Source: Raillietiella orientalis | Lineage: Eukaryota | Length of the DNA: 64,000 bases | Direction of reading: 5' to 3' | NCBI GenBank assembly: GCA_036172245.1 | Contig: JAYWIR010000030.1 | Span: forward strand, 1,426,001-1,490,000 | Shown here: one piece after another, positions 1-64,000 of the stretch | Layout of the letters: every line of letters begins with the position of its first letter | Position numbering within the stretch: the stretch's first letter is position 1 | Translations under genes and position numbers: made by a program | The notes under the pieces: model-generated | What the model was told of the DNA's origin: nothing | Database searches by the model: none | Seen by the model: the letters and a program-made list of their open reading frames with translations, nothing else

Positions 1-795
1 GGGGACCGCCTCCGGTTTCAAGATGGAGCAGGAGCCCTCACGGGCACCTCTCCAGTTGCTCAAAGGAGCGGACCCCCCCCTGTTGGGGGGTCCCTCCGAG
101 TCGTCGCCTCTTCACAGAGTGTGTACAAAGGAAAGAAGGAAGAGAGAGCGATTCCCTGAGGGAAGCTGCAGCGCCCCTTCTGAGTTTCGGAAGCATCCCT
201 TCGGGGGTTGTCTTCAGAGGAGCGAATAAAGGAGCGGTTCCCTTGTGGGTTCCCTCCGGAGAAGAAATTCCTAGAAGCGGATTCTTTCCGGGTTCCCTTC
301 GGAGAAGTTGAAATGGAGAGGACCACCCCCCATTGCGGGGGGTGTCCCTCCGGAGAGAATGAGGAAGGAGAGATTCCCTTCGGGGTTCCCCTTCGGAGAC
401 AATCAGGGTGGGAGGTGAGATCCCCCCCGGACGGGGGATCCCTCCCCAAGCGTGAGAGGAACGGACTCCGAGCCCTTCCTGGATTCAATAGGGCGGACCC
501 CATCCCGGGGTGCCCCCTATCCTAAAGAATATTACACTGAAGAATTACACGCCCCCCCCTGCGGGTTGCCGCGGACAGGCATGGAAACAAAAGTGTGTTA
601 ATGTTTAAAAAGAGCCACGCGCGCCGCGAGGCACGCGACCGGCTCTGAGGTACTTCGCGAACCAAAAAAAAGAAAACTCTTAAAAAAAAGAAAGCTGGAA
701 GGAAAACAGCGAAGACAAAAGAAAAAGAACCCAGGATTTCCATCGTCCTAGGCCAATAGTAACGATCTCCTCGTGGGGTCGCTACTGGCTTTAAA
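1..795 (-). mobile_element. 5' portion of a dispersed repeat, probably a non-LTR retrotransposon 5' UTR/ORF1 start; runs off the left window edge
   Basis: Reverse complement matches 17015-17400 over several blocks (ccagtagcga..gagatcgttactattggcc.aggacgatggaaatcc; ttggttcgc..agtacctc; gaatccaggaa.ggctcgga.tccgttcctctcac; gctcctctgaaga). The repeat is seen directly; the LINE assignment is inference. Confidence 0.5.
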
Positions 796-2843
796 AAAAA
801 AAAAAAAAAGTGCCCATGCTTTCCAAAGCATTTTAGCGGAATTTCAAAAAAGAACTTCTCGACCACAAATGAGACCTCAAGGTGTTGCAACACTCCCGAA
901 AAGCTGAATCAGACAGTTGCCCCAACACTAGCGAATAGAGAAATTTTCCACTCCAGCCACCATATCCAGAGGAAATCGAAGGAAGAAAACTCGGATGTGC
1001 GTCCACTCTTCTTCACTTTCCTGGTATTTCTATGTCCGAATGCCATCTTTTGGGTCTCATCGAAACTCCCTGAACGGCAAGGAATTTCAACAACCAAAAA
1101 GGACGTCAAAAAACTATGGGAAAGCATTCTGTAAATCGAAACCGCCTAATTTTTTTCCATGATCGCACCAAACCGCTGCTTCGTAGTTGTGAAAGAGACT
1201 GTGGGCGACTAGGCAAGGAGTAAGCCATATGGAAATGTTCGAAATAGGGATTTCACTTTCGGGAAGAAACAAAGCAAAGGTTGTGACCGATGTCATCTTG
1301 TCGGTACAGGGATAACTGCTATTGGTCGGGTTTCTAGATTGAGAGTAACGAGGAAGCTGCTCCGAGATGTGTCCGTAACTAATCCGTGTGTCACCAAATG
1401 TGACGACGTGAGCCATCCAAATGCGACGTGTGATAGTGTGCTTCTAGCTGACGCTTCTCAACGTAAGTTCCTCGGGAACGAAAGGGAAAGCAGACGTCTT
1501 TTAATGCTTTCCGATTGAAAATGAACACAAAATCGGTTTCGGAATGAAAACAAGCGAGCCTACGGGGTTTACTTCTAGAATTTTCTAGAAAGAAAAAGAA
1601 TGCAATGAAATATCCGTCTAGATCCTTTCTCCTCTTTTTCCTTTAGAACATTTTTGTTCCGAGAGCACTGATGGGTGCACAATTTCCTTCTTTTTCTTGT
1701 ATCTTAACCTTGCCTGTTGGCAAGGTCCACTTCCGTTGCACAAATACCATCACCCGTCAACCCTTAGTCATCAACAGATAGCACCTACATCATTTCTTTC
1801 TCCCGATACAACCTTACTACGACATCAAGGACTAGTAACTACGAGATTCCGATTTTTTTTTTTTTACTCTTATTTTTTTTTTCTTTCCAAAGATACGTTT
1901 GCTAAACTATGGAACCCATGACATCTCGCTTTAACTGTTCATATTACGACATGCCCCTCTATAGAAAAAGAGCATGTGTGGATCAGGAGATTCGGGTCAG
2001 ATGAAATCATGGGATACTGGAGCATCTCGTACACTCTTGGACGCGAGGAGGATTTCTCTGCAATTGTGCCCAGTGTGTCTTTCATTGGGGTTTTGTACAG
2101 AATCTGGTTTTTCATTCACGGATGACTTCTGCTCACAGCATTTATTAAGCTGCTGCAGCTGCGTGTGCTGACCAGAATAATCCAGATAATTGTCGGAAAT
2201 GGTCCAACTAGAAAGGTGCTCATTGAGATAGGTCGAAACTGTAACGTACACAGATATTCATTTGAGGCGGTTTGTATCCCGAAGACAAAGAATGTGGCTT
2301 CCACCAAGGAGTTCCTCACCAACCACCACCTTTGAGATAGGTGCAGCGGTTGGCTAACCATGAATTTGGACAGACGGAAACTCGGCTTCTCGGACATTTA
2401 CAATCTGCGCATGAGTATTCTAGAGCACTTTTCAAGTTGGACCAAATGTCGCGAACAGTCTACGACGAACCAAACAACACTTGATTGTCTCTTGTTAACG
2501 AAGAAGGCTTCATGTAATGCGAAGCAGGTGAGCTGTGCCGAGGGAAACTTCCGTGTCCTTTCCCAAGCAGAGCGCTAGCTGGTGTTCTCCTCACGCCAAG
2601 ACGGTAGGGAATTGCATTCAGGAAGTTGGCCACAAGATCCTTCTCAGGAAGGTAAGAATTCTCTCGATGGTTCCCTGATGGTGCATCTCCAGCGTGCTGA
2701 TGAACCCCCTCCTGCCAACAGCCACCGTGCTGCCGCACATGGCACCAGCAGAAAACCAGAGATTCTGTGGCTCATCGCCTGCAATGACGAAAGAGTCCGT
2801 ACGCATTTGCAGACATTCGTAGCTCGGGGGCAAAGAGGTGTTC

Positions 2844-3313
2844 GGGATCAACATCCCGAAAGATCATAAAAAATTAACATATGTGTCGATTATAGGAGGC
2901 GCATTTCAAAAGTAAAAGCCTATCGGATATAAAGAAAGAACGAATGAGAAGAACAAAAATGTATTGGTGGTTCCAAACACGCACATCTCCACCTCATTTT
3001 TCTGCGTAGTCACCACTTTTTTTCCTCCAAACACCTTCCATCCCGTGGAACGAGCTCTTTGAAACCCTCTGCAAGAAGTTACGCCGCCTGGGAGCTCAGC
3101 ACTGCAGTTTCCAACTCCTTTTTATGATTTTTATAATATACATTAATGTATGTATAAATACATATGTTGATGTACATGGTTAGCATGTGTATTAATTTTT
3201 CATCTTTATGATATATATATATATGTACATACTAAACACAGGTATTTATCTTTCATGATCTTATGAGACTTCGACATTCGGGTTTTGATCGTTGTAGATT
3301 TCGAACTAAACCC
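2844..3313. mobile_element. Non-autonomous Ricksha-like MULE (AT-rich core) carrying a mariner fragment
   Basis: Left end atcccgaaagatc; right end reads gggtttagttcgaaatc...aaacccgaatgtcgaa on the minus strand. AT-rich core at 3121-3260. Same terminal motif as the copies at 6071, 28311 and 40614. Confidence 0.6.
2893..3120 (-). mobile_element. Mariner-like element, 3' end fragment
   Basis: Closely matches 6125-6355 and 12054-12285 (atcggatataaagaaagaac...gtattggtggttccaaacacgcacatc...gagctctttgaaaccctctgcaagaagtt). Minus strand encodes transposase C-terminal remnants (ELVPR...GDYA). Confidence 0.8.
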
Positions 3314-3653
3314 GGAACCTGTGAAAGCAGTGGTGGTGCTGAATATGGATGCTCGTCTCCGCACAAGGATGTGCGGAACTCTTCCGTGCTTCATTTGTCT
3401 TCGTCCGACTTCATCTTCTCACTCCACACGGTCGCCGCTCCTATGGCTTTCTTTACTCTTGTCCGCTACGTTTCCTTGGGAACTTCTCTCGTACGCACCG
3501 AACTCTCTCATCTGCTGAGCCACTCTCGAGGTGTGATTCAACCTTTCTCGTATGAAGGAACGCTTCTCGTTACCGAAGACGAAGACGATGCCCCGCGGCA
3601 ATGTATTGCACTCGCCCAAGAATCCACCCGGTTCCCTCGCCAGCTCTAAATAC

Positions 3654-6600
3654 CTCGAAGGTGTCGTTGATGCTGCTATTTCTTGCAACGTGGTCCAGAG
3701 AGCTCCAGAAGTGGCTCGAATTCGCAGAACGCAGGTGATAAGTCTTTAGGAAGAACTGCAAACCTTCCACGAAGGTCGGGATCCCCAGGTGCTGCATGAG
3801 CATCCACATGACCGACGAAGCCTTGAAGAGAGAGCTCCGGCACCATCCATTTTGGGGGAGAAGTTCCAACGAATCCCAATATCCCTACCTTGAAACTGTT
3901 GAGGTTTTTCGTCCGCATCATATGGAGGACTTTGTCCTCGTCTTTTTCCGATAGAGGGGACGCACTGGCCCGGGAATCCTCCTCCAGGCCCGGGAGCAAG
4001 ACATCCACCAAAAATTGATCGTCCATCTTCCACGAGTCCCAGGCGATTCCCATGCCCAGATAAACCAACGACTGCACTGTCCCATCAAGAATCCAGGCAT
4101 CCGTCCACCATTCCATGGCGACCGTGCTCCCTATCCACTGCGACGAAGAGGAAGGGGTGGAATCGGAGCGGACGCTGTCCCTACCTGGCGTACCACTCCT
4201 TCCGAGAGGCGCTTGTAAGAAAGTTGCATCTCCTCGTCAGACAAGTTACCGGGATGCATCCACCTGAGAGGAAAAGTCATGGCTCCGCAGGTGAAGATCT
4301 CATCTTCGTCGGAGGACGCCAGCAGGATATCTGGAGGCAGAGCACGCACGTCCACCAAGGTAATGTGAGACGGACGCGAGAATTTTCCGGGAGGCTGATC
4401 AAGTCGCGGGATGGCGCACCTCCCACGAGAAGAAATTCCCTACCCTCTTCTTTCCTGCCTTCAAGCTTCGCTTCGCGCGCCGTTCCACAACGCGGGAGGA
4501 ATGAGGAGCAGAAGCCAAGTTCGCACCAGGATATCGAGACGTCCAATGCCCAGTGTCTTCCACCCCTCAGGTCACCTCGTGCAGTTTGACGACTCCTGAG
4601 ACGTGACACGCTGCCATTTGTTTCCTGCCCCGAAATCGGCTCTTCTGCTAGAAGGGAGGTCAGCGCGAGGGACAAGAGACGAGGGGAGCCTTCGGGCTTC
4701 AGAAGATCTTAGCTGCGGCTTCCCACGCATGCACGCGCACGGAGAAAGGGAAAGGAAAGAAGGAATGGGGGAGAAGTTCCAGCGCACCTCTCTGGTTTCA
4801 TATTTCAACCCTCAAGAGAACGAAAGTGGGCAGAAGTCAAACTGAGGTGCTGCTCTGTACATCGGACTGAGGAATCCCTCAAAAGAGGACAAGATTTGAA
4901 GGACGATGCTGTTCCACAGGATTACCCGTCCTGCAGCTCTGTGGAGCAAGCCAGGACAGTTTCCAGCTTCCGGTTCTTTTCGTCACTAGGAAACACAGGA
5001 GGGCCCTTCGGAAAGTTTTCCTGGCACGGAAGTCCTTCCAGAGCATCCACGGAGTTCTTGACAGCCACTGCTGATGGCATTTTTTCGAGCACTGTTACGT
5101 GTACGACCTCAGCCAGGAGGAAGATTCCCAGCAACGGTAGTTCCCGCTCAGGACCACTGTTTCGCACCCATCGCCAACAAGGCCAGAAGATGATTGAGTG
5201 GAGGAGATCGTGAAGAGTCTTCCGGGGCAATCAACTTATCTAATGAAAATTTTGGAGGTAGCTGACAAGGGAAGCTGTCATACGACGATGGGATACGATG
5301 ATCTGGGATACACAGGGTGCTTAATCCTCGTAGAGGACGAGAAAGAAGAGAAAGTGGTGTTAACAGGGCGCCTGGTTTGCCGTGCGGGGTGGCTGCGAAT
5401 ACCTAGCCTGGAAACCAACCCACCAAGATAAGATGGAGGCGCAGAAAGCAGGCTGAATACAGCTGGACCCCTCATCCTTCAAACTTCCAGACAGCAAATC
5501 CGATGATCTTAGCCAGCGGCAGGAGTCGAAACGCGAGAGTGGAAAAGGGGGTACCTCGTTCCAACACGGCCCAACGGACGGACGGGGGCGGAAAGAATAC
5601 GGATAGGGCCTCTTCGCATAAAGAGAATCGACGGTGGCTACGGGAGAGGGTCCGAATTGACCGGCATGGCGCTTCGAAAGCGGCGGCTGAGCGACTCTGC
5701 CACTCCACTCGGGTCAATCGCACGCGATGCTCAGTCTCACCATGCAGGTGCGCACACTTTCTTTTTTTTTTTCTTTTTACCCATTTTCGGAATCGGAAGT
5801 GGCAGTCCCAATAGATCTTCGTAGATATGCAAAAGATGGGTGAATGGTTCCTCTATACTAGCGCATGCGCCCACCTCAGTCGCTGTACAGTTTATGCTCT
5901 TGGAGCCGCTCTGAGTGGCCATGTTGATCCCTATCTTCCTCAGAATGCCAACGGCGAAGAAGAGCGCGTTGACGCTGATGTTGGGGGTCTGCGCGTACTT
6001 GTCAAGCACCTGAAATAGAGAGAAGAACATGGTCATCGTTGCGAATCAGCACAGCGAACTGCAGCCCTTTGGGCGGGGTTCAAAATCCCGAAAGATCTTA
6101 AAAATAAACACAAATGTTCATCAATACGAGGCTCATCTCAAAAGCAAGGAGAGATCGGATATAAAGAAAGAACGAATAAGAGGAACAAAAATGTATTGGT
6201 GGTTCCAAACACGCACATCTCCACGTCCTTTTTGTGCGTAGTCGCCACTTTTTTTTTTCTCCAAACACTTTCCATCCCGTGGAACGAGCTCTTCGAAACC
6301 CTCTGCAAGAAGTTCCGCCACCTGGGAGTTCAGCACCGCAGCTTCCAACTCCTCCCCCCTTTCCTCGAATCTGCCAAGGGGCGCGTTGTCTCGATGGAGA
6401 AGAACAATTCCTGATCTCAGCATTCCACGTCGCCGGTTCCAAGTGGCACGCCGCAGTTTGGAAAATGTTCCTACACGGTCGACTGGTGAAGTGATGGTTG
6501 CTCCATTCTTCCTAAAGTCCACCCTTCAAAAGCACATCCTTTTGCTGACACACACACTGTCGTGTCCGCACATCCCAGACCATTCAGAGATTCACATGGG

Positions 6601-9600
6601 AACTTTTTGATCACCCAGACCTGACCTCGAGCCCAGTGGGCACCAAGTCTTCCTGAACCTCAAGAAGTGACTCAACGGTTCGAGGAAAGGGGGGAGGAGT
6701 TGGAAGCTGCGGTGCTGAACTCCCAGGCGGCGGAACTTCTTGCAGAAGGTTTCAAAGAGCTCGTTCGTACGTATAGATTAACATATAAATATGAAAAATA
6801 AATGTGTATACTTATTATGCACATCAATATGTAGAGATTAACGTACACATTTATTTTCATATTTATTGACGTACATATCATTGATATCATTAAAAACATC
6901 CATTAATACATATATAAAGATTAAAAAACGAATATATATGATAAATATGTGCTAAATGAGTATATAAGTATCGAATTGTTAATAAACAAAAAACAATGGT
7001 GACAATTAAATATAGTGGGAAAAAATTAAAAAGCAAACAGATTAGAAAGACAAAATAGCAATTTGATATTTTCCCATCATTTCCATTACTCAATAAATGA
7101 AACCTCCTCAGTGAATGATAAATTCCATTTTCGGGATAACGATCGTTCCATAAATATCTACTTTTATAATTCGATATTTATGTATTCATTTCATATATTT
7201 GAATTATATATATGAATATACGTTGATACACATAATATACATATGTGTTTATTTTAATGATCCTTATCACACATCTTACTTTGTATACAAATCTACATTT
7301 TAATACTTAATAAAGAAACACATTATAAATCATATTAATAATAAATGCATCTTAATAAATATTAGTCAATACGTACGTTAAAGTAGATGTATTAATATAC
7401 ATAATAATTACACATATGTCTTTTTTACGATCTTTATCGTATGTATTAACCCATATGTTAATATATGCAATAAACTTATGTATTTATTTTTGAGATCTTT
7501 CGGGACTTTGATCTTTGACCACGTCTTAAAACGACCAACTTCCGTGGGCGCGGAATTCTTTCTCTACGGCTACTTAGATGTACTCGTGGTACAGTGCAAT
7601 ACCGATCTGAAGTCATTGCGGCGTTGGTACGAAGTACCACGCGCTGTTATTGACCGCTGATGCTGCGGCCCGATTAGGAAAGAGAACCTGATCGATGCCT
7701 CATTTGATTTCGTTATGGAAATGCTGCAAGGACATCAAATGCTCTGTCAGCTTTGCAGATTAGCGAAATACCAACGGTTGAGGACCCGGGATTTCAATGG
7801 CCACTCACCAGTCTTCCATCGTCTAGAATTTCCGATTCGGCCACGGGCATGTTCGATATAGATTGGTGGTGCATATCATGCACTATGGAGAGATTGACCT
7901 TTGCTCTAAAGTAGGGCTCGTCAAAGCACGGGAACACCGATCTGGCCCCAGTGGGAAACAGCGAAGCAACGACATATTTCCTGTAGGGAAGAAGAAAATG
8001 GTATTTCACCAGAATGTGCTCGTACAGCCCGTTGCAAACGTTCCTCCGAATGAGCACGTGGCGTGTGAGGAAAAGATGTGGTGCAGGCGCAAATCTTGCA
8101 ACTGCAAGAAGGCGAAAGCAACAGCCAGTCCTTCGCTTGTCTCGGATGAGCTGCCACCAGCAGCAGTCGATGGATGTACATTTTGAGAGACGGAAAGCAG
8201 AGCAGCTTACAGAAAAGCTTGTCCAGGATAGCGAAGACGCCCGAAGAACGAGAAATTCACACAGAGGTTCAAACTGTTTGGCCCCGCAGCTTCACCATGC
8301 ATTTCCTCAGAGGATCACCGGCAAGCGAGAGTCTTCCGTGCCAGTATTGTAGGTGTCCTGTTTTTTCCTCGCTCTCATTGGCAGGGAACACTCACTTCTT
8401 CCCGCAGCATCCTTAATTTTATTGCAACGTGCATAACACGTACTTTCATGACGTCCTCACGTCCATGGTTCAGCGCTTCCTGATGGAGTGATCCCCTAGC
8501 ACGAATTGCCGACACTTTAAAAAAATCATCAGAGTGAACACATGATGGTTCTGCCTCTGTGGTTTTAAGAGCTCGAATGGAAAAGGGGGAAGAAAAGACC
8601 GAAGTCGTCGAAAGTCACGCTTTCCTTTGAATTGCTTCTTTCCCCCTCTTGGTAAGTCAACACGGGAATTTGGGAACAAGCGGTAGTGAGGTGCTAAATG
8701 CCGGGAAACTCTTTCTTTCGAGCGACCGAGGCAACTGATCCATCTTAGTGATACCGCAACACGTGAGAGGTTTCCGCTTCACATATCACCGTCTGAGAAT
8801 GATCTGTTCCCAGAGCGTGGAACTGCCGCGAGTTCTGCTTTCCAGGACAGACTGATGTCTCAGTGCGTGCCTTCTCCGGGACTCTTACGAAACGAACTCT
8901 GAGGAAGATCTCTTGAAATCTCTCCGAGATAACTCACTCACTGACTCGTTCCGCCTGGATTATCACATTACTAAATCGCCTCTTCCTCAAGATCTCTTCT
9001 GGTTCAAGAAGGAATGAGAATTCGCATGGGGCTCTGAACGGTCAAGGAAAACCGCGTTGCTTGCGAGATAAGATGCGATCCATGAGATGATGCGTGCCTG
9101 GTGAGCAGATGCACCGCCGTGGCAAAGCACCCAACATCACGACGTGGGCTTCCTCTCAAATGCTTTCCATTTTGATTCCCACTTCTCATCAGGACCGATG
9201 ATCAAGAAGCAGAATGCTCGCTGGTCCAGATGGCGATGCTCTTGTTCTTTCGTGGCTTTGAAAGGGTCTGTAATCCTCAGCGCTTCTATCGACCGTCCTT
9301 GTTAAAACTAGGGGCGTCGCAAGTGGCGTCGTACTTCAAGAGCTCCAATTTCTGGTTTCCGCGTTTCTGACGAAAGTGCTACCCATTGCCCACCTCGAGA
9401 ACGCTGCAGCGGAAGGGAGCGAAATGCCCCAACAGTAAAGTGTGGTGACAAAGAGATGAGAACAGAAGTTTGACAGACCATGATGACGACGGAACCACGG
9501 TTTCAAACTTTTCGTTGAAGCACTCGAGAACTCTGAAGATTAGAAAGCAAAGAAAACTTGAAAAACGGTTCGAGTAGGATTAGAAAGAAGCACGGAAGGA

Positions 9601-12600
9601 GCGGAAAGACCAAAGAATGTATTATCTCTTCCCTTCCCTACACAAGTGATGAGGATCCCCAGCTCCGTCTTCACCTAACTGGGAAGTTTCGTTTCCACTC
9701 CCATTCATCTCATAATGGCTTTTCCTCCCACCTTTGAATCCAAGGCCTAACTTTTCTGTAGGTTGCGGATCACACTCTTGTCTTGCAAACTTTGCTTGTT
9801 TGATGTCTTCCACCATCCGGCACAGCGCTAACGAGATGAGCGAATCCGGTTTCTTCCTTCTTTGATGCAGCTGTTGAGTCACGGGCTGTCCTCTCTTCAT
9901 TCCACGTCTTTGCAAAGACTCTCTCGCCATCAACGAAAAATATTGAAGTAGCCAAAATGTGGGGAACTCATTTCAGGGAACGGGAAAAATCTTCCCTTAC
10001 AGGGCGAGGCACTGCTACCGGTTTCATCCGTTTTGTTCTGTAAGATTTCAATTCAGCCGACCTTGAGAATTTCTAGAGGAGTTTTCTAAAGTTGCCTTCC
10101 CAGTAGCCATCCATGAATATTGCATTCTTGCTGGGAGGATCTCCTGAAACGTTTAGAAGCCTGAAGAGTGTGGGAAACAACTGATGGACATCTCCGGATG
10201 GCTCTCCAAGAAAGAGACTTTCCACCTGAAGTCATGAGTTAAGATGCGTCTTAGTTGTCCATGAGAAGTTCTCGAAAAATCCTTTGCCACGTTTCTTGGG
10301 CAGATGATCTGGAGTTCGTTGCACATAAGGAAATTCCTGACCATCGGTCTTCTAAATCTACTCTTTGCTGGTGATCTTGCTGGGTTTGCAAAATCTCTCG
10401 ACTAAAGAGACACCCATAAAATGAGGTGCTGGTGAAAACCAAGAGATGCTAAAGAGTGGATTTCGTAATGAGGTTTTCCTGAGGCGTCTCGATTTAAGCG
10501 TCTGCAAACTTGTGGTCCTTCCTTCTTGCCTCTTTTTCTCTGTGCTTCCGGATTATTTCAATTCGAATGGAACGGCTGGGCATGTTTCTTTCCCCCTGGA
10601 TGATCCATTCCCCACGTGGACAGGGAAAACCACAGGCACAGGATTGGACCGTTCCCTTTTTTTTTCTTTTAATGAGAAACTGACCTGCTGATCTCTGTCC
10701 CACCTTCGTCGTAAAGTATGAGTCCCTGTTTCGCATCTGTGATTCGGCCAGAGAACTCCACATGCAGCTTGTACTTCTTGTCGGCGTTCAATCCTCTATT
10801 CAAGATGAGCTGCAGCTGGTCTCTTTCGGCAACCGTTTCCATCCTGAGCACATGTATCACATCTCCTTGGTCCTCGGAAAGGATCAGCTCAGCGATGTTT
10901 AGATCCTTGGAATGGATCACCAGCAAAGAGGCATCCTCCTTGCAGAACATCATGATGGTAGCGTTGCCTGGAGAATTACAAAGAAAAACACGAAGAAAAA
11001 AAAAAAAAACTGAATTATGTATTCGCCATTTTACCAGTGAAGGACCTTTCCGAGATATTAGGGTGTATGTATACGTCATAGAGGTACGGCTCAACACTTT
11101 GAGGAAGCCGTTGTCTTCTCCAGGCATACTTGGGAGTGGTGACCGTCGTAGAAGGACCAATGGTTGTCTGGTTGTCCGCTTTTTGAGGGCACTCTGAGGA
11201 AACACATCATCTGAGCACCCTGTCGATCTGCACGCGGATCACCGCAACTGGAACCACCTAACGCCAGCAACGAAACCTGCCAGCCCACACTGAGACAGCG
11301 CGGCACCTCGGCGTCTGCTTTCACTCCCCCGGAATGCTAACGTCTTCAAAGTTCCTCTACCTCACGCTGCGAAAGAGGTGGACCCTAGTCTTGTAGATTT
11401 CGGCTTTACCCCTCTGACTTCACCGCCCACAATGCGATCCCTCACAAGACGGGGAGGGAAGGCGTTCTTTGCGGTCGGTTTTCCGCCATGGCTCATCACC
11501 ACCGGCGCGCGTCTCCAGAAACTGGACAAGAAGAGAAACAAGAGGAGCATTGCTTTCGAAGTCTCTGAGATGGTCGGAGATAGTGTGCTAATTAAGAGAG
11601 CTTCTACGCATGTTACATCTTCCGGATGTCTCATCTTCACACATCTTTCCTCCCCCCACTCCAATACAACTATGCTCTATTTTACATATGCTCTATGTAC
11701 ATGTGAGAGTATCATGTAGACACTGTACACTGCAGTTTTCCTTAATACATTTTGTATTCATGAATTTCCATCAAAAAATGCTAATTTTTAATGATCAAAC
11801 AAGGCGCTCAACCACTGTAGATCACGAGTTCAATTTCATGTTTGGAGTTGTGCAGCCCCCTTCCTCAAAGACGCCGTTTTTCTAGATAGCTTATGGATTT
11901 CATTAGGGTACAGTACATACAAGACAAGTGCTTACTTACAATTAGAGATCATAGAAAAAAACAAGCGATGATCGTCAAACCGAATGACCGTTTAATCAAT
12001 AGGAACTTTTACTTTGCGGTCAGCCAAAAGAGCAGCGAAAGCAAAACTGAAAGTACGAGGCTCATTTCAAAAGCAAGAACCGATCGGATATAAAGAAAGA
12101 ACAAATGACAGGAACAAAAATGTATTGGTGGTTCCAAACACGCACATCCCCACGTCCTTTTTGTGCGTAGTCACTTTTTTTTTTCTCCAAACACTTTCCA
12201 TCCCGTGCAACGAGCTCTTTGAAACCCTCTGCAAGAAGTTCCTCCGCCAGGGAGTTCAGCACTGCAGCTTCCAACTCCTTCCCCCTTTCCTCGAACCGTT
12301 GAGCCACTTCTTGAGCAGACAGCGTGTGTTACCAAGGGGCGCGTTGTCGTGAAGGAGAAGAACAATTCCTGATCTCAGCATTCCACGTCGTCGGTTCCAA
12401 ATGGCACGCTGCAGTTTGGAAAATGTTCCTACACGGTCGACTGGTGAAGTGATGGTTGCTCCATTCTTCCTAAAGTCCACCCTTCAAAAGCACATCCTTT
12501 TGCTGACACACACTGCCGTGTCCGCACATCCCAGACCATTCAGAGATTCACATGGGAACTTTTTGATCACCCAGACCTGACCTCGAGCCCAGTGGGCACC

Positions 12601-14950
12601 AAGTCTTCCTGAACCTCAAGAAGTGACTCAACGGTTCGAGGAAAGGATGGAGGAGTTGGAAAATGCAGTGCTGAACTCCCAGGCGGCGGAATTTCTTGCA
12701 GAAGGTTTCAAAGAGCTCGTTGCACGGTATCCAAAGTATTTGGAAAAAAGTGGTGACTACGTAGGAAAATGACATGGGGATAGAGCAATGTCTCCTGCCG
12801 AAAGGGACTTGAGGGACGAGGGGCGCCACAGCGATCGCTTGTTCACTTTCGATGAGAACCACAAGATGGCCGCATCTGCACCGAGATAAGGAGGAACTCG
12901 CCTGCATCCCAGACAAGATGCTAAGAACGCCAGAGAGCACTCAGAGGTCCCTTAATGTTTTTCAAGCGCATTTTTTTCTTTTTTTGCTATTTATTTTTTG
13001 TTTACTCCCCCCTTCCCCAACCCCCCTATTTTTGCCTGTGCGACCACTGTCGGCAAGATGCTCGCAAGCAGTTAACGCCCCTCGGAACTTTTACCGACGT
13101 AGTCGGACCCTCAGCCCCCTGGAGGACGGGAGGCAATGGAGGAATTTATGCGTAGATGTGCATAAGTTTTGGCAGTCCGTGGGGTGGCCCGGGCGGAAAC
13201 CCGCCGCGCTGCAGGATGATCCACTTAAGACCGGCCCCACTCGGCAGGCTCGTCCCGTCGTATTCCCGGTCTTCCATGTTCGCCGCCTCCTCCCCACAAA
13301 TCTCTAGAAGGTCTCAGCGCTCCCGGAATAGCAGATCCAGGCTCCTGCAGGGTGCGCGACTTGCAGGTGGGAGGCCTCGATCTGCGCGCGTCTTTGCCGC
13401 GGGGCCGGATTCGAGGAAGACAGGCTTTAAGTGCCGCGACCCGTGGAAAGGAACTGCCAAGTTGTGGGATGCCCACCCTGGGGATCTTCCCAGCGCGACG
13501 GGTCCTCGTCCTCGGCACTTTCTTCTCGCGTCACCTCCACGCCAGCCCAGCTCAAGATTCATTCTTTGTCTGCTTGCTGTTCACTTCTTCAACTGCGGAA
13601 GGGGCGGCGGGTGGGTTGTGGGGCAAGGTCGATTCGTGGGTGCGCGGTGGTCCCCCCCTCGGCGATGCCCTCTCGTTCGCGGAAGTGGGCCACTCATCAA
13701 GGCGACCAATGCAGACCCAATGCAGGAGTTGATGACTCGCCACGGGGATCACGGCGGGGCGTAACCTCGCCAGAGGATGTCCCTTCCACACGCAGATCAA
13801 AGCGAGGCCCAGGAAGGAGACGTAGGGATGACTCAGAGAGATCCTCCTGTGCAAAGCACCCGGGAAAACTTCGTTCCGATTTTCTAGGGGAGCGCGCGTG
13901 AGGCCGCCATTTTGGAAAGCTGCCGAGCCCACCCCGTTGCCGAGGCTGAGAGGAGACAGTCTTCTTGCCAAGATGGGAGTGGCTTCTGCGCTCCCTCCGA
14001 ATGTATGGGAGCTGCACTTTCGCAGGCTGCTGGTTCGACGATCCCCTTCGGAGCTTGATAGGAAATCGAAGGCACGTCCGTGGTCAGTTCCCACCACCAC
14101 CACCCCGGAAGTAACTCCGCCACCGACTTCCGCGTGCCTGCAAGGACCTAAACAGCCACTTGCAGCACAAGAGGGTTAGGATCTCCCGGATCCTTCAGAG
14201 GAGATTCAAGAGACAGATCTCGAAAAGAGCACGAAAATCCATTCAGGATCCACACCCTGATCGCCTCCACCCTTCCGGACCAAGTAACAGCTGCAAGAGA
14301 AGGAGGAGGAAGGAAGAAGGAGGCACATGGAAAACGCGTCGGCCTCCTTGCAAGCAAGATGAGGCTTTGGTTCTCCAGGATCGTCGCCGCCAAACTAAGG
14401 AGCCGTTCGAAAACCTCTACCCGTCCCCGTCTCCCCATGGGGAGAAGGAAGAGCATCTCCAGCAGGGCAGTTCCCTTAGCAGAAAGGCCACCCTCCTCCA
14501 GATCAGCAAGCAGCTTTTTGGAGCTTTAGCTCAAGGTTCACCCCCGTATCTCGAACCCCTATTCCTCCAGGTCGAACGGGGGACTCGCCTCCGCGCATTT
14601 CCATTGGCGTTCCAGGAGACCCTCCTCTTTCCGGAACATCCTACACAGGATGTTCCGCGCCCCTTTCCGGGTACGGTCCTGGGAGAGTGTGAGTCCGGGA
14701 GAACCCCAAGGCACTCGGAGAGACGGAAGTCCCCTGGGTTCTCATGCTTTCCCACTTCTCCTCCCATCCCCACCTCCCGCTGTCTGCGCGAAGGAGGGGA
14801 ACTCACCAATCAGAGGGCGCACGGCATAGATCATGCTGATGAAGAAGGCGGTGAGCAACAGCAGACCAATAAGGGTGAAGCACTGCTTGCGATCGACCTT
14901 TACCAGCCTCACATCCGTCTTATCCGCCTTGAGGGTAGGCAGCCGCACCC
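3654..14950 (-). CDS. M1-family (aminopeptidase N-like) type II membrane protein, predicted catalytically inactive; partial (first and last exons not resolved)
   Basis: Phase-compatible GT-AG exons: 14950-14807 (TM anchor CFTLIGLLLLTAFFISMIYAV), 11193-11035 (RLPQSVEPYLYDVYIHP), 10967-10685, 7980-7809 (LFPTGARSVFPCFDEP), 6009-5781 (YEDLLGLPLPIPKM), 4330-4185, 4137-3889 (WIGSTVAMEWWTDAW), 3821-3654 (ASSVMWML..LG..F..GL). Total 1550 nt with no stop codon. Confidence 0.88.
6071..7520. mobile_element. Non-autonomous Ricksha-like MULE with nested fold-back mariner, in an intron of the aminopeptidase-like gene
   Basis: Inverted termini ttcaaaatcccgaaagatc (~6079-6098) and gatctttcgggactttga (~7494-7511). 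Internal AT-rich block ~6990-7190 is homologous to ~28745-28940. Confidence 0.75.
6125..6765. mobile_element. Rearranged non-autonomous mariner (irritans/Hsmar2-like terminus), fold-back structure
   Basis: TA followed by cgaggctcatctcaaaag terminus. Minus strand: DFRKNGATIT...KLRRATWNRRRGMLRSGIVLLHRDNA and ELVPRDGKCLEKK.SGDYAQK. Plus strand: RFTWELFDHP..DLEPS..VFLNLKK. These match mariner HDNA, YSPDLAP and GDYVEK regions. Confidence 0.85.
8700..10450 (-). mobile_element. Probable highly degraded Ty3/gypsy pol remnant
   Basis: Fragments in RT-RNaseH-integrase order on the minus strand: YGCLFSREILQ...LEDRWSGI and HGQLRRIL...VSFLESH (RT-like), LELLKYD (RNase H end-like), RILIPS..EILRK (integrase N-terminal-like). 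Many stops and frameshifts; judged by eye only. Confidence 0.35.
12054..12781. mobile_element. Rearranged non-autonomous mariner, second fold-back copy
   Basis: TA+cgaggctcatttcaaaag terminus; near-identical internal layout to 6125-6765; LLLHDNAP motif; inverted arms ~12147-12314 and ~12615-12781. Confidence 0.85.
13100..14700 (-). mobile_element. Possible degraded ORF1 (gag-like) of an L1/Tx1-type LINE
   Basis: GC-rich intronic block. Minus-strand fragments RVWILNG...DLSLESPLKDPG and LICVWKGHPLAR (degenerate CCHC-knuckle-like), interrupted by stops. Confidence 0.35.
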
Positions 14951-15091
14951 CTGAAAAGCACCACCCTAAAAATCATGGGAAGGTCGGAACCGAACGCGGC
15001 GCGCGTCGACGTAGGTGAGGAGAAGAGGGGGAGAGCAAAGATTTCCTCGTTTCTGTCCTCTCTCTGAGCATTTGTGCCGCTTCCAGCATCC

Positions 15092-15115
15092 CTGCTGCTG
15101 CTGCTGCTGCTGCTG
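15092..15115 (+). repeat. (CTG)8 microsatellite
   Basis: ctgctgctgctgctgctgctgctg seen directly. Confidence 0.9.
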
Positions 15116-17014
15116 GAAGCCGTCCTCTCCACCTTCCTCGGAAAGGCAGCAGCACGTGTTCCGCTTTCAGGATCGCCGCGGCATGTCCCGAGCCATTCCT
15201 GTCCCCACCCCTTCCTTCCCAGAATGCGCCCTCTTCCGGAATGGAGAGTCACCCCTTTGCTCCCATGGGTGGGTGTCTTTCCTTCCTCTCTGCCTCCGGT
15301 TCCACGGCGTTGGAGCTCTCATCCTGAGAGCGGAAAATTCCGTGGCGCTCCAGGAGCCAACGAGCGGATAAAGTGCCTTAGAAGCAGCCGGATCGCTCTA
15401 GCGGGAGGCTGCGGAGCAGCCATAAAGATGTGAGGCCCGCCCACTCCAACCTCGGCGGATGCGCAGCCTTAGAGAGGACGGCGTCCGCTCCTCCGGTTGC
15501 AGTCCTCAGGGGAACGAGGGACTCCCGGACGGACGGCGAGGCGGCTGGCCAACGCGAGCCGAGGCCCAGGACGCGATGGCAGGTCGCTCCAAATTGGGAT
15601 CCTCCCTCTCCAGCTTCAGCAAAGGAGCTCAGTTCGCGAGGACGGACGGACACCCGCGGAGCGACGGAAAGGGTTCACGCGATCGCCAGTCCGCATGGCT
15701 TGTCCGCCCCTCCGCGACTTCCCGTCCTTGAGCGGTCGGTCGGCCAACGACCTTGACACTTCCGCCTTCAGAGACGGAGGTTTCCTATTCCAGACTCCCC
15801 GGTCTCTGGTGGAAGAGACGAGCGCATCCGGGGGCAGCGGACAAGAGCAAGTCTTGGAGATTGCGGCGGGACGCTGAAGAACACGCAGTCGACCGAGAAG
15901 CGGGGAGCTCTGAGGCGACGATCCTTTTCCTCACCCTCCTGGGCCAACATGAAGAGAACCTGCGTCTCTGCCTCCACACAGGATGGCCTTCCCCTCGACC
16001 TCAAAACCGGACGCTGCAAAGCCTCGAGGCGAACCTGTTTCAAGTGGCTCATTCCACCGCAGTTTGATGATATCAAGCCAAAGTCAGCAATCCAACACGT
16101 GCCATTCCTCGACTCCGCATCCTTACACTGCTCTTTCTCTCGATGTTTTCATGGAATTAATCGCCCGATGCAAAACCGACAATCCCCCTTAGAACCCTAG
16201 AGACTTCCCTGACCTTCCCATCTTTCTACGGTTACATTCCCTACCCAGCACGTATCTTCTTACAAGTCCCCGAGGTGAAAGGCGGGCGACAAAATCCGCT
16301 TAAGAAATGCCAACTGCTTAGAATTGTAACCACTAGTTTTTGTTTTTTTTTATTTGCTCTCCCAAAGATGAGCGCCCTCCAACTTCTCCGGCCCAACTGC
16401 TACTGTCGTTCGTCTCAGGCGCAAGAAGAGGTTGATGTCAGCGAGCCTCCGATGCCACAAGGTTTCTCAGGGGAAACAAAAAGATTTAGATAGCTCCTGG
16501 ATCCCCACATCCCTGTGTCAGAGCCATGTTTTGGGTGCACACCCTGCTCCCCATCCATCGTTCCCATCTTTTTCCTGCCGTTGCTCTTTGTTCTTCAGGG
16601 GCGTTCCTCGGTCTTTAATCCCTGAAAGCGTCTATGCAGAGTCCTGAGAAAAGTGATGACGTCCGCCGAAGTATTTGCTTCTGGACGACAAGTGATGTAA
16701 TTCTCTCAATTCCTTTCAGATGCTCCTCGTGATTCGTGGCAATGGACCCTCCCTATGTAATCATGGGAAGGTTGTTTACGAGAACGAGCGGTTTCATCGG
16801 GAGACTCGTGATCTCTCAGCTCATTTCTTAGAGCGTGGATCCAGACAAAAACAATCGATTTCACTGACACCCCTATATTGATGAACGAGTGCTGCTGGAG
16901 ACAACCTCATCAACATCGGTAGCATCGACAGAGACAGCTCTTAAAGGAAGTAATGGTCGCTGTGCTTCCTGAATGTATGCTGAAGGAGTTTAGTTCAGGG
17001 AACATTTTTCCTTT

Positions 17015-17450
17015 TTTAAAAACCAGTAGCGAATCCACGAAGAGATCGTTACTATTGGCCCAGGACGATGGAAATCCTTTTGGGCTCTATTCTGTCTTTC
17101 GCTGTTATCCTTTCAGCTTTTTTTTTTTTTTGGTTCGCTGAGTACCTCAAGAACCGTCGCGCGCCTTGTGGCTCGCGCAACTCTTTCACACTGTTCCACA
17201 CCACCCGAGGGTGCGTGTGATTCTTCAAGATAGGGGGTACCCTGGGAGGGATCCGCCCTATGAATCCAGGAATGGCTCGGAATCCGTTCCTCTCACACCT
17301 GGGGAGGAATGGAGATCACCTCCACCCTGGTGGTTGTCTCCTGTTTGCTCCTCTGAAGAGAGCCCCGAAGGGTCTCTTCTGAATTTTCTCAGAAGGCAGC
17401 TCCCCAGAGGGTGCGGCGCGCTTCATTGCACTCTGGAGAGGTGTCTTTAA
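17015..17450 (+). mobile_element. Second, shorter copy of the repeat at 1-795
   Basis: Homologous to the reverse complement of ~120-795, but lacks the internal tandem block at ~235-400. Confidence 0.6.
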
Positions 17451-19902
17451 TCCACCAACTCCATGGTACGAGACGAAGAGTCCTCCCGAAGGGGATGGGT
17501 TGCCCCCCAATCCCGGCCACTCATCGAGGGCGTCCGGTTTGAACCGCTACCGGTGCCGCACCTGGATGAATGTAGGCCAACCAGAATATCTTGCGGGAGG
17601 AACTCGAACCCACGACGCACCCCCATTCTCGGCGTCGATTCTTGCCGAGTATTCGAACCCGCGACGCGCGGAGACCGTGACCATGTGGGCTCCGAAGCGG
17701 GAACATTTATCAAGCACTGTTCTGCTCCATCTTCAGCATCCCTCAAGCAGCCAAGCCATTGAAAGAAGGCAATTCAGCAGCAGAGAAGATTTATCTCAAA
17801 TCGAAGGTAGAAAGCTTTCCCTTTTCGCTCGCCGCCTGAAGCGGGTGGATACTAACGATCCGTTGCATTGCAGCCTCACGGCAGCTGAAGACGGTCTTGG
17901 TCTTCTCTTGGATATCTTTTGTCTTCGCTCGATCGATTTGCAAATTTTGCATCGAATGGTCGCCAGCTCACCTGGATGCTCGCTTCCAGCCCAGATTCTC
18001 GAATGATAGATCCAATTTTGCATGCACTGTTTTCACGCTGCTGTCAAAAGACGTCTACTCTAGGAATTTGTGTAGCTGCATTTACACAGTACTGTAGGAC
18101 AAACAAAGGTCTTTCCATTTCGGGAGAGTTTTTTCTTGAAGCCTTTCCGAGGTCTTCTTCGCTCTGCAACTTTTGCTTTAAAAGAACCGACAGATTAAAC
18201 CGAAGAAAACCCAAGACTTCACTCTATATACTTAGCAACGCTCTAAGGACTACCTTACACAGTCGGTATCGAATTCTTGACGTAGCTAAAAGGAAATTTC
18301 CTAACAAATGGAAATCGGAAAATTTCCATTTGTTAGGACCCTACCCATCCAAAAGCGATTCAAAAGACGAGAGTCCATCACAAAGCCGGGCATGTGACTG
18401 TGTCGTAACAAGTCGCCGTTTGGCCGAGCTGACAGACCCCGGCAAGCAAGAGCTGGAACCTTTGTGTCCTTATGAAACGAAGAGTGGCACCGGCCATTGC
18501 AAGGGAAAGTCAACTTCCGGTTCGGAATAGCAAACAAGAGAACTTTTCCCTATTTCACAAATTAGCAGAAGGCATGCAGTAGGGCCTTCCGTTCGACTAC
18601 GCTCAGGCCCTGCGCTACATACAAGAGATGGTTTCCCGATTCATTCGCGGCAGAAGCAACTTTGAATATGCCATCCTTATGCGATCTCATATAAAAACAC
18701 ATACTTTCCCTACGTATCATATCCGTACTCTGGAGCTCAGCTCAAGGTTCTCTCTAATATTGAGCTTTTCGCACGAGCACACCTATTCTTCAACGAGAAT
18801 CTGTGCAACTTGATAGCCGGCAGCATTGGTTCTCGGAATTTCATCTCTCCCTGAGCCCTGCAATTACGCAAGCAATTGACTTCACGCGGCCTTCGCTAAT
18901 TTCTGATGAATAAGTATTTTCTCCTAAGGAGATCACAGGGTGCACAGCTGAACGCAGTACCCTGGAATGCGCTCATCCGGGTATACATTCGGATCGTACG
19001 TGCGGTACATTCCGAAGAGCCGATGAGAGAATGGCTGACTTCCTGATTCGCTCGCTTCCTGCCTCCTAAAAACGGATCTCAGCCACCACCTGCAAAATGA
19101 CAATTTGACCCCTGGCTGATTTCGATGCTCCATTTCTGACGCGCATTCACATCGCGCTGCTTGGTCGCCAGATGAACACGAAGAAAGAGCGAACCGAAGA
19201 AAAAGTTAGCACGCATTCCGTCGGAAGAATCCGTCTGACGTGGACGCAGAAACGCGCACGCGCTCGCGAGATGAGAGACCAACATCCGGCGCGCGCTGCC
19301 TTACGGTAACTGCAACTTTTTGCTTGCACGATTGACTTCGTCCGAGAAGGGCATAAAGGTGTCAAGAGACGGACTGCCCGTTCCAGGTGCGGGGCAGAGT
19401 GCCACCGCTCTTCCTCTTATAAAGAACTCTTCCTACCTACCCTTTTCCCTGACGCTGTATTGCACGGCCGAAAGAGGCGCCTTAGCCATACTTTGACAGA
19501 GAGAGTAGGTTTCCCCTCACGTGAAGACCACATTCACGACACTGGAGCCTGCATGGCTTCTTCTACTATGGCGAACAATTACGATGCCACTCATCAAATG
19601 GCTGCAATGGCGCAGCTGCTGAGCAGCTCACAAGTGCTGCTTTCGTTCTCTTTTTTTTTTTTTTTTTTTTTTGCAGATTCGCCTTCTAGTCTTTGCCCGA
19701 GTAGAAGCACTCATTCGAAGCCAAAGGGAGAAAACACATTCCCAAGATGCTTACTCCGGTGAGAGGGTACTGCAACTGTAGAAGAAACCTCGATGCCACC
19801 GGAGATGCCAGTTATCGGAAAGTGCAATGAAACATCAAAACAGAAAAACTATGCTTTAGTTGATGATATGCTGCTGATTGTTGATCTTAAGACTAAAACG
19901 TA

Positions 19903-22900
19903 TCACAGTAGATTGACTACAGCAAGAAGGAACAGAAGACCAGCTCCAGAAGAACATAACGAACGGGATGCACACGTTAGCGCGTCCATGGGAACGGGAA
20001 TCGTGGGGGCGTCGTGTGCACGGTAAACGGAAGAGCAATTCTGCAACAGAGTGACGCTGACGATGCACGTCTCACACACAGCACGTGTACGTACGTCGCA
20101 GAAGAGCTTGCATTCCGGACAGATCAATCCGCCTATGTGGAGCCAACCGTTGGACCACAGCTGCACCTTCAGCTTCTGCTCGGTGTAGGAACACGTGAAC
20201 GTGCGGCCGTCCACCTGGGAAAGAGACCTGCCCAAACGGAAGCAATTCGGAGGAAACCTCCTTACCAGAATGTTCAAGAAGCCGTTGCTGCACTCGTATT
20301 CGTAGCAACCGGCGCCGTAGTTGCTCCACTGGCGCGTCTGCTTGTTGCAGGCGTGCTCTTCCCACTGGACGTTCGTTTGCTCGAAGCAACGCGACGATGG
20401 TCCGTAGCGCTCCAGGGCGAAGTTCTTCTCAGGACCTGCAAAGCAAACCTGGGAATCCACAGCCGGACGCTTGACGACGTCTCCTCACTAGGATTGTTTT
20501 CGACGAAACCGCAGCGCGACTCGTGCCTCTCCAACGCGTCGTTCTTCCACGTGAACTCCTGAGGGTAAGGACAGTAGTCGGCGAGACTGACAGATCCTCC
20601 GTAACGGGAAACCACGGAGGAGGAAACATTGGGGAGCTTCTCGAAGTTCTGGAAGGAGAAAGCGCGGGGTAGAAGATGGTAAGCAGAGAGCAGGCAGCCC
20701 CAACCTGGAACCGAGCTGGGAGAGGTAAGCCATGGTCTATAAGATTGCAAATGGCCACCGACATGCCATCGAGGGTGCAGCGCATCTGCAGCGGATCCTT
20801 CTTGATATCGGTGCAGTAAGGGCTAGGAGACTCGCTTCTGCTCAGGAAGACAGGGAAACGCTGGGTTGTTTCGACGCTCCCGGGGAAAAATGGACGGGAG
20901 TACCTGGATTCTCTATCTTCTATCCACGACATGCAGGACTTCATGGCGAAATCACAACCGAGACCCTTGCCCCAGGTCAGGTCGTCTGCAGATGAATAGT
21001 CCGGTTGGTACCAGCCTGTATCTTCCATGAGCGCCAAGGTTATGCGTGAATAGGAGGCTTCCTGAGTTTGAGCTCCGGTCATGGCCTCGTTCTGGACAAA
21101 TTCGGAAGGTCAGCAGAAAGCTGGAGGCGACGGCGAAGCGCGTGACGTGCTGAGAGGCGAGTAGCGCGCGCAAGAGAGTTGGAGGTGAGTGGGGATGGGG
21201 TGGAGTAAGGGGAGAGCAAGCGGACAGGCGCAAAGAAGAAGCATAAATCGAAAGAGAACGGCGCGGAGACGCCCACGCGCCGCACGGGAAGGCGCGCTTT
21301 ACCTCGAACACGCGCTTTTCCCAATGAGTCAGGAAGGTGCCCTCGTGTCCCTGATCCTCAAGCTCGGCACCTTCCAAGATGGAGCAGTTGAAGTGGTTCC
21401 GCGCTTCCTCCACCACCCTTCGCGTGACGATAACGAAGACGTCCTTCGTCACGTGGCCGGAGGCGACGCGCCAGAGCTTCCTGCGTATTTTCTGCACCAC
21501 GCTTGACTGCTTCTCGGCCAGGAGCAGTCTGTCCGGAGTTTGATTTCACGGGCACGGAGTAGGGGAGGGGGTAGGGGGCAACCGATCTTATACGTACGCA
21601 TCTGTGATGATGGGTTTCCCGTGTATCCCGCGTCGAACGAGGGGTTCCCCGTCCTTACCACGGAAGTATGCGTAGAGGCTGGCGGAGAAACCCAGGGCGT
21701 GGAGGATTTCGTGCTTCACGGTGGACAAGATGGCTCCTACGTCCTGCGAGCGCACGCTGATGGCGTCGGGACAAAAATTGGCGTGCCCGGCGACCGGTCT
21801 GGAGACGCAAGGAGGAGGGCAGGTGCAGGGTGGGCGGGGAAAGCAGTCGCCATCGGGACCGATGCAGGGGTCCCGGAATGGGTTACCTGTCCAGAGAATT
21901 TTCCTGCTGGCAGTGGGCCGCGTACGAGACGGTGCTGCCGTTCAGGCAGCGCGTCGTCTGCAACGCCGACACGTACAGGCTGAAGTCAGAGTTCGTGACT
22001 CCCTTGCTCCCAGAGGTTTCCGTGATCATGCAGTGGTTCCCGAAGTGGTTGCATACCCGGCAGTCCTGCCCACAGAACGGAACCCAGCTGTCAGCACATT
22101 AAGTCGCAAAGGGGTCGCGAAATGTAGTGAGAAGGAGAAGACGGCAAGGCACCACCACCCACCGGGAAAGCCCAAGACCTCTCTCCAAGGGTGCACCAAA
22201 CGAGCAAGCAAAGTCCACGCGTGTTGCACCCGCGTGCGGGCGCGCGCGCGCGCACAGGGCGCTCTATCAGAGTCCGTGACTCAAGGACGAGACGACTTCA
22301 GCCAAGAAGCAAGGATCGGTTGCCTCCCGTTACCAGGGTTTTCCAGGTACATTAACACGAGCGCGTTTGAGGGCCGCAAGCTCTTGGAGGCCTTTTCCCA
22401 GGCAGCCAAGTACAGTTGCTGCTGACCGACCCAGCCTTGCGGCCGTGCATGGAGGCTTCGCAAGATCGAGTCGCCACGGCACGTGTCAAACGTGGGAATA
22501 TTCCAAAAAGAGCAAAGAAGAGTTGGGCAAGGGCGCGCAACCACAGTCCTTCTACTCCGAATCTCTTTCGAGGAGGATGCATGGTTCCTTAAGGAAACTT
22601 TGCATGCAATATGGGGACGCGCGCCTTCTTGGAAAGCTTCAAGGGGAAAGGTACGCCACCGAAAGATGACCAAGCACTCATGATGATTTCTCATAAAAAC
22701 CCAAAGTGCGGCAACATGAACAATGATAAGGGAAAATGGCATTTTCAAGGAGCATGCGGCTGTAAACGCTTCCTGATCGACCACCCCGATCTCTGGGGCC
22801 TCCTGTCTCTGGCATGCCTCTGAATGAGAATTCCGCCCCTGCAGAGCCCGATTTTTGACGACGTCGACAGAAAGGGTCTCTTCTGCGAGGTGCTGGAAGC

Positions 22901-25900
22901 TTCTCAAGCGACAGCTTTCAGGTCAACCTCGTTGCTCAGCTTCACTTTTTTTCTTTTACTGTCACCGCTTCAAGGCTGTTGGAAGAAAACCGTTTGAAAT
23001 GATGCTGATGAAGGAAAACGCTGGGAATCATGAGGACTCCCTGGACTCGCGATGAGCGATAGGAGGAACATGGCGAGGAAAAGAAAAAAGAAAAACCTGC
23101 AGGGGATCGCGTGAAAACTCTGGGAGACGCGGAGCACCAGAAGCCCAGCGACATATGCAGCACCACACCGCATGCACCAAAACCGAACCTCGAGCCCATC
23201 CAACCACAACTCAGCTTTGAATACTCACCTCTCGGTCGTGCTTCAACGGACAAAAAGTCCAAATTCAGGAAAGCACTGAAAGGACTTGCATTCCACTCGA
23301 GCCAACTCAAAAATTCAGGAAAAAGGATTGATATTAAAAAAAAAAAAAAAAAGGAAGAAGAAGAACAAGAAGAAAGATGCAGATGACGTAACATCTGATG
23401 CTCGGAATGCTTAACCAAACAACTTCATTTTCTGAACAAGTAACAGTCAAAGTTTCCGGTTTGAAGACGGACAAGGAAAGGAAACCTCGCTGCGGGAAGC
23501 GATTACACGAAGGAAACAAACAATTTCCGGTTCCGGCTTACTGACGGAAAAAAAGGTAGGTTTCGTCTCGAGACCGCGTCAGAAAGAAATTCAAAATTCT
23601 GACTAGGTCGCCCGAAGATTCTTACGTCCAAGTGTTCCTCCGGAACCTCCACTTCTCCACACATTGTGACCGGCTCGCAGCTTCCTCTGCAAAACGGGGA
23701 TGGGTGCTGATGAATGTAGAACGCTTGGTTGTCTTGGCATTTTCTGGAAATGGAATCAGATCAGGGCGACGAAAGTCTGGTTGGTAAGCTCCAGGAGGGC
23801 GAATGCAAGGAAATGAGAGAACTGGGCAGCGCCGTACATTTTTTACCGAGTAATGCGGAAAGATTTCTCGCACTTGCATTACCGAGCAACGCCGCGACGC
23901 GCCTCCACCTCGTAGCAAAAAATAAAGTAAAATAAATACACAGGGAGAGGCTGCTGCTATCTTCCGCATCCTTTCTCATCAAATGGTGGGACAACCTGGA
24001 GGAGAAACTCTTGATGTTCCACTATGGAAGGATCCTGAGCGGCTTCAGTTTCAATCCTGCACTTCCAACTCCGAGGATGGACGATCCCTGGCATGCGGAA
24101 ACACTAAAGAGAATTTATATCTCGATGCGTGCCGGACCCTTGGTCAAGATTGTAAAGTGGTGAGGCAGGAGACTCAGCCTTGATCAAGACTGAAATCCCC
24201 TAGGGACTCCTCGAGTATGCAGGAAACGTTCCCCCGTACAACCCCACGACGAGGGCAACCATCGCCTTCTTCATCCGAAGCATGCTCTCGTCAGGACAAA
24301 GCTACGGAGGTTGTACGACCAACAGAGCGAGACACACCCTAATAGACCTAGAAAGAAACTAGCAGCAGGGGGTGAGGCAAAGCTCCAGACTGAACACTCC
24401 ATCACACTCTGAAGCCAGCGAACGCGTTGGTGAAAGATCGAGTGGAATGGAGTCTCCTATCGCTACCCCTTCCTATGGACCGAACAGGAACAACCTTTTC
24501 TTGGCATGAGCTCACGTGTGTTTGTGTTTTCTGTATGGTGTGATTTGGTTCTCCAAACTCTCTCCCCTGCTGGCAGAACTCGGAAGTGCCCGCAGGAAAA
24601 GCATGGATTCGGCACCACGAACGAGTGAATTCATCAGTAGGTGACCCTTTGCGTGCTGAGAAAAGTGCAAACTTTCCCGATGACGTCACTCGTGTGGTAC
24701 TAGACGTGCACGTGCAGTCGTGAGTGCAGCAATATCACAACACTTCAGTTGCAAAGTACAGACTGATCAGCAGGCGATTCAAAGACGAATTCGACTGGAC
24801 AGAGAGAAGCTGCAGAGGCACCGAGGAACCGAGCGGCTGCTAGAAATGACGCTCTGCGAGAGAGGACGGGAAATGTTCATAAGGCATGTTTCGGTTACTT
24901 AGCTGATGATGGCTGGGTGAGGAATGGTGCGAAAAGACACTTCACCGTACGAAATTCCTCGACGCATCCTCTTGGATGCATCGAATTCGCTGAGGAGGAA
25001 GCGGCCTTGGGCAACACAACCCGGTCACGTTTCTCTTTCTCAGTCACAACGTCTTCATGAATCCCGTCTCTTCGTTCAACGAGAGAATCGCAGACATCAT
25101 AACATCAAAAATTTTGGAAGGATATTCCAGGCCGGAAACTGAAGAATCTCCATGCCATCCATCATTCATACGTGAAAGGACCTAATCCATTACACGTGTA
25201 GGGGCTGCTTCACCGACGGAAAGACAAAGGAGGAGCATGTGGGAACGCCCGGCAAGGAAGAAACATGTGCCCACCAGCTGACATAGTCTTACGTCACATC
25301 TTTGAGGACCAGCCACAAGCTTGTGAGGGGTTCGTAACTCGGATACGCCTCTTGCCGGAGTACTCGCAAAACGCAAGCAGACTCGCGAAGAACTAGAGAA
25401 TTCCCAAAATGTGATTGCGGATGGAGCGCTTCAGGAGCAGGAGCTGGGACAAATCTCCACGGGAGGTGACGAATCCGCATCTGTTTCGGTCGTCATGGAC
25501 TGCACCGGTGCCCAATGCAGTCCATAAGGACCGAGACCAATGGACACGATAGGTCCACTCGAGAGAGTCGAACCGCGGATTTGCTAAGCGAAGAGCTTTG
25601 CGTACAGAATAGGGTGATGGGTGTCAAGAGTTGGGGTGTGACCTTGAAGTTCGAAGAAACCCCGGATGTTGCTGGTAATATTATCTTCTACGCGTTCACC
25701 GTATGTGCTGGTACGATGATTCGGAAGGCGTTGGTGGAGCCGTTAGCATATCAGAGAAAACAATGCTGAAAATGAGGTTCTGTGCCACCGCAACGCTTTG
25801 AAGAATAGAAGTAATACTCTCTCGTCAGTTCATCAATAGCGGTAATACTCTCTAGTCTCTCTAGTCTATAATACTCCAGTCGTGGAGACTGCGTGCGGAG

Positions 25901-28900
25901 TCATACAATAAAAATCGGGTGGAAAATTTCTGGAAATGCTTTGTGTAACATCGGCAAATTTCTTCGATGGTTCCTGGAAGTTTTCGTGATGGACGTTCAC
26001 AAAATCATCTCGTTCAGGATAAGGGTATACATCGCGCGTAGTCTCCCCACATTTTTCTAAAAAAAAAGAGAAAACCTTGCTGACACCGTTTTGCGAGTGC
26101 ACTTGGAAAAGAAAAAAGAGAGAAGGAGAAGGTGCAAATATCCACCACATAAATGCTGAGATGTTGCTCTCGTTCGCTGGTCGCGCTGCAGGAGACGCAC
26201 GATGACAACCACAGGCCAGACGAAGCGTTTGTGCGACCTCCAAAAATGCATGGAAGACATCTGCCTGCCTCCAGGAAAAGACGAGCATGGAAAGGAGCGC
26301 ACGGACACACACAGAGAGAGAGAGACGGAGAAAAACATGAGCGGAAAGAGAACGAACACGCCATTCTCTTAGTCTTAGAGCTTCCAAGAGTGTTAAGCGC
26401 GAAGAGCGAGGTAACAACAACAGAGAGAGTTGATCAATCGACCTCGGACCGCCACGGTGCGTCCAGCGCTCCGATGTAGCGGAAGAGAAATATGCACGAC
26501 CGGTGTTGGAGCTCACCTGCAAAGAAACCTCCGAGGTGACAACGTTCCGGTGGTCAAGCCGAAAGTCATTCGATGACGGGAAGGGGGGGATCGCCGGACG
26601 GGAAACGGAGATTTTGGCGAAGAAAAGCAGCCGGGAGAAGGACCGGGAGCTTGTTCGGAAAACGAGAACGAATCCGAGACACAAAAGCCAAGGGAACAGG
26701 AAAAGCACGAGAAAAAAAGAAAAAAGAAACCTCCAAGGGATCCAGGAATAACGGTGAATGGATGATGAAGAGAGAAGCCGCCGGCAAGGCTGTCCAAGAG
26801 AATGAAGAGTCGAGAGAAAGTGAAAAGGAATGGTACAGAAGGCAGTTGCCATCTGAAGCAGAGACATGGAGAAGGGAGTTCTATAAGTCACTGGGAAACC
26901 TCCATGCTTCCCAAATACCGAGCTTGCAGTCAGAGAGTTCCGAGGAAGAACCACAGGAGTGAACGGTGCAAGGCCGAGTTTCTCATCTCAGGATCAGAGA
27001 TCTCAAAAGAAATCTTTCGCTGTGCAGAAGCTGACCACATCAACTTCGATGAAGTGTTCAAAGAACGCTCCTCAAAAGATGCAATCCACTAAGTTCCCGA
27101 AAGTCCAGGGCTCCCGCTCCGGCACCCCACCGCCGGAGGGGAATGTTTGCCGAATCCACGCATATATCATTGTCAGTCTGCTGCTAGTTGTCCAAAGTCA
27201 AGGAAACGAGGAATTCCCAGTGCCACGGGAAAAAAGGGTCAACTAAAGTAATCCGCAACGAAGCCAAGAAGAGAAGCAAATTTCGGATGAAAATGAATGA
27301 ATACGTAAGAAGCGCTGTTCGAGAAAACAACGAATCCGCTGAGAACGGGTCTGGTTCAAAAACCCGGAAGGTCGTGAAAAATAAACAGAGATGCTTATTC
27401 CTCACAGATTAATGTACAAATTTATTTTACTATGCATAGTTATTCGTATTTATCAACAGCCATACTACTGGAACAGATACATTGATTCAGCACGTGATTC
27501 CACATTTTATCAATAAAATTAATAAGCTGCGGATCATATTGTTGAAATTATAATTGTTATTCCAAATTATAAAAAATAAATTACATATATTCATATAAAT
27601 ATATTGATACACATATTTCTATATACATGAGTGTGCGTACTTATATTTATTTATATATGTGTGTGTACATATTTATTATTCCAGATGACAATTTCTGCAA
27701 CTGACGAGCTGAAGAAACCAACAGCTTCTTGCGACAGATTAGTGGACGCTGAAACTGGAAGACTAGCGGACGCTGTGAACTGGTGAAGACTTTCGCTCCT
27801 CCTACGCTTGATCTTTTCTCCGGGAGTCAAACGCCAAGGAAACCGGTGGTGCCTTGCACACGAACCATTAGATGTGTAACGGAGATGAAACGCGGAGTAA
27901 CCAGGAACAAAGTCACACGACACAAAACTGAGACTTAAGAAGCGCACATTAAGGCAGGTCGGATTGAATGACCAGAAGCGTCAAGAAGGTTACACTGCCT
28001 GCAATTCAAACACAGTTCAGAGTAAACAAGAAGACCGCGAGGTGGAAAACCGATGGTTATCCCCTTTCATCAAGAATCCACTGCACGGAAACTTCAGCAG
28101 GAAGAATCCAAGGCTCGCCTGGTCAGCGCCGGAAGAAACCAAAGCAAAAACAAGTACAAAAGGTTGCTCCTTCATGCGAGAAGACAAGGCGATCGGTTGC
28201 TGCCGCTGCCAACAAGCGAGAAGCACATAAAACGAAGACGGATGATGGAAGTCTCCACAATGATCATCCACTTTTGGATGGTGCACAGATAGATGGAACA
28301 GAAAAAGGAGGCGGTGCCGCTCGAAATCCCGAAAGATCACGAAAAATAAGCACACGCGTTTCAATGTTTTCAAATTTGTTTTCACCATCTTCGAAATACG
28401 TATTTATCTATATATAAACATAGATATATGTTTATGTACAGATGAGCATATTGCTTATATGGAGAGATCAATATACATTTAAAAGATTATAAAATAAGTA
28501 CATATGCTTATCATGTATATCAACATATGTATTTAAATATAGATTAATATACAACTTTTGTTTTACAATGCATATTTACTAATATTTATTAACATACATA
28601 TTATTGATATAATTAATAACATCTATTAATACATATACTGAAGATTATAAAAAATGCATACATAAATGCTCATTATATATATTTATATACTTCCATATAT
28701 ATATATAATAAGCATTTACTAAAGGAATATATACATTAAAAAACAAAACGCAATAATGACAATGGAGAATAGTGGAAAAAAATAGAAAAGCAAACAGATG
28801 GAAAAAACAAAAAAGAAATTTGGCATTTGCTTCTCCTATCATCTCCAACACTCAACAAATGCTCAGCAAATGATGAATTCTATTCTCGGGATTTTGATCG

Positions 28901-31883
28901 TTTCATATGTGCCCATAATTCGACATTTATAAATTCATTTAATATACGATTATTATATACAAATACATATTAATGTACATAATCAACATACATGCTTCTT
29001 TTTCATAATTTTTAATATGCACATCAACACACATTACTAATCATATTAATAAATTGCATACTAATCTATACATGAATACATACATCAACACATGTAATAA
29101 ACACACATGCTTATTTAAAAAAATATAGTTATAATACATATATATAATAAACATATATATTTATTTTCTTACAATCTTTCGGGATTTCGGCTTTGGCGAC
29201 TTTCAACCAAACCCAAAAAGAACAAACCAGACGGGCTACCGTCTTCCTGGTTACAATGAGATCTGTGCTTGGAGTCTTCATCTGTTTTCCGGGATGGCCT
29301 TCACGCTGAATTTAGCCAAAAGGACCTACAGCTTCCCTCTGAATCGAGCTCTTTTTTTCATACCGTTTGATTCCGTAATGAAGGGATAAAGGGAAACAAC
29401 GATCACAGTTAATGCCTCCGATCCAACGTCAGCGAACATTTCCTACACATCGAAGAGCGCTTCATATGAACTGTTGAATGGAAGTCGGATTCTCAACTAG
29501 AAAAGGTCACCACATTCTTTGACCCGGTTTCCGACACAGGCTCAAAGAAGGTGTGAACTGGTTTCGGAAACCTCCTTCCAGAAAAGTCGCTCGCACATGC
29601 ACTCGTAAACCTGGAACCTTAAATAACAGCGTCTTTCCCGTTCGTTTCTGGCTGCCTGTGAAGACCTTCGACCTGTTTTACTGCAACTACGGTGGACATG
29701 GGCGCATCCCGAAGGGCACTAGTGTCCTTCCTCTTCGCTTCTTCACCGTTCGCCTTTCCCTTCCGAGTGCACGCTACGTGCTATCTGACACGATATCGTT
29801 TTTTCGCTTCTATTTTGCTCAGCCGGAACAACACCAAAGTTCGAACTGCGCCCGAAATTTCCTTCTGATGAAAGAAATCCGCTTCTCTCTCGAATTTCCG
29901 ACGATGACTTTCCCATTCGAGCAGAAGCAGCATGACCTGGAATCCTCAAAAGGAGAATCAAAACACCAAACGGTTGAGAAAAATCCTCGAAACCGTGACT
30001 ACACCCAACTCGAAAAAAGGAAAGGAGGATGAAAAAAATCCATTTCTTATAGAATGGCTTTTTCTTTCTTTCTTCCAGTTTCTCAAATAGAAAACAAACA
30101 AACAAAAAAAAGAACTTGAATTATTTTGAGTCGGAAGATGGTGGTATATCCTTTCTAGAAGAAAACCACTGCTCATGGAGCTAATAGAGAGCTATAGCTG
30201 CTGATCCAACCTCTATTGCAGATATCGAATGGCATGAATTTTTCCCTGTACAAAAAATGAAATCCTAAACTCCGCCTTGAAGCAATGCACCCGCACATGC
30301 CTGGGATGTATTCTTAGTGGAAGAGGTCATAAATCGGTCATAAATAATCGGCTACGAACGTTTCCGCGTGACGCCGCTCGCCGATCCTGCACAAAGGCAC
30401 AACAAAATCTACAATCATCCAGCATATACATAAGCTCGTAACGGAGATATCGATTCCCAGAGAACAACATCCACAACTTGAATTTCCCGGTATTTGGATA
30501 CAGCAGTGCTCGAACTTCTCACTTTGATTGACTGCTTGCAGTTCCAAACGTCCTTGCATTCGACCCGCCAGTTGGTCGCGACCTCTGCTTGGGAATTCTG
30601 TTCGTATGAACGTTACCAGAGAGGATGCTCAATCAGATGTCAGTTTTCCCTTTCATAGGGATGTCGCTATGTTTATTTAAGCAGGGTCCACTTCACTCGA
30701 TGAGTAACGATTGGATTCCATGCGAACTTCGGGTTAGGCCGCATGACTGATGGTACCAGGCACACTTTTGTGACGACCTGATGGTACTCACTGGTAGATC
30801 AAACTGGCCACCGTTTTTCGAGGAATAAAAAATCATCAAGTCATCCTTCGATGGCGCTTACATTTCTCAAGAAGACATCGAAGATGCAGGTGTCCGGGCG
30901 CGCAAGCGGCAGAGGACCCGAGTTCAGCTAACATCTTCATAGGGCATAAAGTAAGAACCCACTTGAAGCTTCAGCTTTTAAAAGTTTCGTTTAAAGCTTT
31001 CCTGGAAATTTATCAAAGCAAAATTTCCAGCTTCCAGGACTTCTGAAGATCTGTGGGTTCGCTCACGCACTGCAGAACCAGTTCGCACATGCGCGTGCAT
31101 ACAGAAAACGAGGCTGTGCTGCTGCTGTTGTAGCTAAGCGTGTGCGCAGCTAAGCGCATGTTATGCTGCGCGTCTTTGCATTTGCACGCAGAGCAAAGGC
31201 GCGCCCGCAACGGTAACCCTCGCAGTATCCATGAGACGCACAAACTTGTAAATGTACAAATTTCGTGTCGCGGCTGTCTGAGATCATCGGTTTTTCAGTA
31301 GGCAACGAACGAAAGATGAAAAGGGAAGAAGAGCATCATTCCATCATCATCTCGCAACCTTGCTCTACATTTGTGATGCTGATTTACTCTGAGAACAGTA
31401 GCTATTGCAACATGAAAAAAGATGCGAAAGCAATCAAAAGACACTCGTGTGCAGGTCCCGAACGATGCCACGACTGCTCGAGAGAGATAAACGATAGGAG
31501 ATGAAGATGACTCATGGGATCAAAGTGATCGACTTATTCAGGATGCAACGGAATTTTGCGAGCACTTAAACTTACCTGTGTAATCTGATGCCAACTGTAG
31601 TTTTTCTAACCCTAAGAGCCTTTTCCCAATAAAGGATGGCAGCTGGAAGGACTGTATCCTGCGAAGGGTATATACACCTCAGCAACGATCATATCTACTC
31701 ACATTTATTAGTGCTAATTTATCCTTGCTCAACCTGGAATGACCTCCACACAGTTACGTGAACCGCAGAGACATCACCACACCTGTATATGCTCTTATCG
31801 TAAAATACTTTGATCCGAAGGTGCTGATCAAAACTTCTCTTCTTCATAATATGATGAGGTTCCAAGTGCACACCAGCTACTAC
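19903..31883 (-). CDS. LMLN: Leishmanolysin-like peptidase / invadolysin (M8 zinc metalloprotease); N-terminal exon(s) not located
   Basis: Exons 31883-31783, 31733-31703, 31658-31576, 23743-23626, 22065-21887, 21798-21598, 21528-21303, 21091-20904, 20837-20705, 20648-20489, 20435-20266, 20214-20095, 20040-19903; all GT-AG and phase-compatible. Motifs: HLRIKVFYD, CGEVEVPEEHL, AAHCQQE..DRPVAGHAN, KHEILHALGFS, HWEKRVFENEAMTG, LALMEDTGWY, ADYCPY. Confidence 0.95.
26750..27260 (+). mobile_element. Possible pogo/Tigger-type transposase remnant
   Basis: Frameshifted fragments EWMMKREAAGKAV..W..F.K (CENP-B HTH-like), SQRVP, HINFDEV (NxDE-like) and KKGSTKVIR, in the expected order. Weak match, judged by eye. 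Confidence 0.3.
27350..27680. mobile_element. Truncated Ricksha-like MULE copy
   Basis: ggttcaaaaacccggaaggtcgtgaaaaataaac resembles the left terminus at 6077; followed by an AT-rich core. No right end found. Confidence 0.45.
28311..29214. mobile_element. Non-autonomous Ricksha-like MULE in the 7.8-kb LMLN intron
   Basis: Termini cgaaatcccgaaagatc and atctttcgggatttcg...ccaaaccc. Candidate 9-bp TSD aaaaaggag/aaaaagaac (7 of 9). Core homologous to the 6071 copy. Confidence 0.75.
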
Positions 31884-33702
31884 CTAAAGAATTAGATGAG
31901 CTCACTAATCATGACGTGGAAAGAACAGGCAACAAGTTCTTGTAGAACCTTTTTTGCTCAACACACCGGCACGAAGCTCAAAACTCAGTCGGCGCAGAGT
32001 AATCAGCTTCCAGTGAGTGTAGCTTGATGACAAAACTCATCATACTTCCGTTATAATAAGAAACTAAATATTGGTTAGATGCCACTACTGAAGACGATGA
32101 TCCTACGAATGCTTTATCGACTTGTTTTCGCACTGCGATAATTTCCAGCTCGAAAGCAGTGGGGAGATCTCCTCTGTGGGGAGAAGCGGAATGGTCGCCG
32201 TTGGGAATGCGTGGGGCGTAGGCAGATTAAAAGCATACGCTCCTTCGAAAGACAATCAGCGCCAAGTGGAAGAAACCTTTCCGTGGGATTTTGAACGCAA
32301 CGCCCTGGGACGCGAACCGAAATAAAACGAACATTTTCCGATGGAAATGATTGGTACTAAATGTAAGAGCAGACGGAGCTGATCCATTACCGGAGTTCAG
32401 TACAGAATTAATGACAGTCCAGCCGAACTGTTGCATTCATCCGAAACAGCCAGCCACCTGGACCCAAGTGTACCACCTGAGAAGGAAAACCCACAACTGC
32501 AATCGCACTGCGGATTCCGTAGAACACGTATCATAGAATCTCATGCAAACAACTGCTTCGGCTCGTGAGGAGTAGCAGCAGTGTTACCCACCTCCACCAC
32601 TTCGGGAACGAAAAATGAGGTGAGGGGCCACACCAACTTATCCTACAGAGCATTCTGGGCAAAATGAAAGCGAGAGTTTTCTGTTGTTGCTTGAATTCCA
32701 TTGAACAAACAGCACAGAGCATCACTCGAAACACATCCAAAAGAAGTATCCTGCCTGCAAACGGAAATTCAGGATGCTTGCAATTAGCGGTGTCAAAAAA
32801 AAAAAAAAAACCTTTGTGAAACTTTTTTTCTTGAGAATTCATCTGTAGAAGGAACTCATGTACAGGTACATAATGACCAAGCTGATAATAGGGCGAATGC
32901 ATTCAATCATCAGCTATTGCTTTTACAAAAAGGAGCATAAACGGCCAGTCACAGGCGTGACGATGAGCCAAAGACCGAAAAGTTGCTCCATCGGAAACCA
33001 AACAGGTCTTTCTCTGTGGAGTTGGAATCACTGATCGCCAAACCACCATTTATAATTGTAAGCCGCAAACGGCGAATCTTCCCTTACGACAACGAGCAAA
33101 TCTCAACGGATGCAAAGCCCAGTTGAAAACAGCCTGGCTCACCGCTCCTTTTCCGATCTCTGGCTTTCCAAGAGATCAGAGTCAGCGGGAAAGCCGATCT
33201 GAAAAGCCGAGGCATTCGAGATGGAAGGATGCGCCACGATTCGCGAGCTGCAACCTCTGCTTGAGAAAAAAGACGCTGGGTCGTATACACTGAGTGAAGG
33301 AAGATGATGCCCCCCCACGGAACGTCATGATGATGAGGAAATCACTCCAGCCATCCAAACACTTATTGTGTGCAGGAATCTGTTCGACCTTCTTCACGTG
33401 ACCCTCGCGAACCTGCGTTTTTTGTTTTTTTTCTTTCTTTCTTTCTCTCTGGACAAAGGCCAGTTCTGCATGCCGGGAGCAAATTTGCATTCGTTTTGGC
33501 ATCGCAAAATCGTGAAACTGAAGAAACGGATGTGCATCAGTTGCGGTCACAAAACAACGAAATTTCGCTCTTTCACATCAGCACGGTCGCACCTGCCGCT
33601 GCTGACTTCTGGCGTTCGTCTCGACGGGTTCCTCCGAATTCACATTTCCTTTTTTTTTTTTAAAAAAAAAAAAAAAGGTTCGCTTATCTTACCTTATTCC
33701 CA

Positions 33703-33720
33703 GCGCGCGCGCGCGCGCGC
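33703..33720. repeat. (GC)n dinucleotide run
   Basis: gcgcgcgcgcgcgcgcgc; a shorter run occurs near 22240. Confidence 0.85.
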
Positions 33721-34307
33721 ACACGCGAAACAGAATCTCCTGGACCGTAAAGTTCAAAGAATCAAAATAAACATGAGCAAGAAAAGGACAGCAGGTTTGA
33801 TGAAACCCGTAGCACTGCCCCCTGAAGCCTCACTTCAAATCTGAGAAGGTTCTGATCGATGACAAGATTTCTGATAAATAATAGACTGTCCTTTATTCAT
33901 TCGGTGATGGACGATTTACATTTCTGAAGGAAAAGGGGAGCCGAAGGTTATTATTTATTTACCACATTCGCCTTCATCCACTCACTACCTCTGTGAGTGG
34001 ATGGAATTCGGCAGAGAAATTAATACACGGTTCACTGCCGCGTTCCAAACTTCCTGTTGTACATACTTGTACACCGCTAAGATGATTTTGGAAACGGCTC
34101 TTCCAGCTCAACACCATCGATTTCTAGAACTATTTCCCAGTCAAGGCAACCTCTTCCAAAGGTTTCCAGTCATCTTTGCATAAAAGACATCAAAAATACA
34201 ACACTCTACTATTCTGATAGTATCGGTGGAATCGAACCCTTGGATTCTTCATCCGGGGATCAAAGGTTATGGATGCACCTCTATAAAAGCATCTGCACCT
34301 ACAGTAT

Positions 34308-34346
34308 TTCATAACGTAAGTTCATAACGTAAGTTCCTAACGTAAG
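34308..34346 (+). repeat. 13-bp tandem repeat x3
   Basis: ttcataacgtaag ttcataacgtaag ttcctaacgtaag. Confidence 0.85.
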
Positions 34347-37300
34347 TAGCATGAAATACGATTTTCTTGGAACATACTTTATACATGATTGAAAAAATAA
34401 AATAAAATAAAACAGTAGCAATCAGGAAAGTAACAAGAGCTGGACTGAAAAAGGAAGGAATAATGCAGTTTTTTTCTTCTTTCGCCTCCTCACTGATTTG
34501 TCTGCCTTAATACGTAAGGAGGGAAAGTCGATCTTCTTTTTGGTTCCCCTAAGCCAAGAACTGCGTGCGGTGGAGGTTGCATACCCTCAGCCTCGCTTGG
34601 AAATCAATTCATGGACGGAAAATGTCGATAGCGCCAGACCAGGAAAGCGTGCAGATAAAAAACAACACGAACACACAACATGAATAGCCTCGCTGTGTAT
34701 GAACAAAAACGCGCATCCAAGTAGAAATAAAAAAAAATGAAAAAGTGAAAAAAGCTGGCAGTCTTTATTGGCATGTTGGTTCTACTGGAATCCACTCTCG
34801 GCCCTCCGAAATCTGGAAAGTTCCTCCATCTTTTGACATTCAAGAACGGCGACGGCGGACGCATCAAATGCATGTTACGACCTGATAAGCACAGAAAGCG
34901 ACCAACACCACACTTTAGGGCTGTCGAAAGGTTGCAACCATCTCTCTCGTAGGATATGAGAGAAAAGGGCAGTCAAAAAAAAAAAAAAGCGCACATTCGC
35001 TCGCTGGACCGATAACCTCGAAGGTCCCCCCCCAACACTGCCACTGAGTTTCAACAGCCACTTTTCCAAGAAAGGTATAGGCTTGCGTTCCCATGCGCTG
35101 TCTTTTCCCTGGTTCGCCTTCCTCAGAGCACCGTACAGCAATGCTGAAAAAGCGATTTCCGAATAAGAAACGTTGATCCGAGACAGAAGTCCCGGATTTG
35201 TGGAATCGGTAGTGCTTCGTTCGGCCTATCCCGACAGATAGACCGAAGCTGCACGCATCAAAGGCATAATAGGCTGAACACACATTGGTTTACTGCATTC
35301 AACGACATCTGCGGGCTCCAAGCAGTTTCAATCGGCCGGAGGACGAACGAACCACATGGGAAACGAAACAACGATTTAACCACAAAGCTCCAGGAGCCAC
35401 TGAAGTGCTGGAGATTACCAACGTGTCTTTGCCACGCGATTTTGTCTCTGGGCGTCCCTTGGTCAACAGGAAGCCGCACATTTTTCGCGTCGTTCTCCTT
35501 GTCCCTCCAACTGGAGAGTGCGCCACCATAAGCACACCGCTGCCACAACTCGACTGAGAGTTGGCTCGTTAGCACCACTCCATCCTATACGAATTCCCGT
35601 GCATTCCGATGCACTTTCGTGTCTCATGAAAATGCATTTTTGTTGTTGTTGTTGCAGCATACCATTCGTTCTGTACCCCGAAACGTTTTATTCAGTAAGG
35701 GTTCAGAATATGTGGAAATCGCCGCTCACGGCTCCTGCAGACGGCACCGTGATCTTTCAAACGTTTGCAAAGCATCACAAACCACATGCAAACGAATTCA
35801 CACGGATACATGAAAAATGGCGAAGAATACACTTCCAGGGAAATCTCACCACACAATGCCTTAAGCAACCACTCCTCTGCATTTAACGGCTTTCTTCTGA
35901 CAGATTTTACAAATAGTTGTTAAAACACCACGTTGAAATTACAAGACTTCGTTTTAGTAACGTTTTTCACACGTTTCCCTGGCACCTGCATAGCTGCCAC
36001 AAAACATAGTCGCTCAACGAGAATGTTTTCAAATGTCTTCTCTGAGAAGGGAAAGGGAACTGCGAGTTCATTACAAAGGTGCCACTTTGCGGACAAGACA
36101 GGTAATTCATTGACTGCTTTGGGGGTACATTTGCAGTTTGACCTCAGTGCTCACGAAAGACTTTCTTGTCCTCTCCCATCTACTGCGTGGAAAGTATGAG
36201 GGAAATCAATCTGACCGTGTCTGCTTCATAAAATGCTGCTTCTGAGGTTCTGGGAATAACAAAATAAAAACAACAACCCCAAGCCATTTCAGAACTTCCG
36301 GTTTCTGGACCTCCTCGGACAGAACCGCAGCGCGAAATACCTTTTGGTCAGGAACCAAAAACATTCGGGAGGCAGCGCCGGTATCCGTAAAGTCTGCCGG
36401 TCAATACCATGAGGAATGAAAGTGTCAATACCACGAGGGGGAAATTTATGACCAAACACTCTTAAACTTGAAACAGATGACTTCGCATGACCAATTCAGT
36501 TGAACCCCGCGATCTTCAGAGTGCCCAAACTTGAAGCTTTCATTTAGCAAATTTATGCTCCAGTGTTTGTGCCGAATGACTCTTTTGCACAGATGGAATC
36601 CACCGCCTTCTTATGTGTCGCCGCCGAGAATTTTAATCCATCTTTAAATTTCAAACAACGGAAGTGCTGTCCTTCACTTGTTCGTGCCAAACACACCGTG
36701 TAACGAAGTGCACGTCTGCGGACACAACCGAACACACACCGACACAAAAGCAAACGCAGAGCGATCGTTGACTAAATGCACCAAGTGCGAAGAATCCCAG
36801 AAATCTCTTGCGACAGACCAATGTATCAAGAAACTGGGAAAAGATTCGTGCACCAGGGGACGGACCATCCTGGGCAAATACCCGCATCATCGACACTTCA
36901 CATGCAAACCAAAGGTTCGTGAAAGCTCCAGAAGTAAATAAGTGTGGTAGATGATTATGTAAAGGAAGTTCAGTTTCATATGGCTTTGTCTCGTATTTTT
37001 CATCTCGCTCATCTCTTTGATAAGTACTTCGTCGAAGCACAGTGGGGAAGGCATCCATTTCACTGAGCAATAAACACCACGCGTTCTGGAAGAATGGTAA
37101 AGAGGAAAGCCGATGACCGCAGAACAAAGCAAGAACGAACAGCAAACCAACTCCCACCCGGGAAACAAAAAAAAAAAAAAAAAAGACAGCAATCACACGC
37201 ATAATCAAACCAAAGGAAACCGACACACCAGCATACCACCAAACAGAATTCGAAAACACAGCGTGTAAGTCCTCCACGGCTACTGCGTTGACGACCAGCG

Positions 37301-40300
37301 AGGGTCCCGTTCCTCCCTGAGACCTCATCGAGGACGCTCTTGGGACAAATCCGGCGCCAACACTCGAAACGCGCGTGCTGCGCATGCGTCCGTCACCGAC
37401 GTCAATACACGTCAAACGGGGAACGACACGGCCGCCAAGAACGAAAATAGAGTGTGGATCAAAATTTACGTTCCGGTCCATCGAAAGCAAGAAGGCTTGC
37501 TGAGGTCACACAGGAAGAACAACACCGGCGGAAAGACAGGGATGAGGGGGAGAGGGCGAACTGCGTGCGCGCAGCGCTACGGGCAACGACCAAAACACGG
37601 GGAGGTCCCTTCTTCGGATCCATCGCACAAGCACACATGCCAAACAAGCAAAAAAAAAGAAGGAAAAGAAAAGGCTCTTATCAAGCACTCATGGGGTGAA
37701 CATTTACGGACATGCCCGCCATGTTCACGTTCCAAATGCACGATATGTGTAAAACGGCAGATAAACTACGCTGCGACTTTGTCCTACAAGACTGGGCTGC
37801 TGCCTTCATGAGGAAACAGAAAGAGGCAAGCAAACAGTTTACACACTGCAAGGATAATGTACTTGTGATAAAACTACTCAATTTCGAATTGCTATTCGGG
37901 CCAAGTAGGCCTACCCTGCATGGAATACACACACATACAGACACACATGGGTTGATGAAAAATGGTTTCCCAGCATTTGTAGTATTGATTCGCCAATATT
38001 CGACAACCTTCCCCCTATGAAATATTGCTTTCACCGAGTTTTCTTTCGAGAAATGAGCATCAGGTAACTTTTTCAGAATGCATAGCAAAACAAGTTATCA
38101 GTTATCAGCGAGATTACATTAACAAGATATGCTAACAAAGCTGCAACCACATTGCAGGTTCGCTGTTTTCACAAACTAATTTCATGCTTATGGTTATTTT
38201 CTATTCAAGAAGTCGCTTCATTCCAACAGGTTTGCTTTCTGTAAGGAACATTAGAACACAGTTGCAGTGTACCGATGATCGAACTCGTTAGCATTTGGGG
38301 GGGGGGGCACACCAAAACGGGAAATGAAACTCGACTAACCTCGTATGATTGTGAATTCTCTTGTCCCCAGTCAACCACTGAATTCACCATATTGAAACAA
38401 AATAAAAACGGAAAATAACATACACTTAACCACATTCTATGCTGCACACCAGAGAAAAGCCCGGCATAATCACACGCACTCTTGTCGCAATCCAACTAGC
38501 AGTGCCATCTGTTACGGAATCGTTTAATACGATTTATCTTTCGAAAAAGGATTGCCTACTTTTTTTCACCAGGAAAATTTTTCAAAATTGTCATTGGAAT
38601 GTAACATAGCAGGAGGATCGTCTGGGAAGAATCTTTGTATAAAACAAGCTGAACAAGGATAGGAAATGGTGGAATGTGCTCCATACCTGATTTTTCGTTT
38701 TGAATTCGTAAAGGAAGATGGAAATAAAATGCATATGAGTTTTGAAAGACAGAAGTGCTTTATAAAGCCTATTTATACAATTTCAGAAATAGTGTCATTT
38801 AATGAATACATCAGAAAAATGGGCAGAAAACATTATTTTCATAATTGAGCTTATCATTCTGTATTTTGATATGTCAAAGAAAAGACTCGTGAAGATATGT
38901 GCTATGATACAGAGTGCGGCAGCAGTTTTCAATGAACAGGTTTTCACTTCAAATAGCTGACAACAAGTTTAATGGTCATTAGATAAATAATTTTTTTTTA
39001 ATTTAGGGTCAGTTTTAGAACTAAACTATTCTCTGCTGTAGTTCAAGGTCTCTGTTCGAGCTGGAAACTCAAAACTCTTACAAACATAACCTGCATCGAT
39101 GCTTTCTTTACGTCCTTTACGTTTCTAGAAAACAAAAGCTTTGATGAGTATAAATATATTAGTGTCGTAATGTGAAACATTACATTTAAAAGCAAACAAA
39201 AAAAACAGTCAGTTTTTCAGGATTTCCTATTTTGAGCACACCAATGTTGCATATCGAAATCTTTCCTGTGACGAATCCAAACATGGGAACAAATGAAAGG
39301 AAAAGATTGCAAAACGAAAATTATATAAATGGTGTATGATGTTTCCTTCCCTTTTCAATCATTCAAGTTCAAGGAACTGCTACCAGCGTAGGCATCCATT
39401 TCGATTGCATGATCTAAATACATTGAACCATTTTTATTTCAAAATAACAGGAGGTTATTTGAATTCCTCGCTTGCCGAGTGATTTTAGAGGTCCTGAAAC
39501 TGAAATTGTAAGCCAAATCAATTCCTCCTCATCACTAGAATTTTAGAAATTTTTTGTCTTTGCCCTCTTAAATCACCCCAGTTTGTTTCCTTTAAAATTT
39601 AGCATATAAGACCGTACAGAGATAGAGAAATACAATGCTTACATCCAGCATCCCAAGGAAACATATGGGGGGGGGGGGATAGAAAGCGCTCTTGCTAAAT
39701 GTCCTTTGAAGTGTTGAGTAGACAGTGCTGACGTTGTTTCCAATATCTGAAGAGGAACAAAGACTGCATCATCAAAAGCAAAAATAGAGTCCCGATGCAC
39801 AATTCCAATCAGATTTTCGCGTTTTGATCAATAAGAAAACTCTCAACATATATGCTTGGCATATGGAGCATCAGTCTGCAGGGTTCCCATTCACATGTAT
39901 TGAAAACTGAGGGATCAGAAAATCCGATAGCTGAAAAAAAAGAACAAAACGAAGTTTGCTTTCAGTGTTTACATTAGTTATTCAATGTGGCGATTTCCGT
40001 GAACAAAATGGCCTTGTGTTTATTGCTTTTCTGACGTGATAAGTTCTTGTGATAGCACTCTCATTTTGTTTTCCTTTTTTATCACGTTTGTAAAAGTAGG
40101 CGTGCCCCGCGGTGTCATAAAGTGAGACAACAAAATCGCAAAGCACTAACAAATGATTTTGCTTTACGAGTCTTTGGCAACGAGCGAGGTGAAGACTTTA
40201 CAAAATAGAAAACCTCTCCGTTTGTTCGTGAAGGATTGAAAGACGTCAGCGAAAAGAGTTTGAAGTTGGCAGCAAGTCTTTCCCGTTCCTTCTAGAGACT

Positions 40301-40613
40301 TGAGGAGAAGCTGCGATTACCAACTACAAAAAAAGGAAGCAATTCAGAATAGTAGCATACTAAAGTGAGAAGCCCGCAAATATAAAAAAGACATTACGCG
40401 GGGAAACGAAGCCATAGCTGAAGAGAAGCAGGTGAAGAAGAGGTTCGCTGCTTTTCATTGCACATCCCTCATCGCCAGTTGAAGAGAGTGGCAACAAAAT
40501 AATCTCCCGCAAACAAATATTCCCATTTTCTTTGACCACAAAAAGCTGATACCTTGCGGTGAATCTAAAAGCGATTATGATTTTAAAAAATCCGAACAGA
40601 CCATTCTCAAAAG

Positions 40614-41116
40614 GGGTTCAAAAGCCCGAACGCCGAAATCCTGAAAGATCACATTAAATAAAAATACACAATATAACCTTTAATATTAATATACATGCAT
40701 TATTTTAATATATATACATTGACATACATTTAATATATATTAAGATTAAAATACTTGAACAACTAATATATATATATATATAACATAATTGTTTATGTAT
40801 CTTAATAAATTAAAACATATTATCAATTACAGCATTTACACGGATATGAATAAGTGTTAATCAATATGTATGTTCAAATAATATTAATATGAATGCATGT
40901 ATATGTTAAAATAAATCTGTATATTAGTCTCTACATAAATGCATATATTAATATACTGTGTATATTAAATATAATGCATAAATTAATATTAATAAGCATA
41001 TGTGCATTTTTATTATATTTTTAATATCTGTTAACTGTACATAAATGGATATCTTAATGTATACGTATTAGGCATGTATATTTATTTTTTATGATCTTTC
41101 GGGATCTGAACATCCC
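40614..41116. mobile_element. Non-autonomous Ricksha-like MULE with 9-bp target-site duplication
   Basis: Left gggttcaaaagcccgaacgccgaaatcctgaaagatc; right gatctttcgggatctgaacatccc. Flanks tctcaaaag (40605-40613) and tcccaaaag (41117-41125) match at 8 of 9. Confidence 0.8.
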
Positions 41117-41209
41117 TCCCAAAAGTTCGCTACTTTGCCTATAGCAATAGATACGATAGTTGCATCACAAAGAATCAATAAATATGCGAATGCATAAACA
41201 CGAGTGCAT

Positions 41210-42050
41210 CAAGCGGGACAGTGGAAAGTGTCCTGAGTCATTGACGGCAGAACCCAACTGATAAAGGCGTGGACATCTCGGTAGCTAGCGGAAGCTGCGA
41301 CCCTGAGTGTACCGCCCAAAGGCACTTTTACGCTGGGGCGAGAGCTACTCGCATTACCTCCGGTGGAGGTGAAGTGGACGCCAGCGTCCTGGAACAGTGG
41401 CTCCCTCCCAGTGGAAGGAGGGTGGCGCTGCTCGACTTGCATTGGGGACTCCCGTGCAAAGCACGCCTCACTCACTGGACACGTGGAAGTGTGGATGCCC
41501 TGTGTGACCGTTGCGGAGAGAAAGAGACTTTCTCGCACCTCCTCGTGGACTGCATCGCCCTCCGTCTTGCGGCGATCCTGAACATTCGCGGAGGCACCCC
41601 CAGGGACATTTTCAGGAGCCTCTTCTCGCGTGCTGCCCTGCCTCCGGCCGCGTCTGTAGCAGTGCTGTGCTGCATTTGCGGAATCGTGGCGGCATGGTAC
41701 GCGTCCAAAAGAGACCGGAATGGCAGGGATGCCATCCGCTGGACGCGCATCTTTGTGCGCAACATTTCCAGGTGGCCCCACCTGGGTGCAGCCAGGACGC
41801 AACTTGCCGGAATCCTGAACAGGATCTAGAGGACCTCTCCACGCGCAATGCGATCCCTTCCCCGCCCTCCCCACCCCTACGGATTTCTCCCCTTCTCACG
41901 TTTCACTTTTTGTTTCTTTATTTATTTTTTCCCTTCCCCTGCTCAGTGGATGGACCTCGCCGGTCTTTGCACCGGCAAACTGCAAGTTGATGTGACGTGG
42001 TGGGCCCTTGGGTCCACAGCGAGAAAGCTTAAGGTATTTTTATTTCATCA
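41210..42050 (+). mobile_element. 5'-truncated L1/Tx1-clade LINE, 3' end (zf-RVT domain plus 3' UTR)
   Basis: ORF 41269-41829 contains LLDLHWGLPCKARL...CDRCGEKETFSHLLVDC...AAWYA (CxxC..ET..H....C of zf-RVT), then a stop and a pyrimidine-rich UTR. Confidence 0.75.
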
Positions 42051-42989
42051 TTGAATGCCCCTGCACATCCGGGTGTTAATGCATCGAGCGGAAAGATTAA
42101 TTGATGCTGCTGCAATAAATAGACGGTATGCTTATTCACATCAGCATATATGTGTATGAATGTTCATTTAAAATAGAGATACATATCTACCCATGCATGG
42201 AGTCTACGTATAATGTGAACATTTGCCTGTATTATATTCAGGTATATTCAAAAATTATTTATCTAGGCACCGAAATATGACATGCTAGAAATTTTACAGC
42301 ATGAAAAATGATGAAAGTGTGGAACAGTGGAAAATCAGTTGGCATGGGAATTTTCGAATAAAACAAAAGGTTTGTCTTGCTGGTCATTCACGGAGATGCT
42401 TGAGATGCGTGATGTTTCATGCCGCTTGCCATGCACAGAACTTGGGTGGAAGAGCTGTGTACTCCTCCATTCAGATCTCGAGAATCTCCTGCGCTCTCGC
42501 CGCCGTTGTTCCTCAGAAGAGTGAGGTGAGTAGCTGCTACCGCTGCGGCAGAGGTACAGCGGAACTTCCCATTACTAGTCATGGGGGACCTGGAGCGGCA
42601 ATGAGAGCTCAGAGAGTGTTTCCATTGTCAACAATTGCTGCAGAAATGTTTGAGGCAGGGAAGCTCCCAGAAGCAGTGGGGACCTGAGACGAAGACACAG
42701 AAAGGACAGAGAAAGGCATCCAGGTAGGGGCAGGCTGCACCTTTTTCGTGAAGCGCACAGTGCGTAGGTCTCGACGAAGCGACGGCAACGACCATCACAT
42801 GCGTATTCCGGTTGTTGACGGCCAAGGTTGAAGAGGGAGATAACAGAGTTCTCAAAAACCAAGTACCAAGGAATCACGACTCCGATGCATCTCTTATATC
42901 AACGATAGGAAGTTAATTCTCTCTCTCTTTCCTTCTTTCCTCTTATTCACGATTACCGTATCCGTTCCTTTCGATTATGATCCGAAGAT

Positions 42990-44060
42990 TGGTAGGTTGT
43001 TCTCAAGGTAAGAGTAAGAAAACAGACACCTTTTCAGAACATTCGGATAAAGGCTTGGGGGTCCATCAGAACAAGGTGAGGGGAAGAGAATTCCTAAGGA
43101 ATTGGAGTAGGTCTCAGGCAGCGATCTCATAGAATGAAACAGTGGTTCGAGCGAATCTCAGGAAGGTCCACAAGCATAGCACTGAAAGACAAAATCCTCT
43201 TAGTGAATAAACCTTATATGGTATCAGTTGGAAACATTCAATCCCGAAAGAACGTTATAATAAAACAGTCAGTGATAAAGATAGAAGCACAACAGATCTT
43301 GGAGCTTATTATCTGGAGAATAATCTTTAGTTGCTGGCGCATTGGATTCAGTGCCACTGGTGCAGAGACCTAGCAGAATTCACATCCGCAGTCCAGTTCG
43401 GAAAATCATTTTTTGGACATTCACGATGCACTTTGGAAGTTTTGCCGATTATTTCATCTTACAGATTTTCTTTCGTGAGGGAAAAAGAGGTGTTTCTCTC
43501 ATCATGAATAAAGACTCGATTGTTCTCGCATCAGCGTGTTCCGAACAACAACAACAACGATCACAAATAAAGTTATTCCCACCAATTTCATATGTAAAAG
43601 GTTTCCCCCCAAAGTGGTGTACTGAAAGTTCTCTGTCAATGTTGGAACCTTGTAATGTACTGAAGAGGCTTATGGCTAGCATGGAGCGGTTCCCTTGGTT
43701 TCATGACCCAGTTTAGAAAAGGTTTTCTTCTATTAATTCTGCAAGAACTATCTGGTAACTACTCACTGTATTCCATTGTACAATTTTACAAAAATTTTTT
43801 CTTTCACACAGCTGCAACGCTGGAAAGTTACAAGAGCATTTCTTTCGTGTCAGTAATGTGGGAAGATTAGATTCATACCCTCAAAACCAAGGGTCGTTAT
43901 TGAGAGAAAGTAACTGTAAGACAGGTTGAGGGATTCACAGGCAAAACTACATGGGTTATCTGGATCTAGATGAAAGAAGAAAAAAAAGATCTTCCTCAAT
44001 CCTGGGAATAGTGATACTTGAAAGAGCCACCACTCTTCCTCAGAGCCTCAACCCACAATA
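42990..44060 (+). mobile_element. Degraded L1/Tx1-type ORF2 3' half
   Basis: SIALKDKILLVN...VIKIEAQQILELIIWR resembles the post-RT LS..GK.LL.N...FIW region; a later SC....QEHFF is zinc-finger-like. Many disruptions. Confidence 0.4.
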
Positions 44061-45541
44061 TTAAGGAAGCCAAATGCACTTTGATGTAGCTCGTTGTTCT
44101 GCTGCTTGTGCGAGGGCACGGTGGCCAGTTCTCTGCTTCTGGTTGCTGCGAAACTTTAAAACTCCATGAAAGTTTGACTGAGTGTAAATCATAACGTGTA
44201 GAATTTGAACTTCAAGCACCAATGGATGCAACCAGGCACAGAATAGGAACCTGTATTCTCAACGGTTTATTACGTTGTCATGTTTAAGTACATCGTGCAC
44301 TTCACAGTTTGATCATGTTTCCGTGATGTGGTTTGCCGAATTATGTACATTCTATTTGCAGTTATGGCATAGAGATTAAATCTGCTACATTTACGCAACT
44401 TCTGAATTTTGCCCGACTACTGGCTGTTTTCTGATTAACGTGTATTTTACTGTTGACCATGTTTTCACGTTACCAAAGTGTCCAAGCAACAACAGATTCC
44501 CTCTTCTTCGGGCGGTAATCAGCAAGTGAATAGTTTGCGTCATGAAGTTAGTCGATGAATAAAAGCAAAACGTTCGTCGAACAAATGAGGAATCGTATAA
44601 CACTGCTGTCTCTGCAAATATGTTAACGTCTGTCTCTTTGGTAGTGTAGACGTCTGAAAGTCGGTTGCGACGCAAAGCTTTGTGCGCCCATCTAAGAATA
44701 TCATAGCATGCAGTAACCACTGCGACAGGGAAATTCTTGAAATATGGCCAGAGAGATGGAGTTGATCTTTGCGAAAATAAATAAATAGATGAAATTACGA
44801 AAGCCAATTAACACTGAACAGTAAAACTACAAATATGGCTTTGACATGTTTTGAAGTCAGCACTGAGTATCACTTGAACTGGTCATGATGATGATCCAAG
44901 GAAATCTTTTGGATTAACATTTGACCCTTTATATACACATTGTTAGGGTTCAATACAACTGTTGAGTTGGGAAAAAAAATTGGCGAACTCTGTAAAGGTA
45001 ACTAATCAAATTCGCTGTACCCTTGTTCCTCGAGTTGGTGAGATCCATATTCATTGGTTTTTCCATGCTAAATAGTCTTTTGGCTATGGTGTGCTATTTT
45101 TTCCCTTAAATTCCACTTGTTTCCTATATGTAATATGTGAAATACACACAAAATATGAATTCCTGTGTTTTTCAATTATGAACTAACAAAGACTTCTTAA
45201 CCAAATAGATGATTGTCATGTTTTCCACCTTGTTTTTTCCAGGTGCACTGCTCATCACCAAAATGTGAGTTATGCAATGATACCATAGTTCAGTTAGCAG
45301 AACTGTGAATTTTTAAGTTTGATGTAGGAAAGTTTGCTTAGCATGACGAATTTTAGCAAATCATCCAAAGTGCACATAGTTTGTTCAAATACATTACTAT
45401 GGAAAGATGTAAACAAATCATTAGCGAATTTATGTAAATACAAAAATATACACAGGGACTTCTAGTAGGTGGTTATTAGATGACTTGACAAGGACTCAAC
45501 ATCATAAAACTGTGAACACTTATCAAGAAAATTAAGCAATA

Positions 45542-46816
45542 TTATTCCAACAGCTCAGATGCTGTTAGTATCCCTCTTTCTGTAATATAGTTCTTTATCA
45601 AATGGACAGGTGTTACATCAAAGGCTGGATTCCAGCATGAAGTTTCTGCAAAATTTTGATTTGAGATGCCTACATAAACAAAATACCTGGTGGTGCTGAA
45701 CTTGACTGAAGCATTTCTTGTGATGGTCTCATTTCAATAGGAACACTAATGCCATCTTTGCAATTGACATCCACTGTGTCACAAGTAGCAGCTACATAAA
45801 AAGGAACTCCATGGAACTGGGCAACAATAGCTAACTGAACACTTCGTTGTTATTGTTGTTTTTGCAGTGCCACCTGATAAGTGCCAATCTTATTGATGAC
45901 ATCTCCATTAGCTGCTATTCTGTCTGCTCCCACGATCACAGCTGTAATAGGCTTTGCAGCCATCAGGGAAGCTGCCATTGAGTCACAAATAAGGGTTACT
46001 GGGATGTGGTCATGCTGCAGCTCCAAAACAGTTAAGCGAGATCCTTGATTGTATGGTCTAGTTTCTGTGCAGTACACAGTTTCTACACTTTTGATTAGTA
46101 GCACAAGCACTCTTTTGTTACTACCTAGCAAGCCTTCTTTGTGAAGTGATCGAGCAACTCCTAAAGCTGTTCCATGACCTAATGTTGCCAAAGTACCAGT
46201 GTTACAATGAGTAATCAGTGTAATTCTGCCACTTGATAATGCCTGCAAACATCTTACTCCATGATCACCAATGGAAATATTTTTTTGCAAGTCCCTGTCA
46301 ATTAAGTCCAAGCAGTATTGATGGATGCTATGCTAAATGTCAACTGTATGTTCCATCAGCAAGTACCTGCTTTGCAAGTGATTTACATCTTGGTCAACAG
46401 AATTTACAAGTTGCTTAAGTTCATCCAAGTATTTATGCAAATGAACTGCAGTGGGTCTGGCAGAAGATAAGTAATTACAAATGGAGATGATGAATTTCTG
46501 TAACTCTGCATAGGATGCAAATATAGTTTGATGTATTGTCACATCAACTGCTAAGCAAGCAACAATTGCAATTGCTGGTGCACCTCGCACCTAAAGTTGA
46601 TAAGGATGCATTTTTCAAGTCGAGGTTCCCAATTGCAAATGTTTATAAATTGCATATAAAGTATGCCATTAAAATAATTGTTACCTGCATTTTGTTTATT
46701 ACTTCCCAAGCCTCATTTGCTGTCCTAATGCAAATGTATTTCAACTCATTTGGCAAGGACAACTGATCAAGAATTTCCAAATTCCAGTCATTGTATTTGA
46801 TGCTTTCTAAGGTCAT
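45542..46816 (-). CDS. MRI1: Methylthioribose-1-phosphate isomerase (methionine salvage)
   Basis: Exons 46816-46685, 46590-46367, 46327-46125, 46082-45874, 45834-45687, 45645-45542, complete from ATG to TAA. Motifs [72 protein letters not shown]. Confidence 0.96.
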
Positions 46817-48848
46817 TGTTACAAGTACTACAATCAGATCTGGAAACCAATCGAGGGAAGAATGCATATGAGGTTATAGCAGTCTTATACAGATAGAGCA
46901 TACTCTGTGCATTTAATAGAAATTACTGTTGTCAAAAGTATTCGATAAGAGTGTATGCTGAACTGCAACTACAGAAATCGTGGCACACATATCATACACA
47001 CAACTTTATGCACAAGTATATTCATAGTTTGCCATATGCATAGGCAAAGTATGCATTTTACACTGCATTTCATGAACAGAGGATGCCAATTTTTTTTGCA
47101 AAACATGATCACTATCACCTCCGTGTTTCAGTACTACGTGATATGTCCGTATGATTTTACGTTACTTTAACTACATCCCTTACGTACAGTACTGGATAAT
47201 CAGCAAACGTTACATTTGTGTTTTACATAACCCATGCGTAGATTCGTTCAAATTCCATGGTGTTTCAAACTTCAATTTGTCGTCGACAAAGCTGCGATAA
47301 AATCAGTGAAAGTGGACAAAACTTTACGTCCTCTTACAAACCCACCTTTGCTTACTGTTGTTGTCCGTCTCAGATATGCAAATTCAATGTTAAGTGCCAA
47401 GCAGAGTTAGCAAAACGAAGTAGTTACGAACTAAAATGTTTAATAACTGATACTATGAAAAAATATCTTGGAATGTAATTTCTTTTCACTACTATTTTAT
47501 TTATATAGCACATCTTTTTGAAAAACCCTAAAACATATTAAATACTTCCTGGGAGTTGTAGTAGAACTGTAAACTGGTAGACACAAATAATTGGAATATA
47601 ATTTGCATTTCTAGAGTATAATTTTGTGTATATTTATTTTCTATATGATTTCATATACAGACTTTATATTCAAAGCATAATTTTATTTGCATTCATTCGG
47701 TGGTGTGTAATTGAGATCGGCCAGATCATACTTTGTAGGTTATAATGCTAAATAAAAACTGCGTAAAGGCTAAAATTATCCCATTATATAGCATTATAAT
47801 TATTCACTAAATCTAAAGGCATTCTGCCAAAATTGTTCATGAGATTCCATTTGATTGGTAAGTTTTCTTTAAGTGGTCCGAATTACGGTCATTCAACAAA
47901 ATAGACTATAGTATTAGCAGACTGAATCAAACTAAAATCTAAGAAAACCTAAAATTCTTACACGACATCAATATCATATCAAAACACATCTAGAATTTGA
48001 CGCTGAAAACGTTTTTGTTTGTTCTGTATTTGTTCTAACAAGCATATTTTTGGGAAAAGTAAAAGCTTCTAACTGAAATCTCAAAACAAATGAGCTGATA
48101 TTCACATGTAATTCTAAATATCTGCCCTTTTAATCGGAGTGCATTCCTTAAGATTTCACAGAAATAAGCACAAGGTTCAAACAGTATTGAGAAGCAATTA
48201 TTAAATGAATATATTTTTATATGCCTGTTATTATATTTCCACATAATCTATAACATTCGGGACATTTGCTAACTAATTAGTGTCGCTTTTATAAAAAGAA
48301 ATCAGTTGGTTTATATTTCTACTATATGCTTATTTTAATTTATTTTCAAGACGAAAAATGCTAGTTAAAATGTACTTCTATTGAAATGTACTTCGTTCTC
48401 AGGCATTTGAAATTGTTGAAGAATTTTTTTGGAATATTAATAGTAGTGGCTGCTACAATGTTTATTTTCAAGCAGAATGAAGCAAATAGAACATGAAAAA
48501 AAACTAGATTTTCATCTGTTATTACTGTTCATTGTTTCCATGATACTGCATTCTCATTATTTTCTTAATAGCCATATCATGAAAAATATGGAAAGGTCAT
48601 GCGGAAATGAAATTGGCAATTCTGCGCATTGGAGGGCATTTCTGTGTTTCTATTCAAAAAGTTTTGTATTGCACCGTATGGTGAATTTCTTATAGCAGTT
48701 GTAGTTGCTTAAAAAATGTGAAATTCGTCATGATGATTATGTGTATTCGTATATCACGTAATGAAACAAGTGTTATTATGACAGTTTTTTTGCTATACAA
48801 ACGTATTGTTTGTGCCGCGAAATCAATTTTGAATTCTGAATATTTCCC
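46817..48848. promoter_or_regulatory. Divergent (head-to-head) promoter/5' UTR region of MRI1 and SMC1
   Basis: Start codons face away from each other about 2.0 kb apart. Contains tgggagttgtagt at 47550-47562. Transcription start sites are not determinable from sequence. Confidence 0.6.
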
Positions 48849-51800
48849 ATGATGCGTGCTTTTTTGAAGTACATTGAAGTGGAGAACTTCAAGTCATATA
48901 AAGGTTTTCAAAGAGTAGGATCCTTTAAGCCTTTTATGGCCATAATTGGCCCCAATGGATCAGGTATGTTCTTGAATTTTATTCGATGTCTTGATTGTAA
49001 TTCCTGAAATAATTCAGGGAAATCAAATTTCATGGATGCGGTTAGTTTTGTTATGGGGGAAAAGACATCAAGTTTGCGAGTTAAAAAACTGAGCGATCTG
49101 ATTCATGGAGCCTCCATAAACATGCCCGTCTCACGAACTGCATCCGTAACCGCGGTTTTTGAACTGTCCGATGGTACGGAAAAAAGATTTACTAGAACTG
49201 TTCATGGTGCCTCTTCTGATCATAAGATCGATGATGAAGTAAGTACTTTTTCTATTTTAAGTTTCAGAAGTGTTATATTTCTATTAAAGTCTGTTGCCCA
49301 GTTTGAGGCATATAAACCTCATTTGTGATTTTAGGTGGTATCCAACCAGTTGTATTTGTGTGAACTGGAAAAATTAGGGATTAATGTAAAAGCGAAGAAT
49401 TTTTTGGTTTTTCAAGGTGCCGTGGAAAATATTGCCATGAAAAATCCAAAGGAGAGAACTGTACTGTTTGAAGAGATTAGTGGGTAGGTATTAAACATAG
49501 AATGAATGCTGACCTCACCATTCCATGCAACTGTAATATTGACTTTTCCTAGTATAGTGGTTAACTTGTTAGGGGAATAAAGCATTTAAAGTGTTTAACA
49601 ACAATGTATGTATCAGTGTTTGGATTGTAGATCACATGCTCTTAAGGAAGAATATGACCAGATGAAGACAGAAATGCTCAAGGCAGAAGAAGATACTCAA
49701 TTTAGTTACCAGAAAAAAAAGGGTATTGCAGCAGAGAGAAAGGAAGCAAAAATGGAAAAAGAGGAAGCTGAGAAGTACCAAAAGCTGAAGGAAGATTTGG
49801 TTAGTGATCTTTTGATGGAAATTTTGATCTGTTTTTATATGTTTTTCAATGTTTTGTGCCCACGTTATGGGTTAGTGGGCAGACTTATGTTGTAGATGAG
49901 AATTAAAATGTAGAAATTGGGAAATTCTGTTACTAACAGATCACAGTCCTATAAGAAGTCCGTGAGGCATGGAAAATATTGCAGTTCTGGTGATTTTTAG
50001 AATTTAAATACATGTAGATAAACGAATTCCAGGAGAAACTGAAAATTTTGTTTCCTCAAGTTGATGTATAAACACTGTTTGTTAAATACTCTTAATTTTC
50101 TCCAAAATGTTGCTTAAATTGGAACATTGTGCCAGAGATTTTAAGCAATGTGAAGGATATCAATTTGATTTATGAAGACTATGAAGAAGGATTTGGATTT
50201 CTTCGATTGATTTTTGAGATTGATTCATTTCTAAAGTTTTTGGTTTTCTATATTGAATTGCATATCCAAAGTTTTTTAATTGTAGTGTCTCAACATTATG
50301 TAATTAAATATAATACAAGTAATGAGTAAGAAAATAGTTATTCTTCTTGATCTGAGTGTATTAACAGTGCCCCCCCTCCAATTACTTTGAAATTTGATAT
50401 GTAGTTGCCTGTTTTGCATGAAGTTTAGGAGTTGCAGGATCAGATATGCTCTAAAATAATTGTTAAATAATGTTTTCTGAAAAAGTTAAACAAATGTAGC
50501 AGTATATAAATCAATTATTGAAATATTTGGGAGTTTTATTATATTTTCAGGAAGAGAAACAAGTGCAGGCAGAATTGTTTCGATTGTATCATACTGAAAA
50601 AGAACTGGACAGTCTGGTGCAAGAATTGAGCCGCAAAAAAAAGACGTTGTCCAAAGTGGAGGAGAAAAAGCAGCGTTGCGAGGATGCTCTCAAGGAAAAA
50701 AAGAAAGAGCAAGGCAAGCTAAATCGAGACATGGCAAAGCAAGAGCAGGAAATCCGGGAAATGGTATGGATCCATGGTTTTATTACTCATTTGTTTCATT
50801 TGGAAATTTGCAGGAGTCCGAGATCAATAAGAAAAGACCATTCTTTATCAAGTGCAAAGAAAGAGTGGCACATATGCAGAAAAAACTGGAATCAGCGAAG
50901 AAATCTCTTGCACAGGCACGCAAAGCACATGAAGTCCATGCACATGAAGTGGCAGAGCTAGAAAGGGAGCTGCAGCATGTAGATTCACAAAGAATTCAGT
51001 ATGAGGAAGCATTAGCAGATGATTCGTTAGATTCGGGACGCAGTGTGCACTTGGGAGAAGTACAAGTGCGTGAATATAATCGCTTGAAGGAGGAAGCAGC
51101 AATGCAATCCGCATTATATGTGCATGAATTGGATTCCATCAACCGTGAACAAAAGCTGGATCAGGATCGATTAGATAACGAGTGCCGCAAGAAAACGGAT
51201 TTAGAAAACAGACTCCTCCAGAAAAGCCATGAATTGGAAGAGGCACAGAAACGAGTGGAGAAATTGAGTGAGCATATTCGTCAAAGTGAGCAAGGCATGG
51301 AAGAGCAGCAGCGTCTGCGTATGGAGCTCCAGCATGATGTCGAATACTCCAAGGAGCGAATTGGTCAGTTACAAGCAGAGCTGGAAAGCATTGTGGAGCA
51401 GTTAGGGGATGCACGTGTGGACAAGCATGAAGATTCCAAAAGAAAGAGAAAGCAGGAGATTGTAGACAATTTCAAAAGGCTATTTCCTGGGGTATATGAT
51501 CGCATGATCAACATGTGTCAAACAATCCATAAGCGGTACAATGTTGCTACCACGAAGGTTCTTGGACGCAATATGGAGGCTATTGTGGTGGATACAGAAG
51601 CTACAGCACGGAAATGCATCCAATATTTGAAAGAACAGATGCTCGATCCCGAAACCTTTCTGCCTCTTGACTATATCCAAGCAAAGCCACTGAAAGAGCG
51701 ACTGAGAAACATTCGCGAACCACGTAACGTCAAATTATTGTACGATGTGCTGCAATTCGACCCACCAGAAATCCGCAGGGCGGTGCTATATGCAACCAAT

Positions 51801-53764
51801 AATGCCCTGGTTTGTGAAACTCCAGAGGATGCAATGCATGTTGCATATGAACAACCTGATGGTTACCGTTACGACGCAGTGGCCTTAGACGGTACTTGTT
51901 ATCAGAAAAGTGGAATAATTTCCGGTGGGAGCTTAGACTTGGCAAGGAAAGCTAAGCGTTGGGATGAGAAACTTCTCAATACCTTAAAGCAGCAAAAAGA
52001 GAAGGTTGTCGAAGAACTCCGTGAAGCCCAAAAAAGTTCTCGTAAGGAGTCTGAGCTCAGTACCATCGATTCACAGATTCGAGGATTGGAGACACGTCTC
52101 AAGTATTCGCGTAGTGACCTCGAGAACACACGACGGCAGATTGCTGGATTGCAGCACGAGCTGGAGAATCTCAAGCACGAATTGCACGAATTCGGACCTC
52201 GCATCGAGGAAATGGAAAATGTTGTGCGTGCACGCGATCAGCAGATCAGAGATATCAGAGAGAAAATGAATCGTGTGGAGGATGTCGTATTCGCAGCATT
52301 TTGTGAGCAGATAGGTGTATCCGATATCCGCCAGTACGAGGAAAGAGAGCTTCGCACACAACAAGAACGAGGGAAGCACAGGCTGGAATTCGAGGACCAG
52401 CGTAATCGTTTGGTGAACCAACTTGAGTTTGAGAAATCTCGCAACACTTACAACAACGTCACGAGGTGGGAGCGGGCTGTTCAGGAGGATGAAGAAGAAC
52501 TAGCCAAGTGTCGAAATGCGGAGGAGGTTCAAATGTCGGAAATAGAAGGTGACATGAGATGCATTGAGAAGCTGAAAGCAGATCGGCTTGCTAAGAAAAC
52601 AGAAATAGATATGTTCGAGGAAAAAGTGAATTCATCCAGAAAAGAATTGGCTTCGGTTACCAAAGAGCTTCAGAGTTTGCAAAAACAAGTGACCAGCACA
52701 GAAACAAGAGTGGAGCAAAAGCGGAACGAATATTACGCCATTTTGAAACAGTGCAAAATGGATGATATACAGATTCCTCTATTAGATGGCAGCATGGAGG
52801 ATATTGGAGAAGGCGTCACGAGTGTAGGGGAATCAGAAGTGTTGGAGAATTCAGAAGTGGTGTATCCTTTGAGACCTCCTCGTATATGCGTCGACTACAG
52901 TAATCTGTCGGAACATCTGAAAGATCTTGATGACATAGATGACGTCAGAAAAATCGAATCAAAACTGAATCGGGAAATCAACGATCTGACCCAGTTGTTG
53001 GAAAAGATACAAGCCCCCAACATGAAAGCTACTCAGAAGCTGGATGCCGCGAGGGAGCGTTGGCAAGAGACGAACGAAGAGTTCGACAACGCGCGACGTC
53101 GAGCAAAGAAAGCAAAACAGGCATTTGAACGCGTGAAAAAGGAACGCTACGATAAGTTCGTGGACTGCTTCGAACACGTATCCAACGAGATCGATTCCAT
53201 CTACAAAGCGTTAACGCGTAATTCCTCCGCACAAGCGTTCTTGGGACCAGAGAATCCCGAAGAACCGTACCTGGATGGGATCAATTATAACTGCGTCGCT
53301 CCTGGCAAGCGCTTCCAGCCCATGTCCAACCTCTCGGGAGGAGAGAAGACTGTAGCAGCGCTGGCTTTGCTTTTTGCAATCCACAGGTTTGCCCTGTCTT
53401 CCTGGGGTGTTGAGTAAAGGGTGTCGCAGCTATCAGCCAGCTCCGTTTTTTGTCTTGGACGAAATCGATGCAGCTTTGGACAACACGAACATCGGGAAAG
53501 TGGCGACCTATATCCGAGAAAAGACGAGCAACCTGCAGATTATCGTAATCTCATTGAAAGAAGAATTTTACAGTCATGCTGATGCTTTGATTGGGATTTG
53601 CCCTGATGTGAGCCCCTCGCAGAGCATCCGAAGGTTTTAATCAGATGTTTCAGCCGGGGGAATGCACAATAAGCAGAGTTTTGAGCCTGGATCTCCTTCC
53701 GTTCGAAGATCAGTTGCAGCATCCGGAAGAGTCCTTCCTTCTGCTGCATCACCTTCGGCACTGA
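48849..53764 (+). CDS. SMC1: Structural maintenance of chromosomes protein 1 (cohesin subunit)
   Basis: Exons 48849-48963, 49018-49238, 49335-49483, 49631-49799, 50551-50763, 50814-53386, 53430-53607, 53654-53764. ENFKSY, Walker A GPNGSGKSN, Q-loop FLVFQG, hinge (PETFLPL, GIISGG), signature LSGGEK, Walker [13 protein letters not shown]. Confidence 0.98.
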
Positions 53765-54982
53765 GGCTTGCCGCGACCTACTTCCATTTCCTTTAATTTT
53801 CAAGTGCCGTGATGAGGCCATGTGGTTGATGTGATTTCGTGTTTTCATCTGTACTGCATAGATTCTGGCTGTGGATTAAGGAGAGGAACATTTTCGATGA
53901 ACAGTCAAAGCGTGTTGTAGATGGGAATATGCTACAACAGCTTTGGAAGGTTATCCAAATCGTAGGAAAAAGTAGTACTGGGGTTTTATTTTGTGTACTG
54001 CTTTGTAAAAATGGTCTTCAGTAGTGTGGTCATATGTGCAACTTTCGAAGTTTTTACATGCACGCCCCTCCGGCAGCGTGCGTTCCATACTGTTCTCAGT
54101 TGACGACGATTAAACGTTTAATTTATGATTTTTGGTTTTGGAGAATTCATTCATATTTTCTCGCCTGGCGATCGTGGAGTTTTCCGTTTGTTTTGCTCGT
54201 TCCCGTCTTCCCTGTTCTTTCTCAGGGACATGGCTCCCATTTATTATTCTTGGTCATTGGCATTGTATTTTGTTTGTGTACACATTCGGACCTCAGAGTT
54301 CTGTAATGTATGTGCGTCATGGTTCGAATTGGAAATGCACATATGATACGCATATGATGTTCTTCGGGAATTCACCGTTTTCTTTCCAAGTGGTGCTTGG
54401 CTACCTGTTTCAAGTTTTCGCCATTTGAATGCCCAATCTCCTGTGCTTCTTGCTCACATTGGGTCTCCACTCCGTTTTATCTTAATAAATCGTTATTAAG
54501 ACGGAAGTATGGATGAGCAACAAGAATTGTGGCACATTTCAGATACAAAAGAATGGAAGAGTGAACGCTATATGTGCATGTCAACATGTGATCATGCATA
54601 ATATTAATGTAGCAACTATTAAGCAATTGTAAGAAAGAAACTTTCTTGTTTTCTATTGCTTTCTTTCGTTATTCACTGCAAGTGAGGATGATCCGCGGAG
54701 CGCGTACACACCGTTCCTAATTCGCCAGCATTCCTATGTATACTGAATCAAGTTCAATCAGTGAACGTGTGTGTAATACCTTGGCACTGCAGTAATCCAT
54801 TTCTTGGTGCATTCTGTATTCGCTTGTATCGATGTTTGATGTTTAATCCATGCTCTGATTGCGAAAGAAGACAGCAGATAAAAAAGAGCTTTCTCAAGAG
54901 AAAAGTTCGTGATGCAGTTTGTGAAACGTATGCAGCGTTTGGTGTACAGAAGAAAACAACGATCATGCCAGAACGAAAAATC

Positions 54983-57090
54983 TTATCCTGTGATGGAGAC
55001 GTCAGAAATTTTCTGGAAACTATTTATATCGAAAAATCCAATATTCTTAGTTTGCTGAATCCTTTGTCTGATTGCTGGAGTTTTCTTCCGTGAAGTTTTG
55101 CTACAGATTTTCCGAGTGGGTTTGCTGCAAGCAAACCAATAGCGAGGGTCTTGTGCTCGTGGAATGGTGAGACAGCAGGCATCCATGACTTCAGAGGAGT
55201 AGATGCCCTGAATCAATGTCCTAAGAACACAGCTAAATGCTTCTGAATAAGACGAAACTTCAACCATCTTCAGAGCGTCTACCGTACAGTGCGTCCTTTA
55301 ATTAAAAGTTTATTAAAAAAGGAATTGTGTTATATTGGAAAGTGCTTTACACACCGGGACTTTGTACCGGGAAGCAAGTGACGGACGTGAAAAAAAGCAT
55401 GTCCGATTTTTTTTTTTCTGAGAAACTTCGTGGAATCATTTTGAAGACCCACCTTTTCACCTGTGAAGGAGTAATGGGAGCAACAGGAGTGACTTGCAGC
55501 TAAAGTACTCTATTGGAATGATGGCGACGGTCAGCATGCAAGTGAACTGCTGATTAAGAACTTCCAACCATTGACCTACAGCAGGATAAGTTACCCAAAC
55601 CTATCATTGCAATGAAACGTGAAAAATTCTCCGTGCAAGGCATTTTCTGCAAAGGCTGTTTTGGAAGTCACCCAGAAGCCAAAAATGTGACCCGTGAGCC
55701 AGTGTCTCACGTAAACTTAGGGAAACGAAACGTTTGCACTATGGATTTTCGTCCACTAGAGATCACATCATTCAGATCTATGCTTGCTTTTGATGACGAT
55801 GTAAGTGTACTTTTCCTTTTCAATAAATGGCTCTGGCACACGGTTTTTCGAAACACTCGGCTTCCGAGTGCCAGAGAGTCCACAAGCTCGATTCAAATAG
55901 CCTTATAGATGCAACGAAATGGATGACTCGAATCGGAATCAAAAGAAATTTTATGCCAAGTAACACGTAATGGGATACTCTTGCCAATGATGTACTTGAT
56001 GCGAGGAATCCTAGAAGGTGGGAGAACATCATCCACTAAAGAAAAAAAACATCTCAAACGCAACTACTTCTCAATTGATGTATAGAATGCTATAATTCTA
56101 TAATGTGGGTAAATACACAAAAGAAGGAATGTGAACAACGAGTCTTGAGGATAGGTTTTAAGTAGTTCACTCGTACACTGCATGTACCATGCATCTGCGG
56201 TGAGTTGCTTCCTGCAGTGTTTCCTCCACCATTCAGAAATGTCCATGCCTGCTTGTGTTCTCAGCAGATCCACGTTTCGTGTTTATTGGTTTTTCGAGAA
56301 GTTCCTGGAATGCTTTCAGAAATGCTGGCACATCCGCCTACAGGAAGCTTCAGCAGTAAAGGGTTCCTATGGTAGACTTAGTGGATGCCCCTCTCTACCC
56401 TCGATGAAATTTTACACAGTAAGGAGACGGCCCACTTTCGCAGGTTCGTCAGTGGACTTTGGTCCTCTGCAGCCATGCTATTCGAGATCCACTTGGTTTT
56501 CCCACTCTTTCAGAGCACCACATCTCTCGTTAACAGATTTAGGTCGACAGCCTTCCAGCCTCTCAAACCTCAACTGGCCCGCTGCTACAGTGATGAGCCA
56601 CGATCATGGAGAATCACGGTAGCAGCCAATCAAATGAAAGGCACAGTTCAGACACCTTGTGGAATATGTAGATTTTCTGCATCAGTTTCCGCTTGGGGAC
56701 GATTTGTGGATGAGGAGCATGTGACCAAGGAACGAGAAAAGAGATCATTCGAAATGCTGCCACTGCCGATTGATGAAAGACAGCTGGCGAAAGCCGACAG
56801 TTTTCTATCTTAGTACGCAGTATTGAGCGAGAACACAAGTCTAATGTGGAAGTTCAGTGGGCGTAAACAGGGACGTGTCCAGGCATTCCAAGGTCTGTAA
56901 CGCCATCGTTTGAAAGATGAACGTTGCTTAGAATCATTCGTGAAGAGCGAGAGTTAGAAGCTTCCCTTCTACAGCATTCAGCATTCATTACACAAAAGAT
57001 GCTCTTCGATGAGATTTGAAACGGATACAAGAACATGCTTCAGCAAGCTCTCCCAGTTCTTAGCATCCAGACTAATAACCCGCCTGGTAG
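54983..57090 (-). other. Possible unidentified multi-exon gene or pseudogene
   Basis: Phase-compatible candidate exons 55575-55461 and 55295-54983, plus coding-like helical fragments further upstream (LRKWAVSLLCKISSR|ADVPAFLKAFQELL; WESLLKHVLVSVSNLIEE). No continuous frame or family could be established. Confidence 0.3.
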
Positions 57091-58269
57091 AAACCATTAA
57101 CAAAAGGCTGATGTAAGAGTAAAAAATAATTCTTCGTATCGAGACTAAAAATGATTCCTGTCCAAGTTTCATCTAAAGTCATGAGTGACTTCGCTTGAAA
57201 TTTTTTTTTTTTGCAAAAGGACGTAAGTCTTTGGGACGTACTGCTAAACAGAAATCGCATTCGTTTTCGTGTCAGAGTAGTCACATCCTGAATGTCAACC
57301 CGAGCGGAATGCGGATTCGTCTCGTTCTGCCATCCCTTTAAAGAACACGAGAAGCGTACCGCCCTTGTTCTCTTAACAGTGGCACTCGGCAGAGTGGGTT
57401 TACAAGGACTGCAGATCCCTGGTCTTCGGCGTGATGGCAATCAAATGCTCGGGCATCTCCGGCGTTGGTGTGCGTAAACAAATGCCTTCGGTGGTGCGCA
57501 CCCATCTGATGCTCTCAAGCTACTAAAAGGAAAATTAGGCTCCAAGTAGCTAACGTATAACCTGTTCAATTTCGGAGTGACAGCTACTGTGCTTGCAGCT
57601 TCTTATGCCTCTCAACTTCGGCGTTTTTTGGATGCATGAGGTGCGCGTGAAATTCTGAAATGCCTCTATTGAAAGGTGAAGATGCTGCTTCCCTCATAAA
57701 TGTGAGGAATTTAGAGGGAAAAAAAAAGAAGACATTAAGATAGGGACTTTTAAACGATGTCGAAGGTTTCTTTGTTCGAAGACAAAAAATTTCCTTTTCA
57801 GATGCCTGGCAAGCTGCAGATTTCAAGTGCGATTTGTTGGATTGTGGAGGTAAGTGGCTCCATGTGGCTCCACCCAATTTATTGCTAAGAGAAGCTGGTA
57901 CCTCCCATGAAAGAAGCTGTGACATCCAGACATCTTTTTTCTTTGAGAAGGATGATAACATATCCTTGCGAGGTTCCAGCCGATTCCATGCTAACGGTGT
58001 GTTTCTTATTCGATCAGAGGGTCATGCATGTCGAGCATGATGGGATCTTTGTTCTAGATTCGAACCGGAGTTACAGCCGTCTGAAAAGTTTTGCTCCCGA
58101 AAAGGAACTTTGCACCCATACAAGCCTGGAAAAACCCATAAACTTTATTCTGTGATCCGATCGTCTTCATGGCCTTTTTTTTTCCTTTTCTTTCTTTCTT
58201 TCTAAAATTATCATGGGAGGAAGAAATTCAAGATTGTAGGAAGAACTTCAAGAACGAACGGTCTCGAAA

Positions 58270-59762
58270 TTATCGTTCTGCAAATCCAACTGTGTGTTCC
58301 TCCATATCGAATTTAACAGCGTATTTCGTGAAGAATATGTTTCCCAAAATCCAGGAACGCTCCTGCGCTTTGTCGCTCTTGCTTCTACCTCGAAATGCTG
58401 TTACGCAGTATGGGAGCTGCTCCGAGGAATGTGAGGTGGAAGTTGCATTTTGGGATTCGAACTGGAGAACGTAGTCTTTTCCTTCCAGGAATAAGACTTC
58501 GCTTCCCAGTTGGAGGGATATACTGGGGAAACTGCTTGCTTCCTCGCAATTCACCTAATGGCGAATTCAAAATCGGCTACTCTAAGACCACGGAACTCAC
58601 GAAGTATGCTCCATATCGGAAAACGTAGACATGATCCATGTGTCGATGCAGATCTTCGACATCATCTGGCGGACCACGGATAAAAGTGGTTGCAGTGCTC
58701 ACTGTCATTTCGCACCCTTCGCCGCACAAAGTCAAGTTTCCCAGCGTTATTCTTGCACAGGAATATTTAACCTCCACGAAAGTCACCTTACTGATTCAGG
58801 GGGAGCTTCCATTCGTCCTCTGACATGCAACGGACGTCTAAGAAATTCAGCGAAGGAAATGTTTCCCCCAGAAAAAACTCTCCATCGTACTGATACTGCT
58901 TTTCCAAGTTCCTGAGTCAGGGATGAGTGCGTGAGACAGGCGTACGCAAGCATTTTGTACGCGTCATACCTGTCGAAATACATGCCGAAGATCGGTTTGC
59001 TAATCACCCCTTGCTGCCACAAAGCGTAAACCAGGGTTGAAGAGTTGTATTCTGTGTTTTTCCTTCTGGCACCCACAAGTCCATCGAATCTGTATTTTCC
59101 GTAGAATACTCCAGTATCGGCCCTCACATCTACGAAAGTGAAATTCTTCGCTGGCAAATTCTCGATCTGAAAGAACATTCGGCTCATCATTTGGGACACC
59201 ATGAATAGTTAAAATGCTTGGAAGGATTCCTCATAGCAACAGTGCTGGGAATCATCCCAGAATAAATCTAGCAACAGCGGAGAGCATTGCGAGCGAAAAC
59301 GAAAATTCGAATCTTATTTATCGATCCAGGAGATTTTTGTGTAAGAATCGCGAATCTTCTGAGTGCGCCATGAAAGTGTTTCAGGATGGAGTACACTACA
59401 GAGACATAGTTTGCTTGGAAGTGTGAATGAGAAAGAGTCAACTGAATGCACTTACTGATACAGTGTCCTGTGGAATGTAGCCTCGAAGTGAATAGCCATC
59501 AACGTACGTTCTGTTTACTATAGTGTACGAATCTTGTATGTATGTTCTGGAAAGATACTCCTTAAATTGGACATGGAGAACTGAAAAAAAAAAAACACTG
59601 TAGAATGGAAACAGCACCTGTTACTTCTTTTTGCTTACTACACGCTACATATAGATAGGAGCATTCAGCAGATGTGACCCACAAGTCATCCGACATGGTA
59701 TCGACTATCATTATGAAATGCTGACTAGGGGTTCCCATTCCCACGTGGACGTAGAAAGCTAT
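58270..59762 (-). CDS. A1 aspartic protease (cathepsin D/E-like) homolog, predicted inactive; signal/propeptide exons not resolved (likely ~59840-60400)
   Basis: Exons 59762-59639, 59580-59456, 59166-58970, 58911-58792, 58751-58601, 58554-58270, open and phase-compatible. Motifs MGTPSQHF, LWVTSAEC, FDGLVG, CGEGC, WILGNIFFTKYAVKFD...VGFA. Confidence 0.9.
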
Positions 59763-61591
59763 CTAGAAAATTGCAAATGGACTAGGATTAGCAGCAGATA
59801 AAAAAAAAAAAAAAAAAATGTGTCCAGCAGAAACTTTCACTTCGTCCATCCATAATTTCCCTAAGAGAACGAGTTCTTCTCTTGGGAGTCGCGGCTTTGA
59901 ACGACAAGAAACAGCATCCAATCACTTCAAAGTATCTGGTGCTGAGAGACAGCGTGATCCTTCCGTGGATTCACGGCTTTTTCATCCACGCTGGAATCAA
60001 AGAACTGAAACTTCGCAGGAGCTCAGAGAGGAAGGAATCTCGTGAAAGGGGACGGCCATGTGCAAGTTAATTTTCCTCATTTGGTATTGAGCAGAAGCAT
60101 CATGTGGCAGATGAAGGCTAAGGCAGGACCGAATGTCCAATCAACCCGCTGGATGAAAGCACCTGATTGAAAGAACGCTTTTCAGTATCCACGTAGCTTT
60201 ACAAGCTCGTTGGTGGTGAATGATATGAGGACGGGGGGTGTTTATCGATGGCGAGGGGTGCCATGGACGGCTGAATTCGAAGTCCAGAAGACAGAGTGGC
60301 GTGGGGAGTGAATCTGCTCACGATGCTTAAATTCGGTGGGGCTGCATCAGACGAAAGATGCTTTTGCCCATTTCAAGATAATCAAAGCCAAAGCAATGAA
60401 AACGACCTCGTCAGAATCGACATGTTTCGCTAGACTTGCTGCCGTCAGTTCGCTGGGAACACTGTGGTGCCTACGAAGATTTCTCGAATTCCTCCTGACA
60501 CAACACACATGCACACACACGCACGCACGATAAAGGAAGCGTTTGCGAAAGAGCGAGTTGCTTGAAAATGTTGGATTTGGTAGGAAAAAAGAAGGAAAAA
60601 AAAAGGAGAGCGAAATCAGATCCATAGCCTCATTAAGGGACGCCGGAACGAAAAGAGATGCAGAAACACAGAAGTCTATAAACACTCTTTGGGAAGGACG
60701 CAGCACAAACATTTCGGGATTAACGTCCCAGAGAACAGTTTTCTGATCTCGCCCCTTGTCATCATGAATCGAGACAAGCGGATCACCTGATTTGTAGAAA
60801 TGTCGATATTCCCCAAACGAATGATTCCATCATTTGCTTTTCGAAATCAATTGAGATGTGGATTTCTTCGATGGCGAAACCCAATCGTTATTTCCAAAGG
60901 ACAGTTGTTTTAAGGATTCCAGAATGCCTTTTTGTTTCGTGTCTGGACTCTCAAATTGCATTCATTCTTATCTATTGCGGATGAGAACTGTGGTCCGCGA
61001 AGAGCACACATACCACGGAAGTAAGACACTAAGATGCTGACTGGTTCATCGTTAATCACCTACGCATATCAAGCTAATCAAAGCAATCGAATGTTCTGGA
61101 AAATTATGCAAATTTCGGCAAATTTAAAAAGAATCAAATTTTCAGCCCCTGATCGCGACGTGAATTTACGTCGACGACGCAAACGAGGTTTTGCTGTCGT
61201 CTTCAAGAGTAATTGCAGTCATCTTGTAGGAACGTTCCCCATTCAGAGATGACAGCAAAAAGCTCAGAGTTTCGTGATCAAGCGATGCTGCTTTGCATTT
61301 CATCCGATTTTTGACGCGAAATTCAAGCCGAGCTTTCCACTGGGATGAAATCATTGCAGATCATCGAGAAAGTATGTCTATAAGAAGAAGCAACGGATGA
61401 TCGTATGGGAAAACAGGGATAAAGTAGTCAAGCTGAAGTAAGTGTCCGTAGGAACGCGGCTGCCAAGTGGAATTTCGTCAACTTTTGTTGATCTTTCAAA
61501 ACTTACTTAAAATATGATCTCTGCTCTTTTTCGACACTCGTTGAAATCTTTATGCCACTCGCACAGCACTTTCCACACAATAGCTACTTAC

Positions 61592-61842
61592 CTGTAGGTC
61601 TTTTTCTTGATCATCAGATCACAATTGTCAGGATTACTTACTTCCAAGTTTATTTCTTCAGGGAAGGCCGTACCAAGTGATTTGCGGTCATCGTTTGGAC
61701 TGTCGGAAACTTTGGGCATCCTCTTAACAGGAAGACAGGCAATCAGAAACACGAAATTTTCATGGAAAGCAATTTCATTCCGCGTTTTCTGTCTCTTCTC
61801 GCGTTCAGTAAGGCACTGAGCGGCATTTGCACCCCCCGGTCC
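61592..61842 (-). other. Candidate isolated coding exon of unknown gene
   Basis: Good acceptor (ttttcctag) and donor (AG|gtaagt) around a 251-nt open frame. No recognisable domain. Confidence 0.22.
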
Positions 61843-64000
61843 CTAGGAAAACACAGGATTTTCCCAAAGAGAAGTCGTCTTCTGGAGCTTGCAGAACAGA
61901 AAATTCACATTCGGTATTTGACTGACCACGGCTCTTGGTTTTTGCACCCGAACGCCAAGTCTGAACTCCAGAAACTGGTGAGACGCAGTTGAAATGAGCG
62001 TGGGTGCTGGAGTGCTGGAGAAACGAGAAGGATCGAAGCATTCAATAAGGGTAATCGGACGAAATGAGGAAGCCCTCATTTCTTCTGATGAGCAAAGAGA
62101 TTCTCAAGGGAAAAGAACAAAATAAATCCCGGTAAACCTCCGTAAGGAGGCATCCTCTTGTCCGGAACGTTCGTGGAATCCTGTCCCCTGAATGCGACTC
62201 CCATGAGAGTTTCCCACGACTTCTGGTTGTGAAAATATCATCATCCCTTCTTGCCGAAGGCATGTCCTGAAACATCTGTTCCGCATTCACGAACGTCCTC
62301 TCTTCTCGTTGACACTGATGACGGGGTCTTTCGAAAAATCGGCCATTCCTCTTTGTTGCATCTATCCTGCTTGCGAAGATGCCAACGTTAGAGCTGGGTG
62401 AAGCGAATGAATCTCGAGAGACTGGGATGCTTGCGTAGTAGGTGAGGAACTATGAAATCATTGGAACGCCATAAATGTGAGTTTTCAAATTTCACTCTCT
62501 CAGTGGATTTACATAAGGCTTGTTGCTACCATCAAGGAACGGGGAATGACAAAAGAGATCTTAGATCCCCCTGGCGGGCTCCGCCGCTGCAACTGCGTTT
62601 CGTTCATGTGAATTCAGAACCTGCTTGTTGCCAAGACCTTGACTATCGGCGGAAGAGCAACTGATCTCCAGTCCAAAAGTTCCCCAAAGCCTTTCATTAT
62701 GTTCCGTTACTCTTATTTTTCAGCCGCTGGTGGTGATCCTCTGTAAAGATTGTTGCAACATTCTGTAGCCGCTTCATTTTTAATATTTTTAGCTTGACTC
62801 AAAGAGTGCACGAGAAAAGGAATTCTTGCGTTCCATGGAGCTCCTGTGAGAATCAAGCCATCTAGAACTCATTTGATGCTCTGTGCTTCCAATTCAGAGG
62901 CGTATTCGGAGTGACCTGAAGATTTGGAAAGTTTTTGCCAAGTAACGTTCTCTCTGGGTCCATCATTTGCACGTGAAATGATCATCCTGGCTGTTACCTT
63001 GCACAATTTCATTATCTGGGATATGCTAACATTTCAAATCTTCTTAAGGAAAATCTTAGTGCCTTCTGATTCCAAGTAGAGTACGAACACATCCTGTTTG
63101 TCCTCTCCCCTCCCAACCGAACATGAAGGACATGCTCAGGTGGTTTCATTGTGTGGATTGCTGGTCTCGCGTGACACATTCGTGAGGAACGGCTGTTCTT
63201 GAAGCCGCTATCTCTTCAGCCCGAGAGCAATACTGTGATCTTACTTCTAGAGAAATCGCAAAGTTCAGAGCATCTCTCGGTTTCAGTTTTTTTCTCCTCC
63301 CTATCCAAACACGAAACGTCCGTTTTGCCATTTTCTTAATTCACACGAATCCTCCTTTCCGTCCCAAGCAGCATTTTCTGTGTGCACTTCCATGTGGCTG
63401 TAATGTGGATCCACAGTCGCGCCATTCAACCGCTTCCTGCATTGAATTTCGGAGTGTTCACGGATCTCCGTGCTATGCAACAAGATTTCCGATCAGTGAG
63501 TCGCTTCTTGTTTGCCTTTCTCAAGGGAACATTTCATCAGCATCTTCAAACCATTCCATGCACACCCTTGGTAGCATGTTAGACACTATTGGCGCTCTGC
63601 GTGGGGTCGTCGTAACCGGTTTGCATTTCCCCTAAATCTAGTGCATGTCAAAGAAGACCTCGAAACAAATGGAGCCCATCAGATTTTATGTCACTGAAGG
63701 GGAAATGTAGTAAGTAACAGTGGGTAACCGTGACGTCACCACATTTTTTCGACTCACCGGAATGGTTATATCTGAACGTGACTGATGAGAGCACACCCCC
63801 AACAGGAGGATTGCCATGTGGAAAAACAAAGTCTCCAGTACCAGCATCATGAGAAAGAAAGGTCGCCTCGGCCTTCTTCTGGAGACGTGAGCGCAGATGA
63901 GACCTGAAAGATGAATGAGATCAACAGGAAACTAACGGTGCCACGATTGTTGCGCCATTCCAGAACGATTCTCCCGGAAAAGTCACGAATGAGGAGGGAC

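Follow-up and report, generated by a model that had tools for sequence, protein, structure and literature searches.

Is a gene of the M1 aminopeptidase family in which every catalytic motif has been replaced still held by selection for some other role, or is it a remnant on its way to decay? The question is raised by a locus of Raillietiella orientalis (contig JAYWIR010000030.1, positions 1,426,001-1,490,000; this 64-kb stretch, which contains no N, is called the window below, and coordinates are counted from its first letter), where a multi-exon, animal-type gene homologous to M1 aminopeptidases lies on the minus strand. We examined its structure, its active site, the state of its reading frame and the way it ends, and then weighed the explanations that could account for them.

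The gene consists of seven homology-supported exons that run from 11191 down to 3570 and sum to 1488 nt, preceded by a putative first exon of 141 nt that brings the total to 1629 nt. When spliced, it forms an open frame of 542 codons with no stops, and all seven introns are of the GT..AG type with 14 of 14 splice dinucleotides intact (junctions 11409/11192, 11034/10968, 10684/7981, 7808/6010, 5780/4331, 4184/4138 and 3888/3822), the exon borders having been picked so as to hold the frame open. The original prediction, which focused on 3821-4330 (the span from the start of exon 6 to the start of exon 8), described eight open exons of 1550 nt with canonical splice sites. Its peptide strings are reproduced exactly from the sequence, and the open frame and GT..AG borders are borne out, but the length is not, being either 1488 or 1629 nt.

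Against a profile built from 37 full-length M1 peptidases, the spliced product scores 266.0 bits (E 4.2e-83; profile positions 46-503 of 931), with an alignment that is unbroken at all six homology-supported junctions and collinear over the seven exons. Pfam models of the family, Peptidase_M1_N (PF17900) and Peptidase_M1 (PF01433), match four of the 13 ORFs scanned. Exon 2 (11035-11191, minus strand, like all exons) encodes a linker and the start of the N-domain (RLPQSVEPYLYD...); its ORF, 11206-11018, matches profile positions 44-93 at E 2e-7, and either of two neighbouring AGs (11196 or 11191) could serve as its acceptor. The N-domain continues in exon 3 (10685-10967; GT/AG borders; Peptidase_M1_N E 3.3e-8 over positions 20-110 of 186, profile 91-174 at E 1.5e-12) and in exon 4 (7809-7980; Peptidase_M1_N E 1.1e-13 over positions 115-172 of 186, aligned to IRAP at E 4.5e-11), which retains the FPCFDEP motif; both Peptidase_M1_N matches exceed the 25.8-bit cut-off. 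Exon 5 (5781-6009) carries the end of the N-domain and the start of the catalytic domain, ending in LPIPKM(D), and is weak when taken alone (E 0.29), its alignment in the spliced model being unbroken. Exon 6 (4185-4330) was placed by the profile alignment and alone has no match among solved structures. The thermolysin-like Peptidase_M1 domain is recognised in exon 7 (3889-4137; 33.2 bits, E 5.2e-8), which contains WIGSTVAMEWWTDAWILDG and ends in NSFK, and lies just under the cut-off of 27.7 bits in exon 8 (3570-3821; 27.5 bits), which completes the catalytic domain and ends with TAA at 3572-3570.

The protein is a divergent member of the family. Exon 7 alone, compared with solved structures by phmmer, matches glutamyl aminopeptidase 4kx7 at E 1.3e-9, and the nearest relatives show 26-44% identity over this exon and 25-30% over the whole model. 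In the M1 tree the homolog has the longest branch (at least 2.33, compared with a median of 0.75 and a maximum of 1.62) and falls in no subclade. Word-index searches with exons 7 and 4, a method ill-suited to a divergent protein, found no longer protein at E <= 0.001, and a metagenome scan returned one locus at 23% identity, which is no ortholog; neither an ortholog nor a paralog came to light. There is no second M1 copy elsewhere in the window, no protein family match to ORFs on the opposite strand or in the introns of the locus, and nothing relevant in Rfam and tandem-repeat scans. The codon usage of the proposed frame (+0.143 bits per codon) stands apart from that of the two other frames (-0.32 and -0.12) and of the introns (-0.06 to -0.25). 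Because the intron between exons 6 and 7 occupies a position common to the M1 genes of other animals, where in several database M1 fragments a CAG acceptor has been translated immediately ahead of WFGN, the locus is not a retrocopy.

In the profile alignment, the GAMEN columns are occupied by DEIFT (Glu replaced by Phe; posterior digits 7-8) and the HEXXH (HELAH) columns by EGVVR (the two His replaced by Glu and Arg, the Glu by Gly), both in exon 6. In exon 7, LDG stands in the NEG columns, the third zinc ligand thereby changing from Glu to Asp, and WILDG also lies opposite WLNEG of 4kx7 in the phmmer alignment of this exon alone; the column of the catalytic Tyr (sYsKG) holds Ser, with a Phe adjacent. 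These assignments agree with the original prediction that all catalytic motifs are replaced, and with its view that the visible GAM corresponds to GLVTY rather than GAMEN, given that GAMTF pairs with the GLiTY columns (posterior 9-*). Aligning GAMTF with GAMEN itself would call for a 5-residue insertion and an 8-residue deletion and is not chosen by the profile; a Thr would stand in place of the Glu if GAMTF were the remnant, so that the GAMEN Glu is lost under either alignment. In exon 4, the Glu of the N-domain 'FEP' motif, a Glu/Gln position that we take to be a contact for the amino terminus of the substrate, is deleted by a one-residue gap (SLF-PTGAR, compared with QFEPLAAR of IRAP).

All six catalytic and ligand positions are accordingly replaced (FEGRDS in place of the canonical EHEHEY), and the N-domain Glu is the seventh pocket residue lost. 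The six positions are all covered in 116 related M1 domains, of which 110 are canonical and six have lost one to three residues; none has lost six. Near-invariant columns of the family are retained in 29 of 57 cases, compared with none of the six catalytic columns (hypergeometric P ~0.01, hand-computed). An exon within 4331-5780 that supplies GAMEN or HEXXH, which the original prediction had named as evidence against itself, was searched for and not found: no ORF of at least 15 aa matches profile positions 318-370, either there or in the rest of the window (2528 ORFs, filters off). Strings of the form G[AGST]MEN or HE..H are absent from the minus-strand frames of 1-13000, the single HE..H in that interval lying on the opposite strand at 3795. 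With six of six positions and the N-domain Glu lost, the pseudopeptidase reading is well supported, and the product would be incapable of zinc binding and peptide cleavage.

Under neutral drift, assuming equal mutation rates and an indel-to-substitution ratio of 0.05-0.1 taken from general knowledge, the joint chance that frame and splice sites of exons 2-8 stay intact falls from 0.02-0.06 at K=0.02 to 0.003-0.015 at K=0.03, and their intactness is compatible with only ~2-3% of neutral drift. The six catalytic codons, by comparison, span 18 nt and require at least 10 changes (P ~4e-10 at K=0.03). Taken together, the drift limit and these changes imply that the active site was lost while the frame stayed under preservation. 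We favour a maintained pseudoenzyme, possibly one that died only recently; maintenance, which the original prediction had also proposed, is something that we infer from an intact frame and intact splice sites on a very long branch and from the fitting codon usage. The retention of conserved as opposed to variable columns (51% and 26%, respectively) was considered as a further indication of selection and set aside as not discriminating, because a similar ratio is expected of a gene that was once canonical and then decayed neutrally.

The beginning and the end of the protein are less clear than its middle. The putative exon 1 (11410-11550, minus strand) is a guess without homology support; it starts at an ATG at 11550, has a further in-frame ATG at 11634 and a GTAAAG donor, and shows an in-frame coding score of +0.10. 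Of 44 first-exon candidates running from an ATG to a donor, only those of the 11634/11550-11410 ORF include a hydrophobic segment. The membrane anchor of the original prediction would correspond to this stretch, AMLLLFLFLSSFW, but it has only 13 residues (maximum KD15 1.31-1.61) and lies in an exon that lacks homology support. It is short for a membrane span and resembles a signal peptide at least as closely.

At the other end, the frame stops exactly at the border of domains II and III. Neither Pfam nor the profile detects the ERAP1_C region (domains III-IV) in the 64-kb window, of which only 3.5 kb lies downstream of the stop, and all 73 minus-strand ORFs in this 3.5 kb score below 0 bits, as do those of the plus-strand control. 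A possible GT donor overlaps the TAA (TCG/GTAACG), and no AATAAA or ATTAAA occurs within 770 nt of the stop. Two candidate continuations were discarded: a frameshift in exon 8 opening a second frame, GIVFVFGNEKRSFIRERL, that resembles the start of domain III has no profile support, and helices that by eye appeared ERAP1_C-like in minus-strand ORFs at 2000-2870 match neither Pfam nor the profile. Since introns of this gene reach 2.7 kb, C-terminal exons may simply sit outside the window. We lean modestly towards a protein of 542 aa that ends at the domain II/III border, as against one that splices on to exons beyond the window start. The gene structure, originally described as intact, is so in its frame and splice sites, but its 3' end is doubtful with ERAP1_C absent from the window.

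The introns had also been described as loaded with transposable elements, but repeats that have further copies in the window are seen in intron 4 alone, at 6125-6765 and 6859-7255; the first (no strand assigned) is composite, with inverted arms at 6282-6369 and 6766-6679 that are 96.6% identical, and shows 90% identity over 673 nt to 12054-12721. A partial copy of it (2844-3119, likewise unstranded) lies ~450 nt downstream of the stop; its identity is 86% with 6076-6353 and 89% with 12054-12280. For the 2.7-kb and 1.45-kb introns, the window itself shows no repeat copy. A mariner-like identity of the intron 4 element was rejected for want of a Pfam transposase match, and it remains a repeat with inverted arms.

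Which explanation accounts best for these observations? We consider it probable that the locus is a protein-coding gene for an M1-fold protein that is not a peptidase and whose frame is kept by selection for a non-catalytic job. Its product would combine a beta-rich N-domain with a thermolysin-like domain in which the zinc site has been destroyed, Glu, Arg and Asp standing at the ligand positions of His, His and Glu, Gly has taken the place of the general-base Glu, the transition-state Tyr is gone, and both Glu residues that clamp the free amino terminus of the substrate are lost, one changed to Phe in GAMEN and one deleted from the N-domain. The active site would have disappeared long ago while selection held the frame open, and the protein presumably has, or had until very recently, a non-catalytic job. 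That chance open frames or a mis-assembly merely imitate a gene deserves practically no credence against an E value of 4.2e-83 to the M1 profile, collinearity over seven exons, independent Pfam and solved-structure matches and a window free of N. It is likewise very unlikely that the protein is still an enzyme with an unconventional hydrolytic or metal-dependent site that uses Glu371, Asp394 and others as ligands. Carboxylates do stand at two of the three ligand positions, and carboxylates can bind metals in other enzymes; however, Gly occupies the position of the general base and Arg that of the second ligand, the Tyr is missing along with both amino-terminus Glu residues, a pattern seen in none of the 116 related domains, and C. 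elegans MNP-1, with fewer losses, is already presumed inactive (PMC10368266).

More serious is a history in which a long-functional pseudopeptidase lineage came first and the locus then lost its C-terminal exons, leaving a remnant that is decaying or no longer expressed and is too recent to have acquired stops; we regard this as possible but less likely. Several features fit such a truncation: the coincidence of the frame end with a domain border and the lack of ERAP1_C-like sequence in the 3.5 kb beyond it, the absence of a canonical poly(A) hexamer within 770 nt, the coding score of exon 8 (-0.035, the lowest of all exons), the drift bound, which permits K up to ~0.02, and the repeat fragment ~450 nt past the stop, a possible trace of the causal rearrangement. 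Against it stand the complete lack of stops, frameshifts and broken splice sites over 1485 nt and six introns, as well as the length of the introns, which allows the missing exons to lie beyond the window. Nor is a short form in itself a sign of death, given that three APN-like genes of C. elegans are reported to have a catalytic-type domain only and no ERAP1-C (PMC10368266). Returning to a maintained non-peptidase, its most likely job, by analogy with MNP-1, would be that of a secreted or surface-tethered protein-binding module and not a binder of peptide N-termini. Peptide binding through the normal pocket, one of the roles first envisaged, is disfavoured because the two Glu residues that would hold the amino terminus have been lost and the window contains no domain IV lid. 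A more specific form of this idea, in which the protein truly ends at the TAA and is a stand-alone, secreted pseudopeptidase of two domains (N-domain and thermolysin-like fold), with none of the seven pocket residues preserved and no lid of domains III-IV, serving as an open-groove protein-binding module under selection, seems to us unlikely.

The kind of protein is already known, M1 non-peptidase homologs such as MNP-1 being in print. Inactive peptidase homologs are common, no new question is opened here, and any guess at function is limited to analogy. If expressed, this gene would nevertheless be an extreme case among the few M1 pseudopeptidases, with six of six catalytic positions and the N-domain Glu lost, and it could reveal which parts of the M1 fold persist for binding alone; if the protein truly ends at the TAA, its minimal architecture would have no described parallel among dead M1 homologs and would belong to an animal lineage that evolves fast. 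For annotation, the gene should not be labelled an aminopeptidase.

Comparison with known systems places the gene more closely. With the canonical metazoan M1 ectopeptidases (aminopeptidases N and A, IRAP, ERAP1/2; PDB 4kx7, 7zyf) it shares homologous N- and thermolysin-like domains, the FPCFDEP motif, the WW.D.W core and one intron position; unlike them, it has no GAMEN, HEXXH, NEG Glu or catalytic Tyr, and no ERAP1_C in the window. TAF2, a nuclear protein, and C. elegans AC3.5 are further M1 homologs that are not peptidases. Degenerate M1 units with three of six catalytic positions replaced occur in the tandem multi-M1 proteins P0002, P0058 and P0064, indicating that M1 folds have become catalytically dead more than once among animals; these are extra units joined to canonical M1 units within proteins of 1400-2700 aa, whereas the present gene stands alone in the 64-kb window with all six positions lost. 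Tma108 of S. cerevisiae, the only M1 member named as a pseudopeptidase in the consulted part of a 2024 review, is likewise an M1 homolog, with a proposed action of binding and not cutting (PMC11266112). Tma108, however, retains all active-site residues but one and holds nascent chains via its N-terminus-binding pocket; because this pocket is dismantled in the present gene, the same mechanism is unlikely here. Outside the family, Drosophila Gone early (Goe) is described as a surface or membrane metallopeptidase homolog without zinc motifs that acts in cell-cell communication (PMC4242634); as a member of the M13 neprilysin family, it is an analogue only.

The most informative comparison is with MNP-1, an M1-family homolog that also lacks zinc ligands and catalytic residues. 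MNP-1 differs in its length of 781 aa and in having lost three of four residues, whereas the present gene has lost six of six as well as the N-domain Glu and ends at 542 aa with no C-terminal domain in the window. The original work on MNP-1 is reportedly that of Tucker and Han in 2008 and of Craft and Forrester in 2017. In the literature consulted it is the one studied animal M1 pseudopeptidase. The lack of zinc-binding and catalytic residues of HEXXH+E has led to the presumption that it has no catalytic activity, and yet it is functional without three of these four, acting in cell migration and gut immunity (PMC10368266). For a non-catalytic M1 fold that acts outside the cell, of the kind that we suggest for R. 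orientalis, MNP-1 serves as the functional model.

The M1 gene, a minus-strand homolog of M1 aminopeptidases, has lost all of the catalytic motifs of the family, and we consider it almost certain that it encodes a catalytically dead M1 fold. When the spliced model was aligned to a profile of 37 full-length relatives, the GAMEN columns corresponded to DEIFT (posterior 0.7-0.8), GLiTY to GAMTF (posterior 0.9 or more), HELAH to EGVVR and NEG to LDG, and the Tyr of sYsKG was replaced by Ser with an adjoining Phe; these are exactly the pairs of the original prediction. Exon 7 alone, compared with solved structures, aligned WILDG with the WLNEG segment of glutamyl aminopeptidase (E 1.3e-9). A seventh loss, beyond those predicted, is the deletion of the N-domain "FEP" Glu (SLF-PTGAR versus QFEPLAAR of IRAP, E 4.5e-11), which is also visible in the profile alignment of the spliced model. 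An alternative exon supplying GAMEN or HEXXH, the predicted point of failure, was sought with filters off among the 2528 window ORFs, and none matched the missing profile segment, in intron 5 or elsewhere; GAMEN-like and HE..H strings are likewise absent from all minus-strand frames of 1-13000.

The window sequence is eukaryotic and contains no N. Pfam M1-family domains were found in 4 of the 13 ORFs scanned, all on the minus strand (Peptidase_M1_N in 10669-11238 and 7794-8291, Peptidase_M1 in 3676-4236 and 3570-3884). Exon borders set from tblastn with nine full-length M1 references and visible splice sites gave minus-strand exons 2 to 8 at 11191-11035, 10967-10685, 7980-7809, 6009-5781, 4330-4185, 4137-3889 and 3821-3570; exon 1 (11550-11410, minus strand) is a guess. 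All 7 introns (218, 67, 2704, 1799, 1450, 47 and 67 nt) are GT..AG, the spliced frame including the guessed exon is open for 542 codons (1629 nt), and the profile match (266.0 bits, E 4.2e-83, profile positions 46-503 of 931) is unbroken across every homology-supported junction. The predicted interval 3821-4330 extends from the first base of exon 6 to that of exon 8; the predicted exon total of 1550 nt was not reproduced, the seven supported exons amounting to 1488 nt. The intron ahead of the W of WIGS/WFGN (exon 6/7 junction) is matched in position by eight truncated database M1 predictions (P0007, P0012, P0014, P0028, P0036, P0054, P0089 and P0092), in which Q, preceded by F, L, W or P, stands immediately before WFGN and the sequence upstream is unrelated. 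This resembles a translated CAG acceptor, and such read-through at the same position argues that the gene structure was inherited. The predicted transmembrane anchor corresponds to a hydrophobic stretch of 13 residues in the sole plausible, putative first exon; this stretch could be a membrane anchor or, equally, a signal peptide.

With a codon-usage score derived from neighbouring genes, the proposed frame reaches +0.143 bits per codon, compared to -0.32 and -0.12 for the remaining two frames and -0.06 to -0.25 for introns and downstream DNA. A stop would arise in exons 2-8 from any of 167 single-base changes. Counting these along with 24 splice-site bases, and assuming 0.05-0.1 indels per substitution, the joint probability that neutral drift would have left these exons intact is 0.02-0.06 at a neutral divergence (K) of 0.02 and 0.003-0.015 at K=0.03, and it falls below 0.001 at K=0.05. 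No fewer than 10 nucleotide changes within 18 nt are required for the six catalytic codons (P ~4e-10 at K=0.03). Taken together, these estimates argue that the open frame was preserved as the active site was taken apart. Near-invariant M1 columns are retained at 29 of 57 positions as opposed to 0 of 6 catalytic ones (hypergeometric P ~0.01, calculated by hand). Judged by these arguments, which rest on exon borders of our choosing and generic mutation parameters, the gene has the hallmarks of a pseudoenzyme that was maintained; if it has died, it did so recently, and current function appears somewhat the likelier state.

The predicted intact gene structure holds for the open frame and the introns but is doubtful at the 3' end: no ERAP1_C-like sequence, the usual C-terminal part (domains III-IV), is found in the window. 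ERAP1_C had no Pfam match in the ORFs scanned, tblastn was silent in the window beyond about residue 572 of the references, the profile matched no such sequence in any window ORF, and a permissive search of 73 downstream minus-strand ORFs gave negative scores only, like the plus-strand control. The frame stops with TAA at the domain II/III border, where the profile match ends; the first T of this codon, together with the G before it, gives a GT whose surroundings resemble a donor site (TCG|GTAACG). Within 770 nt of the stop there is neither AATAAA nor ATTAAA, only AGTAAA at +113, and a piece of the intron-4 repeat is found 450 nt downstream. Accordingly, either the protein has two domains, or the gene is longer and continues with further exons past the window start, or the copy is truncated. 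PMC10368266 reports three APN-like genes of C. elegans that lack ERAP1-C.

As to the predicted TE-loaded introns, repeats were shown in intron 4 only. A composite repeat at 6125-6765 is 90% identical over 673 nt to 12054-12721, upstream of the gene, and has a partial copy downstream of the stop (2844-3119); its internal inverted arms (6282-6369 / 6766-6679) are 96.6% identical, and no transposase family was detected in it. An AT-rich repeat is shared between 6859-7255, also in intron 4, and 28582-29002 (69% identity over 436 nt). Short C-run/G-run hairpins follow one another in 1-540 (e.g. 318-350 and 414-445, others by eye), and the stretch 438-806 recurs in inverted orientation at 17310-17005 with 70% identity; this is probably a repeat family.

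Neighbouring genes encode a leishmanolysin-like M8 peptidase (20432-21545, minus), methylthioribose-1-phosphate isomerase (45853-46332, minus), an SMC protein (49008-53414, plus, including an ORF that spans 939 codons without a break) and an aspartyl protease (58786-59208, minus). The best matches of the isomerase exon, scattered across chordates, arthropods, molluscs and others, are only 50-58% identical, which points to an animal-like genome for which the protein collection contains nothing closely related. No second M1 gene was found across the 64-kb window by tblastn with M1 references or by the profile over ORFs. The M1 gene lies in a GC-richer part of the window, with third-position GC of 0.65 versus 0.46 in the SMC exon (50598-53414) and 0.34 in the isomerase exon. 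A 228-codon plus-strand frame (3903-4586), antisense to exons 6-7 and without a family match, probably arises as a side effect of the GC3-rich coding strand.

With exon 7 as query, an exhaustive search retrieved 130 proteins with E <= 0.001 and 26-44% identity; the best relative over the whole model shows 30% identity across 482 residues, and sequence searches found no ortholog. All six catalytic columns are covered by 116 M1 domains of these proteins, a sample picked by likeness to exon 7 and hence biased to canonical sequences. EHEHEY stands in 110 of them, between one and three of the residues have been lost in 6, and no domain has lost all six, compared to FEGRDS in the M1 gene. In tandem multi-M1 proteins (P0002, P0058 and P0064; 1400-2700 aa), some units carry replacements at 3 of the 6 catalytic positions, and the fusion of dead M1 units to live ones seems to be recurrent. 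In a tree of 38 sequences and 454 columns (FastTree, LG+gamma), the M1 model forms the longest branch (at least 2.33; pendant branches median 0.75, maximum 1.62) and falls in no subclade.

The original observation is largely right, and its interpretation as a maintained pseudopeptidase finds partial support. Loss of the zinc ligands, general base, Tyr and both amino-terminus clamps makes catalysis and canonical binding of a free peptide N-terminus implausible. TAF2 and C. elegans AC3.5 are further dead M1 homologs. Because C. elegans MNP-1 is the best analogue, we propose that the product may have a secreted or surface-tethered protein-binding role. Dead peptidase homologs are described as a recognised class (PMC4242634, PMC11266112) and dead M1 homologs are already published (PMC10368266), so the M1 gene is an extreme case within a known class and not a new one. 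MNP-1, an M1 homolog described as lacking three of the four HEXXH+E residues and yet acting in cell migration and gut defence (PMC10368266), is the closest analogue of the function proposed here, whereas yeast Tma108 is described as retaining the N-terminus-binding pocket (PMC11266112), of which both amino-terminus clamps are gone in the M1 gene.
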